DNA from: Minisyncoccota bacterium
Lineage (GTDB): Bacteria; Patescibacteriota; Minisyncoccia; UBA6257; 2-01-FULL-56-20
Length of the DNA: 64,000 nucleotides
Assembly (NCBI GenBank): GCA_036510525.1
Contig: DATCDU010000034.1
Coordinates: 976 to 64,975, forward strand
Reading direction: 5' to 3'
Within the stretch, counting starts at the first letter, position 1; every line of letters starts with the position of its first letter. A model generated the notes under the pieces. The model ran no database searches, was not told the origin of the DNA, and was given only the letters and a program-made list of their open reading frames with translations. Below, one piece after another: positions 1 to 64,000 of this stretch. Both the position numbers and the translations under genes were made by a program.

Positions 1-479
1 GGCGCGTTCGGGCCGCCGATAGCGCTCGCGGTGGACGTTCCCGCCGCGCCCACGCCTGCTGGTGCTCCTGAAAAACACCAGATACCGAACGGCGAGCGTT
101 CGGTGACGGTGATCGTGACGGTATGCGAGAAATAATCCTTTGAAACGGTCGCGGTCGCGAGCTGCGGGATCATACGCAGATCGTTTTGCGGGATGACGTC
201 GGGCCAGAGCAGCATGTTGCCGAACGTGGCGGCGGCACCGAACAGATGGTGGCTCGGCATCGCGGCCGACTCGACGAGCGCGACAACATCCGCGCTCGCA
301 ACCGCGCTGTTGCCCTGCACCACAACACTATCCACGCGGAACACCGGCGAGTGGAAGATGAACCACTGCGTGACGAAGAATATCCCGTAGAGGACGATCA
401 GTCCGAGCGCGGTAAAGAGATACGCGCGGATGCGCTTGCGCCTCTTTTTGCGATCAGAAATGTACGGCGCGATCTGCAT
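1..479 (-). CDS. Cell-division protein FtsQ/DivIB-like (POTRA domain), N-terminal part; gene continues past the window start
   Basis: My own minus-strand translation from the ATG at 479 reads MQIAPYISDRKKRRKRIRAYLFTALGLIVLYGIFFVTQWFIFHSPVFRVDSVVVQGN... This gives a basic N-terminus, one TM helix, then a POTRA-like 'VRVDSVVVQGN' segment. It is not in the ORF track because it runs off the edge. Confidence 0.4.
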   Translation of the reverse strand, partial: MQIAPYISDRKKRRKRIRAYLFTALGLIVLYGIFFVTQWFIFHSPVFRVDSVVVQGNSAVASADVVALVESAAMPSHHLFGAAATFGNMLLWPDVIPQNDLRMIPQLATATVSKDYFSHTVTITVTERSPFGIWCFSGAPAGVGAAGTSTASAIGGPNA

Positions 480-501
480 GACTCAATGATACCACTCCGC
501 C

Positions 502-1779
502 CTACCCGATCACCTTTTTCCCCACGTACTTTTGCAACACCTCCGGCACTGCCACTTTCCCGTCTTTCGTCTGGTAATTTTCCAAAATAGCGATGAGGAT
601 GCGCGGACTCGGCAACGCCGTGTTGTTCAACATATAGACATATTTCTTCTCGCCCGTCTTCGCATCGGTATATTTGACGTTCAGGCGGCGCGATTGCCAG
701 TCGAGGAAATTGCTCGCTGAGCCGGTTTCGGCCCAGCGGTTCATCCCCGGAAGCCACGCCTCCGTGTCGTACTGTTTATACTTGCCCGCGCCGAGGTCGC
801 CGGTGCAAATGAGCAACCGCCGGTAGGGCAAACCGAGCTCCTCATGCATCTCGCCGGAGATCGCCACCATTTCGTCCTGCAATTTGTTCGCGGCCTCGAT
901 GTCCGCCTCCGCGAGCACCACCTGTTCCACCTTCATGAATTCGTGCACGCGGTACATGCCCTTCACATCCTTGCCGTAACTGCCGATCTCGCTGCGATAG
1001 CACTGGCTGTAGCCGGCATTTTTTATCGGGAGGTCTTCGCTCTTTAATACCTCATCCGAATAGTATGCGAGGAGTGACGGCTCGGATGTTCCGACCAAAA
1101 ATTTCTTTTCGGCACTCATCTTACCATCGACCTCTTTATCACTCGTCGCGATCTCATAGATCTCATCAACTTCCGGATCATACTCAGTGCCCTTGAAATA
1201 TCCCGTGCCGAAGAGCGCGAACTCCTTCACGAGCGTCGGCGGAATCATCGGCTTGAATCCCTTCTCCACCATATTATTGATCGCGTACATCATGATACCC
1301 ATCACGAGCAGCACTCCTTCGTTCTTTAAATAATATCCGCGGAAACCGCCAATTTTTGTGCCCTTTTCAAAATCCAAAATGTCGAGATCTTTGCCAAGCG
1401 CCATATGATCTTTCGGCGCAAAGTCGAATTTCTTGGGTTCGCCCCAATGAAACACTTCTTTGTTCTCACTCTCGTCTTTTCCCACCGGCACATCCGGCGA
1501 AATGATGTTCGGCACGCGCACCATCAGCTCATTGAACTGCTTCTCGAGTGGCTTCAATTTTTCTTCCTGCTCTTTGAATTGCTCTTTGAGCTCGGCGCCC
1601 GCTTCGCGGTCCTGCGTCTTCTTTTGCTCCGCGCGGAGCGCTTCGGAGGACGTCATCAACTCGCGTCGCTTCGCGTCAACATCCAAAAGCTCATCAATGA
1701 CCTTCGGGTCCAGGTTCTTTTTCTTCGCCGCGTCTTTTATTTCTGCCGCGTTCTCGCGGATGAACTTGATGTCGAGCAT
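502..1779 (-). CDS. serS: Seryl-tRNA synthetase
   Basis: 425 aa. The N-terminal coiled-coil arm (MLDIKFIRENAAEIKDAAKKK...) plus a class II core is the typical SerRS architecture. Confidence 0.9.
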   Translation of the reverse strand: MLDIKFIRENAAEIKDAAKKKNLDPKVIDELLDVDAKRRELMTSSEALRAEQKKTQDREAGAELKEQFKEQEEKLKPLEKQFNELMVRVPNIISPDVPVGKDESENKEVFHWGEPKKFDFAPKDHMALGKDLDILDFEKGTKIGGFRGYYLKNEGVLLVMGIMMYAINNMVEKGFKPMIPPTLVKEFALFGTGYFKGTEYDPEVDEIYEIATSDKEVDGKMSAEKKFLVGTSEPSLLAYYSDEVLKSEDLPIKNAGYSQCYRSEIGSYGKDVKGMYRVHEFMKVEQVVLAEADIEAANKLQDEMVAISGEMHEELGLPYRRLLICTGDLGAGKYKQYDTEAWLPGMNRWAETGSASNFLDWQSRRLNVKYTDAKTGEKKYVYMLNNTALPSPRILIAILENYQTKDGKVAVPEVLQKYVGKKVIG

Positions 1780-1838
1780 TACGCTTATTCTATCCCAAAG
1801 GCTGGAAAATTCAATGCTATTGGCCTATAATCGAATTT

Positions 1839-3599
1839 ATGGCCCACGACAACCCGCCGGAGCATCTCGACCAGATCCGGCACTCGCTCGCGCACTTGCT
1901 CGCGGCAGCGGTGCTGAAGGAATTCCCCGACGCCAAGCTCGGCATCGGGCCAACCGTCGAGAACGGGTTCTACTACGACTTCCTGCTCCCCCGCGCCGTG
2001 ACGCCCGACGACCTGAAGACGCTCGAGAAGACGATGCGTTCGCTCATCAACAAGAAGCTGCCGTTCACAGGCCGGGAAGTGTCGCCCGCAGAGGCAAAGA
2101 AGCTTTTTGCACATCAGCCGTTTAAGCTGGATTTAATAAATGAATTTGCGACCGATGGAAAGAAATTGACCGTCTACGAGACCGGCGACATCTTTATGGA
2201 CCTCTGCCGCGGCGGCCACGTGGAAAATACTTCCGAGATCCCCGCCGACGGCTTCAAGTTGGATAAGATCGCGGGCGCTTACTGGCGTGGCGACGAGAAG
2301 AACCAGCAGCTCCAGCGCATCTATGGCCTGGCGTTCGAAAGTAAGGAGAAGTTAAAAGATTATGAAAAAATGCTTGAGGAGGCTAAGAAGCGGGACCACA
2401 AGGTGCTCGGCCCCAAGCTCGATCTCTTTACCTTCTCCGAACTCGTCGGCCCGGGTCTTCCACTATGGACGCCGAAGGGCACGACGGTACGAAACTTACT
2501 TGACGATTTCGTCTGGTCGCTCCGTAAGAAGCGCGGATACCTCCAGGTGGACATCCCGCACATCACCAAAAAAGACCTCTACGAAAAGAGCGGCCACTGG
2601 GATAAATTCAAGGACGAGCTCTTTAAAATAGAAACGCGCGAAGGACATCTCTACGCGATGAAGCCGATGAACTGCCCGCACCACACGCAGATCTACGCGC
2701 GCAAGCAGTGGAGCTATCGCGAACTCCCCCAGCGCTACGCGAACACCACAAAAGTGTATCGCGACGAACAGTCGGGCGAACTCGCCGGGCTTTCGCGCGT
2801 GCTCGCGATCACCCAGGACGACGCGCACGTGTTCTGTCGCACTTCGCAGATCAAAGATGAGATATTCAAGATCTGGGATATCGTCACGGAATTCTACGGC
2901 GCGTTCGGCTTCGAACTTTCCATCCGCCTCTCGCTCCACGATCCCGCGCATCCGGAAAAGTATCTTGGCACGCCGGAGGTGTGGCGCAGCGCCGAAGACC
3001 ATTTGCGCCAGCTCGTGAAGGAGCACGGCGCGGAGGCGATTGAAGCACCCGGTGAAGCGGCGCTCTACGGCCCAAAGATCGACTTCATGGGAAAGGATGC
3101 GATCGGACGCTCGGTGCAGATCGCCACGATCCAGCTCGACATGAATCAGCCGGAGCGATTCGATCTTTTTTGCATAAATGAGAACGGCGAGCACGAACGG
3201 ATCGTGATGATCCACGCCGCAATCATGGGCTCCATTGAGCGATTCCTCTCGGTGATCATCGAGCACTTCGCGGGCGCGTTTCCCGTCTGGCTCGCGCCGG
3301 TGCAGGCGACGGTCATCCCGGTCGGCGAGAAATTTTCGGAGTACGGACACAGCGTGTATGCGGCGCTCGAAGCCGCGGGCATTCGCGTGGAATTTTCCGA
3401 GGCCGACGAATCGCTCGGTAAGCGCATCCGCGCGGCGGAGCTGATGAAGATCCCCTATCTGCTCGTCGTCGGAGAAAAAGAAGAGGCGAACAAGACGGTC
3501 AACGTACGCGATCGCAAAGGCGATGAAAAAGAGGTCTCGGTCAAAGATTTTGTGGAAAAAATTGGGGAAGAAATAAAAGAAAAGGCCCTGATGCAATAG
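1839..3599 (+). CDS. thrS: Threonyl-tRNA synthetase (N2 editing domain, catalytic domain and anticodon-binding domain; no N-terminal TGS domain)
   Basis: 586 aa. Starts at the IRHSLAHLL...GIGPTVENGFYYDF editing-domain motif (E. coli IRHSCAHLL...GPVIDNGFYYD). The DLCRGGHV zinc site and class II motifs are present. Confidence 0.9.
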   Translation: MAHDNPPEHLDQIRHSLAHLLAAAVLKEFPDAKLGIGPTVENGFYYDFLLPRAVTPDDLKTLEKTMRSLINKKLPFTGREVSPAEAKKLFAHQPFKLDLINEFATDGKKLTVYETGDIFMDLCRGGHVENTSEIPADGFKLDKIAGAYWRGDEKNQQLQRIYGLAFESKEKLKDYEKMLEEAKKRDHKVLGPKLDLFTFSELVGPGLPLWTPKGTTVRNLLDDFVWSLRKKRGYLQVDIPHITKKDLYEKSGHWDKFKDELFKIETREGHLYAMKPMNCPHHTQIYARKQWSYRELPQRYANTTKVYRDEQSGELAGLSRVLAITQDDAHVFCRTSQIKDEIFKIWDIVTEFYGAFGFELSIRLSLHDPAHPEKYLGTPEVWRSAEDHLRQLVKEHGAEAIEAPGEAALYGPKIDFMGKDAIGRSVQIATIQLDMNQPERFDLFCINENGEHERIVMIHAAIMGSIERFLSVIIEHFAGAFPVWLAPVQATVIPVGEKFSEYGHSVYAALEAAGIRVEFSEADESLGKRIRAAELMKIPYLLVVGEKEEANKTVNVRDRKGDEKEVSVKDFVEKIGEEIKEKALMQ

Positions 3600-3641
3600 A
3601 GATCGCACGAGCCTTTTTATGTCGCCTTCCTTGAAGATCCT

Positions 3642-3857
3642 TTAGCCTTTTGGTTCAGCCGCCATCCAGCGGGAATTCGGATTGGGCGGCAACCATCGAC
3701 GGCTGTCCACGATCAAGCCGATGATGATGAACACTATTAACGCAAGGATAAGCGCGGCGACAAGGACCAGCATAACGAATCCAAAGATCCAAGGCAGCCA
3801 GAGAAAGCACGGATGATGTTGAAACAGCTGGGACAGGTGTTGAGATAGCTCAATCAT
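3642..3857 (-). CDS. Small hypothetical membrane protein
   Basis: 71 aa ORF with one long hydrophobic helix (FVMLVLVAALILALIVFIIIGLIV) in the thrS-miaA intergenic region. No homology recognised. Confidence 0.25.
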   Translation of the reverse strand: MIELSQHLSQLFQHHPCFLWLPWIFGFVMLVLVAALILALIVFIIIGLIVDSRRWLPPNPNSRWMAAEPKG

Positions 3858-3888
3858 CTGGCACCTCCTGCTCTCAAGATACTATATA

Positions 3889-4803
3889 ATGGTTAAAATG
3901 TCAATTAACCCCCGCCTCATCGCCATCGTCGGCCCCACCGCAAGCGGCAAGACCACCCTCGCGATCGCGCTTGCCCAAAAATTCGGCGGCGAGATCGTCT
4001 CCGCTGACTCACGGCAGCTCTATCGCGGCATGGACATCGGCACCGCGAAGCCGAGCGAAGCCGAGTGTCGTGCGATCCCCCATCACCTTATCGATATAAA
4101 AGATCCCGACGAGGATTACGCCGTGGCGGAGTATCAGCACGATGCCGTTGCGGCTATCGACGACATCATCGCGCGCGGTAAGGTACCATTCCTCGTCGGT
4201 GGGACCGGTCTGTATGTGCGCGCGGTGGTGGAAAATCTTGATATTCCAAAAACGCCGGCCCACCCCGAGCTGCGCGCGGAAATAGAGCGGGACATCGCGC
4301 GGGAGGGACTCGATGCCACATTCAAACGATTGGTCGCGCTTGATCCGGATGCGGCGCAAGTGGTAGACCCGAAAAATCCCCGCCGTGTCGTGCGCGCGCT
4401 CGAGGTCGCGCTCGCAAGCGGCGCGCCGTTCACCGCTCAGCGCACCAAAAGCCCACCGCTCTTCAATACCCTCGTACTCGGCCTCAATCCCCCGCCCGGA
4501 ATTTTGCGCGAACGCATTGACCGGCGTGTAGACGAAATGTTCCACGCCGGATTCGTTGATGAAGTAAAAACGCTTATGAAAAAATATGGCTCCAGTGTGC
4601 CCGCGTTCAACGCGATCGGGTATCGGGAGATCATTGACCACCTGAACGGTGGACTATCCATCGAAGATGCCGCAGCGGCGATCAAACTGAACACGTGGCA
4701 CTACGCGAAGCGGCAGGTCACATGGTTCAAGAAATATAAGCCGACATACTGGGTGGCGAGCACTGAAGAAGCATCAACGCTGGTTAAAGATCTTCTAAAA
4801 TAA
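3889..4803 (+). CDS. miaA: tRNA dimethylallyltransferase
   Basis: 304 aa with P-loop IAIVGPTASGKTTLAIALA and SADSRQLYRGMDIGTAKP, the canonical MiaA N-terminus. Confidence 0.9.
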   Translation: MVKMSINPRLIAIVGPTASGKTTLAIALAQKFGGEIVSADSRQLYRGMDIGTAKPSEAECRAIPHHLIDIKDPDEDYAVAEYQHDAVAAIDDIIARGKVPFLVGGTGLYVRAVVENLDIPKTPAHPELRAEIERDIAREGLDATFKRLVALDPDAAQVVDPKNPRRVVRALEVALASGAPFTAQRTKSPPLFNTLVLGLNPPPGILRERIDRRVDEMFHAGFVDEVKTLMKKYGSSVPAFNAIGYREIIDHLNGGLSIEDAAAAIKLNTWHYAKRQVTWFKKYKPTYWVASTEEASTLVKDLLK

Positions 4804-5427
4804 AAACAGGCGACCGTCTGTAAAAGACGTCACCTGTGTAAATCGGCAAGGAGAGTAAAGCCATCGTCTACGATTGTGTGGCTGCCTCCAGTAAAGGAAC
4901 CGGAAATTGAGGTTCGGATTCCGTGGGAATCCACTTCAGAAGCTGGGTTGGAAGCAGCGGGAGCTCAAAGCTTCGATCGCACTCGCAGCGTCGGCCGGAG
5001 CCACCGTTCCCATCACGATGGAACCTTGCACCGCCGCACGGAGTGTGCCGTAGCGCAGGATACTCGATGCAGCTCCGCTTGTTGTGTCCGGGACACTTGA
5101 ATGTTTGACATATCCCAACACTAGAAATGCCGTCGAGTATACGGAGTGGTTGGTAACAGTACTGGCAGACATAATTCATGCCGCATTCCTCGGAAGACGG
5201 AAGAATATGTGGTTGCGAATGGTGCGAAGTATCCGCAGAGACGTGCATAGACAACCTCCTGGGTTTTCCCTTTGATTCCTAGACCGAACGAGTGGAGAAG
5301 ACCCCTTGAAAAACGAACGACTTCGTCCCTCCTTTCACAAAAGGCCATCTCCACATAAAAGAACTAAAAGACAAGCTGCTGATATATATTTTACGCAAAT
5401 TTAATAACCCGTCAAGAGTATGCCCAC

Positions 5428-6861
5428 CTACGCCAGGTTCTTCTCGAATATCTCCCGCAACATGTCCGGCCGTGCCCGGCCTTTGAGCTGGGCCATTGCC
5501 TTGCCGATGAGGAACTGTAAGCTCGCCGTCTTCCCTTTCTTGTAATCCGCGACCGCGGTGCCATGCTCGGCGATGACCGCGAGCACCACCGCCTCCACTT
5601 CATCCGCATCGCCGATGCCGATATTCTCACTCTTCATGATCTCCTCGGGATCGGCGCCGGTCTCGAACATCTTGGCGAGCATATCCTTCGCCTGCCGACT
5701 CGTGATCTTCTTCTGATCAATAAGCACCGCGAGTGCGGCAAGATGTTCCGGGCGCACTTTGACGTCCGCAAATACCAAGCCAGTTTCGTTCATCATCCCC
5801 CGCAGATCGCTCGTCAGATAATTGTAGACGGTGGCGATACTGCCATCCGGAATCTCCTCACGGAACTCCGACACCGCCTCCTCGAAATAATTTGCGAGCG
5901 CGATATCGCCCGCAAGCGCTTCAGCCGCCTTTGCATCCAACGCATATTCCTTTACGAACCGCGCGCGCTTTTCTGCGGGCAACTCCGGGATAGAATCCCG
6001 AAGCTCTTCCAGCCCGAGCACCGCCGTCTCGAACGGCGGGATGTCCGGCTCCGGAAAATAACGATAATCCTGCGCCTCCTCTTTTGACCGCTGCGCCACA
6101 CTCTTCTGTTTTGCGTCATCCCAGCCACGCGTCTCCTGATGGACCGTCTCGCCCTTATCCAAAATTTCCGTCTGGCGCTTGATCTCGTAGTTGATCGCCT
6201 GGAACACCGAGTTGAACGAATTCAAATTCTTTACCTCCGCGCGCGTGCCGAGCACCGCCGGGTCCGGCGAGATCGAGATGTTCGCGTCGGCGCGCATCTG
6301 GCCGCGCTCAAGGTCAGCGTCGGACACTCCGAGATAGCGCAGTACGAGCTGCAGCTCTTTCATAAATGCCACGGCGTCCTCCGCGGTGTGGATGTCCGGC
6401 TCGGTCACGAGTTCCATCAATGGCACGCTCGCGCGGTTATAGTCCACGAGCGTGCTGCTACTCCCATTGGCGCCCGCATCGTCATGCATCAGCTTGCCGG
6501 CGTCTTCCTCCAAATGGATATGATTGATCTTCACGCCCTTCAACGTTCCGCCCACCACGAGTGGCTGGCCGGATTGTGAAATTTGATATGCCTTCGGAAG
6601 GTCGGGATAGAAATAATTTTTGCGATCGAAGCGCGAGCGCGCATTCGCCGCCCCGCCGAGCGCGAGCCCCACTTTGACAACATGCTCAATGGCTTTGCGG
6701 TTCGGCACCGGCAATGTTCCCGGATGACCCATACAGACCGGGCATACATTCACGTTCGGGTGCTTCTCGTCCGGGTCGCTCAGCGAATCGCAGAACATCT
6801 TGGTCCGCGTCTTCAATTCCGCGTGCACCTCAAGACCGATGGTAGGATGATAATCGCTCAT
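5428..6861 (-). CDS. gatB: Asp/Glu-tRNA(Asn/Gln) amidotransferase subunit B
   Basis: 477 aa. The N-terminus MSDYHPTIGLEVHAELKTRTKMFC...CPVCMGHPGTLP is the GatB signature, and there is a C-terminal YqeY-like tail. Confidence 0.9.
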   Translation of the reverse strand: MSDYHPTIGLEVHAELKTRTKMFCDSLSDPDEKHPNVNVCPVCMGHPGTLPVPNRKAIEHVVKVGLALGGAANARSRFDRKNYFYPDLPKAYQISQSGQPLVVGGTLKGVKINHIHLEEDAGKLMHDDAGANGSSSTLVDYNRASVPLMELVTEPDIHTAEDAVAFMKELQLVLRYLGVSDADLERGQMRADANISISPDPAVLGTRAEVKNLNSFNSVFQAINYEIKRQTEILDKGETVHQETRGWDDAKQKSVAQRSKEEAQDYRYFPEPDIPPFETAVLGLEELRDSIPELPAEKRARFVKEYALDAKAAEALAGDIALANYFEEAVSEFREEIPDGSIATVYNYLTSDLRGMMNETGLVFADVKVRPEHLAALAVLIDQKKITSRQAKDMLAKMFETGADPEEIMKSENIGIGDADEVEAVVLAVIAEHGTAVADYKKGKTASLQFLIGKAMAQLKGRARPDMLREIFEKNLA

Positions 6862-6910
6862 AATGTATACTTATATTAGCCGAAAACGGCTCACATCTCA
6901 ACTATAATCA

Positions 6911-7459
6911 ATGATAATAACGATCGGCGGAAATCTCGGGGCGGGCAAGACCACGCTCGCAAATAATTTAGCGAACGAACTCCATTACGCCCAGCTCTAT
7001 GTCGGCGGCATTTTCCGCGACATGGCGGCCGAAAAGAACCTTACGATAGAACAGTTCTACGCGCAGCTTAAAGACGATCCAGCAGTGGAACAGGAAGTGG
7101 ACCAGCGCCAGGCGACGATGATGCGGGAGAAGGACGATCTCATCGTGCAGGGCCGCGTCGCGTGGTATTTTGCAAAGAGCAGCCCCTTCAAAGTCTTCAA
7201 TATCCTCCTTACCGTGAGTCCTGTTGTTGGAGCGGAAAGGGTGGGAGAGAAAAAAGAGAATGTCGGCAAGACCGCAGATGAGGTTACGATCGCCACCACC
7301 GAGCGGGAAAAAATGGAACGCGAGCGATACAAGATGCTCTATGCTATCGAAAACCATCTCGACCCCAAGCAATACGACTTCGTGCTCGACACCACGTCGC
7401 TCACCGAGCAGGAAGTGTTTGATAAAGTATTGTGGTTAGTAAAAGCGCGGCTTAGCTAG
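6911..7459 (+). CDS. Cytidylate kinase-like family P-loop kinase
   Basis: 182 aa. The P-loop IITIGGNLGAGKTTLANNLANEL and overall length fit the (d)CMP kinase-like / AAA-kinase family. Confidence 0.55.
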   Translation: MIITIGGNLGAGKTTLANNLANELHYAQLYVGGIFRDMAAEKNLTIEQFYAQLKDDPAVEQEVDQRQATMMREKDDLIVQGRVAWYFAKSSPFKVFNILLTVSPVVGAERVGEKKENVGKTADEVTIATTEREKMERERYKMLYAIENHLDPKQYDFVLDTTSLTEQEVFDKVLWLVKARLS

Positions 7460-7463
7460 ATCT

Positions 7464-8036
7464 TTATCCTTGGTGGCGCGTCATCTTTGCGATGTAACGA
7501 GCGATTTTTGCGTCGGGATCGATCCGCATAAAAAGCAGCGGGATGATCCCCAAGCGGATCCGCATCTCCGTGTGCCGGAATGATCTTCGCCATTGATCCA
7601 CTTCACTCGCCACGTTCGGATCATCCGCGCCGGCGGCAAGGTCTTCCGCGTAATATATGTGGGGATGAAAATCTGAGCGCGTGGCGATCAACTCCATTCG
7701 CTGCTTCTTGGCCTCGATGGCGATCACGGAGGCGTCATCGCCGGGATGTTCCTCGGACATATATTTTTTGAACACCTCAAACTCGCCGTCGGTGGTATCG
7801 GCGGATGGCCGTGAGACAATCGCCTCCGCAGGGATCCCCAGCGTTCGCAGGAACGCCGATGAAATTTCATTCTCCCAATATCCCCGGATCGCCGTGTTCA
7901 CCACGAGCAAAAATAGATCGGCCTTCTTTTTTCTGAAAAGCTCGCGTGCCGCATATCCGACCATCCTCATTTCGGGCGATGGAACATTGGGCTCCTCGTA
8001 ACGCATCGCCTGACTATGGATGAGACATATCTGCAT
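7464..8036 (-). CDS. Hypothetical protein, possibly DUF218/YdcF-like; start trimmed to an internal Met
   Basis: The ORF track starts at 8087, but the rplK terminator hairpin (8042-8068) lies inside that extension, so a downstream Met (8036 or 8006) is the likelier start. Weak resemblance to DUF218 (SADTTDGEF ~ S-x-NT-x-EN). Confidence 0.35.
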   Translation of the reverse strand: MQICLIHSQAMRYEEPNVPSPEMRMVGYAARELFRKKKADLFLLVVNTAIRGYWENEISSAFLRTLGIPAEAIVSRPSADTTDGEFEVFKKYMSEEHPGDDASVIAIEAKKQRMELIATRSDFHPHIYYAEDLAAGADDPNVASEVDQWRRSFRHTEMRIRLGIIPLLFMRIDPDAKIARYIAKMTRHQG

Positions 8037-8041
8037 TTTTT

Positions 8042-8068
8042 CAAAAGACCGGCGCGAGCCGGTCTTTT
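8042..8068. terminator. Rho-independent terminator hairpin after rplK (bidirectional shape)
   Basis: aaaagaccggcGCGAgccggtcttttt is a perfect 11-bp GC-rich stem flanked by A/T runs. Confidence 0.7.
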
Positions 8069-8076
8069 TATTATCG

Positions 8077-8502
8077 TTATCCCTCAATCGTGATCCCCAT
8101 ATTGCGAGCGGTGCCCGCGATGATCTTCTCCGCGGCTTCCAAGTTGTCGGTGTTCAGATCAGGAAGTTTGCGCTCGGCGATCTTCCGGATATCGGCTTTC
8201 GTCACCTTGCCCACTTTGCCCGTGAGCGGATTCGCAGCGCCCTTCTCGATGCCGGCGGCCTGCTTAAGCAACGCCGACGCCGGCGGCGTCTTCAGGATGA
8301 AACTGAACGTGCGGTCTTCGAAGATCGTGATCTCCGCCGGAACGACATCGCCCTTCATATCCTTTGTGGCCTCATTGAACTGCTTGCAGAAGTCCTGGAT
8401 GTTGATGCCCTGAGGACCGAGCGCGGTGCCGACCGGAGGCGCAGGATTGGCTCCGCCAGCGGGAAGCTGAAGTTTTAACACTGTCTTTACTTTCTTTGCC
8501 AT
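8077..8502 (-). CDS. rplK: 50S ribosomal protein L11
   Basis: 141 aa. [35 protein letters not shown] is the canonical uL11 N-terminus. Confidence 0.9.
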
Positions 8503-8546
8503 AGGGAATATAGTAGCCCGAAATAACTATTTAATCAAGTGGCGAA

Positions 8547-9038
8547 CTAGAACGGAATGTCCTCTGGCTTAATCTCGTCTTCTTCCAAATTGATCACCGG
8601 AATCTCGTCGAGTGACGGAACCGCATCGGAGTCACCGCCCTGCGCGGGCGAAGATGATACGCCCGAGCCGAAGCTCCGGCCACCACCCTGTCCTCCTCCA
8701 CCCGCGTTCGCGGCGCGCGGGCCAAGCTGCATGCGTTCTGCCATGATCTCCGTCGTCTTGCGCTGCTGACCCTGTTTGTCCGTCCAGCTGCGGGTCTGCA
8801 ATCGTCCTTCGATCAGCACCATCGCGCCCTTCGTAAGGTACTGCCCCGCGATCTCTGCGGTCCTGCCCCAGAGGACGACGTTGTGAAACTCGGCCTGTTC
8901 CTGCTTCTGGCCCTGTTTATCCGTCCACGTGCGGTTTGTGGCGACGCCAATCGTCGTGACCGACTGACCGCCCGGGGTAGACCGCACCTGCGGATCCGCC
9001 GTCACCCGTCCCACCAAGAGAACCTTATTTAAATCCAT
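8547..9038 (-). CDS. ssb: Single-stranded DNA-binding protein
   Basis: 163 aa with an OB fold (LNKVLLVGRVTADPQVR...WTDKQG), a Gly-rich linker and the acidic C-terminal tail ending DIPF. Confidence 0.9.
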   Translation of the reverse strand: MDLNKVLLVGRVTADPQVRSTPGGQSVTTIGVATNRTWTDKQGQKQEQAEFHNVVLWGRTAEIAGQYLTKGAMVLIEGRLQTRSWTDKQGQQRKTTEIMAERMQLGPRAANAGGGGQGGGRSFGSGVSSSPAQGGDSDAVPSLDEIPVINLEEDEIKPEDIPF

Positions 9039-9111
9039 GTTTTGTTATGGTGTTAATTTATTTACCCCTATACTAGCACATCGTACATTAAAACTCTCTT
9101 AAAGGAAATCA

Positions 9112-9220
9112 GGCGTAGGCATGCTATTTGAAAGGACGGCGTTCCGGTCTGCTGACCGGCCGCCTTGGCTCTCAGCGCCTTCGCGCTTCCGAGACACCTT
9201 TCAAATAGCATGCCTACGCC
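9112..9220. repeat. Perfect 24-bp inverted repeat enclosing a 61-nt GC-rich segment
   Basis: The left arm ggcgtaggcatgctatttgaaagg (9112-9135) is the exact reverse complement of 9197-9220. The enclosed segment contains sub-hairpins (ccggtc...gaccgg). Confidence 0.8.
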
Positions 9221-9286
9221 CTCATTTTGGCGATACGAGTTAACAGGGATTTAATCAGCCATGTGCTACGCTCCATCAGTCATTGG

Positions 9287-9361
9287 GGGCCGTTGGTGAA
9301 AGGGTATCACGGCCACCCTGACAGTTGGCAGTTCGGAGCTCGATTCTCCGGCGGTCCACCA
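9287..9361 (+). other. tRNA-like element with genomically encoded CCA (acceptor stem, D-like arm and canonical T-arm; aberrant anticodon arm); probable pseudo-tRNA or tRNA-like structure
   Basis: GGGCCGU...GUGA/UCAC...CGGAG-CUCGAUU-CUCCG-GCGGUCC-A-CCA. The acceptor stem pairs with two G-U wobbles and the T-arm is perfect. The putative anticodon hairpin is GCCA/UGGC with a 10-nt loop. The element is flanked by an imperfect ~33-nt inverted repeat (9296-9329 and 9406-9439). Confidence 0.3.
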
Positions 9362-9448
9362 TTGATACCGAATTGACATCCATAACAACGCGCGTATTAT
9401 GGATACTACAGCTGTCAGGGTGGCGCGGTGCCTTTCACCGTGTAATAA

Positions 9449-9475
9449 ATAAAAAGACCCAGTACTGGGTCTTTT
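9449..9475. terminator. Rho-independent terminator after rpsF
   Basis: aaaaagacccagtactgggtcttttta is a perfect stem with A and T tracts on both sides. Confidence 0.8.
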
Positions 9476-19051: not shown

Positions 19052-19792
19052 CTAGCGGAGTGCGTACACCAAAATTTGATTCACCGCCGGATCAATGTTT
19101 GGCTCGTTCGGATAGATCACCGAGAAATTTTCCGTCGTGCCCGCCGCGACGGTGCCGAGTTGCGTCTCGGAGACGCCGACAGGATTTCCGTTTGCGTCTT
19201 TGAATATCACGAGGACATCGACCTGCTCATACGTGGCGACGGCCGTATTCACGAGCTGGCCACCAACAGAGACGGTCGTTGAAGCCATGCTCGCCTGTAC
19301 ATTCTGAAGGGCGAACTGACCCGGGCCGACCGCCGGGATGGTACCGATTGTTGAGCTCGTGAGCCACGAGACGCCGGTAACCACAAGCGCCGCATGATAG
19401 AATGGTTGCGCCACGGCCTGATTCAGTATTGCAAGATATTCGGTCTGCGAGGGATAGATGAATGACTGCGCCGGAATGGACTGGAGTACCGTCCCGGAGG
19501 TGTCATACAAATCGATCGCGTAATCCAATTCATACGCGCCATAATCGGCGGACTGATTCGTCACTTGTGCGAGGAATGTGTAACGGCCGGGACTCGTGAT
19601 GAAGGTCGTAAGCGCGCCCGGGACGATAAGCGCGGTGCTGGTCGGCACGCACGTTGACGGCGTGCAGACGGGTGGCGTGGAAGCGACGATTGACGGCGCT
19701 ACGAATACGAAATAAATACCGGCGCAGACGACGAGCACGGCCACAATATAGAGCGCACCATAGATAAGCTGCTTCGCGCGGCGGGTGGACAT
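19052..19792 (-). CDS. Hypothetical membrane-anchored protein, Ser/Thr/Val-rich
   Basis: 246 aa with an N-terminal TM helix, then an extracytoplasmic domain. Sits 3 nt upstream of the SEDS gene. Confidence 0.5.
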   Translation of the reverse strand: MSTRRAKQLIYGALYIVAVLVVCAGIYFVFVAPSIVASTPPVCTPSTCVPTSTALIVPGALTTFITSPGRYTFLAQVTNQSADYGAYELDYAIDLYDTSGTVLQSIPAQSFIYPSQTEYLAILNQAVAQPFYHAALVVTGVSWLTSSTIGTIPAVGPGQFALQNVQASMASTTVSVGGQLVNTAVATYEQVDVLVIFKDANGNPVGVSETQLGTVAAGTTENFSVIYPNEPNIDPAVNQILVYALR

Positions 19793-19815
19793 GCACTTAT
19801 TATAGATGATAATGA

Positions 19816-20352
19816 ATGGGCATGTACATCGCCGCTTTAGTGATAGAGATCGCGTTCGTCATCCTGGTTGTCGCGATCTTTGCATCCGTCTATCTTTCCC
19901 GTCGGAGCGGCGCGCCGTTCTATCCGACGCGGAAAAGCGTGATCCGCGAAGCGCTCAAGGAAGTTGGGCTCCAGCCCGGCGAGATGTTCTATGATCTCGG
20001 CGCAGGCACCGGCAAAGCGCTCCTCATTGCGGAAAAAGAGTTCGGTGCACACGCCACTGGCTTCGAGATATCGACGATCTTCTACCTCATCGGAAAGCTA
20101 AATCTTTTCATCCATGGTTCGCACGCCGCGCTCATCAAGAAGAATCTCTTCGATGCGGACCTCAATAACACCGACGTTGTTTTTTGCTTCCTCGCCATCC
20201 GCACGATGCAAAAGATGGAAGATAAAATAAAAACCGGCCTCAAGCTCGGCGCGCGTGTCATCGTCTACGCCTTTCCACTCCCAACAATAACACCAGTAAG
20301 AACGATCGTAATGCGCGGCCATTGGAAAATGTTTCTCTACCGAGTCGATTGA
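19816..20352 (+). CDS. Class I SAM-dependent methyltransferase with N-terminal TM helix
   Basis: 178 aa. The GxGxG motif FYDLGAGTGKALL is followed by an acidic residue, typical of a SAM-binding fold. Confidence 0.65.
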   Translation: MGMYIAALVIEIAFVILVVAIFASVYLSRRSGAPFYPTRKSVIREALKEVGLQPGEMFYDLGAGTGKALLIAEKEFGAHATGFEISTIFYLIGKLNLFIHGSHAALIKKNLFDADLNNTDVVFCFLAIRTMQKMEDKIKTGLKLGARVIVYAFPLPTITPVRTIVMRGHWKMFLYRVD

Positions 20353-20399
20353 CCCTCTATCGGAAAAGATGTTATATTTCCCGCGGAGGAATTTGGGAT

Positions 20400-20771
20400 A
20401 TGGTCAAATTTGATATGTCCACTTCCGAAGTTATCGGACGAGGGTATAACGTCGAAACCTTGAGCAACCACATCAGACGGTGCCTGGAAGGGTCTCCGAG
20501 AATGGTACTCACCCACTTCAGACCTGATGTCGGGCAAGATCGGTCGGTCCGGATCTTTGGGCAACGCCCTTTCGAGGACAGCGTTGGGTCGCCGGTGATA
20601 TTGAATCCGAAGGAAGTCGCACGACAGCTGATGCATTTTGCAGACATGGGCGCACGCTACCCCGCAAATCGCGATCTTTACGATGCAAAGGGATGGACCA
20701 TCCACAAAGCGATCGATGAAGACGGCAACGTTTTCATCGGAGCCTACGCGACATGGGTTCCCCAGAGATGA
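20400..20771 (+). CDS. Hypothetical protein
   Basis: ORF trimmed to the internal Met (MVKFDM…), which is preceded by a ggagg RBS at 20385-20389. The longer track ORF would overlap the methyltransferase. Confidence 0.4.
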   Translation: MVKFDMSTSEVIGRGYNVETLSNHIRRCLEGSPRMVLTHFRPDVGQDRSVRIFGQRPFEDSVGSPVILNPKEVARQLMHFADMGARYPANRDLYDAKGWTIHKAIDEDGNVFIGAYATWVPQR

Positions 20772-20825
20772 AAATGGCCGGCGCGCTCAATGCGCACCGG
20801 CCACCTTTTTTGTTAACGGCACTTT

Positions 20826-20942
20826 GATGTCGGCACATCCTACTTTCCCCGCCCGAAGGCAAGTATCATGGGATAGGGACGCTTTCACTTCTCTGTTCGG
20901 AATGGGAAGAGGTGGGACACGCCCGAATGAAGCACCGACATC
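20826..20942 (-). rRNA. rrf: 5S ribosomal RNA
   Basis: Minus-strand sequence GATGTCGGTGC...CCCACCTCTTCCCATTCCGAACAGAGAAGTGAAAGCGTCC...GCCGACATC. The conserved loop C motif CCGAAC-AGAAGTGAAAC and the closing helix I are both present. Confidence 0.8.
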
Positions 20943-20954
20943 AAAAAGCCGTTC

Positions 20955-21019
20955 GCATGTGGGTGGGTGTTCTAAAAAACTAGCAGATTAATAGTTTTTT
21001 AGAACACCCACCCACATGC
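20955..21019. repeat. Perfect 28-bp inverted repeat hairpin in the 23S-5S spacer
   Basis: gcatgtgggtgggtgttctaaaaaacta is exactly complementary to tagttttttagaacacccacccacatgc, with a 9-nt loop gcagattaa. Confidence 0.85.
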
Positions 21020-21304
21020 TCACTGCCTAGTGATTAATGGATTCTTTATTGTAGATAAAGAATGAGATCTGTGTTTGTGCTTTGGAGGGTATCGCGGAGC
21101 CGCGAAGGCGGCGAGCGTAAGTGCGCGTTCAGCAGAACGCGACACGTCCCTACAAAGTACAAACACAGATCGAATGCAAGTCAGCATTGGGATGGTTGGC
21201 GTGGATTATTAGTACGTCTTGGCTAAAAACATTGCTATTCTTACACCGAACGCCTATCAACGTCATAGTCTATGACGAAATCACGCATACCTAATCTTGG
21301 GGTG

Positions 21305-21337
<33 letters not shown>

Positions 21338-21456
21338 CTTCCATACATAGCTACCCGGCAATTCACTTGGTAGCAAAGCCGGTAGACCAGAGGTATGTTC
21401 AGCCCAGTCCTCTCGTACTAAGGCCAACTCCCCTCAAGTATGTAACGCCTGCAGCA

Positions 21457-21488
<32 letters not shown>

Positions 21489-22401
21489 CAATTGTACCTC
21501 TTATTACTAAGAGCATTAGACTATACCTTTTCCAGGATTCCACCCTGGAACTGACGTTTTAATGCAGAGATAAGCGTCTCATCCTTGCATTCCGATCGTT
21601 TTACCGATCAAGTCGTTACGGGGACTGTCAATCTTATAGATCATCGAAGGGATGATGTAAGGCTGGATGATCGCTTTGAATTTTTCATAGTCATTTCGAC
21701 CGATATGGATCTTTTGTTTGGAACGATCTTTTATGATCGTTGCCGAAACATCATACCGCTCTTTCAAGAATGTTCGGATCATATACTGCTCCGATTCTCG
21801 AAAACTATGCGTGCTGAGCGTAAAGCTCTGCACAGTATTCGCACCGTCATCCATAAACCAAATTGCCATCATCTTTGGAGTGAACAGATCAAAAACTTCT
21901 TCTGGCAATATCTTCACGCTGTTTTTATAAAAACAAGCATGAATCATGCCGAATTCCTCCAAGCTTTTGGTGTGAAAATACCATGAAACTTCATGAATAT
22001 TCCTTTTGGGATTCGTCCATGAGATTTCCCTTGGCCTTTTTGAAACCAAATTCTGAAGAACTTTGTATTTCCAGAAAACATATTCTTTCTGTTTTTCTCC
22101 GTGATGCACTCTAAAACGAGCGGTAACCGGACTACAAAGTCCGATCGACCGACATTCTAAACGCGCATCTCCTAACAATGACCCAATGATCACATCCAAT
22201 TGATGTGATGGAAAAGAAGATTGGAGTCTTCCCACGATATTGACCATCTGAAAATAATAAATGATCTACATTAAATCTTTATTAAATTTGATTAGGCCTC
22301 TACCGTTATGAGTCAGTTTACTGTTCCATTTATGTTGTTTTCTTGGTTTTTCAACCAAGCCTCGAGTAATGAATTACTGGGCTCATTTGAAGTATTCACT
22401 T
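21489..22401 (-). mobile_element. Group I intron in 23S domain V (peptidyl-transferase-centre region, about E. coli position 2585) carrying a LAGLIDADG ORF
   Basis: The exon sequence GCGTGAGCTGGGT ends at 22402 and resumes with UCAGACCGUCGUGAGACAG at 21488. The ~913 nt in between contains the LAGLIDADG ORF and an S-like element (AAGGTATAGTCTAA) near its 3' end. Confidence 0.65.
21579..22247 (-). CDS. LAGLIDADG homing endonuclease (intron-encoded)
   Basis: 222 aa with the motifs VIIGSLLGDARLE and MAIWFMDDGANT. It lies entirely inside the 23S intron. Confidence 0.8.
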   Translation of the reverse strand: MVNIVGRLQSSFPSHQLDVIIGSLLGDARLECRSIGLCSPVTARFRVHHGEKQKEYVFWKYKVLQNLVSKRPREISWTNPKRNIHEVSWYFHTKSLEEFGMIHACFYKNSVKILPEEVFDLFTPKMMAIWFMDDGANTVQSFTLSTHSFRESEQYMIRTFLKERYDVSATIIKDRSKQKIHIGRNDYEKFKAIIQPYIIPSMIYKIDSPRNDLIGKTIGMQG

Positions 22402-23065
22402 ACCCAGCTCACGTGCCACTTTAATTGGCGAACAGCCAAACGCTTGGGAGCTTCTACACCCCCGCGCTGTGGCGAGCCGACATCGAGGTGCCGAGCATTG
22501 TCGTCGCTAGGGACGCTCGGACAATACTAGCCTGTTATCCCCGGAGTAGCTTTTATCCGGTGTCTCCGGCCTTTCTATGAAGGGCCGTCGGGTCACTAAC
22601 TTCTGCTTTCGCACCTGCTCGTCTTGTATGACTCGCAGTCAAGCCAGCTTTTGCGTTTGCACGTCCTGCCCGATTTCCATCCGGGCTAAGCTGACCTTAA
22701 TAAACTCCTCCGTTACTCTTTTGGAGGAAAACGCCCCATTTAAACTGCCTACCAAGCACTGTCTTAGTGTAGTTTCCCCGAAGGGTTCTCCACCAGTTAG
22801 ACGTTAAAGTTTTAAAAATGGCTGTTTCATTGTCGGATCCACGTCACCCAAAAGCGACGCTTCAAATCCTCACCACTACGCTACGTAGTAAAACTCTAAA
22901 ATCAATGCCAAGCTGCAGTAAAGCTTCCGGGGTCTTTTCGTCCCGCTGCAGGTATCCCGCGTCTTCACGGGAATCGCATTTTCACCGAGCTCATCGTTGA
23001 GACAGTTCTCCGGTCGTTACACCTTTCGTGCGCTTCGGAACTTACCCGAAAAGGAATTGCGCTCA

Positions 23066-24320
23066 AACATGTTACAACACTTTTTGTTGGCCAAAACATT
23101 TCTGCTTGACTCTCTATGTCGCCATAGAGTTCGGACTATATCTTATTCAACTGATCGTTGAATTTCGGCATATAGTCTCTGAGGATTTTCGCTTGCGCGA
23201 ATCTTTCCTGCTGATTGACCGCACCGAACGCATTGTCACTCTTTCGAGTAGCGTCGGATACTGACGGTTATTCCAGCATTTAGCCGAATTTTACTAAGGC
23301 AATGCATTCCGCTCAACCTTAGAACGATTTACTCTGTTATTCTGCTCCGTTTCTAGAGCAACTCTGCATGTCGCCATGCAGTTCGGACTATATCATCTCT
23401 AAATCGCTTTAGAGTCTGGCGTATAGTCTCTGAGGATTTTATTAGATCTTGAACTTGTCCCGAGCAGTATCGAGAATATATTCAATCGAATGTATTCTAA
23501 ATCTTCCTTCGGCATTCATTGAATGAGCCAAGCGGACAATCCGCTCAAATCCTTCTCTGTTGCGATGCAATCCTTCATCCATCATATAAACAATAATGGC
23601 GAACTTCCGAAATGCATCTGCTTTTGTTGCCAACGGATACTGTTCGAAAAAAGGAATAATCTTTTGAATCAGATTATCTCTCCCCTCGACAGTAAGTGAT
23701 AAAACATCACTTCCAGATTTCTTATCGATCCTTCCCGCTCCTAATACTTCACGAAAAAGTTCCAGTAGGTCATGATGGTTTTTGTGCTGATAAATTTGAA
23801 ATTTAGCCAACACAATCCAACCTGATCGTAATGTCGGATGTTTTGCAAACGACACATTGAAACTTCCTTCGCCATCCACAAAACCTGCAAGAAAATATTT
23901 CATGGATTCTTCATCCAATTTTTTCAATTCTTGGTAAGAATTTGCAGCTGGCAAATCTAATAATCTTTCCTGCTGATTATCTGCACCGATCATATTTTCA
24001 CGCTAACACATCAACATTAAATCTTTATTAAAAGATTTTTGATGAGAAAAGCGTAATGTCGGATACTCAGGGTTTCCAGCATTTGGCCAGATTTTATAAC
24101 TACAATCGTTATGTCTATAGTTATCGCTGACATTGACGAGGGCTTGAATCAGTGAGCAGTGTATTGCTACACCACCCCCAATCTTGACCTTCTCGCATCG
24201 GTCAGGTGTCACCCCCTATACATCCTCTTGCGAGTTAGCAGGGAGCTGTGTTTTTGGTAAACAGTCGCCAGAGATTCTTTAGCTGCGGCCCTCTTGCGAG
24301 GGCAGGCCTTATTGCTAACT
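23066..24320 (-). mobile_element. Group I intron region in the 23S helix 69-71 area (E. coli ~1915-1931), probably two adjacent introns or a twintron; one carries a LAGLIDADG ORF
   Basis: The exon GCGGCCGTAA ends near 24320 and the exon GAGCGCAATTCCTTTTCGGGTAAGTTCCG resumes near 23064. The interval holds two copies of the group I catalytic core (an R-like CAGAGACTATA and an S-like AAGATATAGTCC) at 23100-23190 and 23355-23440 on the minus strand. Confidence 0.6.
23442..23993 (-). CDS. LAGLIDADG homing endonuclease (intron-encoded)
   Basis: 183 aa with the motif YFLAGFVDGEGSF. It lies immediately 5' (in the minus orientation) of the intron core. Confidence 0.8.
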   Translation of the reverse strand: MIGADNQQERLLDLPAANSYQELKKLDEESMKYFLAGFVDGEGSFNVSFAKHPTLRSGWIVLAKFQIYQHKNHHDLLELFREVLGAGRIDKKSGSDVLSLTVEGRDNLIQKIIPFFEQYPLATKADAFRKFAIIVYMMDEGLHRNREGFERIVRLAHSMNAEGRFRIHSIEYILDTARDKFKI

Positions 24321-25536
24321 TACGGCCGCTATTTTGCCTAGTTCCTTAACGATGAATCACTCGTTCCCCTTGGGCTACTCGCCCTATCCACCAGTGTCGG
24401 TTTACGGTACGGAGACCATACGCTCGATTTGGCCAGATTTTTCTCGAAAGGCACTTCACAGATGTCGGCTAAGTAAATTCTTAACCTTCTCTCGGTACAC
24501 GCTTGCGCTTAATACAAAGAATGCCAAACCAATAAGGCACATCTGCTTATCTCCTTTGTCCTCTGGTTATGATCGTACGGTCGGGCTGGAATATTAACCA
24601 GCTTCCCATCGACTGCCCCTTTCGGGATTGCCTTAGGACCGCCTCACCCGTGGTTGATTGCCAGTGCCACGGAAACCTTGGATTTTCGGGGTTCCAATTT
24701 CTCATTGGGATTGTGGTTACTCATTCCAACATTTTCTCTTCCGGCCGCTCCAGTCACCCTCGCGGGTTGACCTTCACTGCAGGCCGAAATGCTCTCCTAC
24801 CACGTACACCTCCCGAAGGAAGTGTACATCCGTATCTTCGGTACCATGCTTAGCCCCGGTACATTTTCGGCGCCACGACCCGTCGAATAGTGAGTTGTTA
24901 CACACTCTTTAAAGGATGGCTACCTCTAAGCCAACCTCCTATCTGTCTATGGGTTATGACTACCTTTCACACTTAGCATGGATTTAGGGACCTTAGATGA
25001 CGATCTGGGCTCTTCCCCTCGCGACCACGGAGCTTAGCCCCCGCAGTCTAACTAGCAAGATCTTGACTCTCGGTATTCGGAGTTTGATTGATCGTTCGGT
25101 CTTTCGACCTGTAACGATCATCCAGTGCTCTACCCCCAAGAGGAACTCTTGCCGCCAGTCCTAAAACTGTTTCGGAGAGAACCAGCTATTACGTTATTCG
25201 ATTAGCTTTTCACTCCTTACCTCAGCTCATCCGAAGATTTTGAACAATCAACCGGTTCGGGCCTCCCTCCCGATTTCTCGGGAGTTCACCCTGGCCAAGG
25301 CAAGCTCATAACGCTTCGGGTCTATCTTCTGCTGCATATAGTTCGCCCTATTCAGACTCGCTTTCGCTATGCCTTCACGCTATGCGCGCTTAGACTGCAA
25401 CAAAAAATAAGTCGTTGGATCATTCTTCAATAGGCACACTGTTACACTCGTCCGCGGATTGCTCCGCAGCCGTTCGTGCTTCAGTTCCTTGTAGGCAAAC
25501 GGTTTCAGGTTCTATTTCAACGGCCTCACCGGCCTG

Positions 25537-25573
<37 letters not shown>

Positions 25574-26886
25574 ATCTAGAAAAGTATTTAGCCTTACCTG
25601 ATAGTACAGGTGTATTCCTCCGGAACTGTTTTACTCCGAAGTACTCGAGTTAAAAAACTAAGGAGACCAATTGTTTTCGTCTAGGGGGCTATCACCCGCT
25701 CTGGCGCCGCTTTCCAGACGGCTTTGACTAACAAAAGATTTTTTTACTCCTTCACGAATAGCAAATAACGAAACGCACTGTTTGAAGAGCGCGCTACGTT
25801 ATTTACTAAACAGCGTCTTTAGACTATACCCCAAGGTTGCAAAATAAATCACAACCTTAGTTTGGGCTGTTCCCTGTTCTCTCGCCGATACTTGGGGAAT
25901 AACTGATTTGTTCTTTTTTCCTCCGCTTACTGGAATGTTTTACTTCAGCGGGTACGCGAATCGATTGCTCGAAACAATTGAGGATTACTCAATTAGGTTT
26001 CCCCATTCGGACACCCCCGGATCATAGATTGCTACGCATCTCCCCGAGGCATTTCGTTGCTACGCCACGTCCTTCATCGCCTTTTCTAGTCTAGGCATCC
26101 ACCGTTCGCCCTTATTTGCCAACCATCCCAATGCTGACTTGCTCGTGATGTGCACGGCTTTGAAGTCGTTAAATAAGAATTGACGACCTAAAAGTCATGC
26201 AGCCCACTCGCCATCGTTGATAAAAAAAATCAACGACAACGTTTGACCCTGTCCGTCACGAGAAATTGACTACATATGCGTATGCAGCGATCCGGCCCGC
26301 CCGCGATGCGGACGTTAGCGACCAGACCTAATAGTGACACAGGGTCTCCATATTATGTCCTCCGACTCTACAATTCGGAGTTCCGCCAAATCGGCGAATG
26401 ATTTGAAATAGCACTGCACGGTATCGCGAGACGCCGTAGGATATCAAACGCCAAGAAAAAAATCAGCCGCACACAGCGGCCGCTGACTGCTTCAAAGAAG
26501 CGGCTTCAGCCGGAGTGTTTTGAGAGGATTAAAGTCTTTGCCATTCGTATCTTAGGGATAAGTATACTCAGCTTGAAAAGGGTGTCAAGAGGCATACCTG
26601 CGCGCTCGGCACCAACGCTGAATCCCATGAATAATTTCATTTTTTAGACCATTATGGCATCATTAACCTAGGCGAATTACCCAGGGGAGGTCCCTGTGCA
26701 TTTTTCCATCATTGAAGATCTTTTAGTAACTGCAACTGCGGCGGTCGTCCTGCTCGTAGTTGCATGTGTCCGCTCAGAATCATCGAAAAAATAACGGGCG
26801 AATAGACAGAAGTGTTCTCTAGCCGCCAAGCCGCCGGGCTTCCCAATGGGAAGACCGGCATTTTTTATCGGCTCTCTCGTCCGGAG

Positions 26887-26950
26887 AAAATAAAACACCC
26901 TCCTCGCCGAACGGTCATCTGCTTGGAGGCGAGGAGAGTGTTTTATTTTT
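26887..26950. terminator. Long GC-rich terminator hairpin downstream of tRNA-Pro (minus orientation), with flanking T/A tracts on both strands
   Basis: aaaacaccctcctcgcc...ggcgaggagagtgtttt forms a 17-bp stem with one mismatch, followed by ttttattttt. Confidence 0.6.
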
Positions 26951-26951
26951 G

Positions 26952-27022
26952 TCGGGCCGCCGGGAATCGAACCCGGTCTTTACGAACCCGAATCGCACGT
27001 ACTACCGGTATACTACGGCCCG
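26952..27022 (-). tRNA. tRNA-Pro (anticodon CGG); CCA not encoded
   Basis: Minus strand: CGGGCCG-UA-GUAU-ACCGGUA-GUAC-G-UGCGA-UUCGGGU-UCGUA-AAGAC-CGGG-UUCGAUU-CCCGG-CGGCCCG. This is a canonical cloverleaf with the T-loop GTTCGATTCC. Confidence 0.8.
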
Positions 27023-27066
27023 TAGAATACCAAGGTATTTAACCGCGTTTGGGAAAATAATTCAAC

Positions 27067-27498
27067 TTACTTACTGCCCGTTGTTCCGAATCCCCCGCGA
27101 GTTTTGTTGGGCATGTCATCCAGCTCCTCCCATTCCGGATGCGATATTTTCACAAAAGTGCCCTGCGCGATCCGCTCGCCTTTTTCTATTGCCACCGGCG
27201 CGGCGCTGAAATTATAATAGGCCACCCTGATCTCGTCCTCGTCGCCCGAATAGTCCGGATCAATGATGCCCATGCCGTTCGCCATCATGATCCCTTTTTT
27301 ATGGGTACTGCTCCGCGCGGCGATGAGGAGAAAATGATCCGCCGGCGTCTCGACGGCCACATTCAACGGAACATAGCCGACGGTGTCCGGCGCGATCATC
27401 ACCGCCTCGCGCGCGGTCAGGTCGAACGCCGCCGCGCCCTCGGTCTGCCGCTTGGGCAGCGGCAGGTCTTTATCGAATCGTTTTATTTTGATGTTCAT
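27067..27498 (-). CDS. dut: dUTP diphosphatase
   Basis: 143 aa with the dUTPase motifs (ARSSTHKKGIMMANGMGIIDPDYSGDEDEIRV, RIAQGTFVKI). Confidence 0.9.
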   Translation of the reverse strand: MNIKIKRFDKDLPLPKRQTEGAAAFDLTAREAVMIAPDTVGYVPLNVAVETPADHFLLIAARSSTHKKGIMMANGMGIIDPDYSGDEDEIRVAYYNFSAAPVAIEKGERIAQGTFVKISHPEWEELDDMPNKTRGGFGTTGSK

Positions 27499-28949
27499 TG
27501 TATGTGGTGCTTTTCCTTTATATCGTTATCCATCTCTTCTTCCGCCTCGCGCTTCTTCTTTTGTGCTTGCGCGAATAATTCCTGGAGTTCCCCATCGCTC
27601 TCCTGGTTCAACTCCTTCGCGCGCTTCTCCAGATATTTCTTGTCGTTCTTTTCAGGGTCGTCGATCACCTCTTCCATAAGCGCGTTCAGGATCCATCCCA
27701 CGCGGCGCGATTGCGGGAGGTCGAGGAGTGGCATCAGGTCGTCGCCACGCAGCGCGAGCATCTTCGGCGAAAGCGGATCGCGCTTGACCTTCTCTATCAT
27801 AAAGAGCAAATGGCGCAGGCGATACGGCATCGCCTTCTTAACGCCACTGCCGATGCGATCGGCCTCGCGCACTTTCAAAAGGTCGTCAATATTCTCCGGG
27901 CCCACACGCACCACGAGCCGCCGCACGCCCGCAGGCGAGATCACGCCGGTATCGTAATAGAACATGTGCCTGCGCACGAGATGCGCCACCTGTTCCACAA
28001 AATCTTTCGAGAATCGCAGGCGGTCGAGCATCTTCACCACCATACGCGCGCCAACATATTCGTGTTGATAGAAGGTGGAATTCGCACCGTCACCGCCTTT
28101 CACTTTAGGCTTGCCAACATCGTGGAGCAACGCGGCCATGCGTACGGGCAATGAATAATTTTCTCCTGCGGTGTAATCAAGCGCACGGACGTTGTGCTCA
28201 AAAACGGTATAGATGTGATGCTTGTTCTGCCCAACACCGATCCCGTCGCGCAACTCCGGTAGCACGTAGCGAAGCAGGTCGAGCTCTTCTAATAGGATGA
28301 TCCCCTTCGCGGCATTCGGGGTCATCAAAATCTTCACGAGTTCGTCGCGCACGCGCTCCTTAGCGATCGCCTCCAAGCCACCGGCCAGTTTTACGATCGC
28401 ACGCCGCGTGTTCATCTCGATCTCAAAATCCAGCTCTACGGAAAATCGCACGGCGCGCATCAAGCGCAGGGCATCCTCGGAGAACCGCTCCTCCGGCACG
28501 CCGACCGTGCGGATCACCCGATCCTTAATATCGCGCTCGCCACCGAACGGATCGATCACGTCACCCTTCATGTCCATCGCGAGCGCGTTCACGGTAAAGT
28601 CACGGCGCGAAAGGTCGTCCTCTATATTCTCTGCGAACTTGACCTCATCCGGGTGCCGCTTGTCGGTGTATCGCCCTTCGATGCGGTACGTCGTCACTTC
28701 TATTATTTTCAGGCGCGGGTCTTCGGATTCCGTCTTGATACCGACCGTGCCAAAATCATTCTCGTAGACGCTCTCGGGAAAAAGTTTTTGGACCTGCGCC
28801 GGCTGGGCGTCGGTGGCGACATCCCAATCCTTGGGCTCGCGACCGAGCAGCATATCGCGCACGCAGCCGCCCACGAGATATGCCTCAAACCCCGCCTCGG
28901 CGAGGGCATACGACACCGCAACAACCTCTTTCGGAACGTCGATCTTCAC
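27495..28949 (-). CDS. cca: CCA-adding tRNA nucleotidyltransferase with HD domain
   Basis: 484 aa. The N-terminus has the class II nucleotidyltransferase head (LVGGCVRDMLLGREPKDWDVATDA) and the C-terminus has an HD domain (AALLHDVGKP). Confidence 0.85.
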   Translation of the reverse strand: MKIDVPKEVVAVSYALAEAGFEAYLVGGCVRDMLLGREPKDWDVATDAQPAQVQKLFPESVYENDFGTVGIKTESEDPRLKIIEVTTYRIEGRYTDKRHPDEVKFAENIEDDLSRRDFTVNALAMDMKGDVIDPFGGERDIKDRVIRTVGVPEERFSEDALRLMRAVRFSVELDFEIEMNTRRAIVKLAGGLEAIAKERVRDELVKILMTPNAAKGIILLEELDLLRYVLPELRDGIGVGQNKHHIYTVFEHNVRALDYTAGENYSLPVRMAALLHDVGKPKVKGGDGANSTFYQHEYVGARMVVKMLDRLRFSKDFVEQVAHLVRRHMFYYDTGVISPAGVRRLVVRVGPENIDDLLKVREADRIGSGVKKAMPYRLRHLLFMIEKVKRDPLSPKMLALRGDDLMPLLDLPQSRRVGWILNALMEEVIDDPEKNDKKYLEKRAKELNQESDGELQELFAQAQKKKREAEEEMDNDIKEKHHIQ

Positions 28950-28984
28950 TTATATATATTGTATACGTAATCTCCCCCGGCTGC

Positions 28985-30115
28985 CTACCGTACCGTCGCA
29001 CCGAATTCCTTGGCGGTCTCTTCCTCTATATTCTTGTGAAGCACATCTACCTCTTCATTCGTCAGCGTCCGCTCGCTTGAGCGGTACGTGATCCGGTACG
29101 CGTAGCTCTTTTTGTCGGCGCCGAATTTTTCGTCATTCGCGTATTCGTCGATCAGCGCCACTTGTTCCACGAGGTCCCCCGCAATGTCGCGGACGAGATC
29201 GAAATAATCATTCGGCGCGAACGTCTTCGGCACGATGAACGAGATGTCGCGAATGACGGGCGGATATTTGCTCACCTCCACAAACTTTGTGCCCATGTGC
29301 AGCTGTTTCTTCACCCGCTCGTCGGTGGACCAGAGGAGCCGTATATCTGGAAGATCGGTGCTGATCATCGCGAGTCGCTCGAGGCCGAAACCGAACGCCC
29401 ACGCGTTGTATCCCTCCACACCGAATTTTTTGAACACGCTCTGCTTCGTCATGCCACCGCCCATGATCTCCAGCCACTGGCCGTTCACTTCAACCTCGAT
29501 CTGCAGGGATGGATCAGTATATGGGAATGTATCATCTAAAAAGCGGAATTTCACATCAGCGCCGAAGAGCGCGCGAACGATCTCGGAAAGCGCGGCGCGC
29601 AGGTCGTCGATCGTGAGCGGTGCGGTATCTGCGGGCGTCATGTACCATCCGCCGAACTGGTGGAAGATGTTCATGTGCTTGCGATCGATCTCGTCCTTGC
29701 GGTACACCTTTCCGTAACAGACGACGCCTAACTTCTCGCGCCGCGCGATGCGCTCCTTCACTTCCGGCAGCTGCGTGTAGTAATACCACATGACCGTGTC
29801 GTGCGTGCGCAAAATATTCTTGTCGTCCGCATAGTACGTGTCCGAGGTGCTCCGCGCCGGATGGTCGGCGGCAAAATCAAAAAGGTCGAAGCTGATTGAG
29901 GCAGGGACGATCTCCGGAATGATGATATTGTCGAATCCTTTGAGCCCCGGCGTGTTGCACGCGGTTTGCACTATTTCATAGAGCGGACTGCCCGGCGTGC
30001 GCGAAAGGTCGGGCATCGCAAGATAGCGTTTGATGCGCGCCGCCTCCGCATCAGTACGCTTGTCGACCGTCGCCAAAATCCTGTTCTGCTCGTCGAGAGG
30101 AATGCGATATTCCAT
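28985..30115 (-). CDS. pheS: Phenylalanyl-tRNA synthetase, monomeric mitochondrial-type (class II catalytic core plus C-terminal FDX-ACB anticodon-binding domain)
   Basis: 376 aa. PheS class II motifs are present (FDLFDFAADHPARS, FRFLDDTFPYTDPSLQIEVEV, GFGLERLAMI). There is no N-terminal coiled coil. The C-terminal ~95 aa (DISFIVP...SYAYRITYRSSERTLTNEEVDVLHKNIEE) match the FDX-ACB fold found at the C-terminus of mitochondrial PheRS and of PheT. Confidence 0.75.
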   Translation of the reverse strand: MEYRIPLDEQNRILATVDKRTDAEAARIKRYLAMPDLSRTPGSPLYEIVQTACNTPGLKGFDNIIIPEIVPASISFDLFDFAADHPARSTSDTYYADDKNILRTHDTVMWYYYTQLPEVKERIARREKLGVVCYGKVYRKDEIDRKHMNIFHQFGGWYMTPADTAPLTIDDLRAALSEIVRALFGADVKFRFLDDTFPYTDPSLQIEVEVNGQWLEIMGGGMTKQSVFKKFGVEGYNAWAFGFGLERLAMISTDLPDIRLLWSTDERVKKQLHMGTKFVEVSKYPPVIRDISFIVPKTFAPNDYFDLVRDIAGDLVEQVALIDEYANDEKFGADKKSYAYRITYRSSERTLTNEEVDVLHKNIEEETAKEFGATVR

Positions 30116-30172
30116 AACTACGATGGTAGCAGATATGGCCGATTACGAAAAGAATACCCGGGCTATGTGGGC

Positions 30173-31051
30173 CTAGGAGTGCGCGATCTCCTTAAGAAGC
30201 GCTTCGTCGATTTTTTCGTTGAATTCGAAAACGTGTTCCGGGTCGATCTCTTTGCGGTAAGAGATGTCTATTTCGGGTTTGCCGTCGCGCATGACGATGT
30301 CCGTTTTGAATCCTTCGGCGAAGCCGAATCCCTGGTTGCCGAGAAGTTCCACAAACTCATCCCGCTCTTTCTTGCCTTTCGTCTGCTCGATTACCTTCGC
30401 GAGGAAACATTCCAATATGCCCTGATGGGATGAGAGGAAACGCTCCAAGGTCTCCGAATATGCACTGTCTTCTTTATTTACGAGCTTATCCCACTGCGGC
30501 GCGATCTGGACATATTTCTCAATGACTTGGGCAATTTTCGATGCGGCCCGGGAGTACGTCGTACTGTCTTTATCTCCTAATTTTTCGGCCAACGCGTCGC
30601 TATTCTCCACGAGGAATTTCAAATACTCCCCCTTATTGAAAGCGTCATATCCCTCTTTGCCAAACTCGGTCGTTTCATCAAGGACAAAGTTGAGGCGCTC
30701 ATCGATCCCTATCTTGGAACCCACCTTAAGATCGGTGTCGAGCTTTTCTTGAAGCTCCTCAAGGGTTTCGTCTCCGGCGATATCATCTTCGCCCCCGGCC
30801 ATTGCGAGCGCGGCGGTCTCACGCGTCCTCTTTCGGGACGTCCCGAAAGCCACCGCCTGATCCACATTGGCAGCGCGATCCTTTGCCATCGCCTGCTCCC
30901 TCCCTGTTGGGGACAACAGGATATCCTCATCCCTCTTCTCGGGAGCTTTCTCCTTCTGGGCATGGCGCATGAACGACAACTCTATGCGCGAGCTATAGGG
31001 CTCCTGGGCTTCGTTGTGCTCGATACGTCCTTCTAATCCTTTGCCTTCCAT
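30173..31051 (-). CDS. Histidine phosphatase superfamily protein (phosphoglycerate-mutase-like)
   Basis: 292 aa with an RHG-type motif LSFMRHAQKE near the N-terminus. Confidence 0.5.
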   Translation of the reverse strand: MEGKGLEGRIEHNEAQEPYSSRIELSFMRHAQKEKAPEKRDEDILLSPTGREQAMAKDRAANVDQAVAFGTSRKRTRETAALAMAGGEDDIAGDETLEELQEKLDTDLKVGSKIGIDERLNFVLDETTEFGKEGYDAFNKGEYLKFLVENSDALAEKLGDKDSTTYSRAASKIAQVIEKYVQIAPQWDKLVNKEDSAYSETLERFLSSHQGILECFLAKVIEQTKGKKERDEFVELLGNQGFGFAEGFKTDIVMRDGKPEIDISYRKEIDPEHVFEFNEKIDEALLKEIAHS

Positions 31052-31060
31052 GCCATTAGC

Positions 31061-32095
31061 TTAATGTCTTTTTATGATAGTGACAAGTCCTTTGTTTGCA
31101 TCCACTTCTATAAGATCGCCATCACTAAGTATTTCGGTAGCGATCTTTGTTCCGATGATACATGGCTTCTTGAGTTCTCTGGCGACGATAGCCGCATGAC
31201 AAGTGACACCACCTTCGTCGGTAACAATAGCCACAGCTCGCTTCATGGCAACCACATAATCCGGCATCGTCATGGGGCTTACCAAAACTTCACCCTCTTT
31301 TAGTTTAGAGACCTCTTCCCGTTTTTTAATGATCCGAACTTTCCCCCGCGCAATCCCCGGATAGGCAACTTTGCCTTTGAATTCCGAAATGTTAGTTTTC
31401 TTTTCGGAGGAAACAATATCAATATCAAAGATCTTTTCCATATCGGGGATACCCTTTCCTGTATATAATTTAGCATTTGCAAAACTATACTTTTTAGCGC
31501 GATCTTCCAGCTCCTGTTTTGAGGGTAACTTGTTCGAAACGATTTCCTTCAATAGTAATGTATTAGCCAATGCGCCGAGCTTGGGATAAATTTTTCTTAG
31601 GGATTTCCTGATCACGACGTCGCTATCAGGAATCATGCGCTCGTTATTGATACGGGCAGTATGAGTAAGTTTGAATTCTCTACTTTTCGGATCAACCATT
31701 TCCATTATCCACCAAATCGCCTCGTACCATGCCCACACATCACGGAGTCGTACAAGATACTTCACCAGCTCAGCGTGATTGAGCGTTTTTCTTTTGGCCC
31801 ACACTGGCTTTATTAATCTCGCCCGTTGATTAAATTCACCAGCGATCTTTTCAACAAATTTTTTATCTTTCTTTATCAATCTACGCAACTCACTATTGAT
31901 CCAGTCCAATCCCTTGGGATTGAAATAATCGGTCACGATACCATTCTCACGGATAAAGATTTGGAACGGTAATTCGGGGTTTGTCTTCTTTGTCCATTGG
32001 CGCGGATCGGTTGTCTCAGCGCGCGCCCACGTTTCTATGAGTGGCAACGTGAAGTCACGGGCGAAATAACGGGAATAAATTCTCTCATTTTTCAT
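31061..32095 (-). CDS. Module 5 of the swivel-domain array: unknown N-terminal domain plus C-terminal PEP-utilising-enzyme mobile (phosphohistidine) domain
   Basis: 344 aa. The C-terminal ~100 aa (KGKVAYPGIARGKVRIIKKREEVSKLKEGEVLVSPMTMPDYVVAMKRAVAIVTDEGGVTCHAAIVARELKKPCIIGTKIATEILSDGDLIEVDANKGLVTIIK) is the PEP-utilisers mobile domain, with its catalytic His in TCHAAI. The start overlaps the upstream gene by 11 nt. Confidence 0.7.
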   Translation of the reverse strand: MKNERIYSRYFARDFTLPLIETWARAETTDPRQWTKKTNPELPFQIFIRENGIVTDYFNPKGLDWINSELRRLIKKDKKFVEKIAGEFNQRARLIKPVWAKRKTLNHAELVKYLVRLRDVWAWYEAIWWIMEMVDPKSREFKLTHTARINNERMIPDSDVVIRKSLRKIYPKLGALANTLLLKEIVSNKLPSKQELEDRAKKYSFANAKLYTGKGIPDMEKIFDIDIVSSEKKTNISEFKGKVAYPGIARGKVRIIKKREEVSKLKEGEVLVSPMTMPDYVVAMKRAVAIVTDEGGVTCHAAIVARELKKPCIIGTKIATEILSDGDLIEVDANKGLVTIIKRH

Positions 32096-33614
32096 TGGAT
32101 CGTTTTATAATTTTCACCGTTCCCTTCTCTGCATCCACTTCTACAAGATCTCCGTTCTTCAAAACCTTTGTAGCGATCTTCGTTGCGATGACGCACGGCT
32201 TGCCCAATTCCCGCGACATGATCGCGGCATGGGACAAAAGGCCGCCTTCATCCGTGACGATCGCGCTCGCCCGCTTCATAGCCGGCACGTAATCGGGATT
32301 CGTCATCGGACAAACCAAAATCTCTCCTTCTCGAATGGCATGCGCTTCGGATGGCTGCAGCGCGATCCTTACCTTCGCCCGGCTAAATCCCTTGCAAGCT
32401 ATTTGTCCCTTTAATTCAGTTATGGAATCGTCAACCGTATTGAATGACTGATCGATCCACTGGCTGATCTCGTGCCCTTTTACGCCCACGGCCATATACT
32501 GCTGGCCGTTCAAGATCATCATGGCGAAACCTTTTTTCCTTTCTTGAATAGTTTTCGTCGCAATGTCTTCTTGCTTTTCAAGCGCCCGGATAATCTCGCT
32601 CGAAAGGAGATATTGTGTGTCTTCGAATTTCACACCGATGCGCTTGGCCACCAACTGCAGGAAATCAAGATAGCGCGAAGAGGCCTTATAGGCCTCTTCG
32701 ATCCCGGCAGTGAGCACATATCCAAGCTCCCGCGCGTTTTCAACGTCGCGAAGAAATTTCCCATCATTCCGCCCCAATGCGAGAATTTTTCTAGCCAATT
32801 TCTGATTTTTTACATTCGCCTTCTTCTGTATTTCAAATGTCTCTTTGAAACCGCTCTTTATGGCGTCCGTGACGCGCCGGACAAGCTCGTTGTACGTCAT
32901 GGGGAAAAGCGGGTTAAGAAGGAATGTCGTGAGCCAATCATATTTTTTGAGGTACGCCCGAGCAGCTTTTTGAAACGCCGAATCGCGTGCAAAATTTTTC
33001 TTTTTCTCTGCGATGCACACCAGCGAATACAACGCCCCTTGCTCAAGCTGAAATCCTGTTTTCTTGATCGGGAAAACGACGTTCAAAAGCGCTTCATCGA
33101 AATCGGTCAGCTTCTCAATTTGTTTGCGATATCGTTCCAAGCCGTGCTTAACTTTGTCCGTCAACATATTCTCACTCGAAAGATAATAGGGATACCAAAA
33201 CCATGGAATGGCCTTGAGAAATGCCGCATCCATACGCCGCCAATATTTCGCCAACTGCCCGTTGGAGATCTTTTTATCTTTGATCGCGATATTTATCTCG
33301 TCAGCAACCTCGTTCAAGCTTTTGGGAACTTCAACTGATGATCTGAGAACCGTCCACAGCGCGCGGGGATTCTTCAATTTCTCCCGCAACTTCTGAAGCA
33401 TGATCTGCCGTTGTTTGGGATTATTATGCCCCTTGCTCGAATCGGTAAAAAGATAATCGTATGTATAGAGGTCAATACCGATCTCGCTGGGTAAGTGGGT
33501 CGCGATCGCCCGACAAAACAAATCGGCGAGCAGGATCGGCTGCTCCCCTCGTTGCTGAAATTCAAACTCCCAATTTTTGAGATGGACGAGTTTCTTTTCG
33601 ATTGGTTTTAACAT
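32085..33614 (-). CDS. Module 4 of the swivel-domain array: unknown ~400-aa domain plus C-terminal PEP-utilising phosphohistidine domain
   Basis: 509 aa. The C-terminus (KGFSRAKVRIALQPSEAHAIREGEILVCPMTNPDYVPAMKRASAIVTDEGGLLSHAAIMSRELGKPCVIATK) is a swivel domain with a conserved His. Confidence 0.7.
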   Translation of the reverse strand: MLKPIEKKLVHLKNWEFEFQQRGEQPILLADLFCRAIATHLPSEIGIDLYTYDYLFTDSSKGHNNPKQRQIMLQKLREKLKNPRALWTVLRSSVEVPKSLNEVADEINIAIKDKKISNGQLAKYWRRMDAAFLKAIPWFWYPYYLSSENMLTDKVKHGLERYRKQIEKLTDFDEALLNVVFPIKKTGFQLEQGALYSLVCIAEKKKNFARDSAFQKAARAYLKKYDWLTTFLLNPLFPMTYNELVRRVTDAIKSGFKETFEIQKKANVKNQKLARKILALGRNDGKFLRDVENARELGYVLTAGIEEAYKASSRYLDFLQLVAKRIGVKFEDTQYLLSSEIIRALEKQEDIATKTIQERKKGFAMMILNGQQYMAVGVKGHEISQWIDQSFNTVDDSITELKGQIACKGFSRAKVRIALQPSEAHAIREGEILVCPMTNPDYVPAMKRASAIVTDEGGLLSHAAIMSRELGKPCVIATKIATKVLKNGDLVEVDAEKGTVKIIKRSNEK

Positions 33615-33629
33615 GATCAGGGCGTTGGC

Positions 33630-36600
33630 CTATTTTAAGATTTTCACGATACCCTTGTCCGCATCCACCTCCACCATGTCGCCGTCTTTCAGCACCTGCG
33701 TCGCGATCTTTGTGCCTACAACGCATGGCACTTTGAGCTCACGGCTTGCGATGGCGGCGTGGCATGTCGTCCCACCCTCATCGGTAACGACCGCTGCTGC
33801 CTTCTTCATGATCGGAACGTAATCGGGATTGGTCATCTCGGTGACTAACACGTCGCCCGGCGCAAAATCCTTCATATCCGCAAACGAGCGGATCTTTTTC
33901 ACGCGGCCCCTCACGACACCTTTGTACGCCGGCGTTCCTTTGATCTCTGCAATCCCCTCGGCCGTCGCTTTTTCGAGCTCAATATTATTCTCCGAGAGTA
34001 AAGCGTCCAAACGCTCTATGGGATAGATCGTACCGTTCAGCATAACACAGCCATTTCTCCGTGAGCGAACCAGGGCGAGAACTTTTTCCCGGGAATTCCC
34101 CGCCAATTTAGCAACCTCGCCCGGCGCGATAAAAAACGTTATGTCCTTCAGCTCGGGGAAACGATCATGCCAAAATGCCACCATCACTTTATTCATTTTC
34201 TCGGTGTACTTCTCCGATTCCTCTCGATACCGTAGAAATTTCTTGCGAAGCGCCGGGCTTACCTCGGCCATGTCGGGAATGGTGAATGCCGTATTCATCG
34301 CCGACCACCAATCAACAAGATGCTCATAATAATTGTTGAAGTCTTTGACGGTCCGTATTTTCTTTTTATCCAAAAGGTAGGGCGATATCACCTTCCAGTT
34401 TGCATCGAGCGTTTTTACGAAACGCCGGACAAGCGTCGGGTCGCTCTTGAGTTTTTCTTTTAAAAGAGTGTTGATGATCGCCAGCTCCGCCGAAGAGTAC
34501 CACACCGATCCCTTTTCGCCGGGAGGAGGGACGATGAATAGATTTTGTCTTACGTTGTGGCCCAGAAAATTTTTCCATCCGCGGCGGTCGCTATCGTTCC
34601 ACATCGAGAAATAGAACAGTGTCTTCTCGCGAGAATAAATCTTCGAAAGGATATTCGTAATTCCCCGGACTTCGCTTAATGGCTTGAACTCTGTTTTGCC
34701 GCCCATGGTCGTCAAAGCCCACCCTTCTTTTCTCTTTTTTATTTCTTCCAAGTCCTTCCTGGTAAGTTTTTCGATACGATACACCTCCTCGGGCATCAAA
34801 AGGCCCGCGACCGCGGTATGCCGGGGATATTTCTTTTCGAAGAAATCCCTGTATACTCTATCAATCTCATTGGAATATTCCTGCGTCGATTCGCGAACCT
34901 TCAATGCCTTTGCCCGTAATCGCTTCGGAATCTCTTCCCTATCCGGTACCCCAAAAAGATATGCCATCGGAACCCACCACTGGACGCAGTCATTATAATA
35001 CCCTGCTAATTCCTTCAGATTCTTTATTTTCTTCTTCTTTGATATATAAAGCCATAGTTTCTTCCAGTAACGATAAAAATCGGCGATGATCACATCGAGT
35101 AATTTTGGATCCTCAATGATGGCCTGGGATATCTTCTTAAAGATCTCTTCGAGCTCATCGAGGTCGAAATAGATATCCACCACGCCGGAGGCATCGCGCA
35201 GGAAGGCCATGTTCCGGAAATTCGTCCCCGGAATATATCTCTCAAAATGGTCGCGATCCGCTTCATTCCAAATACTCGCGTAAAAGAAAGAGTGCTCGCG
35301 GGTCATGAATTTAAAGAGTTTCACGGATGAAGGCGGCATTCCAGCACTGTCACCATGTAAGATCCGGACCACGCCCCTATTCGCGTCCACCTCCACCACG
35401 TCCCCGTCTTTCAGCACCTGCGTAGCGATCTTCGTGCCAATAATGCAGGGCTTCTTCAGCTCTCTCGCCACGATACCGGCGTGGCAGGTGATCCCACCCT
35501 CATCGGTGACGAACGCCGCCGCGCGACGCATAGTGGGTAGAAAATCAGGAGTCGTCATCGGGGAAACAATGATGTCTCCCTCGCGAACTTCATCGAGCTG
35601 ATCACGTCGGCGCAATATTTTCACCGGGCCCGTTGCTATGCCCTTTTGCGCGATCTCGCCTTTAATAACTCCGCTGTTATTCCCGACAATCGCATCTCCT
35701 TTAAAAGAAAATTGCGGATTATTTTTCTCAAAATCAGATAGTGTACCTAAAAAAAGATCTTTGCCATCCACAATAAGTGAGTGTAGCTTGCGATCCTCAA
35801 GCTCCGGTGCGGCCGGAATCTTTTTTATCTCATCTATGAATATCGTCGTTTCGTAATTTTTCGTTCGAGGATATATTTCGGAAATGCTCTTTCTGATCGC
35901 AATATCGTTTTGCGCGAAAAATTCATCTTTATTGCGCATCGCCAATGCCTTCGCCCGTATACCCTTCGGTGTCTTATCATTGACGGCAGAATAATAGTAG
36001 AAAACGAAATATGGCATCGCCTCATCCGAAAGCTTGATGAGTTGAGCGAGTTTATTCACGCCCAGCTTCTTCTCTTTCCAAAGCTTGTGGATAATCGCCA
36101 ATTTCGCTTTATATTTTTCGAGGACATCGTCGATGAATTTGGGATCCTCTTCATTCTTCTTCAAGACCACGTCCTCAAGCCATTCGGTGGCGCGAAGATT
36201 TTCCCAGATCTCGATACTTCCCTGATTCATATAATGGATGATCCCCGGTAAATAGGGGTTCTTCCACCCAAATTCTTTTTCAACTCCCCGCGAACATCCG
36301 ATCGCCCACAACTCTTGCATGATATAGGTGGTATCACGCGTGTAGATTTTCTCGAAAGTCACTTGACCACTCGATCGTTCCAAAATTCTTACGACGCCTT
36401 TGTCTGCATCCACCTCCACCATATCGCCACTCTTGATAACACGACTGGCATTCTTCGTCCCGATGATGCACGGCTTTTTCATCTCGCGGGCGATGATGGC
36501 GGCATGACACGTAATACCCCCTTGATCGGTCACGAACGCCGATGCTTTTTTCATCGCCGGGACATATTCAGGGGTTGTCTGGTTGGCCACCAATATATCC

Positions 36601-38870
36601 CCCTCGTTAAAGGCCTCGATCTCGGACATATTCGTTGCCACGCGGGCGATGCCGCGCACCAATCCCTTGTAGGCAACCGTACCCCGGATCTCATCCACAC
36701 CCAAAGAAGAAGGAAAAAAGTGTTCGACCGAAATTTCTTTTTCGTACTCAGAACGGGATATCACGCGGCATTCCCCTGCAGAGAAAACGAACAGTGCTCC
36801 CTTGTCGCGGCGCAGACGAACCTCATTCCAATCTATGGCGGCAAACTTCTTCGGATCTAAAAATTCGGATGGGGTAATGTAAAAAATCAATTCCGGATCA
36901 ATGTCGTTCTTGGCCGCAGTCACACCAAGCGCTTCGAAGAATAAAGAATTGCCTCGCAACACGCCTTCTTTTCGCTTATCCTGGATGTGGGTGAATATCT
37001 CCGAGATCTCTATCACACGACGCAACTCTTTGGACACGCCAAGCGTTCGCATCAACTCCGCCTTTTTCTTTTTGTTCTCAGATATTCTTGTCTTTTCCTC
37101 CCGGATTTTCGCTGCAATCCCGTTACCCAATTTTTTGGATTCATCGAGAGCTTCTTGATATACATCTTCGGGAGTCAGCCGGACGCAAATATGATAGCCT
37201 GCCCTCGCCCAGAAGAAATCGTGCACGATAGGCCGACACTCCCCGCGTAAGAGATCTTTTTTGGAACCCTTCGCACCGCCCCGATGGATACGTTGGGCTA
37301 CTTCCAATTTACGAACCTCAAATTCATTCACAAAACTTCCGTATGCAGGTGCCGTAAGGAGTGCGACCACTTCCGGCGTCGCCTTCTTCCCCAATTCATC
37401 TTTAATAAACCGTTCGAGCCAATCTTCTTCCGCATCGTTCAAAAAAGTATCGACGACGTATGCGTAACTCGTATGGCGGACGATCGCATCGTGGATCGGC
37501 TGGAACTTTTTACGAAGCTCGGACGGAGACATTGTGGAAAGGTCAGCATGGGCAACAACCTCCCAATGCTTCAGGAAAATGTCCCATTCATGCTCCCAGT
37601 CTCCGTAGAACTCTTTTGTGAAGTTAGGGTTTTTGATTGCCTCGGCCAATACCTCTTTTCTTTTTTGAACCATCAAGTCCGCATTCCAAAACCAATCGAA
37701 GCGGTCGTTCCTGTTATAGTTTTGGAAAAAGAGACCATAAGGAATTGCGTATGGCGTCGCCTCGCTGCCATACGCTATACCCATGCCTTGTTGAGCAATA
37801 CCGAAAGGATAGCCGGAGAAGCTCTTGTTATACCAATGCGTGTTGGTCTTCATATCTTCCATGGCTTCCTCAAAGGTGTAGCCCTTCGCCATGCTCGTAT
37901 CCCCGGACTTCTCAGGTGCCACAACATCCATCAGCGTCGTGATCGGCCGCGATTGCACAATATAGAACTTTTCTTTCTCAAGTGCCCACTCGATGTCGCA
38001 CGGGAAGCCGTAGTGCTCTTCGATCCGCAGGATGAGCTCCGAGAGCTCAAGGACCTGCTTATCCGAAAGCGCCTGTTGCTCGGCTTTTGATGCAGGAATC
38101 TCCTTCCATTCGTTCTCCGCCTTCGGCGAACGGTAAAGTCCGCGCGTTTTCGCCTGCACCATGCGCTCGATGATCCGCCGAGGCGTTTTCTCGACAACAT
38201 AGCTGTCCGGTGTCACCTGGCCGGATACGATCGCCTCGCCGAGGCCGTAGCTCGCTTCGATGATCAGCTGATTGCGATCCTGTGTGACGGGGTGCACCGA
38301 AAACGCGATGCCGGAGATCTCGCTCTCCACCATTTTTTGAACGACGACCGCGACCGAAATCTTTTGTTTATGGAGATCTTTCTCAAATCGATAGAAAATG
38401 GCGCGCGGCGTAAAGAGCGACGCCCAGCAGCGCTTCACATTTTCCAAAACCTTCGACTGCGATGTGTTGAGAAAGCTGTCGAGCTGGCCCGCCCACGCAG
38501 CGGATGCACTGTCCTCCGCCGTAGCGCTCGAACGCACCGCAACGTACTTCGCGCCAAGTTTTTTAAACGACGAAGTTATCTCCCGCGCGATATCCTTCGG
38601 CATCGTTGCCGCAAGGATGAGCGCCCGAATCTTTTCCGAAGCGTTCTCAACGGTGTGGATCTCTTCGTGATTGACGGAATCCAGGATCGCATCGATGTCG
38701 GCGGCCAGCCCGGTCTCTTCTATAAACTTCTCGAATGAGGCGGACAGGATGACGAATCCCGGCGGCACGGGGATCCCGGCTTGGGTCATCTCGCCCAAGG
38801 AAGCGCCCTTGCCTCCGGCAAGACCCACATCGCTTTTGTTCAACTCCTTGAAATTGCGGAGGAGTTCCAT
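33630..38870 (-). CDS. Giant multidomain phosphotransferase-like protein: an N-terminal PPDK/PEP-synthase-type ATP-grasp nucleotide-binding domain followed by three repeats of [unknown domain + PEP-utilising phosphohistidine swivel domain]; no PEP-utilisers C-terminal TIM barrel
   Basis: 1746 aa. Residues 1-~320 (GGKGASLGEM...CDIEWALEKEKFYIVQSRPITT) match the PPDK_N ATP-grasp fold. The three swivel domains (…GGITCHAAIIAREMKKPCIIGTK…, …GGITCHAGIVARELKKPCIIGTK…, …GGTTCHAAIASRELKVPCVVGTK…) are encoded at about nt 36370-36690, 35340-35650 and 33633-33953. Confidence 0.75.
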   Translation of the reverse strand: MELLRNFKELNKSDVGLAGGKGASLGEMTQAGIPVPPGFVILSASFEKFIEETGLAADIDAILDSVNHEEIHTVENASEKIRALILAATMPKDIAREITSSFKKLGAKYVAVRSSATAEDSASAAWAGQLDSFLNTSQSKVLENVKRCWASLFTPRAIFYRFEKDLHKQKISVAVVVQKMVESEISGIAFSVHPVTQDRNQLIIEASYGLGEAIVSGQVTPDSYVVEKTPRRIIERMVQAKTRGLYRSPKAENEWKEIPASKAEQQALSDKQVLELSELILRIEEHYGFPCDIEWALEKEKFYIVQSRPITTLMDVVAPEKSGDTSMAKGYTFEEAMEDMKTNTHWYNKSFSGYPFGIAQQGMGIAYGSEATPYAIPYGLFFQNYNRNDRFDWFWNADLMVQKRKEVLAEAIKNPNFTKEFYGDWEHEWDIFLKHWEVVAHADLSTMSPSELRKKFQPIHDAIVRHTSYAYVVDTFLNDAEEDWLERFIKDELGKKATPEVVALLTAPAYGSFVNEFEVRKLEVAQRIHRGGAKGSKKDLLRGECRPIVHDFFWARAGYHICVRLTPEDVYQEALDESKKLGNGIAAKIREEKTRISENKKKKAELMRTLGVSKELRRVIEISEIFTHIQDKRKEGVLRGNSLFFEALGVTAAKNDIDPELIFYITPSEFLDPKKFAAIDWNEVRLRRDKGALFVFSAGECRVISRSEYEKEISVEHFFPSSLGVDEIRGTVAYKGLVRGIARVATNMSEIEAFNEGDILVANQTTPEYVPAMKKASAFVTDQGGITCHAAIIAREMKKPCIIGTKNASRVIKSGDMVEVDADKGVVRILERSSGQVTFEKIYTRDTTYIMQELWAIGCSRGVEKEFGWKNPYLPGIIHYMNQGSIEIWENLRATEWLEDVVLKKNEEDPKFIDDVLEKYKAKLAIIHKLWKEKKLGVNKLAQLIKLSDEAMPYFVFYYYSAVNDKTPKGIRAKALAMRNKDEFFAQNDIAIRKSISEIYPRTKNYETTIFIDEIKKIPAAPELEDRKLHSLIVDGKDLFLGTLSDFEKNNPQFSFKGDAIVGNNSGVIKGEIAQKGIATGPVKILRRRDQLDEVREGDIIVSPMTTPDFLPTMRRAAAFVTDEGGITCHAGIVARELKKPCIIGTKIATQVLKDGDVVEVDANRGVVRILHGDSAGMPPSSVKLFKFMTREHSFFYASIWNEADRDHFERYIPGTNFRNMAFLRDASGVVDIYFDLDELEEIFKKISQAIIEDPKLLDVIIADFYRYWKKLWLYISKKKKIKNLKELAGYYNDCVQWWVPMAYLFGVPDREEIPKRLRAKALKVRESTQEYSNEIDRVYRDFFEKKYPRHTAVAGLLMPEEVYRIEKLTRKDLEEIKKRKEGWALTTMGGKTEFKPLSEVRGITNILSKIYSREKTLFYFSMWNDSDRRGWKNFLGHNVRQNLFIVPPPGEKGSVWYSSAELAIINTLLKEKLKSDPTLVRRFVKTLDANWKVISPYLLDKKKIRTVKDFNNYYEHLVDWWSAMNTAFTIPDMAEVSPALRKKFLRYREESEKYTEKMNKVMVAFWHDRFPELKDITFFIAPGEVAKLAGNSREKVLALVRSRRNGCVMLNGTIYPIERLDALLSENNIELEKATAEGIAEIKGTPAYKGVVRGRVKKIRSFADMKDFAPGDVLVTEMTNPDYVPIMKKAAAVVTDEGGTTCHAAIASRELKVPCVVGTKIATQVLKDGDMVEVDADKGIVKILK

Positions 38871-38903
38871 AATATCCCTAAGATATCATATTTTTCTAGT
38901 TTG

Positions 38904-38975
38904 TGCCGACGGCAGGGATCGAACCTGCGACCTTGGCCTTATGAAAGCCCTGCTCTACCACTGAGCTACGTCGGC
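38904..38975 (-). tRNA. tRNA-Met (anticodon CAT; elongator-type G1-C72); CCA not encoded
   Basis: Minus strand: GCCGACG-UA-GCUC-AGUGGUA-GAGC-A-GGGCU-UUCAUAA-GGCCA-AGGUC-GCAGG-UUCGAUC-CCUGC-CGUCGGC-A. The cloverleaf is canonical apart from a single G·A mismatch at 27·43 in the anticodon stem. Confidence 0.75.
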
Positions 38976-39068
38976 GTGTGTCCGCGCGAAAGCAGAATAA
39001 CTATATTATAGCTGGCAGCGAGAGGCAAATGAAGGAATCAAATTCTTTACATTCTTATGCGCATCCTC

Positions 39069-40868
39069 CTAGCTCTGCCTTTTTCCGTGGAGCAGCATAT
39101 CCACGGCCTGTTGCATGGAACCGGCGCGCGTGATGGTGCCGCTGTTCACAAAGAAGATCACGTCCGCATTCTCGATGGTATTCAAGCGGTGGGCGATGAT
39201 GACGCGCGTGGTCTCTTTGGGCAACTGCTTGAGGATCTCCTCGAGCAGTCCTTCGGTGACGGTATCGATGTTCGCGGTGGCTTCATCAAGGATCAGTAGC
39301 GCGGGATTTCGCAGAACAGCGCGGATGAAAACGATCAATTGCTTTTGACCCAAGCTGATCGCGTCGCCGCTCGAAAGCACGGGCGTATCGAGGCCTTTAT
39401 CAAACCGCGCGAGGAGTTTTTCCAAACCCTCTTTCTTGATGACCGCCTCGAGCTGATCGTTCGAATGATCCTTATACTGCTCGTTGCTGTAGATAATATT
39501 GTCGCGCACGGTTCCCGTAAAAAGGAACGGGTCCTGCAAGATGAAGCCGATCTTCTTGGTGCGCGCCGCCGCGTCGTACGTACGAATATCTTTGCCATCG
39601 AGATAGACGGTGCCTTCCGTCGCGTCGTACAATCGCGCCATGAGTGATGCGGTCGTCGTCTTTCCTCCGCCGGTCGGCCCGACGAGCGCGTACGTCTTTC
39701 CTTTTTCCAAACTAAAGCTTATGTCGTGCAACACATCTTTGCCCGCGGCATAACGGAAGAAGACATGATCAAACGCGAGTATAGAATCCGCTATTTCCTT
39801 CGACACGATTTTTTTGACGGCACCTTCCGCATCTTTCACGCTATCTATGACAACGAGATCCGTCTTGAGTGAGAGAATATCCGAAATGCGGTCCCATCCC
39901 GCGAGCGCGGTCTGGAAGTTAGCCCATAACGATGCCAGCTGGCGAAGCGGGTTATAAAAGTTGTTCACATAGATGAGGAAGCCGACGAGGAGTCCGAGCG
40001 TGAACTGGCCTTGGAGGATGAGGAATAAGCCATAGGCGATCACGACCAACTGGCCGAGGTTTCCGCCCCAGCCATAGAACGGCGTAAGGGTATTGTTCGC
40101 GATGCCGGCGCCGATGGACGTTTCATAATTTTTCTGGTTTGCTTCCTCAAAATGCTCGCGGAAATAATCGCGGCGGTTGAACGCGACGACAACCTTGAAG
40201 TTCATCAAGCTTTCCTGGATCTCCGCGCTCAAACCGCCCAGGGCCCGCATGCTGAGGGCGTTCTTTCTTTTTACCCACGCAGCGGTGGCGATCGTGATGA
40301 TGATGATCAGCGCGGCAGGGATGAGCGCCGCGCCGCCCAATCGTATATTCAACACCAATAGGAATATCCCCGCGCCGATCATGATAAAGATGGACCCGAT
40401 GAACTGCATCAATGATTGCGAGAAGAATTGGTTCAGCTTATCCGTATCATTGTTGATGCGCGAAATAAGGTCCCCCGCTTTGTTCTGATTAAAGAATGCC
40501 ACCGGCAACTCCTGCAGTTTGTTGAAGACCGCATTGCGAAGATTAAAAAGCACGCGCTGGCCGATACCGCCCATAAGACGGGTCTGCGCGTAACTCGCGC
40601 CGAGCGCGAGAAGATACATGCCGAGCAAAATACCTGAATAGACGAGGACGCCGTGAAAATCTTTATTGATAAAATAGGTATTGATGACGTGAGCCATCAA
40701 AAGCGGCGCGAAAAGCGTGAGCAGTGAGTTCACGATGATCGCTATGAACGCAATGATGAGGATCTTCTTCTCGTCGCGCATGAGCGGCCACAGTTTTTTG
40801 ACCGCGGCGAGCATCGCGTTCTTCGGTTCGGTCCCCGCCGCTTTGGCTATCAGATTATAATCAGTCAT
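39069..40868 (-). CDS. ABC transporter, fused permease/ATP-binding subunit (type I exporter, MsbA/MdlB-like)
   Basis: 599 aa with six N-terminal TM helices plus an NBD carrying Walker A GPTGGGKTT, the signature LSSGDAISLGQKQ and Walker B ILDEATA. Confidence 0.85.
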   Translation of the reverse strand: MTDYNLIAKAAGTEPKNAMLAAVKKLWPLMRDEKKILIIAFIAIIVNSLLTLFAPLLMAHVINTYFINKDFHGVLVYSGILLGMYLLALGASYAQTRLMGGIGQRVLFNLRNAVFNKLQELPVAFFNQNKAGDLISRINNDTDKLNQFFSQSLMQFIGSIFIMIGAGIFLLVLNIRLGGAALIPAALIIIITIATAAWVKRKNALSMRALGGLSAEIQESLMNFKVVVAFNRRDYFREHFEEANQKNYETSIGAGIANNTLTPFYGWGGNLGQLVVIAYGLFLILQGQFTLGLLVGFLIYVNNFYNPLRQLASLWANFQTALAGWDRISDILSLKTDLVVIDSVKDAEGAVKKIVSKEIADSILAFDHVFFRYAAGKDVLHDISFSLEKGKTYALVGPTGGGKTTTASLMARLYDATEGTVYLDGKDIRTYDAAARTKKIGFILQDPFLFTGTVRDNIIYSNEQYKDHSNDQLEAVIKKEGLEKLLARFDKGLDTPVLSSGDAISLGQKQLIVFIRAVLRNPALLILDEATANIDTVTEGLLEEILKQLPKETTRVIIAHRLNTIENADVIFFVNSGTITRAGSMQQAVDMLLHGKRQS

Positions 40869-42594
40869 TGGATTGTTCTTCGTAAGTATTCGTGCTCCGT
40901 TGCGAATCGACGATTTGCACGTACTCGGGGCTCGTCTTTAAAAGCTCCGCGTGGGTGCCCGACGCGAGCACTTCGCCTTCCATGATGACGATAATCTGGT
41001 CGTAGTGTTCAACAGCAGCGATCTTTTGGGTCACGGAAACGAGCGTGATGTCGGGATAATTCTCTTTGATGTTGCGCAGGGTCTTCTGCTCGGTGTTCGC
41101 GTCCACGCGCGCGGTGAACTCATCGAGCAAAAGGATGCGCGGGTTCAGTGCCAAAGCGCGCGCGAGCATGATGCGCTGTTTTTGTCCGCCCGACAAACTG
41201 CCGCCGCGTTCGGAAACGATCGTGTTGAGACCTTCCGGCAATCCGTCAATGAAATCTTTGAGTTCGGCGGTGGCGATCGCTTTATTCAGCGCCTCATCGA
41301 TCACGAGCGTATTGAACGCGATGTTCTCGCGCACACTCAAGTTGAACATAATGCTGTCTTGGAAAACGAGCCCGATCTGGTTGTGCAGTGATTCCGGATC
41401 GTATTCGTTGATGTCCCTGCCGTCATATGCGACCGTTCCAGCGTTCTGTTGCACAAGCCCCGTAAGGACGTACAACAGCTGGGTCTTCCCCGCAGCCGTC
41501 GGGCCAACGATCGCGGTTCGCGTCCCCGCCTTCACTGTGAGCGAAACGTCCTTTAACGCCGGCCTCTCACCGTACATCACCGTCACCCCTTTTACCGTAA
41601 TGTCGCCCCGCAATTTTTCTTTGAGCACTCCGTCCGGTTTCGGTTCCGGCGTATCAAGCACTTCCTGAACGCGGCCATAGGAAGCCTGTGCCTGCGCGAT
41701 GACGTTGCTCATAAAACCGATCACGAGGATCGGGAATATCAAAAGCGCGAGATAGCTGTTGAAGGCGGTGAAGTTGCCGAGCGTCATGCTCCCCGCGATC
41801 ACAAAGTGGCCGCCCAGTGTGAGGATGACCACCGTCGCTAGGTTTGCTACGAACGAGATGATCGGGATCATCGTGGCAAATATGATCAATATCTGCATGC
41901 CAAGGTCCTTCGCGCGGTTATTCGCGCCAAGAAATTTTTCATATTCCGGTTGCTGCGAGTTCAAAACGCGGATGAGCGCCGAGCCGAGGATGCTTTCGTT
42001 GATGACCTTGTTCAGCCAGTCGATCACTTCCCTGCTTTTTATAAAAAGCTTCCGCACTTTGCTAAGCACAAAAAAGAACGTGCCGCCGAGGATAGGAATG
42101 ATCGCGAGCACGGCAAGCGCCAATCGCCAATCTATCATAAGGAGTAAAATGCTCGCGCCGATGATGATGAACACCGACGAGACGATGGAAACGATCGCCT
42201 GCGCCACGAACGACTTTATGTTGTCGATGTCGGACGTTAAGTTCGTCAAAAGTTTGGCGGGGTTCGTTGTTTGCACATACGCATAGCTCTGGCGCGATAT
42301 CTTTGCCGAGACATCTTTTCGCAGGTCGCGCGCGACGCGTTCGGACGCGTAGACCTGCACGATGCTTTGCAGGTAAACGAAAACAAATATAAAGAATGAG
42401 GCGGAGAAGAATTCCACGATGACCGTGGTGAGCACGAGGTGGTTGCCCGTATACGCGTCGATCGCCGAAGCGATGATCTTTGGCAGCAGCAGGTTCAGCG
42501 CGTTGCTCGCAAGCGTAAAAAGGATGAGCCACGTCAGTATGCCCAAATAAGGCCTGAGGAGGCTTGTTAAGCTTGGTTTGTTCTGGGGTTCCAT
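40861..42594 (-). CDS. ABC transporter, fused permease/ATP-binding subunit (partner half of a heterodimeric exporter)
   Basis: 577 aa with a TM domain plus an NBD carrying Walker A GPTAAGKTQ, the signature LSGGQKQR and Walker B LLLDEFTA. Overlaps the downstream ABC gene by 8 nt. Confidence 0.85.
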   Translation of the reverse strand: MEPQNKPSLTSLLRPYLGILTWLILFTLASNALNLLLPKIIASAIDAYTGNHLVLTTVIVEFFSASFFIFVFVYLQSIVQVYASERVARDLRKDVSAKISRQSYAYVQTTNPAKLLTNLTSDIDNIKSFVAQAIVSIVSSVFIIIGASILLLMIDWRLALAVLAIIPILGGTFFFVLSKVRKLFIKSREVIDWLNKVINESILGSALIRVLNSQQPEYEKFLGANNRAKDLGMQILIIFATMIPIISFVANLATVVILTLGGHFVIAGSMTLGNFTAFNSYLALLIFPILVIGFMSNVIAQAQASYGRVQEVLDTPEPKPDGVLKEKLRGDITVKGVTVMYGERPALKDVSLTVKAGTRTAIVGPTAAGKTQLLYVLTGLVQQNAGTVAYDGRDINEYDPESLHNQIGLVFQDSIMFNLSVRENIAFNTLVIDEALNKAIATAELKDFIDGLPEGLNTIVSERGGSLSGGQKQRIMLARALALNPRILLLDEFTARVDANTEQKTLRNIKENYPDITLVSVTQKIAAVEHYDQIIVIMEGEVLASGTHAELLKTSPEYVQIVDSQRSTNTYEEQSND

Positions 42595-42793
42595 TGTTAT
42601 TTACTAAGCTGGGTTGAAGGCCATGATAATTTTAAACTGAAACAAATAAAAAAGCAGCTGTATGCCAGCTATACGAATGATAAGCCGCCTCATGGCCTGA
42701 TTCATTACGGTTCACTATTAATTCCGAGTTTGTTGCGGAAACTAGAAAATTTCAGAACCACTTTATTGGAGGGAGATTGGTAATACTAAGCTA

Positions 42794-43282
42794 TCAGTTC
42801 AACCGCCAGATGCTGTAATTTAGATATAACGCAAAGCTCACCCAAAGAATATACGACACGAGTAGCCATGCCGCCGGTCGGGAAGTTTTGGCAAAGGCGA
42901 CTATCGTCGCAACGATCGCGATCCACATCGTGATAATATCAACCAATGCCCACGCGGGGCTATGTAAACCAAAAAATATGATAGACCACAGGGCGTTCAA
43001 TATCAGCTGAATGGCAAAGAGAGATAGCGCGGTTTTGACCCCTTTGCTATCCCACCCCTTGCGCCAAACGAGAAATACCGCGATCCCCATAAGGAGATAG
43101 AGCGTCGTCCATACGGGACCAAAGACCCACGCAGGCGGATTAAGCGCAGGTTTCGCGAGCGTCGCATACCACGTCGGGATCGCCGAGACAGTGAAAATAG
43201 AGCCGATAATACCGGCGACCTCGGAAACGACCACAGCGATGACAAGCTTGAACCAATCGGACGAACTAAATCTTTTTCGCAT
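42794..43282 (-). CDS. tspO: TspO/MBR family tryptophan-rich sensory protein
   Basis: 162 aa, five TM helices and Trp-rich, with the motif WYATLAKPALNPPAWVFGPVWTTLYLLMG. Confidence 0.8.
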   Translation of the reverse strand: MRKRFSSSDWFKLVIAVVVSEVAGIIGSIFTVSAIPTWYATLAKPALNPPAWVFGPVWTTLYLLMGIAVFLVWRKGWDSKGVKTALSLFAIQLILNALWSIIFFGLHSPAWALVDIITMWIAIVATIVAFAKTSRPAAWLLVSYILWVSFALYLNYSIWRLN

Positions 43283-43376
43283 AATATAAAAGCTAGGGTC
43301 CTTTCTTAGAAAGCCAAACAGCCCGCAATACGATGAGTGTTACGACAAAACCGATGATGAAAATAACTGCGTTGCT

Positions 43377-43520
43377 CACGTTACTTTTTGAGCAACGTCC
43401 CGAGGCTCAGGATCGACGGCACCCAGAGGCCTACAAACAATGCTCCGTCCGTCTGGCCGGTAAACCAAAGATAGATCGCCAACAAAAATGAGATGCCTGC
43501 CGCAAGGAAAATATAGTTTT
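43377..43520 (-). CDS. Possible small hydrophobic peptide (47 aa)
   Basis: Own translation: MKNYIFLAAGISFLLAIYLWFTGQTDGALFVGLWVPSILSLGTLLKK. Below the ORF-track cutoff, with no homology evidence. Confidence 0.15.
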
Positions 43521-43584
43521 TCATATGTAATTTTATATGTGCTAATCGACCTCAATAACTATAGCATGCTGCTTTACTTAATTG

Positions 43585-43658
43585 TTGCGGGGGCAGGACT
43601 TGAACCTGCTTCGGAAGCTTATGGGGCTTCCCGGAAAACCTTTCCCAACCCTCCCGCG
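43585..43658 (-). tRNA. Initiator-tRNA-Met-like element (anticodon CAU, C1·A72 mismatch); atypical D-arm and C33, so possibly a pseudogene
   Basis: Minus strand: CGCGGGA...GAAGC-CCCAUAA-GCUUC-GAA-GCAGG-UUCAAGU-CCUGC-CCCCGCA-A-CAA. The 3' acceptor/T-arm sequence (...CCCCCGCAAC) is nearly identical to E. coli tRNA-fMet. The D-arm region (GGGUUGGGAAAGGUUUUCC) is non-canonical, the anticodon stem lacks the three G-C pairs, and position 33 is C. Confidence 0.35.
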
Positions 43659-43758
43659 CGATGAAACTGCGCCGCGCCTTTTGCGCGTACAGCCAACCTG
43701 TGCATTATATGAATTTTATGCCGTGATTGTCAAAAAAAACGATTAGTGAGATTATCAA

Positions 43759-45099
43759 ATGATGACATCCGTGCCGGAACCGATCGCGCAGAATTTTAAA
43801 GGGAAGAAGATCACACTGATGGGACTCGGCCTTTTGGGGCGCGGCGTGGGCGTCGCAGAATTTTTGGCGGCGCAGGGTGCGGACCTTATCGTGACCGATC
43901 TCAAGACCGCGGAAGAGCTTGCGCCGTCCATCGAGCGATTGAAAAATTTTCCCAACATCACTTACCATTTGGGCGGTCATCAGCTTGAGGATTTTGAGAA
44001 TCGAGACATGGTAATACGCGCGCCGAACACACCGCTTGATTCGCCGTTCATCATCCGCGCGCGGGAATGCGGCATTCCGGTGGAAATGGACGCATCGCTC
44101 TTCGCCAAGCTCTCCCCCGCCACGATCGTGGGCATAACCGGCACACGAGGGAAATCCACCGTCACCCATCTCGTGTATGAAATGGCGAAGGCTGCCGGAA
44201 AAAACCCATTCCTCGGCGGGAACGAGCGCGGCACCGCGACGCTCCCCCTGCTCGCACAAACCGATGCGTCGAGCACCGTCATCCTCGAGCTCGATTCGTG
44301 GCAACTCCAAGGATTTGAAGACGCGAAGATCAGCCCGCATATCTCCGTCTGGACGAATTTCTTCCCGGACCACATGAACTATTATAGAGGCGATATGGAT
44401 CGCTATTTTCAAGACAAGGCCGCCATCGCGCGGTTTCAAAAACCGGGCGACATTTTTATAACCACGCAAGATATAAAAGAGAAGATCGAATCGCGGTTCG
44501 GCGGGCTCAAAGGAACCTGCGTGACCAATCCCGCCATCCCCGACGACTGGGGGGTCGCGTTGCTTGGCGAACATAACCGCGCGAACGCCGCCTTCGCCTG
44601 CGCCGCCGCCCGATCCATGGGCATCGCGGACGACATCATTAAGAAAACGTTAAAAACTTTTTCCGGACTTCCGGGGCGCTTGCAACTGCTCGGAGAAAAG
44701 AATGGTATCGCATTTTACGATGACAGCAATTCCACCACGCCGGAAGCGACGATCGCGGCGCTCACCGCGCTCGCGCCGCTCGGGCGGCCGATCATTCTCA
44801 TCGCCGGAGGAAGCGACAAAGAGCTCGACCTTTCCAAGATGATCCCCGTCATAGAAAAAAATGTGAAGCGGCTCATTTTGTTTAACGGCAACGCAACGGA
44901 AAAAATAAAGCCTCTGCTTTCAAAAGATTTTCCTTATAAAACCACAGCGAGCATGGACGAGGCATTTTCCGCGGCGGTCGGCGCAGCAGCCCCGCGCGAC
45001 ATCATCATCCTCTCCCCCGGTGCGACCAGTTTCGGCATTTTTAAGAACGAGTACGACCGCGGGGACCAGTTCAAGACCGCCTTCGAAAAACTGACCTAG
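43759..45099 (+). CDS. murD: UDP-N-acetylmuramoylalanine--D-glutamate ligase
   Basis: 446 aa with an N-terminal Rossmann domain (KKITLMGLGLLGRGVGVAEFLAAQGADLIVTD) and the Mur ligase P-loop GITGTRGKSTVTHL. Confidence 0.9.
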   Translation: MMTSVPEPIAQNFKGKKITLMGLGLLGRGVGVAEFLAAQGADLIVTDLKTAEELAPSIERLKNFPNITYHLGGHQLEDFENRDMVIRAPNTPLDSPFIIRARECGIPVEMDASLFAKLSPATIVGITGTRGKSTVTHLVYEMAKAAGKNPFLGGNERGTATLPLLAQTDASSTVILELDSWQLQGFEDAKISPHISVWTNFFPDHMNYYRGDMDRYFQDKAAIARFQKPGDIFITTQDIKEKIESRFGGLKGTCVTNPAIPDDWGVALLGEHNRANAAFACAAARSMGIADDIIKKTLKTFSGLPGRLQLLGEKNGIAFYDDSNSTTPEATIAALTALAPLGRPIILIAGGSDKELDLSKMIPVIEKNVKRLILFNGNATEKIKPLLSKDFPYKTTASMDEAFSAAVGAAAPRDIIILSPGATSFGIFKNEYDRGDQFKTAFEKLT

Positions 45100-45138
45100 T
45101 GATTGAAAACACCCGCGTTTTCGGCTAAGATAGGGATA

Positions 45139-45456
45139 ATGTCCTCATCTTCCGGCGACGGTATCGGCAAAAAAGAGCTTGAACATCTTGCGCAGCTTTC
45201 GCGGATCGAGATCGATCCAAAAGAGGCAGACAAGTTGATCACCGATCTCGACGCGATCCTGGATCATTTCAAAGAGCTCCAAGCGCTCGACACCGCGAAC
45301 GTCGCGCCGATGACCGGCGGCACCGACCTCACGAATGTCTTCCGCGCCGATGGCGAGGACGATGGCGGCCGTGAAAGCACGAACCGCGGCGCGGGCGTTG
45401 ACGCATTCCCCGAATCGAAGGACGGCTACCTCAAGGTGCCGCCGGTTTTTGAATGA
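45139..45456 (+). CDS. gatC: Asp/Glu-tRNA amidotransferase subunit C
   Basis: Start trimmed to the Met at 45139 (MSSSSGDG...). The GatC-like segment is ELEHLAQLSRIEIDPKEADKLITDLDAILDHFKEL. The gene sits directly upstream of gatA, with its stop 1 nt before the gatA ATG. Confidence 0.8.
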   Translation: MSSSSGDGIGKKELEHLAQLSRIEIDPKEADKLITDLDAILDHFKELQALDTANVAPMTGGTDLTNVFRADGEDDGGRESTNRGAGVDAFPESKDGYLKVPPVFE

Positions 45457-45457
45457 T

Positions 45458-46942
45458 ATGGAACCGCTCCACGACCTCACCATCAAAAAATTCCACGAGG
45501 GATTGCTCAACAAAGAATTCTCCGCACTTGAGGTAACGCAGGCATATTTCCGGCGCATCAAAGAGCACGATAAAGAGATCGGCGCGTACCTGAGCTTGGC
45601 CGAAGAGTCCGCCACACGTGATGCGGGCGCCGTTGACGTGGCGCTCGCCGAGGGTGAAACGCTCGGCGCGCTCGCCGGCGTCCCGCTCGCCATCAAGGAT
45701 TGCATATTGATCAAAGACCTCCCCGCCACCGCTGGCTCGCGCATTCTGGAGAACTACACCGCCGCCTACGACGCCGGCGTCATCCAAAAACTTCGCGGCG
45801 AGCGCGCCGTCTTCCTCGGTAAGACCAACATGGACGAGTTCGCGATGGGATCCTCCACGGAAAATTCCGCGTTCCACGTGACCCACAATCCGCACGACCA
45901 CTCGCGCGTCCCCGGTGGCTCATCCGGTGGCTCCGCGGCTGCCGTCGCGGCGCACTTCGCCGTCGGCGCACTCGGCTCCGACACGGGTGGTTCCGTCCGG
46001 CAACCGGCGGCGCTTTGTGGTGTCGTAGGATTCAAGCCCACGTACGGCGCGGTGTCCCGCTCCGGCCTCATCGCGATGGCGTCCAGTCTGGATCAGATCA
46101 GCCCATTCGGAAAAACGGTAGAGGACGCCGCGATCATGTTCAAGGCGATCGCCGGGAACGATCCGCTTGATGCGACGAGCGCGGACGGCGCTGATTATTC
46201 CGGCATCACCGATCTCGATAATCCCGCAAAGCTCGAAAAGATAAAAAAACTTACGATCGGCCTTCCCGAAGAATACTTCATCGACGGCCTCGACAAAGCG
46301 GTGTCGGCGGGCGTGGAGCGCGCGATCGATAAATTGAAAAGTTTAGGATTCAACTTCAAGAAAATATCCCTGCCGCACACGAAGTATGCGCTCTCGTGCT
46401 ATTACATCGTGATGCCCGCGGAGGTAAGTTCCAACCTCGCGCGTTTTGACGGTATTCGCTACGCCCGCATCGCGAACGCGAAGGCGGAGGGCGAAAAGCT
46501 AAGCGAGGTATACTTAAAGCAGCGCGGAGAAGGATTCGGCGCGGAGGCAAAACGCCGCATCATCCTCGGCACGTTCGTATTGTCATCCGGCTATTACGAC
46601 GCATACTACGATAAGGCCCAGCGGACACGGACGCTCATCAAACAGGACTTCGACAACGCCTTCAAGGATGTCGATGTCATCCTCACTCCGGTCACACCGA
46701 CTCCCGCATTTAAGATCGGCGAAAGGGCGAACGACCCGCTTGCCATGTATCTGAGCGATGTGTTCACCATCCCCGTCAGCCTCGCCGGACTTCCCGCAAT
46801 ATCCATCCCCGTCGACGGCGCCCACGCAAGCGCGGCGGTTACAGGGAAGGGCGATCTCCCCATCGGCTTCCAGCTGATCGGAAAGAAATGGCACGAGGCG
46901 GACATCCTCGGCATCGGCCAATATTATGAAAAATTAAATTAA
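45458..46942 (+). CDS. gatA: Asp/Glu-tRNA amidotransferase subunit A (amidase family)
   Basis: Start trimmed to MEPLHDLTIKKFHEGL. The amidase signature is GKTNMDEFAMGSSTENSAF...GGSSGGSAAAVAA, with catalytic Ser in GGSSGG and the K in AIKD. Confidence 0.9.
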   Translation: MEPLHDLTIKKFHEGLLNKEFSALEVTQAYFRRIKEHDKEIGAYLSLAEESATRDAGAVDVALAEGETLGALAGVPLAIKDCILIKDLPATAGSRILENYTAAYDAGVIQKLRGERAVFLGKTNMDEFAMGSSTENSAFHVTHNPHDHSRVPGGSSGGSAAAVAAHFAVGALGSDTGGSVRQPAALCGVVGFKPTYGAVSRSGLIAMASSLDQISPFGKTVEDAAIMFKAIAGNDPLDATSADGADYSGITDLDNPAKLEKIKKLTIGLPEEYFIDGLDKAVSAGVERAIDKLKSLGFNFKKISLPHTKYALSCYYIVMPAEVSSNLARFDGIRYARIANAKAEGEKLSEVYLKQRGEGFGAEAKRRIILGTFVLSSGYYDAYYDKAQRTRTLIKQDFDNAFKDVDVILTPVTPTPAFKIGERANDPLAMYLSDVFTIPVSLAGLPAISIPVDGAHASAAVTGKGDLPIGFQLIGKKWHEADILGIGQYYEKLN

Positions 46943-46946
46943 CCCA

Positions 46947-47492
46947 ATGCCACCAGGAACAGCAACGTCAGCCGCAGCGGCGGCAACACAGGTAGGGCAA
47001 AGCTTCATCACTGGATATTTCTCGCACCTCGGCGTGCTGGAATTCTTCGGCTTCGTCATCGCGCTCATCTGCTTTGCTGGCGTCGTTTATTTTGTGATCG
47101 AGACCGGTTGGTTCTCTCTCCGCGCCGAGCGCTTCCGCCACATCGTCCTGCAATCCAACATTTCAAAAAAGGAAGCCCAGGAGTCGTGGCACAAGATCGA
47201 GGAACATTTTTACCGCGGCGGCGAGAGCGACCTAAAGGTCGCCATCCTTGAGGCGGACAAGTTATTGAACGACGCCCTGCGCGACGCGGGGATCATAGGG
47301 ATCCAGCTCGGAGATCGGCTCAAAAAAGCGAGCACCGAACAGGTCCCGAACCTGAACGAGCTCTGGCAGGCACACAAACTGCGTAATCAGATCGCACACG
47401 AACCGAACTTCAAGCTCAAGCGCGAACTCGCCGAACGCGCGCTCGGCATCTATGAGACCGCGCTAAAAAATCTCGGCATCTTCCAGGGCTAG
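46947..47492 (+). CDS. Hypothetical membrane protein
   Basis: 181 aa with an N-terminal TM helix (FFGFVIALICFAGVVYFVIETGWF) and a helical C-terminal domain. Confidence 0.5.
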   Translation: MPPGTATSAAAAATQVGQSFITGYFSHLGVLEFFGFVIALICFAGVVYFVIETGWFSLRAERFRHIVLQSNISKKEAQESWHKIEEHFYRGGESDLKVAILEADKLLNDALRDAGIIGIQLGDRLKKASTEQVPNLNELWQAHKLRNQIAHEPNFKLKRELAERALGIYETALKNLGIFQG

Positions 47493-47494
47493 CA

Positions 47495-48532
47495 CTACAG
47501 TGATGTTCCGTTTACTGACGTGAGCGTGATGCTATCCGATCCAGGGACGTACGTTCCAGTGAATTGCGCGGTGGCAGGCGTGCTCGACGGAGCGGAAACA
47601 GTGGTAGAGCTGGCCGTTGTCGAAGAAGCGGTGCTCGTGGCAGTCGTAGTGGTGCTTGTTGCCATAAGCGCGGTCATTGCCGAGATCACACTTGCCGCTT
47701 TGGAGTTCGCGACGTAGATCTTTGCGCCATACATTGCCGTGATGACATACGATGTTTTCCCGCCTCCGGAAACGGTGCCGTTAAAGGAAACGGTGACGGT
47801 CCCTCCTGCAGCAGCGCCCGGGGGGACGGCGTAAAACGAAAGCTCGGTCTGCAATTCCTGCGTCTCAGCGGTAAGCGTCGCGGCCTGTGCCGTGAGCGCC
47901 GTGGTCGAAGCGGCGACCTGCGCCTGTAGTGCGGAAAGTTGGGAGTTCACGCCTGAGCTCTGCCCGTTCAACGAGTCGAGCTGTTTCGTTAAGCTGCCGT
48001 TCTGCATGTAAAGAAATCCGGCAAACCCCGCCATAGCGACGATGATAACGACGAGAATGATCTCTGTAATCAACGCGCCGCGCGAGCCGTGGGTCTTGCC
48101 CGCCGAAAATGCCTGGGCTTGAAAGGTATTCGATGACTTCGTCGCCCCTGCGGCACTTACTGCGGGTCCGGTCAATGGACTTCTTGATGCGGATGCGGAT
48201 GTTGATGCTGGCGAAGACGCAACCGGCTTTGACGCCATCGTCATCGGCGCGACCGATGTGGACGAAGAAACGAGATCGCTTACTTTCATGGTCTGCGGCG
48301 CGGGCTTTGCGGCTGACATCGATTCCCTCGGCTTTACCGCGGGCGACGCCATCGCTGACATCGCGGACATCGGCTGCGCTGCCGGCATCTTTGCCGCTTC
48401 CACTTTTTTGAGCGTATCCTCCACGTCCGCAGCTTGCCAGCCGACGCCGGTGAGCGTCGACTTGATGGCGTCGCGGGAAACGCCAAGCTTCATCTGAGAG
48501 TTTATGTATTCAACGATCGATTCCTGTACCAT
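47495..48532 (-). CDS. Hypothetical membrane-anchored protein with a coiled-coil segment and Ser/Thr/Ala-rich low-complexity regions
   Basis: 345 aa with a central TM helix (IILVVIIVAMAGFAGFLYM), flanked by S/T/A-rich repeats. Confidence 0.45.
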   Translation of the reverse strand: MVQESIVEYINSQMKLGVSRDAIKSTLTGVGWQAADVEDTLKKVEAAKMPAAQPMSAMSAMASPAVKPRESMSAAKPAPQTMKVSDLVSSSTSVAPMTMASKPVASSPASTSASASRSPLTGPAVSAAGATKSSNTFQAQAFSAGKTHGSRGALITEIILVVIIVAMAGFAGFLYMQNGSLTKQLDSLNGQSSGVNSQLSALQAQVAASTTALTAQAATLTAETQELQTELSFYAVPPGAAAGGTVTVSFNGTVSGGGKTSYVITAMYGAKIYVANSKAASVISAMTALMATSTTTTATSTASSTTASSTTVSAPSSTPATAQFTGTYVPGSDSITLTSVNGTSL

Positions 48533-48582
48533 GATGAAAATGAATTATTAATTTTTTAAATATCGTTTCGACGTTTTATTTT

Positions 48583-49476
48583 TTATTGCTGCGAAGGATA
48601 TACCTGTACATTATATCCCGGTGGTGGCGCGTAGTTGAGGTTGGTGTCGAAGTTTGCATGTCTCATCATATAAAACAGTCCGGCCCCGGCCAAGGCGGCG
48701 GCAAGAATAATAAGCAGTATCGGAACAAAAATTCCCACGATCGCACTCGTCTTGATGAATCCCGTCCCCTCTTTCGTTTGCATTTCCGCGAGCCCCGGCT
48801 TGCGCTCCCGCAAGTTTTGGAATATCACGTAGCTGTAGATCACGGCGTACGGGACGAAGAACGGCACAATAACAACAGACGCCAGGGAACCGACGATCTG
48901 ATTGCTCACGAGCGCGACTGGGATGCGGATGACGAGCATCGCCACAAGATAGACAAGCTCGAGCAGGAGAACCCTCCCAAGCACCGACCACCAATAGCCC
49001 TTCACATAATCTTTGCTCTGTCGCAGAGCATCAATGCCACGGCGGCCTTCGGTCACGAATACATAGATCGTCAATGAAAGCGCAACCCCGAGCCAGATGC
49101 CGGGGATGATGAGCATGAAGGATGCCCCGATCACCGCCAGGAATTCCAGGATCCCGACCCACACGAATGGCCAGAACCATCCGATGGTCGCCTTATATGA
49201 CGCGTCCACTCCTTCCAAGTGATGGACAGAATAAATGAGCGGCAGAATGCTGAAGGCAAAGACGACCCATCCGACAAAAAGGATGAGTATTCCGAGCGCA
49301 CTGATGAACGATCCGAGCTGTAGACCCACGAGCACCCCTCCCAAAATCACGACGAGTGTGGGCAGGAGGATGATCTCCATGAGCACGGACCACTGGGCTT
49401 TATAACGCTTCCACGTCTCGCCAAAAAGCGAGCCTATCGAGTGCAAGGCGATCTTTGGTGCCTCGTTTTTATCCAT
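48583..49476 (-). CDS. Hypothetical polytopic membrane protein
   Basis: 297 aa with at least six predicted TM helices. No family recognised. Confidence 0.5.
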   Translation of the reverse strand: MDKNEAPKIALHSIGSLFGETWKRYKAQWSVLMEIILLPTLVVILGGVLVGLQLGSFISALGILILFVGWVVFAFSILPLIYSVHHLEGVDASYKATIGWFWPFVWVGILEFLAVIGASFMLIIPGIWLGVALSLTIYVFVTEGRRGIDALRQSKDYVKGYWWSVLGRVLLLELVYLVAMLVIRIPVALVSNQIVGSLASVVIVPFFVPYAVIYSYVIFQNLRERKPGLAEMQTKEGTGFIKTSAIVGIFVPILLIILAAALAGAGLFYMMRHANFDTNLNYAPPPGYNVQVYPSQQ

Positions 49477-49587
49477 GCTTTAAGTATACCAAATCCGCTT
49501 GCCCTCCCTCGCCGCGGCAGCTTGCCATTTTATATATAATATGTTATAGTTTAACTCGTTCTTTAATTCTTGAATCGGAGGTGCCGT

Positions 49588-50127
49588 ATGGCACAAAGCA
49601 TTGGCGTGGTCTGTTGCTACAGCCCTGAGGCGAATGACACCAATAAACAGTATTGGGATTTCGTCATCCGACGCTGTAACAAAGGCCACTTCGATATCCT
49701 CTTCCTCTCCGGTGGATTCACGAGAGGGAAAAGCATGCCCAACGTCTCAGAAGCGGCGGCGGCATGTGAGTATATTCGACCGCGGCTTAAGAGCGAGGTG
49801 CATATCATCGGGGAAGAAGACTCCTACACCACGTGGGACAATCTCCAAAATGTTGCCGCGAGGGCAAAGGAATCGAAACTCATCTCCCCGGACAACAGCT
49901 TTACCTTCTTTTGCCACACCAGCAAGAAATTTCTGATCGAAAAGCTGGCGGTGTATTTCTTCGGTCGAGACATCTCCATCCTGGTCGAGTCAACCTATTG
50001 GAAAATGGGATTGATCGACAACGTGCTCCAGCCCATCGTGACGCTTGGGATGCTGTCGGCACGGCGTTGGCCATCCATTGCCGATACTTGGCGGAGGATC
50101 CAAATGTCACGCTACGCAAAAATGTAG
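49588..50127 (+). CDS. DUF218 (YdcF/SanA/ElyC-like) domain protein
   Basis: Start trimmed to MAQSIG, with ggagg 7 nt upstream. The DUF218-like pattern is GVVCCYSP...DILFLSGG...SEA...NTWDNL. Confidence 0.55.
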   Translation: MAQSIGVVCCYSPEANDTNKQYWDFVIRRCNKGHFDILFLSGGFTRGKSMPNVSEAAAACEYIRPRLKSEVHIIGEEDSYTTWDNLQNVAARAKESKLISPDNSFTFFCHTSKKFLIEKLAVYFFGRDISILVESTYWKMGLIDNVLQPIVTLGMLSARRWPSIADTWRRIQMSRYAKM

Positions 50128-50227
50128 CACTGTACCCTTTTGGCCCCATGTTATGTGGGGTCTTTTTTTATTCTCTCTTGAACCGATCCTCGGTTCACTG
50201 CGCATCATACTGGATATCGATCGCTTG

Positions 50228-50302
50228 CGGGCCGGACGGGATTTGAACCCGTAACCTTCTCCGTGACAGGGAGACGCGATAACCGGATTACGCTACCGGC
50301 CC
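50228..50302 (-). tRNA. tRNA-Asp (anticodon GTC); CCA not encoded
   Basis: Minus strand: GGGCCGG-UA-GCG-UAAUCCGGUUAU-CGC-G-UCUCC-CUGUCAC-GGAGA-AGGUU-ACGGG-UUCAAAU-CCCGU-CCGGCCC-G. Confidence 0.85.
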
Positions 50303-50319
50303 TTTATAACAGGAACAGT

Positions 50320-50982
50320 TTATAGGTTCTGCACGAAAGAGTCAAAAGCTTTCTTTTTTCTCGGCAGGTACATATCTCCTTTATCATGATACATAAATTG
50401 GTAGATCTTCAGAGAATCGAAACTTGCATATTGCAATCGAAAAGCACGAGAATAATACAAGCTGCCACCATGAGTACCGGCAAAAATCCGTAACTGCTTC
50501 TTGAGAGAATATAAAAATTTTTCACTGCCTGAGGTAAAGCAAATTTTCAACGCTTGACTAGGATGTGATCTGTCAAAGGTATGAATAGTCCCCTTCCATA
50601 CATTCCCATCGCCATCAAAATAGCCACGCACAAAATGGCTAAAAAATACCTGGGGGATGTTAGGCATCGCGAGAACGTGTGTTTTATTTTGCATAAAGCC
50701 GATCTGTTCCAAGTCTTCAAACATACTCTTACATCCTATCTGTAAACGATAGATAGGCTTACAACTCAAACCCCTATTACGAACCGTGATTTTATTATTC
50801 GACCAAAGGAGTGTTCTGATCTTTTTCAACAGATCACCATCGGTAATTTGAAATTCTATATAATGGCCGCCACGCTTATTCCTACTCATGCTCCCATCCG
50901 CGGCAAAAAATCCAAGTACGTAGGCCATATTGCATGTCCACGTTTTAAAGAAATCTTCGCTTTTGGTTTTATGGATAGGCAT
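50320..50982 (-). CDS. Free-standing double-motif LAGLIDADG homing endonuclease
   Basis: 220 aa with two LAGLIDADG motifs (YVLGFFAADGS and RGYFDGDGN). It sits between the ligA stop (56 nt away) and tRNA-Asp (20 nt away). No intron or intein context was detected. Confidence 0.8.
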   Translation of the reverse strand: MPIHKTKSEDFFKTWTCNMAYVLGFFAADGSMSRNKRGGHYIEFQITDGDLLKKIRTLLWSNNKITVRNRGLSCKPIYRLQIGCKSMFEDLEQIGFMQNKTHVLAMPNIPQVFFSHFVRGYFDGDGNVWKGTIHTFDRSHPSQALKICFTSGSEKFLYSLKKQLRIFAGTHGGSLYYSRAFRLQYASFDSLKIYQFMYHDKGDMYLPRKKKAFDSFVQNL

Positions 50983-51038
50983 ATATCCATTAAAGCAAAA
51001 AGTGGATTAAAAAATCATTAATTTTTAAGTATTTCTGG

Positions 51039-53171
<2,133 letters not shown>

Positions 53172-53663
53172 TTATGGATAGGCCGCCGAGGAGGTAGAAT
53201 AACTGATATAGAATGCACGCTCGGAACCATTCGCGATCCCGCTCGAAATGACGGAGAGCACATTGGAACCGCTACATGTTGTGGTGGCCTCGCCCTGAGC
53301 ACTATAATCGGGATAACAATTCGTCTGCAGAGTGGCGCCGCTTCCGTTGAATGTCGGGAGTGTATAGTCGGTCGTGCCGGTCGTCACGTCCGGACATCGA
53401 TTGGCGCCCGATCCGTTAACGTCCGTCGCACAGTAGTGGTCGAACTGTGCCCATTCGATCCCGGCATCCGCAGTAAAGATCGCTTTCGCGGAGTTCTCCG
53501 AATCGGTCGTGGCGCGGATCTGGTAGAGCGTCAAAAGCCCGGCCACCGTCGTCGCGCCCAGGATGGCGCCCCCCAGTGAAAGCACGGCGATCAACATCGC
53601 CTGCCCGGAGCGCTTGCGACGATCGTATTTTGCTTCTCTTCTCATATCTTCATTATACTCCAA
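53172..53663 (-). CDS. Hypothetical secreted or membrane-anchored protein (Gly/Thr/Ser-rich)
   Basis: 163 aa with an N-terminal hydrophobic segment (AMLIAVLSLGGAILGATTVAGLL). It lacks the G-F/M-T-L-I-E prepilin motif. Confidence 0.45.
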   Translation of the reverse strand: MEYNEDMRREAKYDRRKRSGQAMLIAVLSLGGAILGATTVAGLLTLYQIRATTDSENSAKAIFTADAGIEWAQFDHYCATDVNGSGANRCPDVTTGTTDYTLPTFNGSGATLQTNCYPDYSAQGEATTTCSGSNVLSVISSGIANGSERAFYISYSTSSAAYP

Positions 53664-53726
53664 CAGATGAATATACGACTGCTTCGAGAGTTGAAATGTC
53701 TCTCGTCATAAAAACAGGCTGCGTTT

Positions 53727-54206
53727 TCACGCAAGCCTGTCGGTTCCTTCGAATAATTGTCTTTTTCCAATGTTAATGAGCTCCTCCGTGGTGGCTTCCT
53801 CCACATAACTAAAGCAGTCTATGCTGATAGATTTTTGCATCTTACCATCGGAGACAACGATATCAAGCAATATCCGACTGCTCTTACACCGTTGCCACTT
53901 TTCATACCAATGAGCTTCAAGAAAAAGATAGGGCTTTCCATGGGCCAATAAAGCTTCCCCTCCAAAGACCAAAAACTTCTCAGGTGGCACAACAATCGCC
54001 TCCCTGAGGTTCTTTAAGAAAGGCCTCGCTATCTTTTTCATGCGAAAAACATCCAGCTTTGATACATCTCCGTTACTCTTAACAGGAAACTGCTTTTTTC
54101 GAACACGCATAATGATCTCCTTTTCAAAGAACGATTGCAAGCGGCTTCCGCCGTCGCCGAAAAGTTTTTTTACAAACAAAAAAACTCCTCGTCTCCATAC
54201 ACACAA
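53727..54206 (-). CDS. Hypothetical protein (start uncertain; probably the internal Met MRVRKKQF)
   Basis: ORF in a low-GC segment. No recognisable domain. Confidence 0.35.
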   Translation of the reverse strand: MCVWRRGVFLFVKKLFGDGGSRLQSFFEKEIIMRVRKKQFPVKSNGDVSKLDVFRMKKIARPFLKNLREAIVVPPEKFLVFGGEALLAHGKPYLFLEAHWYEKWQRCKSSRILLDIVVSDGKMQKSISIDCFSYVEEATTEELINIGKRQLFEGTDRLA

Positions 54207-54359
54207 AAATGTGCGTACAGGGACGAAGAGTCTTGATAACTACTCCACGTGGTGCCACCCTATTTTGAGAACGGCGTGAAGCCATCCTCGCTCATTGACT
54301 CAGGCGCCTTGCGGCCGACATCAATTATCCCATGGTTACGGGGGAATCCGGATCTTCAC

Positions 54360-54638
54360 TTATGCAAAGACCTCCTTGCCTTGCGGCAATCCGGGCCCGA
54401 TGTCTCCGACTTGGACCTTATAAGAATGAATATCTCCCAATATTCCTCGTAGATTCCTTAAGAGGTCTACAAATTGTGTTTTTGCCAGTTCTTTATCTGT
54501 TCTTGCCAAGTAATCAGCTACATCTAAGCGCCCGCACCATTCCTCGAGAAGATCAATCTGATGGCTGACTGCCAAGAGTATCTCCTCGCTCGAGTTAAGC
54601 AGACTGGATTTGGAATCCACGATTGTTTGCTTATCCAT
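54360..54638 (-). CDS. Hypothetical protein
   Basis: 92 aa ORF in the low-GC segment. No homology recognised. Confidence 0.25.
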   Translation of the reverse strand: MDKQTIVDSKSSLLNSSEEILLAVSHQIDLLEEWCGRLDVADYLARTDKELAKTQFVDLLRNLRGILGDIHSYKVQVGDIGPGLPQGKEVFA

Positions 54639-55635
54639 GGTCTTTTATTTGGTCTGCCAATAAGACCCTATCCACCTTGCCCGACGAGGTCTTGGGCAAT
54701 GTATCCTTAAGAAAAAACTTATAAGGGATCATATAATCAGGGAGTTTGGTCTTTAAAAATTCGGTCAAGCTCTTTTCTGTCAAAACTACTTTATCCAAAA
54801 CGCTATAAAAACAATATAATCTATTTCCGTATTTATCATCGGGAATAGCCACGACGACGAATTCATCAATGCCATCGGTCGCAGAGATAGCGGATTCCAC
54901 TTCGCCAATTTCGATCCTAAACCCTTTCACCTTGATCATGTGGTCCTTGCGGCCTCTATAGTGCAGGCATCCATCTGTATCTCTATGGCCAAAATCGCCC
55001 GTGCGCCAAAAAACTGCCGGATATTTATGAAAAGGGCTCAGAACCAAATGTTCTTTTGTCGAATCTTCCATCCCAAGATAGCCCAACGTAACGGTCCCCC
55101 CTCTGCACCAAAGCTCGCCGGATTCACCGGGTTCGCAGATTCTTTTTGAATCTTCAGATACGACGAGAATCTCTGTATCCTCGACAACATTTCCGAGCGG
55201 AATAGGCTCATCATTTTCGGGGATTTTATCCACCCAGTAATACGTTATAATATTGGTTTCGGTTGGACCATAAATATTGGCAATTCTCGCACCCGGAAGA
55301 GCTTTTTGTAGATTTCTCAACTGTGGCGTCGGGAATGGCTCACCAGCGTACATGACCTCTCTCAAGCACAGATCCGAATCGCTCAGTCCGCCTCTGTTCA
55401 TAAGCGTGATGAAGGTTGAAGGCGTAGTGTAGAGTATTGTCGCCTTCTCTCTTCCCATCAATGCCACATAATCGACATGCTTATTCTGATCCTCTCTTTT
55501 TTTATTCCAATCAAAACAGAGCAAGGTCGCGCCTGCCTTAAAGGTATTAAAAATATCAAAGACCGATAGGTCGAATTTAAACGGCGCGCGCGACATAATC
55601 CTATCTTGCGCCACAACGCCGAACTCTTTATGCAT
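54631..55635 (-). pseudogene. 5'-truncated AMP-dependent synthetase/ligase (ANL adenylation domain) fragment
   Basis: 334 aa covering only the C-terminal two thirds of an adenylation domain (YGPTETNI, YRTGDFGHRDTDGCLHYRGRKDHMIKVKGFRIEIGEVE, PKTSSGKVDR). The N-terminal region, including the AMP-binding Ser/Thr/Gly-rich P-loop, is missing. Confidence 0.55.
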
Positions 55636-56052
55636 CCGACGTTGGGGGTTAATTTAATTGGCCCCTATCTATGTATTAAATACGTTTCCCAAACTATGCT
55701 AGAAAACGGTGGCGGAAAAATAATTAATATTTCGTCGACAAGCGGAATACACAGTTTTAGCCCAGATAGCATTGATTATGATGCTGCTAAAGCGGGTATT
55801 ATTGCCCTAACTAAAATTTTTGCCAAAGCTCTGGCGCCGAAGATATTAGTAAATGCGATCGCTCCTGGATGGGTAAACACTGATATGAATAAAGGGTTAT
55901 CATCTGATTTTCTCAAGAGCGAAAAGGAGGAAATATATCTCCGGAGATTTGCTCAACCAGAAGAAATTGCAAAAGCTATATTATTTATGGCGAGCGAGGA
56001 TGCTAACTATATAACGGGCAGCGTGCTGATTATAGATGGTGGACATGATTGA
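55606..56052 (+). pseudogene. 5'-truncated short-chain dehydrogenase/reductase (SDR) fragment
   Basis: 148 aa that begins inside the SDR fold (NLIGPY...IINISSTSG...YDAAKAGI...), lacking the N-terminal TGxxxGIG Rossmann region. Its 5' end overlaps the 5' end of the truncated ANL fragment on the opposite strand. Confidence 0.55.

Positions 56053-64000: not shown

Follow-up and report, generated by a model that had tools for sequence, protein, structure and literature searches.

What arrangement of introns accounts for a group I catalytic core that is found twice within a single interrupted region of a bacterial 23S rRNA gene? The question is raised by a 64-kb stretch of DNA from a Minisyncoccota bacterium of the candidate phyla radiation (CPR), referred to as the window throughout, for which a previous inspection of the letters without database searches (the sequence-only reading) had reported a duplicated core element at 23100-23440 and had proposed either two adjacent introns, at the L1917 and L1931 sites and with a tiny exon in between, or a twintron. 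The analysis described here indicates, with a probability that we set at about 92% by taking into account the pairing, the junctions and the relatives of both copies, that the repeated core is that of two separate, complete group I introns, L1917 and L1931, in the helix 69-71 region of the 23S rRNA gene of a CPR bacterium.

The extent of the duplication

Two copies of the group I P7-P3'-P8-P7'-P9 block are present on the minus strand (table 1). The composite pattern CAGAGACTATAYGCC-N(15-40)-GATATAGTCCGAAC gives exactly two matches in the 64-kb window, both on the minus strand, and is absent from all of 100 shuffled sequences, and a repeat search of the window returned the same core duplication as two repeat families (D1, 88%, and D3, 96%), so that the presence of a duplicated core was borne out. 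The distance of 165 nt between the two units also agrees with that initially given, while the likeness of the two approximately 85-nt units, set at about 75%, is real but amounts to 71% by gapped alignment.

The extent of the duplication had, however, been underestimated. The 5' halves of the cores (P3-P4-P5-P4'-P6) are repeated too (families D2, D5 and D6, 81-87%), with copies lying 762-805 nt apart because of the presence of an open reading frame (ORF) inside the upstream one. Thus, the entire ribozyme core, beyond its 3' half, is duplicated, and one of the two copies is split by a large insertion.

Table 1. Features of the 23S rRNA locus; positions are those of the window.
Feature	Position	Strand	Evidence or remark
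23S rRNA gene including three introns	26125..21192	minus	1834 bits with Rfam LSU_rRNA_bacteria; 26125 corresponds to model position 1
P1 of the L1917 intron, 5' exon strand AUAACUAU, helix 69 loop	24124..24117	minus	ends at U1917 = 24117
L1917 group I intron, 787 nt	24116..23330	minus	P1, P10, P3-P9 and P9.1 on alignment A1
Internal guide sequence of the L1917 intron	24109..24096	minus	ACGAUU (P10, 24109..24104), then GUAGUUAU (P1, 24103..24096)
LAGLIDADG homing endonuclease ORF, 183 aa, single-motif, in the P6 loop of the L1917 intron	23993..23442	minus	Pfam PF00961
P7-P3'-P8-P7' block of the L1917 intron	23432..23381	minus	unit 1 of the sequence-only reading
Mini-exon, 14 nt, AAUCGUUCUAAGGU	23329..23316	minus	E. 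coli 1918-1931: helix 69 3' strand and CUAAGGU
L1931 group I intron, 252 nt, without ORF	23315..23064	minus	Rfam Intron_gpI, 66.6 bits
Internal guide sequence of the L1931 intron, GCCUUAG	23300..23294	minus	P1 with mini-exon CUAAGGU; 100% of cells paired, 11 introns
P7-P3'-P8-P7' block of the L1931 intron	23181..23129	minus	unit 2 of the sequence-only reading
Third intron, 913 nt, after U2584	22401..21489	minus	LSU alignment, 935-nt insertion after GCUGGGU
LAGLIDADG_2 ORF of the third intron	22247..21579	minus	Pfam PF03161, 127.3 bits
5S rRNA	20939..20828	minus	Rfam

Structure and junctions of the two introns

Eighty related loci were fetched through homologues of the intron-encoded endonuclease, and their introns were grouped by insertion site and aligned after removal of the ORFs and addition of short exon flanks. 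The alignment of eight L1917 introns (A1) comprises 66 pairs with 96.7% of the cells paired and 20 pairs showing a compensatory change; sliding the partners by 1-3 columns lowered the paired fraction to 28-43%, and none of 500 shuffles scored as high. RNAalifold independently recovered P1, P7, P8, P9 and P9.1 of the L1917 intron along with the exon-exon stem of helix 69. The corresponding alignment of 11 L1931 introns (A2) has 78 pairs, 88.5% of the cells paired and 31 pairs with a compensatory change.

In the L1917 intron, P1, P10, P3, P4, P5, P5a, P6, P7, P8, P9 and P9.1 could all be written from the window sequence on the A1 structure, with a P3-P9 core that includes the P3/P7 pseudoknot. 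The exon on its 5' side reads ...GUCAGCGAUAACUAU, with U1917 (24117) as the last base, and the intron begins with AGACAUAACGAUUGUAGUUAU. P1, formed by AUAACUAU and GUAGUUAU, places a U.G pair at the splice site and is fully paired (100% of the cells) in the eight related introns; P10 joins ACGAUU to AAUCGU at 23329..23324. As a whole, the guide is a run of 14 contiguous nucleotides which, the U.G pair apart, is complementary to the exons once ligated (AUAACUAU followed by AAUCGU).

The L1931 intron also has a U.G pair in P1 (CUAAGGU/GCCUUAG, at U1931) and a P3-P9 core with the P3/P7 pseudoknot. Across the 11 introns, 86-100% of the cells are paired in P3, P4, P5, P7, P8 and P9; compensatory changes are seen in P3, P5, P8 and P9, and five of the six P3 pairs covary. 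P10 (AGCGCA/UGCAUU) contains one mismatch and is weakly conserved, with 72% of the cells paired. At the 3' end the intron reads ...GUUUG, with the canonical terminal G at 23064, and AGCGCAAUUCC comes next. A 12-nt likeness between the start of this intron (TTGAGCGGAATG) and its 3' junction (TTGAGCGCAATT), detected as repeat family D4, was put down to chance, since the ORF contains a third copy that is just as good.

The P1 and P10 pairings that the sequence-only reading had suggested looking for at the splice sites are therefore found in both introns, P1 with its U.G pair in each case, and both cores, instead of one only, fold into a complete P3-P9 scaffold with covariation. The group I covariance model of Rfam (RF00028), the other check suggested, gave a divided outcome. 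With 66.6 bits (E = 1e-14; match 23340..23112, model positions 1-253), the L1931 intron exceeds the gathering score of 50, but the L1917 intron reaches 32.1 bits, below the threshold of 50, and is matched in its 3' half. The low score and the misaligned 5' half are explained by the 552-nt ORF in P6, which breaks the alignment to the model.

The mini-exon and the spliced product

Of the candidate exon sequence noticed earlier in the spacer between the two units, only AATCGTTCTAAGGT is exonic; ATAACAGAGTA, just before it, still belongs to the upstream intron as its 3' tail. The 14-nt mini-exon fully matches the uninterrupted exon of the relatives and restores helix 69 through the 6-bp pairing of AGCGAU (1906-1911) with AUCGUU (1919-1924). 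The upstream intron uses the first 6 nt of the mini-exon for P10, and the downstream one the last 7 nt for P1, so that 13 of the 14 nucleotides are taken by the guide sequences of the flanking introns without any overlap.

Removal of both introns yields GAUAACUAUAAUCGUUCUAAGGUAGCGCAAUUCC, which is the sequence obtained from four relatives (L003, L004, L019 and L023) once their single L1923 intron is removed. These relatives read ...AACTATAATCGT-intron-TCTAAGGTAGCGCAATTCC, matching exactly the joined exons of the window, with exons of the form ...GCGATAACTATAATCGT-intron-TCTAAGGTAGCGCA(A/T)TTCC; the intron-free reading of the helix 69 region on which the placement of the junctions is based is AACUAUAAUCGUUCUAAGGUAGCG. 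The ligated product is thus predicted to be GAUAACUAU-AAUCGUUCUAAGGU-AGCGCAAUUCC. The sequence of the intron-free site is GTCAGCGATAACTATAATCGTTCTAAGGTAGCGCAATTCC.

By analogy with known group I introns, both are likely to be self-splicing. Each ribozyme would fold on the pre-rRNA with its own guide sequence paired to its own 5' exon, and each would be excised by the standard two-step, guanosine-initiated transesterification, leading to ligation of exon 1, the mini-exon and exon 3. Since the guides use non-overlapping parts of the mini-exon, both ribozymes could dock at once. At the DNA level, a homodimer of the endonuclease would cut intron-free alleles, and repair would copy the L1917 intron while the ORF-less neighbour, 14 bp away, would be carried along; endonuclease activity and such co-conversion are presumed on the same grounds of analogy.

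The third intron and the limits of the gene

The 23S rRNA gene of the window is 93-98% identical to that of a Minisyncoccia metagenome-assembled genome (MAG; L012) and 89-99% identical to that of a Paceibacterota MAG (L010), as found by BLAST against the fetched loci, which identifies the host as a member of the CPR (Patescibacteria). The end of the gene at 22342, as given by Rfam, is an artefact caused by a third intron; a separate Rfam search of that region placed the 3' end at 21192. BLAST also showed that the segment of the third intron is absent from the relatives, whose 23S sequence realigns exactly at 22402 and 21488. A P1 helix (CUGGGU/GCCCAG) can be read from the sequence, and the 3' end resembles P7'/P9 of group I introns, although the Rfam group I match is of 18.2 bits only.

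Relatives of the two introns and alternative explanations

The layout of L1917 intron, 14-nt exon and L1931 intron recurs in at least seven other CPR loci (L010/L029, L011, L012/L033, L055, L069, L009/L027/L028 and L026). The L1917 intron is found alone in three loci (L024, L034 and L042), and the L1931 intron alone in L036 and in many others. The two introns of the window are 66% identical to each other overall, and the nearest relative of each is its positional orthologue, with 85% identity to the L1917 intron of L024 and 91% to the L1931 intron of L055. On the basis of these comparisons, the two are lineages of a single intron family, each specific to its site, that are often found together. 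In one 1168-nt contig (L022), a hybrid intron is observed, in which a 5' end of the L1917 type is combined with a 3' end of the L1931 type and the mini-exon is missing; it is either a recombinant or the product of assembly collapse.

These data bear on the other ways in which a duplicated core may arise. A twintron, namely one group I intron inside another, excised sequentially and with no true exon between the cores, would account for the presence of two cores in one interruption of approximately 1.05 kb, and the Rfam LSU alignment indeed models a single 1035-nt insertion. With that alignment, however, ACGGUCCUAAGGU is placed on AGUGUUGUAACAU as exon, a sequence that is unable to pair with the 5' strand of helix 69 and does not occur in the exons of the relatives. 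Furthermore, what lies between the cores is the exact rRNA segment 1918-1931 that is needed for helix 69, conserved and identical in the relatives, each guide sequence pairs with an rRNA exon instead of an intron, and other genomes have either intron at its site without the other. The twintron, left as an option by the sequence-only reading, is contradicted by these observations, and its probability is practically nil.

It might also be argued that a single functional intron is accompanied by a decaying duplicate of its core, generated by a recent internal duplication, as the core stretches are 81-96% identical and the downstream copy lacks an ORF. Both copies, however, have complete P1-P10 structures with valid junctions, and it is the ORF-less L1931 intron itself that passes the Rfam threshold. 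A recent duplication, or transposition between the two sites, is also at variance with a mutual identity of 66%, given that each shares 85-91% with introns occupying its site in other genomes, and is considered very improbable. Hardly any weight, as little as to the twintron, is given to an assembly artefact, in which the metagenome assembler would have duplicated a single intron or joined two strains into a chimera. Repeated cores can confuse assemblers, and the related contig with the hybrid intron and the missing mini-exon looks like a collapse or recombinant across the cores; but a 1706-nt Logan contig from a different run (L002) is 100% identical to the window across both introns, and the same layout is present in the other loci, which come from different studies. 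The two adjacent introns with a tiny exon between them, as initially proposed, are instead favoured by the P1, P10 and complete core that each of them possesses.

The terminal adenosine of the L1917 intron

An exception to the canonical features is the last nucleotide of the L1917 intron, which reads ...CAGAGUA before AAUCG and ends in A instead of the near-universal terminal guanosine. P10 and the exon sequence of the relatives together fix where the junction lies. Use of G23332 or G23334 as the 3' splice site, with the 5' site after U1915/U1917, was rejected, as it would lead to helix 69 loops unlike those of the relatives (AACUUAAAUCG, AACUAUUAAAUCG and similar). The terminal A, and the whole sequence with it, is the same in the independent Logan assembly. 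The L1917 intron of L024, which is sister to that of the window and approximately 15% diverged, ends in ...CAGAAUA, and that of L069 in ...AACAUUA; in neither of them is an alternative terminal G present near the intron end. The L069 intron is not a sister of the other two, the three being monophyletic in only 1 of 200 bootstraps, and its terminal A is of separate origin. The orthologues at L1917 in L010, L011, L034, L042 and L026 end in G. Among the L1931 introns, those of L009/L027/L028 and of L065/L068 end in A, and that of L014 in U or C. Overall, about five independent lineages with a non-G terminal nucleotide were counted among the approximately 45 CPR 23S introns examined. Thus, A-ended introns both persist and recur.

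By taking into account the role of the terminal guanosine, the second splicing step of the L1917 intron may be impaired. In the extreme case, loss of the terminal G would have crippled the 3' splice site, making this 23S rRNA non-functional or reliant on a host factor or on another rRNA copy. Besides the terminal A itself, an argument in favour is that P7, where guanosine is bound, is unchanged with respect to that of the G-ended neighbour, and therefore no compensation is visible. On the other hand, the same terminal A is present in the independent assembly, is common to the L024 intron and arose separately in L069, and the remaining ribozyme and the endonuclease ORF are intact. A precedent is also available: to judge by the title of a report on them, one of the two 23S introns of Coxiella burnetii lacks the canonical terminal G, and this is said to be the intron Cbu.L1917, which reportedly ends in A and still splices. 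A crippled site is, therefore, held to be unlikely, and the terminal A is probably tolerated by the L1917 intron.

The endonuclease gene and its exchange

The ORF in the P6 loop is intact and scores 73.4 bits with the LAGLIDADG_1 profile (PF00961; cut-off 23.1). Its first 14 codons or so overlap the P5a'/P5'/P4'/P6 part of the core. The 1340 homologues found are mostly of about 160-210 aa, and the closest ones (at least 60% identity) of 153-207 aa. A search of solved structures returned generic LAGLIDADG matches only, I-CeuI being detectable as a homologue (E = 6e-19), and gave no clue to target specificity.

The closest relatives of the protein, with 66-73% identity, are encoded in L1923 introns (L003, L004, L023 and L083). 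In a neighbour-joining tree the intron-encoded proteins fall into three clades, two of which follow the insertion site (L1917 and L1931). The third one contains the protein of the window, all of the L1923 proteins, the L1931-intron proteins of L006 and of L084 and that of L022. In L006 and in L084 a mini-exon of 8 nt, TCTAAGGT, separates the ORF-bearing L1931 intron from an adjacent L1923 intron without ORF.

A sliding-window comparison revealed the mosaic nature of the L1917 intron. In most windows of the comparison, the ribozyme (intron positions 1-120 and 681-787) is 76-98% identical to the L1917 introns of L024/L010, with lower values to the L1923/L1931-borne genes, whereas for the ORF (positions 161-680) the identity is 30-61% to the L1917 introns of L024/L010 and, in most windows, 55-81% to the L1923/L1931-borne genes. 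From these values, the ribozyme is of the L1917 type and the gene belongs to the L1923-associated clade. Tree and mosaic thus show that endonuclease genes are passed among the ribozymes of sites 1917, 1923 and 1931, probably through recombination within the common core, by which the N-terminus shared by the proteins is encoded. The shared N-terminal sequence MIGADNQQ is encoded by conserved core, and this segment, with the conserved P6'/P7 across the ORF, may provide the homologous flanks for gene exchange.

It is tempting to go further and regard the two introns as one composite mobile unit, in which a borrowed endonuclease with an L1923-centred target would sustain a collaborative form of homing, a proposal that we consider speculative and more probably wrong than right. 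If such a target were kept, the enzyme would be predicted to cleave alleles without introns at a point between the two insertion sites; both introns would be driven in together by co-conversion, and protection of the host gene would depend on the L1931 intron, which has no ORF and lies within a few bp of the presumed cut. I-CeuI has such an L1923-centred target and cuts at CTAA, a sequence contained in the mini-exon.

Comparison with known systems

The combination of L1917 and L1931 introns is already known from cyanobacteria, plastids and other CPR bacteria. Coxiella burnetii offers a partial parallel, in that its two introns, Cbu.L1917 together with Cbu.L1951, are said to flank a 34-bp exon; it thus differs from the window in the length of the exon and in the second site, L1951. 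The Coxiella L1917 intron has been described as IB2, a subgroup other than that of the IB4 introns with which it was compared (PMC11019260).

A close bacterial parallel of the arrangement set out here is provided by Synechococcus sp. C9, whose 23S rRNA gene carries group I introns at L1917, L1931 and L2593, all of them with single-motif LAGLIDADG genes, without P2 and with ORFs extending into the core (Haugen et al. 2007, PMC1995217). As in the window, L1917 and L1931 introns are found in one bacterial 23S gene, with an exon of 14 nt between them according to the numbering of the sites; a third intron lies nearer the 3' end, and single-motif LAGLIDADG ORFs that enter the ribozyme core are combined with a complex P5 region and no P2. 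The window differs in that its L1931 intron is ORF-less, its L1917 intron is A-ended and its host is a CPR bacterium, and its third intron, compared with L2593, lies after U2584 and encodes a LAGLIDADG_2 protein.

For CPR bacteria, 1917 and 1931 are listed in a survey among the main or frequent sites of LAGLIDADG_1 insertions in the 23S rRNA gene; a gene may have several insertions, and a given site may be occupied by a version with an ORF or by one without (Tsurumaki et al. 2024, PMC11270868). These insertions match those of the window in host group, sites, LAGLIDADG_1 ORFs of approximately 180 aa, the presence or absence of an ORF and the occurrence of several in one gene. There, insertions are classed by site and Pfam domain, and in the relevant passages splice junctions, a mini-exon, a non-G terminus or exchange of endonucleases between neighbouring sites are not described. 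The plastid rrl gene of Navicula vanseea contains IB4 introns at L1917 and L1931 (PMC11019260). These plastid and green-algal chloroplast IB4 introns form a pair at the same two sites as in the window; both Navicula introns have their own endonuclease genes, grouping by site, whereas the L1917 endonuclease of the window belongs to the L1923-associated clade. Introns of the I-CeuI type at L1923 house the closest relatives of this endonuclease, while the ribozyme that carries it in the window is of the L1917 type, 6 nt upstream.

The published introns of Synechococcus C9, of the Navicula vanseea plastid and of the CPR survey thus make the arrangement one of a known kind, and the current understanding is not overturned. 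What is less ordinary is the A-ended L1917 intron along with the swapped-in endonuclease gene. The locus provides a clean bacterial example of tandem ribozymes with a common mini-exon. For annotation purposes, exact coordinates are now available for a 23S gene that standard models end at the wrong position (22342 instead of 21192), and the 14-nt exon overlooked by aligners is placed. The recurrence of A-ended introns bears on how strictly a terminal guanosine is needed for exon ligation: if introns that do not end in G splice, the terminal-G rule would be looser in nature than has been assumed.

Crowded intron arrangements between positions 1917 and 1951

Among the related loci, which were retrieved through homologues of the LAGLIDADG endonuclease of the window, two (L006, 1807-2884, and L084, approx. 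543-1620) contain a tandem pair in which the 8-nt mini-exon TCTAAGGT separates an L1923 intron without an ORF from an L1931 intron that carries an endonuclease gene. This arrangement differs from the L1917 and L1931 pair of the window, where the intervening exon is 14 nt long; the endonuclease carried by the L1931 intron of L006 and L084 is 63-67% identical to that of the window. An extra intron is found after GGGUAA (at about L1951) in L004/L005/L021, L006, L024, L034 and L083, in some cases with a second LAGLIDADG ORF, so that up to three introns crowd the 1917-1951 region in some CPR 23S genes.

Several group I introns of CPR 23S genes end in a base other than G; this is seen in about five independent lineages among the approximately 45 introns examined. 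The L1917 introns of the window (23330), of L024 and, independently, of L069 end in A, as do the L1931 introns of L009/L027/L028 and L065/L068, while the last base of the L014 intron is U or C.

The third intron and the surroundings of the 23S gene

The 23S gene of the window contains a third intron, inserted after U2584, with CUGGGU/GCCCAG as P1, G as the last base and an Rfam group I score of only 18.2 bits. Because this intron interrupts the gene, the whole-window Rfam match stops wrongly at 22342, the true end being at 21192. The intron is absent from most relatives; a homologue appears to be present in L069.

Both long inverted repeats of the 23S-5S spacer may be processing stems. No 16S rRNA gene is found within the 64-kb window; the 16S gene and the 23S-5S pair are apparently not linked.

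Features of the third intron, the endonuclease start and the gene surroundings
Feature	Position	Strand	Remarks
Third 23S intron, 913 nt	22401..21489	minus	after U2584
LAGLIDADG_2 ORF of third intron, 222 aa	22247..21579	minus	127.3 bits
Endonuclease N-terminus MIGADNQQ(ER)	23993..23950	minus	encoded by conserved ribozyme core (P5a'/P5'/P4'/J4-6)
Inverted repeat, 43-nt arms, 86% complementary, 9-nt loop	20940-21034		23S-5S spacer, adjoins 5S gene
Inverted repeat, 24-nt arms, 92%, 58 nt apart	21066-21171		23S-5S spacer
tRNA-Pro(CGG)	26951..27022		upstream neighbour of 23S

Hybrid intron and dual-coding endonuclease start

One hybrid intron, with an L1917-type 5' end and an L1931-type 3' end, occupies positions 187-988 of L022 (JGI Ga0210388_10424982), where the 14-nt mini-exon is absent. 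Either a genuine recombination took place between the two homologous cores, which would entail the loss of part of helix 69, or the sequence collapsed across the repeat during assembly.

The endonucleases of the L1917, L1923 and L1931 introns share the MIGADNQQ(ER) start (homologous starts, L003-L084). This dual-coding segment could provide a flank for recombination that exchanges endonuclease genes.

What the first reader, a model, noticed from the sequence alone, without database searches (positions are those of the whole stretch)
28985..30115. Mitochondrial-type monomeric phenylalanyl-tRNA synthetase (PheS catalytic core fused to an FDX-ACB anticodon-binding domain)
Bacterial PheRS is normally an alpha2-beta2 enzyme in which the FDX-ACB domain sits at the C-terminus of the ~800-aa beta subunit (PheT). 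Here a 376-aa protein has the three class II PheS motifs and no N-terminal coiled coil. It ends with a ~95-aa FDX-ACB-like domain (DISFIVP…SYAYRITYRSSERTLTNEEVDVLHKNIEE), the same architecture as mitochondrial PheRS. If no pheT exists elsewhere in the genome, this organism uses a minimal single-chain PheRS without the editing domain.
Basis: partly seen in the sequence, partly recalled or inferred. Interest (0 to 1): 0.6.

Follow-up and report, generated by a model that had tools for sequence, protein, structure and literature searches.

The report
Single-chain phenylalanyl-tRNA synthetase in a CPR bacterium
This ultra-small (CPR/Paceibacteria) bacterium encodes a one-piece phenylalanyl-tRNA synthetase built like the mitochondrial enzyme, an architecture that reviews describe as organelle-only; it is probably the cell's everyday Phe-charging enzyme and lacks any proofreading domain.

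Summary
Window 28985-30115 (minus strand) encodes a 376-aa protein with a PheS-type class II core (PF01409, residues 60-271) fused to an FDX-ACB anticodon-binding domain (PF03147, 282-376). It has no coiled-coil or beta-subunit domains. An AlphaFold model (pLDDT 86.6) superposes on human mitochondrial PheRS (TM 0.78).

The host is a Paceibacteria (CPR) bacterium, and the family occurs across that class at 62-93% identity. All catalytic residues but one are invariant, and dN/dS is 0.044, lower than for neighbouring essential genes.

Both domains place all single-chain forms in one clade, which implies one ancient fusion. The query belongs to a bacterial sister clade (93% bootstrap), so it is not a true mitochondrial-family member. 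It is also not NCBI's 'mystery ligase' SrmL, which has an altered Phe pocket. SrmL occupies the same gyrB-thrS chromosomal slot in other Paceibacteria.

No pheS or pheT was found in the window, its contig, or 1.83 Mb of flanks from 160 relatives. A positive control shows that test is weak, so whole-genome absence of pheT remains untested.

Best reading (0.7): a housekeeping, editing-free, single-chain PheRS.

The parts
28985..30115 (-). Complete CDS of the single-chain PheRS (376 aa + TAG stop at 28985-28987)
   Evidence: ORF list; translation and coordinates re-checked; identical protein P0001 in public data, named 'hypothetical protein VIJ29_04190 [Candidatus Paceibacterota bacterium]'
29939..30115 (-). 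N-terminal region, residues 1-59: three short helices (8-19, 23-33, 44-53) with a clade-specific basic motif (R20, D22, A25, R27, R30, L32, D36, L37, R39 invariant in close relatives). Not a PheS-type coiled coil
   Evidence: AlphaFold secondary structure; invariant columns; no Pfam coiled-coil hit; no similarity to the E. coli PheS N-terminus (E 4.5)
29303..29938 (-). Class II PheS-type catalytic core, residues 60-271
   Evidence: PF01409 E 4.8e-49; aligns to E. coli PheS 121-326 at 32% identity
29852..29863 (-). HPAR (H85-R88): His equivalent to human His119, which anchors the substrate alpha-amino group
   Evidence: H85 and R88 invariant in 160 family genes; residue roles from PMC5521548
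29648..29713 (-). Motif 2, GKVYRKDEIDRKHMNIFHQFGG (135-156): ATP-binding Arg139 and Gln153 are conserved, but Gly155 replaces the usual Glu/Asp (human Glu159)
   Evidence: R139, D141, D144, H147, F151, H152, Q153 invariant; position 155 is G in 144, D in 15, E in 1 of 160; no co-varying compensator
29507..29527 (-). Phe-ring pocket FPYTDPS (197-203), equivalent to Thermus F258/F260/V261 and human F232/F234/T235
   Evidence: F197, P198, T200, P202, S203 invariant; Y199 in 158 of 160; pocket roles from PMC3275996
29366..29401 (-). Motif 3, WAFGFGLERLAM (239-250), including Ala240 (the position I recall as E. coli Ala294, a specificity determinant; own knowledge) and Arg247
   Evidence: A240, G242, G244, R247 invariant
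29273..29302 (-). Inter-domain linker, residues 272-281; by homology the hinge about which the anticodon-binding domain swings
   Evidence: Lower pLDDT (65-78) in this stretch; about 160 degree hinge rotation described for the human enzyme in PMC5521548
28988..29272 (-). FDX-ACB anticodon-binding domain, residues 282-376 (beta-alpha-beta-beta-alpha-beta)
   Evidence: PF03147 E 2.4e-25; fold; 50% identical to the human FARS2 domain, 26-31% to five PheT C-termini
27495..28949 (-). Context: CCA-adding enzyme gene 35 nt downstream on the same strand. This arrangement is conserved only among the closest relatives
   Evidence: Pfam PolyA_pol + HD; same order in L001-L004; directly downstream in 11 of 70 GTDB loci
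27067..27498 (-). Context: dUTPase gene, overlapping the CCA-enzyme gene by 4 nt and followed by tRNA-Pro and the 23S/5S rRNA genes

Best explanation
The gene encodes a functional single-chain phenylalanyl-tRNA synthetase that most likely serves as this Paceibacteria cell's housekeeping PheRS. By homology with human mitochondrial PheRS, the class II core (residues 60-271) binds Phe and ATP and forms Phe-AMP. The phenyl ring is held edge-to-face by F197 and Y199 over a glycine floor, with A240 limiting pocket size. The alpha-amino group is anchored by H85 and, through water, Q153. R139 and R247 bind ATP. The C-terminal FDX-ACB domain (282-376) reads the GAA anticodon of tRNA-Phe and swings about the 272-281 linker from the closed form (the one predicted here) to an open, tRNA-bound form, so that one chain does the work of the bacterial (alpha-beta)2 tetramer. 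With no B3/B4 domain there is no cis-editing of Tyr-tRNA-Phe. Shown: architecture, fold, residue conservation, purifying selection, class-wide distribution, and a single origin shared with the mitochondrial type. Inferred: Phe/tRNA-Phe specificity, monomeric state, hinge motion, and above all that no canonical pheS/pheT exists elsewhere in the genome.
For: Domain architecture and motifs. Closest solved relatives are human mtPheRS by sequence (E about 3e-61) and by fold (TMq 0.78 against about 0.52 for PheS chains). Eighteen catalytic or pocket positions are invariant across 160 family genes at 62-93% identity. dN/dS is 0.044, lower than for the CCA enzyme, GatA and dUTPase in the same genome pair. 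It is the most conserved of the genes shared with an 882-kb relative (92.6%). The family is found throughout Paceibacteria (Kaiser-, Adler-, Nomura-, Zambryski-, Taylor-, Giovannoni-, Liptonbacteria), including four closed 0.81-0.88-Mb chromosomes, with at least 439 further metagenomic copies, and it often sits in a conserved gyrB-thrS neighbourhood, which argues for long vertical inheritance. It has zero hits in IMG/VR, so it is cellular and not viral. No pheS/pheT in the window, about 74 kb of its contig, or 1.83 Mb of flanks. A second CPR lineage that uses genetic code 25 has the same enzyme.
Against: Whole-genome absence of pheS/pheT was not tested. The flank survey has little power: RpoBC, S6 and SSB also score 0 of 160, and other essential genes score 1-11. 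The literature states that many CPR bacteria have a PheRS beta subunit (PMC5370408). The protein falls below the curated cut-offs of all three NCBIfam models: pheS_mito 232/258, SrmL 228/300, pheS 146/237. The motif-2 acidic residue that helps hold the substrate amino group through water in the human enzyme is Gly in 90% of the family. In some Paceibacteria the same chromosomal slot holds SrmL, with a remodelled Phe pocket. That shows the gene can escape PheRS constraint in some lineages and hints that another PheRS may exist there. No tRNA-Phe gene was recovered to check identity elements. There are no biochemical data.
Confidence: 0.7

Rival explanations
1. It is a second, auxiliary PheRS that coexists with a canonical pheS/pheT pair elsewhere in the genome, for example an inhibitor-resistant or condition-specific copy, as is known for duplicated synthetases in other bacteria (own knowledge).
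For: Whole-genome pheST absence is untested and the flank survey is weak. Many CPR bacteria have PheRS-beta. A 42%-identical homologue sits in an ordinary Oligoflexia chromosome context, a lineage expected (own knowledge) to have canonical pheST. SrmL in the same slot suggests that relaxed constraint is possible.
Against: A redundant gene would be unlikely to be the most conserved gene in its neighbourhood (dN/dS 0.044), or to be kept across a whole class of 0.8-Mb streamlined genomes with an invariant active site. No pheS/pheT was seen in about 1.9 Mb sampled.
Confidence: 0.2
2. It is not a PheRS but a PheS-derived ligase with a different substrate or acceptor, like NCBI's 'PheS-related mystery ligase SrmL'.
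For: NF051887 (SrmL) scores 227.6 bits, nearly equal to pheS_mito. SrmL is also a Paceibacteria family with the same architecture and occupies the same gyrB-thrS slot. The query family has Gly at the motif-2 acidic position. It groups weakly with SrmL in the core tree (64%).
Against: The score is below the SrmL cut-off (228 vs 300), while a true SrmL scores 376. SrmL carries H85->N, F197->H and W239->L pocket changes, whereas the query keeps the canonical PheRS residues, invariant across 160 genes. The Gly/Asp position toggles among close relatives with no compensator, so it looks tolerated rather than adaptive. The anticodon-binding domain is 50% identical to that of human mtPheRS.
Confidence: 0.07
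3. It is a recently transferred or contaminating eukaryotic (mitochondrial) or viral PheRS gene rather than a native bacterial gene.
For: Best database matches outside CPR are mitochondrial PheRS. Short single-chain forms occur on giant-virus and other large viral contigs.
Against: The gene lies mid-contig between bacterial genes (CCA enzyme, dUTPase, rRNA, GatA/B) with matching GC content. It forms a 93%-supported bacterial clade outside the mitochondrial/viral clade, lacks the mitochondrial insertion and presequence, shows conserved synteny across a bacterial class, and has no IMG/VR hits.
Confidence: 0.02

Closest known systems
Mitochondrial (organellar) monomeric PheRS: human FARS2 / yeast MSF1; AARS Online 'PheRS-M'; TIGR00469
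   Same: One chain made of a PheS-type catalytic module plus an FDX-ACB (B8-like) anticodon-binding domain. No coiled coil, no beta-subunit domains, no editing site. Same predicted closed-state fold (TMq 0.78 to 3CMQ). Pocket FP[FY]T.PS, motif 2/3 arginines and Ala240 are conserved. The ACB domain is 50% identical. Both domains are monophyletic with it relative to canonical PheS/PheT.
   Different: Bacterial host (CPR). Separate sister clade (93%). No 30-50-aa insertion between motif 2 and the following helix, and no presequence. A different N-terminal module with a clade-specific basic motif. Tyr instead of Phe at the second pocket aromatic. Gly instead of Glu at the motif-2 acidic position. 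Below the TIGR00469 cut-off.
Canonical bacterial PheRS, (alpha-beta)2: PheS (TIGR00468) + PheT (TIGR00472)
   Same: Homologous catalytic core (32% identity to E. coli PheS 121-326) and homologous anticodon-binding domain (26-31% to PheT C-termini). Presumably the same reaction.
   Different: Two genes and about 1,120 aa per heterodimer, against one gene of 376 aa. The query lacks the alpha coiled coil and beta domains B1-B7, including the B3/B4 editing site. Scores 146 and 74 bits, against cut-offs of 237 and 403.
NCBIfam NF051887 'PheS-related mystery ligase SrmL'
   Same: Also a Paceibacteria/Patescibacteria family of about 400 aa with core + FDX-ACB. In several genomes it lies in exactly the slot (UvrD-like, ligase, gyrB, thrS, L32, NusB, RNase III, SMC) that holds the query-type gene in others. 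No sampled locus has both.
   Different: SrmL has a remodelled amino-acid pocket (NPGRS for HPARS, KHPYTIEG for FPYTDPS, Leu for Trp239) and sits on a long separate branch. The query scores 228 against the cut-off of 300, while a true member scores 376.
Virus-encoded short single-chain PheRS (giant-virus MAGs and other large viral contigs in IMG/VR)
   Same: Same two-domain architecture, 340-380 aa, without the mitochondrial insertion.
   Different: These pass the TIGR00469 cut-off and group with the mitochondrial clade, not with the query's clade. The query family has no IMG/VR hits.

Membership tests
Single-chain (mitochondrial-type) PheRS architecture, PheRS-M | PheS-type class II catalytic core with motifs 1-3 | tested here: met
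   PF01409 E 4.8e-49, residues 60-271; motifs located
Single-chain (mitochondrial-type) PheRS architecture, PheRS-M | FDX-ACB (B8-like) anticodon-binding domain fused C-terminally on the same chain | tested here: met
   PF03147 E 2.4e-25, full-length match at 282-376; ferredoxin-like fold in the model
Single-chain (mitochondrial-type) PheRS architecture, PheRS-M | No coiled-coil N-terminus and no beta-subunit B1-B7 or editing domains | tested here: met
   Only two Pfam domains in 376 aa; N-terminus unrelated to E. coli PheS
Single-chain (mitochondrial-type) PheRS architecture, PheRS-M | Overall fold of solved human mtPheRS | tested here: met
   Foldseek: 3CMQ TMq 0.78, E 4e-33, about 400 aligned columns
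Single-chain (mitochondrial-type) PheRS architecture, PheRS-M | Active as a monomer; charges tRNA-Phe with Phe | not testable with these tools
   Needs biochemistry; only residue conservation could be shown
TIGR00469 pheS_mito (equivalog of the eukaryotic mitochondrial enzyme) | Score at or above the curated cut-off (258.35 bits) | tested here: not met
   232.3 bits. A 61%-identical relative, P0121, reaches 264.3
TIGR00469 pheS_mito (equivalog of the eukaryotic mitochondrial enzyme) | Phylogenetic placement inside the mitochondrial clade, with the core insertion and presequence | tested here: not met
   Separate bacterial clade, 93% bootstrap; insertion length 0
Bacterial PheS alpha subunit (TIGR00468) | Score at or above the cut-off (237.45 bits) and an N-terminal coiled coil | tested here: not met
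   145.6 bits; no coiled-coil domain
Bacterial PheS alpha subunit (TIGR00468) | Partner pheT gene adjacent | tested here: not met
   No PheT-like sequence in the 64-kb window other than the gene's own FDX-ACB tail; none in about 74 kb of the contig or in 160 related loci
Bacterial PheS alpha subunit (TIGR00468) | Partner pheT gene anywhere in the genome | not testable with these tools
A positive control shows the flank sample is underpowered
NF051887 SrmL 'PheS-related mystery ligase' | Score at or above the curated cut-off (300 bits) | tested here: not met
   227.6 bits; a true member, P0269, scores 375.8
NF051887 SrmL 'PheS-related mystery ligase' | Remodelled amino-acid pocket (N for H85, H for F197, L for W239) | tested here: not met
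   The query has HPARS / FPYTDPS / WAFG, invariant in its family
NF051887 SrmL 'PheS-related mystery ligase' | Core + FDX-ACB architecture in Patescibacteria, next to gyrB-thrS | tested here: inconclusive
   The architecture is shared, and the query's family occupies the same slot in 18 tandem and 78 divergent loci. In this window, however, the gene lies next to the CCA-enzyme gene instead

The most novel reading that the evidence does not exclude
The alpha-core + B8 fusion that defines 'mitochondrial' PheRS arose once, in bacteria. A whole bacterial class (Paceibacteria), plus at least one code-25 CPR lineage, uses it as its only PheRS and so translates Phe codons with no synthetase editing. 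The eukaryotic mitochondrial enzyme and the viral copies descend from the same pre-formed single-chain gene rather than from an independent fusion in early eukaryotes. NCBI's 'mystery ligase' SrmL would then be an in-place, re-specialised descendant of that gene.
Probability: 0.3. Interest if true: 0.8.

Novelty: new member of a known kind. Interest (0 to 1): 0.6.

Why it matters
Reviews and the AARS Online classification treat single-chain PheRS as an organellar speciality ('the only known monomeric class II CAM enzyme') and treat bacterial PheRS as invariably (alpha-beta)2.

- **Bacterial clade:** a deeply branching, class-wide bacterial clade with the same fused architecture would change that picture.
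- **Origin of mitochondrial PheRS:** it gives a concrete, testable bacterial sister group.
- **Fidelity without editing:** if pheT is truly absent, there is a large group of free-standing cells that live without PheRS editing, which bears on how reduced genomes tolerate Tyr or meta-Tyr mischarging.
- **Annotation:** NCBI labels these proteins 'hypothetical' and JGI labels them 'alpha chain'. Marker sets that expect pheS/pheT would undercount completeness.
- **SrmL:** the result supplies a starting hypothesis for the curated 'mystery ligase'.

Tried and rejected
1. **Ancestral pheST slot.** I tested whether the gene sits in the classical thrS-infC-rpmI-rplT-pheST position. The 'ThrRS' tblastn hits near it in 44 loci are, in the two loci annotated (L070, L161), a roughly 410-aa tRNA-synt_2b/HGTP protein. 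The order there is DnaE, that synthetase, a small ORF, gyrB, then PheRS, with no L20/L35 hits. Rejected.
2. **Short forms as huge-phage genes**. Revised: IMG/VR places many on giant-virus MAGs and on a 1.47-Mb viral genome. Whether the carrier is a phage or a giant virus is unresolved for L011 and L013.
3. **N-terminal hairpin as a vestigial PheS coiled coil.** No detectable similarity (E 4.5).
4. **A compensating residue for Gly155.** No position co-varies with it.
5. **Direct search for pheS/pheT.** Nothing in the window, the contig or 160 flanks. A positive control showed the negative is underpowered. I could not obtain a Paceibacteria PheT seed, because the homolog search lists only near neighbours of the query.
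6. **Co-occurrence of SrmL and the query type in one MAG**, tested through locus-tag prefixes and contig lengths. None appear among the 120 listed relatives. This is not proof.
7. **tRNA-Phe identity elements.** No tRNA-Phe gene in about 1.9 Mb sampled.
8. **Promoter/terminator scan around the gene.** Counts are at shuffle level.
9. **Ten literature searches.** No report of a bacterial single-chain PheRS or of SrmL.
Full report
**1. Observation**

- Pfam finds a PheS-type class II core (PF01409, residues 60-271, E 4.8e-49) and a complete FDX-ACB domain (PF03147, residues 282-376, E 2.4e-25). There is no PheS coiled-coil or PheT B3_4/B5 domain.
- Motifs 1-3 and the quoted peptides are present.
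- Human mitochondrial PheRS chains are the best solved relatives by sequence (E about 3e-61; bacterial PheS about 5e-31; PheT only over the last 100 residues).
- An AlphaFold2 model built on 23 family sequences is confident (pLDDT 86.6, pTM 0.79). It gives a beta-alpha-beta-beta-alpha-beta C-terminal domain.
- The whole chain superposes on the closed form of human mtPheRS (3CMQ, TMq 0.78, E 4e-33). PheS chains cover only the catalytic half (TMq about 0.52).

**2. Organism and setting**

The window is bacterial. It carries SerRS, ThrRS, MiaA, GatA/GatB, L11, S6, SSB, LigA, MurD, a 23S rRNA interrupted by a group I intron, a 5S rRNA and several tRNAs.

The identical protein is deposited as 'hypothetical protein [Candidatus Paceibacterota bacterium]'. 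JGI calls relatives 'phenylalanyl-tRNA synthetase alpha chain'.

The gene lies between a histidine-phosphatase-family gene and a CCA-adding-enzyme gene, followed by dUTPase, tRNA-Pro and the 23S/5S rRNA genes. That order recurs in the closest relatives only (11 of 70 GTDB loci).

**3. Distribution and selection**

- A scan of one genome per GTDB species found the family in Kaiser-, Adler-, Nomura-, Zambryski-, Taylor-, Giovannoni- and Liptonbacteria at 65-93% identity. This includes four closed chromosomes of 808-882 kb.
- A metagenome scan found at least 439 more copies.
- Against an 882-kb relative, this is the most conserved shared gene: 92.6% aa identity, against 90.3% for the CCA enzyme, 87.9% for GatA and 86% for dUTPase.
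- Its dN/dS is the lowest of the four genes compared: 0.044 against 0.066-0.095.
- Across 160 family genes at 62-93% identity, these positions are invariant: H85, R88, R139, D141, D144, H147, F151, H152, Q153, F197, P198, T200, P202, S203, A240, G242, G244, R247. Y199 is present in 158.
- These map onto the residues that the Safro group's structures identify for Phe and ATP binding (PMC3275996; PMC5521548).

One departure stands out. The motif-2 acidic residue (human Glu159) helps hold the substrate amino group through an ordered water. It is Gly in 144, Asp in 15 and Glu in 1 of the 160 genes. No position co-varies with it, and the Asp-bearing members are scattered through the family. I read this as a tolerated loss of a secondary contact, but it remains a caveat.

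**4. Relationships**

An exhaustive search of 1.84 billion cluster representatives found only 211 with E<=1e-30. Of 101 full-length top hits, 85 have both domains.

Neighbour-joining trees gave the following (100 bootstraps; five canonical PheS or PheT outgroups from E. coli, Acinetobacter, Staphylococcus, Listeria and a Ruminococcus phage):

- All single-chain cores are monophyletic (100%).
- All single-chain FDX-ACB domains are monophyletic relative to the PheT C-termini (77%).
- The query's ACB domain is 50% identical to human FARS2's and 26-31% identical to PheT's.

So the fusion happened once. Within the single-chain clade, the query family groups with P0121, with a pair that includes a code-25 CPR protein, and with an Oligoflexia protein. 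This 'bacterial-type' clade has 93% support and lacks the mitochondrial insertion. Human FARS2 lies deep in the other clade. These are distance trees with modest outgroup sampling, and the deep order within the other clade is unresolved (bootstraps of 2-55%).

**5. Family membership**

The protein falls below every relevant curated cut-off: pheS_mito 232/258, SrmL 228/300, pheS 146/237. It therefore works like, and is built like, mitochondrial PheRS, but it is not a member of that equivalog.

It is also not SrmL. A true SrmL (P0269, 376 bits) has NPGRS for HPARS, KHPYTIEG for FPYTDPS and Leu for Trp239.

**6. An unexpected link to SrmL**

SrmL's relatives are themselves Paceibacteria (Nomurabacteria, Minisyncoccia).

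- Four of the five SrmL loci examined read UvrD-like, (small genes), SrmL, gyrB, thrS (convergent), L32, NusB, RNase III, SMC.
- Query-type loci such as L082 and L093 have the same order with the query-type gene in SrmL's place. Flanking proteins are 63-76% identical.
- gyrB adjoins the query-type gene in 96 of 160 loci.
- No locus has both genes. None of the SrmL MAGs' locus tags or contig lengths appear among the 120 nearest relatives of the L082 protein.

The two families are alternative occupants of one slot. What charges tRNA-Phe in SrmL lineages is unexplained.

**7. The pheT question**

- E. coli PheS and PheT queries hit nothing in the window except the gene itself.
- There is nothing in about 74 kb of the 89-kb contig.
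- There is nothing in 1.83 Mb of non-redundant sequence from 160 related loci.
- However, a positive control with the window's own essential genes shows that RpoBC, S6 and SSB also score 0 of 160, and others score 1-11. The negative result therefore carries little weight.
- PMC5370408 notes that many CPR bacteria do have PheRS-beta.
- The tools could not read a whole genome, and I could not obtain a Paceibacteria PheT seed.

Sole-PheRS status thus rests on inference. A redundant gene is unlikely to be the most constrained gene in its neighbourhood across a whole class of 0.8-Mb genomes.

**8. Literature**

Ten full-text searches found no report of a bacterial single-chain PheRS or of SrmL. The 2010 Safro review and AARS Online (2024) present the single-chain form as mitochondrial or organellar.

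**9. Verdict**

This is a real, strongly constrained, single-chain PheRS-type gene of bacterial (CPR) origin.

- Functional single-chain PheRS acting as the housekeeping enzyme, without cis-editing: confidence 0.7.
- Auxiliary copy alongside pheST: 0.2.
- Different substrate, SrmL-like: 0.07.
- Eukaryotic or viral import or contamination: 0.02.

I rate it a new member of a known kind, with interest 0.6. The architecture and likely mechanism are known. Its presence as a class-wide bacterial lineage, sister to the mitochondrial enzyme, appears unreported and would revise a textbook generalisation if pheT proves absent.

Noticed in passing
L224 10001-11194; L226 1705-2898; L227/L228 10001-11203; compare L082 and L093 10001-11131: NCBI's 'PheS-related mystery ligase SrmL' is a Paceibacteria family. 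It sits in the same UvrD-like / gyrB / thrS / L32 / NusB / RNase III / SMC slot that holds the query-type single-chain PheRS in other Paceibacteria, and no sampled locus has both. Its Phe pocket is remodelled (H->N, F->H, W->L).
   Followed up: yes
L182-L221 (IMG/VR); L011 10001-11047; L013 10001-11065: Short (340-380 aa) single-chain PheRS genes that pass the mitochondrial TIGR00469 cut-off lie on large viral contigs, including giant-virus MAGs and a 1.47-Mb viral genome. They branch at the base of the mitochondrial clade.
   Followed up: partly
L097 5845-6930 (GenBank LR745206.1, 634,780-bp 'uncultured phage'): A huge-phage genome encodes an SrmL-like single-chain protein (pocket SHYYT). It groups with true SrmL at 98% bootstrap.
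   Followed up: partly
L015 9463-10833; L016 154-1524: A 456-aa relative (P0132) has 13 in-frame UGA codons. Several align with conserved glycines, including the motif-3 Gly, which indicates genetic code 25 (Gracilibacteria/Absconditabacteria-type CPR). The public collection had translated them as Trp.
   Followed up: partly
L014 10001-11245 (Oligoflexia MAG JAIBBV010000034.1): A 42%-identical single-chain homologue lies in an ordinary non-CPR bacterial chromosome context, where it is presumably an extra copy beside canonical pheST.
   Followed up: no
window 29648-29713 (residue 155): The motif-2 acidic residue that is nearly universal in PheRS is Gly in 90% of the Paceibacteria family and Asp/Glu in the rest, with no compensating change.
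   Followed up: yes
L070 5728-6957; L161 6580-7821: Some Paceibacteria have a roughly 410-aa ThrRS-like protein that aligns only to residues 176-578 of a 582-aa ThrRS. It therefore lacks the N-terminal TGS/editing region, which may be a second editing-less synthetase in this group.
   Followed up: partly
window 20828-26125: The 23S rRNA gene (22342-26125, minus strand) spans about 860 nt more than the model. It contains a group I intron (23112-23340) and a LAGLIDADG_1 ORF (23442-23993). A LAGLIDADG_2 ORF (21579-22247) lies between the 23S and 5S genes. No 16S gene is in the window.
   Followed up: partly
window 50320-50982: A third LAGLIDADG-type ORF (LAGLIDADG_3) lies between LigA and tRNA-Asp, outside any rRNA gene.
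   Followed up: no
window 10000-16752: A single 2,250-aa ORF carries both RpoB (Rpb2_1-7) and RpoC (Rpb1_1...) domains, so it is a fused beta-beta' RNA polymerase subunit.
   Followed up: no
window 31061-38870: A 1,746-aa protein with a PPDK_N ATP-binding domain and three PEP-utiliser mobile domains is followed by two paralogues (509 and 344 aa) that keep only the mobile domain. This block, together with two ABC transporters and TspO, is absent from the syntenic region of the 882-kb relative L001.
   Followed up: no
window 9287-9361: ARAGORN calls a tRNA of unknown identity with a two-base anticodon on the plus strand, between the SSB and S6 genes. Rfam does not report it at the gathering threshold, so it may be a false positive.
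   Followed up: no
L039 12245-12487; L024 and L028 (contigs of MAG CAYUBE01): One locus has a partial second copy of the FDX-ACB part (residues 296-376, 72% identity) 1.1 kb downstream of the gene. One MAG carries two full copies (83% and 79% identity to the query) on different contigs, which may reflect a mixed bin.
   Followed up: no
window 54631-55635: A 334-aa AMP-binding enzyme ORF matches only the C-terminal half of the Pfam profile (from position 198), so it may be truncated.
   Followed up: no

Follow-up and report, generated by a model that had tools for sequence, protein, structure and literature searches.

One ATP-grasp head for five histidine swivels: a candidate hub-and-spoke dikinase system found in Patescibacteria and DPANN archaea

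Introduction

PigC and RedH, the prodigiosin and undecylprodigiosin ligases, share the order of an ATP-grasp domain, a central domain and a swivel domain, and they illustrate that phosphoryl transfer can serve, in this family, to activate substrates for a condensation reaction and not just to phosphorylate them. Rifampin phosphotransferase (RPH; RPH-Lm, PDB 5FBS/5FBT/5FBU and 5HV1), in which an ATP-grasp domain is followed by a helical acceptor-binding domain and a C-terminal swivel with the catalytic His, belongs to the 'small-molecule dikinase' family; Stogios et al. (2016, PMC4844700) solved three crystal structures of RPH, each of which has the swivel bound to the rifampin-binding domain (RIF-BD). 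Phenylphosphate synthase of Thauera aromatica consists of two subunits, beta with the ATP-grasp domain and alpha with the catalytic His569 (PMC7500099, where the work of Schmeling 2004 and Narmandakh 2006 on the alpha and beta subunits of Pps/Pas is cited). Here we describe a locus, found in a 64 kb stretch of DNA (the window) of a Paceibacterota (CPR) bacterium, in which such swivel domains are arrayed behind a single ATP-grasp head. A literature search found no published description of a characterised system with this layout, as the initial annotation of the sequence had supposed.

Results

According to the ORF list, the locus is an operon of four genes, all on the minus strand, which encode a giant protein and proteins of 509, 344 and 292 aa (Table 1). 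Three co-directional, overlapping genes with five swivel domains had been described initially; the genes and their swivels are confirmed by the ORFs, Pfam and our own HMMs, but a fourth gene of the operon, of the His_Phos_1 type, had been overlooked, and among the three swivel genes only the 509-aa and 344-aa genes overlap (by 11 nt), a gap of 15 nt lying between the giant gene and the 509-aa gene. The 292-aa gene starts 9 nt past the end of the 344-aa gene. Across the three swivel-bearing polypeptides there are one ATP-grasp domain, five swivels and six acceptor-type domains, and residues 1-832 of the giant have the complete RPH domain order.

Table 1. Features of the operon (positions in the window)
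Feature	Position	Strand	Protein, residues	Details
Giant gene	33630..38870	-	1746 aa	ORF, translation, Pfam, NCBIfam, own HMM map; order: ATP-grasp, long acceptor domain, swivel 1, X2, swivel 2, X3a, X3b, swivel 3
ATP-grasp nucleotide-binding head	37884..38870	-	giant 1-329	sole copy in locus
First acceptor-type domain, long form	36696..37883	-	giant 330-725	hhalign, BLAST
Swivel 1	36375..36695	-	giant 726-832	catalytic His789 in TCHAAI, TDQGGITCHAAI; PF00391, motif, own HMM
Short acceptor domain X2	35667..36374	-	giant 833-1068	X HMM match 838-1042
Swivel 2	35355..35666	-	giant 1069-1172	catalytic His1130 in TCHAGI, TDEGGITCHAGI; PF00391, motif, own HMM
Orphan X domain X3a	34710..35306	-	giant 1189-1387	without own swivel; X HMM
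Short acceptor domain X3b	33963..34655	-	giant 1406-1636	X HMM
Swivel 3	33633..33950	-	giant 1641-1746	catalytic His1704 in TCHAAI, TDEGGTTCHAAI; PF00391, motif, own HMM
Stand-alone long module gene	32085..33614	-	509 aa	RIF-BD-like acceptor domain + swivel 4
RIF-BD-like acceptor domain	32421..33614	-	509-aa protein, 1-398	
Swivel 4	32100..32420	-	509-aa protein, 399-505	catalytic His462 in LSHAAI, TDEGGLLSHAAI
Stand-alone short module gene	31061..32095	-	344 aa	X domain + swivel 5
X domain	31391..32095	-	344-aa protein, 1-235	
Swivel 5	31067..31387	-	344-aa protein, 237-343	catalytic His300 in TCHAAI, TDEGGVTCHAAI
Companion His_Phos_1-type gene	30173..31051	-	292 aa	

The head is matched by Pfam PF01326 (PPDK_N) at giant residues 17-316 (E 5e-104), and its PDB sequence matches include PEP synthase 8a8e (best stretch 67-324) and RPH 5fbs (residues 6-324). 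PEP-utilizers (PF00391) has three matches in the giant (E 8e-80 overall) and one in each small protein (E 2e-26 and 2.4e-25). The catalytic His was expected in every swivel copy, and the T/S-x-H motif is indeed intact in five of five, while a six-frame scan of the window gave no swivel His motif beyond these. The expectation of one ATP-grasp head and no TIM barrel is likewise borne out: there is one PPDK_N, and the PEP/pyruvate TIM barrel PEP-utilizers_C (PF02896) has no Pfam match at E<=0.1 in the three swivel proteins. No carbohydrate-binding or nucleic-acid-binding domain was detected by Pfam. Pairwise identity among the five swivels is 54-63% versus 14-23% among the short X domains, which fits one common docking partner and freely diverging acceptor sites.

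The central domains occur in a short (~230 aa, X) and a long (~400 aa) form. Where a different domain had been seen before each swivel, BLAST, hhalign and conserved residues show paralogs instead, and all six belong to one superfamily of homologs with the RPH rifampin-binding-domain fold. The long domain of the giant is aligned by hhalign with the N-domain profile of the 509-aa type at 99.6% probability (E 1.7e-23, 320 columns) and with the short X domain at 91.5% (172 columns); in BLAST, giant residues 591-834 are 33% identical to the stretch 263-507 of the 509-aa protein. The 344-aa protein is matched in full by module 839-1171 of the giant (35% identity, E 1e-62), by module 1407-1746 (31%, E 2e-44) and, in its residues 9-202, by X3a (23%, E 1e-7). 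The proposed fivefold unit of substrate domain and swivel stands for five modules, but not for the additional X3a; an X-X-swivel arrangement is also present in two other loci (L001 and L006). X2 keeps R13, W23, R148, P171, E184 and R199 (344-aa protein numbering), and the Arg/Arg/Glu/Arg core, R13, R148, E184 and R199, is kept in all four short X copies, X3a included, while other family-invariant residues vary between paralogs. RPH, already named as the nearest known architecture, is the closest solved structure: the short module aligns with it over 199 residues, and identity across the RIF-BD fold is 15-16%. From the pTM of 0.90-0.91 of two AF2 module models we take it that the swivel is confidently placed, in the prediction, against its own acceptor domain.

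The layout occurs widely among Patescibacteria and DPANN archaea, with thousands of proteins of 2-10 swivels; the modules, fused or split, vary in number and order. Array loci are often located among housekeeping genes. Free-standing ATP-grasp genes (313-316 aa) occur among free-standing module genes at four loci (L026, L045, L087 and L091). Proteins of ~820 aa fuse PPDK_N to a 509-aa-type module (42-44% identical across 97-99% of the module), and in others of ~660 aa an ATP-grasp domain is followed by an X domain and a swivel; judged from both, each module corresponds to the acceptor-handling half of a whole enzyme. For the 344-aa and 509-aa proteins, orthologs from other metagenomes are 66-82% identical, and those from Woesearchaeota and Nanoarchaeota 42-44%. 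Each of these ranges is above the identity between paralogs within the locus, and the paralogs are old and conserved.

The 292-aa protein scores 33.2 bits against PF00300 (His_Phos_1; cut-off 21.7), and R29, H30, R73, R75 and H209 are invariant in its family (alignment A3). With SixA, a phospho-His protein phosphatase, and other branch-1 histidine phosphatases it shares the RH motif, an S-x-R-K-R-T-x-E-T-A segment and a downstream conserved His; it differs in being longer, with a ~100-residue insertion, in a family motif RHA or RHD rather than RHG, and in aligning to solved family members across the first ~70-80 residues only (E 0.003). This type of gene is the only strongly conserved companion of the arrays: a swivel-module gene stands directly upstream of it in all eight informative loci of a metagenome search in which the 292-aa protein was the sole query, and its family lies within 2.5 kb of swivel genes at L014, L021 and L085. 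The modules directly upstream span different subfamilies, which points to a companion role common to all modules.

The two ABC exporter genes beside which the initial annotation placed the operon probably do not belong to it; a tRNA-Met gene stands between them, exporters are absent at the closest related locus, and of 51 array loci 3 have exporters no more than 2.5 kb from a swivel gene. Nor is the locus an assembly artefact: the identical giant (P0001) and the same four-gene order are present on two independent ENA assemblies, a 48%-identical relative shares the order (giant, 505, 342 and 295 aa), and DNA self-similarity inside it does not exceed 78%, in stretches no longer than 236 nt.

Discussion

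We propose, with a probability of roughly 0.6, that the locus encodes a hub-and-spoke histidine-swivel dikinase of the RPH/phenylphosphate-synthase kind, phosphorylating several different putative acceptors. The single N-terminal ATP-grasp domain would bind ATP and pass its beta,gamma-pyrophosphoryl group to the catalytic His of a swivel, and the loss of the gamma-phosphate as Pi would leave His~P on the swivel, the predicted overall reaction being ATP + acceptor + H2O -> AMP + Pi + acceptor-P. One head would charge five swivels, of which the three of the giant lie in cis, while those of the 509-aa and 344-aa proteins would be charged in trans. The latter is plausible by analogy, in view of the free-standing ATP-grasp genes and the phenylphosphate synthase precedent. 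The charged swivel would dock back onto the RIF-BD-like acceptor domain, long or short, fused directly before it, and the phosphoryl group would go to an acceptor held by the conserved Arg/Arg/Glu/Arg core in its predicted role. As the acceptor domains are old, strongly diverged paralogs, they most likely bind different acceptors, and we infer a separate one for each module. The His_Phos_1-type protein, presumably a co-transcribed dedicated partner, would most likely hydrolyse His~P on idle swivels, as a SixA-like reset, or a phosphorylated product. Between the relay and the battery of phosphotransferases that had been suggested, it is the battery fed by one ATP-grasp domain that we favour, the relay having gained no specific support.

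Some points speak against the hub-and-spoke dikinase. Swivels 900-1400 residues away from the ATP-grasp head, or on another polypeptide, must reach it, the stand-alone X-swivel genes at L083 and L084 have no ATP-grasp gene within 10 kb, and with the orphan X3a a strict one-acceptor-one-carrier rule fails. A dikinase also costs two ATP equivalents per phosphorylation, which is odd for energy-poor fermenters, and its co-expression with a phosphatase looks futile unless the latter is a reset or a later pathway step.

The swivels might instead hand one phosphoryl group along in a His-to-His phosphorelay, whose last recipient may be the catalytic His in the His_Phos_1-type protein, with the X domains as scaffolds or sensors of a signalling or regulatory device rather than parts of a kinase set. 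A row of many phosphocarrier domains into which ATP has one point of entry, and a conserved partner linked to the arrays in general and not to one module type, would suit such a relay, as would the phospho-His intermediate formed in the histidine phosphatase superfamily, to which SixA belongs. We nevertheless hold it to be unlikely: each swivel comes fused to a domain that has the acceptor-binding fold of RIF-BD and a conserved Arg/Glu core, the single-module relatives resemble complete enzymes, the freely varying module number and order are ill-suited to an ordered relay, the array is without an output domain such as a DNA-binding one, and we know of no swivel-to-swivel transfer described in this dikinase superfamily. 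It is similarly improbable that the X-swivel repeats all act on one common acceptor, possibly a polymer (such as a glycan, nucleic acid or protein), phosphorylating it in a multivalent or processive manner, with the phosphatases closing a phosphorylation-dephosphorylation cycle like the one that glucan, water dikinase and phosphoglucan phosphatases run on starch. Phosphohydrolases do recur beside the arrays (long and short His_Phos_1 forms, HD proteins of ~200 aa), conserved aromatics abound in X domains of the 344-aa subfamily (W23, W34, W65, W123, W128, Y7, Y44 and Y203), and double X-X-swivel units exist; yet most aromatics invariant in this subfamily are not kept by other paralogs, polymer-binding domains of the carbohydrate or nucleic-acid kind went undetected in Pfam, and the X paralogs of the locus share little identity with one another and are closer to orthologs in other phyla or the other domain of life than to neighbours in the same protein, a pattern of distinct specificities.

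Inactivation of antibiotics or xenobiotics by a set of RPH-like resistance kinases that cooperate with the ABC exporters nearby would agree with RPH being the closest solved structure, with the few exporters found near swivel genes and with a CPR resistome survey that counted 'rph' genes, mostly in Microgenomates (PMC8651080). We regard it as very improbable, however, because the scores on RPH equivalog models (NCBIfam) are far under the cut-offs (482.9 vs 999, 341 vs 1700), identity to RPH is low, RIF-BD sequences diverge quickly and most homologs probably use other molecules (Stogios et al., PMC4844700), the exporters are cut off by the tRNA gene and not conserved, and the system is nearly ubiquitous across CPR and also found in DPANN archaea, often amid housekeeping genes. 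Ordinary PEP synthase/PPDK paralogs or a mis-assembled repeat deserve practically no credence. The giant scores 714 bits against a curated cut-off of 598 on the NCBIfam PEP synthase model NF005057, which explains why relatives are named 'phosphoenolpyruvate synthase' in the sources, but this score is a sum of four partial stretches (ATP-grasp and three swivels), with profile coverage stopping near position 461 of 798 among the matches listed, and true PEP synthases in the comparison loci consist of ATP-grasp, swivel and a ~320-aa C-terminal domain in 750-800 aa. Both versions fail the tests run, given the absence of PF02896 and the reproducibility of the locus without long DNA repeats.

Among known systems, PigC and RedH resemble the locus in that their NCBIfam models match its ATP-grasp head and swivels, but far under the cut-offs (435 vs 1300, 460 vs 1350); both are enzymes of one module, and the locus shows no pigment-pathway context. 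In sequence, the ATP-grasp head and swivels come nearest to true PEP synthases (the giant matches 8a8e at E 7e-101, and the swivel of the 344-aa family does so at 2e-37), with the same His motif GG-x-T-C/S-H-A-A-I, whereas the PEP/pyruvate TIM barrel is replaced by RIF-BD-like acceptor domains and the swivel-acceptor unit is repeated. Phenylphosphate and phenylphosphoamidate synthases provide a split dikinase, in which one subunit, carrying the ATP-grasp domain, charges in trans another that consists of an acceptor-binding region with the catalytic His near its C-terminus; the 509-aa and 344-aa proteins have the layout of the alpha subunit, and the free-standing ATP-grasp genes of related loci are beta-like. 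These synthases, however, have one alpha per beta subunit and no array, models of the PRK08296 type match the swivel only (110.6 bits vs a cut-off of 578), and no phenylphosphate carboxylase context was seen at the locus, just as a DPANN study that annotated 'phenylphosphate synthase' found no carboxylase (PMC8091004). With RPH the locus shares the domain order and, in the 509-aa and 344-aa modules, the fold of RIF-BD plus swivel, and the same chemistry would be expected, ATP + acceptor -> AMP + Pi + acceptor-P via His~P. It falls short of the RPH equivalog cut-offs, its short X form is roughly half as large as RIF-BD, and where each ATP-grasp domain of RPH (~865 aa) goes with a single acceptor domain and a single swivel, the locus has six and five, distributed over three polypeptides and accompanied by a dedicated His_Phos_1 partner.

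Domain architecture of the operon

Four co-directional ORFs occupy positions 30173-38870 of the window, with a 15-nt spacer, an 11-nt overlap and a 9-nt spacer at the successive junctions, and we refer to their products, in operon order, as the giant, 509-aa, 344-aa and 292-aa proteins. According to the Pfam search the giant contains a single PPDK_N ATP-grasp domain (PF01326, residues 17-316, E 5e-104) and three PEP-utilizers phosphohistidine domains (PF00391, hereafter swivels), and one further swivel is found in each of the 509-aa and 344-aa proteins, which are without ATP-grasp; the ATP-grasp of the window is fused to the first module of the giant, a module being an acceptor-type domain with its swivel. 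The catalytic His motif is intact in all five swivels (giant His789, His1130 and His1704, 509-aa His462, 344-aa His300) and occurs nowhere else in the 64-kb window. The PEP-utilizers_C TIM barrel (PF02896) gave no match at E<=0.1 in these three proteins. One PPDK_N, five swivels with intact His and no TIM barrel therefore confirm the domain map claimed in the initial annotation, and to one ATP-grasp the locus counts five swivels and six acceptor-type domains. The four operon proteins matched no anti-phage defence model of PADLOC, and promoter and terminator scans gave signals no higher than background.

An identical giant with the same four-gene order is present on two independent ENA assemblies, a relative 48% identical shows the gene order giant-505-342-295 aa, and DNA self-similarity within the locus reaches at most 78%, over no more than 236 nt. 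This recurrence and the lack of long repeats rule out a mis-assembled repeat; the locus is a real, reproducible, widespread and as yet uncharacterised system.

Coordinates of the operon, its neighbours in the window and features at comparison loci (L-numbers, loci with swivel genes from other genomes or metagenomes)
Feature	Sequence	Positions	Strand	Length (aa)	Remark
giant gene	window	33630-38870	-	1746	ORF
509-aa gene	window	32085-33614	-	509	ORF
344-aa gene	window	31061-32095	-	344	ORF
292-aa phosphatase-type gene	window	30173-31051	-	292	ORF
tRNA-Met (CAT)	window	38903-38975	-
PheRS-like gene	window	28985-30115	-	376	tRNA-synt_2d + FDX-ACB
CCA-adding enzyme	window	27495-28949
dUTPase	window	27067-27498
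large ORF	window	10000-16752	-	2250
tRNA-like gene	window	9287-9361	+		two-base anticodon (ARAGORN)
ten-swivel array	L005, Candidatus Woesearchaeota MAG JAFGGS010000004.1	8291-19576		3762	single ORF, one ATP-grasp
TyrRS/TrpRS-type gene	L004	6127-7593
TyrRS/TrpRS-type gene	L083	8541-10004
TyrRS/TrpRS-type gene	L005	20297-21319
TyrRS/TrpRS-type gene	L020	4210-5472
RHGE-motif protein gene	L001	8551-9438		295	beside array
His_Phos_1 gene	L007	7289-7864
His_Phos_1 gene	L010	12384-13010
His_Phos_1 genes	L027	3664-4194, 4449-5102
His_Phos_1 gene	L085	17946-18497		183	apart from 292-aa type
His_Phos_1 or RHGE-motif gene	L069	11392-12099			beside array
HD-domain gene	L010	11685-12290		~200
HD-domain gene	L013	4316-4918		~200
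HD-domain gene	L085	16345-16938		~200
HD-domain gene	L089	4606-5247		~200

Acceptor-type domains

The domain in front of each swivel had been taken for a different uncharacterised one, which is not borne out: self-comparison and profile-profile alignment reveal paralogs. The whole 344-aa protein aligns with giant residues 839-1171 (35% identity, E 1e-62) and 1407-1746 (31%), its N-terminal short acceptor-type domain (X) aligns also with giant 1187-1380, a copy without its own swivel, and giant 591-834 aligns with residues 263-507 of the 509-aa protein. On the profile level the long N-domain of the 509-aa type and the short X are only marginally linked directly (probability 71%, hhalign), and it is the first central domain of the giant, matching both the former (probability 99.6%, E 1.7e-23, 320 columns) and the latter (91.5%, 172 columns), that makes their relation firm. 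By these alignments the five swivels are accompanied by six mutually homologous domains of acceptor type, of which two are long (~400 aa) and four are short (~230 aa).

AlphaFold2 models, built from alignments of about 90 sequences, reached pLDDT 95 and pTM 0.90 for the 344-aa protein and pLDDT 94 and pTM 0.91 for the 509-aa protein. A resemblance of the modules to the rifampin-binding domain (RIF-BD) of rifampin phosphotransferase (RPH), for which structure prediction had been proposed as a check, was found by Foldseek: the six best PDB matches are all entries of RPH-Lm, the structurally solved member (E 1e-14 to 1e-10, TMq 0.52), and PPDK follows at TMq 0.19. The short module aligns in fold with RPH over 199 residues, about 95 of them past the swivel, and identity across the RIF-BD fold is 15-16%. 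Sequence profiles alone extend only ~70 residues into the RIF-binding domain, and the profile of the short X matched only the swivel part in PDB without reaching RIF-BD, so that its link to RPH is visible only by fold comparison. Judged from the models, the pre-swivel domains form one family with the RPH acceptor-domain fold. In RPH the ATP-grasp spans residues 1-314, the RIF-binding domain 327-754 and the swivel 767-865, according to Stogios et al. (PMC4844700). These authors found no structural homolog of RIF-BD and regard RPH as one of many small-molecule dikinases, a large and little explored family in which the central domain evolves rapidly.

Among 93 homologs of the 344-aa protein R13, W23, E27, P43, G62, E184 and R199 of the X domain are invariant, together with many near-invariant aromatic residues. 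R13, W23, R148, P171, E184 and R199 are kept in all four short X paralogs of the locus, including the swivel-less copy, and other positions invariant in the 344-aa subfamily mostly differ among these four. Pairwise identity is 54-63% among the five swivels versus 14-23% among X domains. We infer that Arg/Arg/Glu/Arg may constitute a shared catalytic core suited to phosphoryl handling, around which specificity pockets would have diverged, and that the swivels would stay alike by the need to dock on one common ATP-grasp head.

Distribution in CPR bacteria and DPANN archaea

The giant has more than 1500 scored homologs, and the named sources are Paceibacterota, Moranbacteria, Buchananbacteria and other Parcubacteria, Microgenomates phyla, Woesearchaeota and Nanoarchaeota; the 344-aa protein itself is assigned by NCBI to a Candidatus Paceibacterota bacterium MAG. 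The best 120 are 990-2980 aa long, with a single ATP-grasp in 117, and carry two swivels in 29 cases, three in 57, four in 21, five in 11 and six in 2; the module count does vary among relatives, as had been suggested for checking, and rises to ten elsewhere. The spacing between catalytic His residues is bimodal, ~340-370 and ~460-520 residues, which corresponds to short and long modules. Among GTDB representative genomes the largest array seen is the woesearchaeotal protein of L005, with ten swivels and one ATP-grasp in 3762 aa, and an archaeal protein fragment (L008) has at least ten swivels.

Modules also occur as separate genes: in these genomes 7-8 stand-alone module genes form consecutive runs at L010, L011 and L034, free-standing ATP-grasp genes of 313-316 aa lie amid module genes at L026, L045, L087 and L091, and certain stand-alone X-swivel genes are isolated amid housekeeping genes. 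Minimal relatives of ~660 aa (L009 and several representatives) have the order ATP-grasp, X, swivel, and relatives of ~820 aa join PPDK_N to a module that shares 42-44% identity with the 509-aa protein along 97-99% of the latter's length; from these single-module fusions each module appears to be the acceptor half of an enzyme that is complete elsewhere, in RPH-like manner. Searched by itself against 1.84 billion representatives, the short X domain picks up 201 clusters at 50% identity (E<=1e-3).

Orthologs of the 344-aa and 509-aa proteins are 66-82% identical in other metagenomes and 42-44% in archaea, and both kinds are closer than the paralogs within the locus, which indicates that the paralogs are old and that modules moved between domains of life. 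These archaeal orthologs, together with a G+C of about 0.48 over the operon (window 30000-38000) versus 0.53-0.56 on either side (26-30 kb and 38-42 kb), suggest that the operon was laterally acquired.

Genomic neighbourhood

Upstream the operon is delimited by the tRNA-Met gene, which lies within the 198 nt separating the giant gene from an ABC exporter gene. The ABC exporters, two genes that the initial annotation had noted as neighbours, are poor candidates and we reject them as operon members: the tRNA gene intervenes, the closest relative carries a further swivel gene in their place, and of 51 array loci only 3 have an exporter no more than 2.5 kb away from a swivel gene.

On the other side, 57 nt downstream of the phosphatase gene, the window encodes a single-chain PheRS-like protein, a layout of mitochondrial type, followed by a CCA-adding enzyme and a dUTPase. 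In 4 of the 51 array loci a class-I TyrRS/TrpRS-type gene is located no further than 2.5 kb from swivel-module genes; at L083 it overlaps the start of an X-swivel gene by 4 nt, and at L083 and L004 its product carries a YbaK-type tRNA_edit domain at the N-terminus, a fusion unusual in itself. This linkage may or may not be meaningful. The window also holds a large ORF and a tRNA-like gene, both listed in the table.

A phosphatase-type partner

The 292-aa protein scores 33.2 bits against His_Phos_1 (PF00300, gathering cut-off 21.7), only its first ~75 residues aligning to this profile or to solved structures, and the family alignment of three homologs shows R29, H30, R73, R75 and H209 to be invariant. 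By its sequence it is assigned to branch 1 of the histidine phosphatase superfamily. A metagenome scan with the 292-aa sequence singly returned no matches and the three-sequence alignment was needed; with this family alone 11 loci were recovered, and in all eight that have enough upstream DNA to be informative a swivel-module gene lies immediately upstream on the same strand. These upstream modules belong to different subfamilies, which ties the phosphatase to the arrays generally and not to one module type. The family also occurs within 2.5 kb of swivel genes at L014, L021 and L085, three loci identified without recourse to it, at the first two directly downstream of the swivel gene. At L001 the place corresponding to the 292-aa gene is taken by a gene for a 295-aa protein, which contains an RHGE motif and a THGG segment and matches no Pfam model; BLASTP between it and the 292-aa protein is not significant, and it is a possible distant analog.

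Other phosphohydrolase genes were observed near the arrays. Short classical His_Phos_1 genes (about 180-220 aa), which differ from the 292-aa type, adjoin them at L007, L010 and L027, a separate one is present at L085, and the gene at L069 is of this or of the RHGE-motif type. HD-domain genes, which overlap the 3' end of the last swivel gene at L010, L013 and L085 and lie near the array at L089, represent a second recurrent companion, absent from the window.

Proposed mechanism and its alternatives

From family knowledge and the anatomy of the locus we propose that the single ATP-grasp would pyrophosphorylate a swivel His, that, as is usual for a dikinase, the gamma-phosphate would depart as Pi and the beta-phosphate stay behind as His~P, and that this would be carried to the acceptor domain fused before that swivel, where the acceptor would be phosphorylated, the overall reaction being ATP + acceptor + H2O -> AMP + Pi + acceptor-P. 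The head would serve three swivels in cis and two in trans; charging in trans is supported by the loci with free-standing ATP-grasp genes and by the precedent of phenylphosphate synthase, with its ATP-grasp beta subunit and an alpha subunit bearing the catalytic His569 (PMC7500099). Each module would have a different acceptor, as the divergence of X domains beside much more uniform swivels argues. The His_Phos_1 partner would most simply be a phospho-His reset enzyme like SixA, or alternatively a product phosphatase. To this mechanism as a whole we give a probability of about 0.6.

Several intact swivels in one chain also bring to mind a relay in which phosphate passes from His to His, which we consider unlikely, each swivel being provided with an acceptor domain of its own. 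If all modules acted on one acceptor, perhaps a polymer, that is phosphorylated and dephosphorylated in a cycle like the one known for starch, the phosphatase gene would have a role; the pattern of X divergence points to distinct acceptors, and this reading too we find improbable. Antibiotic inactivation, to which the RPH fold might direct one's thoughts, seems very improbable, and RPH membership with rifamycin resistance is rejected since both equivalog models score far below their cut-offs (NF041857 482.9 vs 999; NF000283 341 vs 1700).

The giant does pass the curated cut-off of the NCBIfam PEP synthase model NF005057 (714 bits vs 598), a score summed from four partial matches (one ATP-grasp, three swivels), and the printed PEP synthase matches stop near profile position 461 of 798. 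That the cut-off is passed only by such addition, and without a TIM barrel, explains misleading "phosphoenolpyruvate synthase" database names and means that automated annotation can mislabel such proteins. PEP synthase paralogs are ruled out by the missing barrel, and an explanation by them or by an assembly artefact retains practically no credibility.

Starting from the mechanism of one head charging many swivels, we may tentatively suggest, as a joint reading with the odds rather against it, that ultra-small symbionts with reduced genomes (CPR, DPANN), and they specifically, could have in the arrays an all-purpose platform for phosphorylation. One hub would charge up to ten carriers, each hard-wired to its own acceptor pocket, one ATP site would replace a set of dedicated kinases, for instance for salvage of host-derived metabolites, a phosphatase-type enzyme would reset or drain the carriers, and already diversified modules would have been exchanged between Bacteria and Archaea. 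The identities of the acceptors could reveal how scavenged metabolites are processed in CPR/DPANN organisms, and the system, which is directly testable with recombinant proteins, would offer a natural multiplexed phosphoryl-transfer hub.

Comparison with known systems

PEP synthase and PPDK have in common with this locus the N-terminal ATP-grasp PF01326 and the PF00391 swivel His, whereas their C-terminal PEP/pyruvate TIM barrel is missing here. RPH shows the same domain order of ATP-grasp, central domain of RIF-BD fold and C-terminal swivel, but is a ~865-aa monomer in which the ATP-grasp is paired with a single acceptor domain and a single swivel. The 509-aa and 344-aa proteins resemble the split dikinases of phenylphosphate synthase type, where the subunit with acceptor domain and swivel is apart from the ATP-grasp; the PRK08296-type model NF006153 matches here over the swivel only (110.6 vs cut-off 578), and no carboxylase was seen among the window neighbours scanned with Pfam. 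Membership in PigC/RedH or in the PRK08296 type is rejected on NCBIfam scores. By homology, the system is predicted to work like RPH and phenylphosphate synthase, being a member of neither RPH, PigC/RedH, the PRK08296 type nor PEP synthase.

The family is large, concentrated in Patescibacteria and DPANN archaea, and mostly labelled "PEP synthase" or "PEP-utilizing enzyme". A CPR resistome study counted "rph" genes, mostly in Microgenomates (PMC8651080), and in a study of DPANN archaea "phenylphosphate synthase" was annotated although the genomes are without the carboxylase (PMC8091004); both annotations probably refer to modules of the present kind, and such labels, the latter call being an example, distort metabolic reconstructions. 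A full-text literature search (PEP-utilizing, swiveling-domain, RPH, phenylphosphate synthase and dikinase terms; CPR/DPANN) found no description of multi-swivel arrays, in agreement with the initial annotation, to whose author no characterised system of such a layout was known.

The architecture would surprise specialists. To our knowledge, the His-swivel dikinases PEP synthase, PPDK, RPH, phenylphosphate synthase and glucan water dikinase each combine, in the published descriptions, a single ATP site with a single carrier and a single acceptor site. The present locus breaks this one-carrier rule with five carriers per ATP-grasp, a number that rises to ten among its relatives; every carrier has its own acceptor domain, and the array is accompanied by a dedicated phosphatase partner. 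What is new is one ATP-grasp serving many carrier-acceptor modules together with a histidine-phosphatase-type partner, while the class of chemistry is predictable by homology to these known enzymes.
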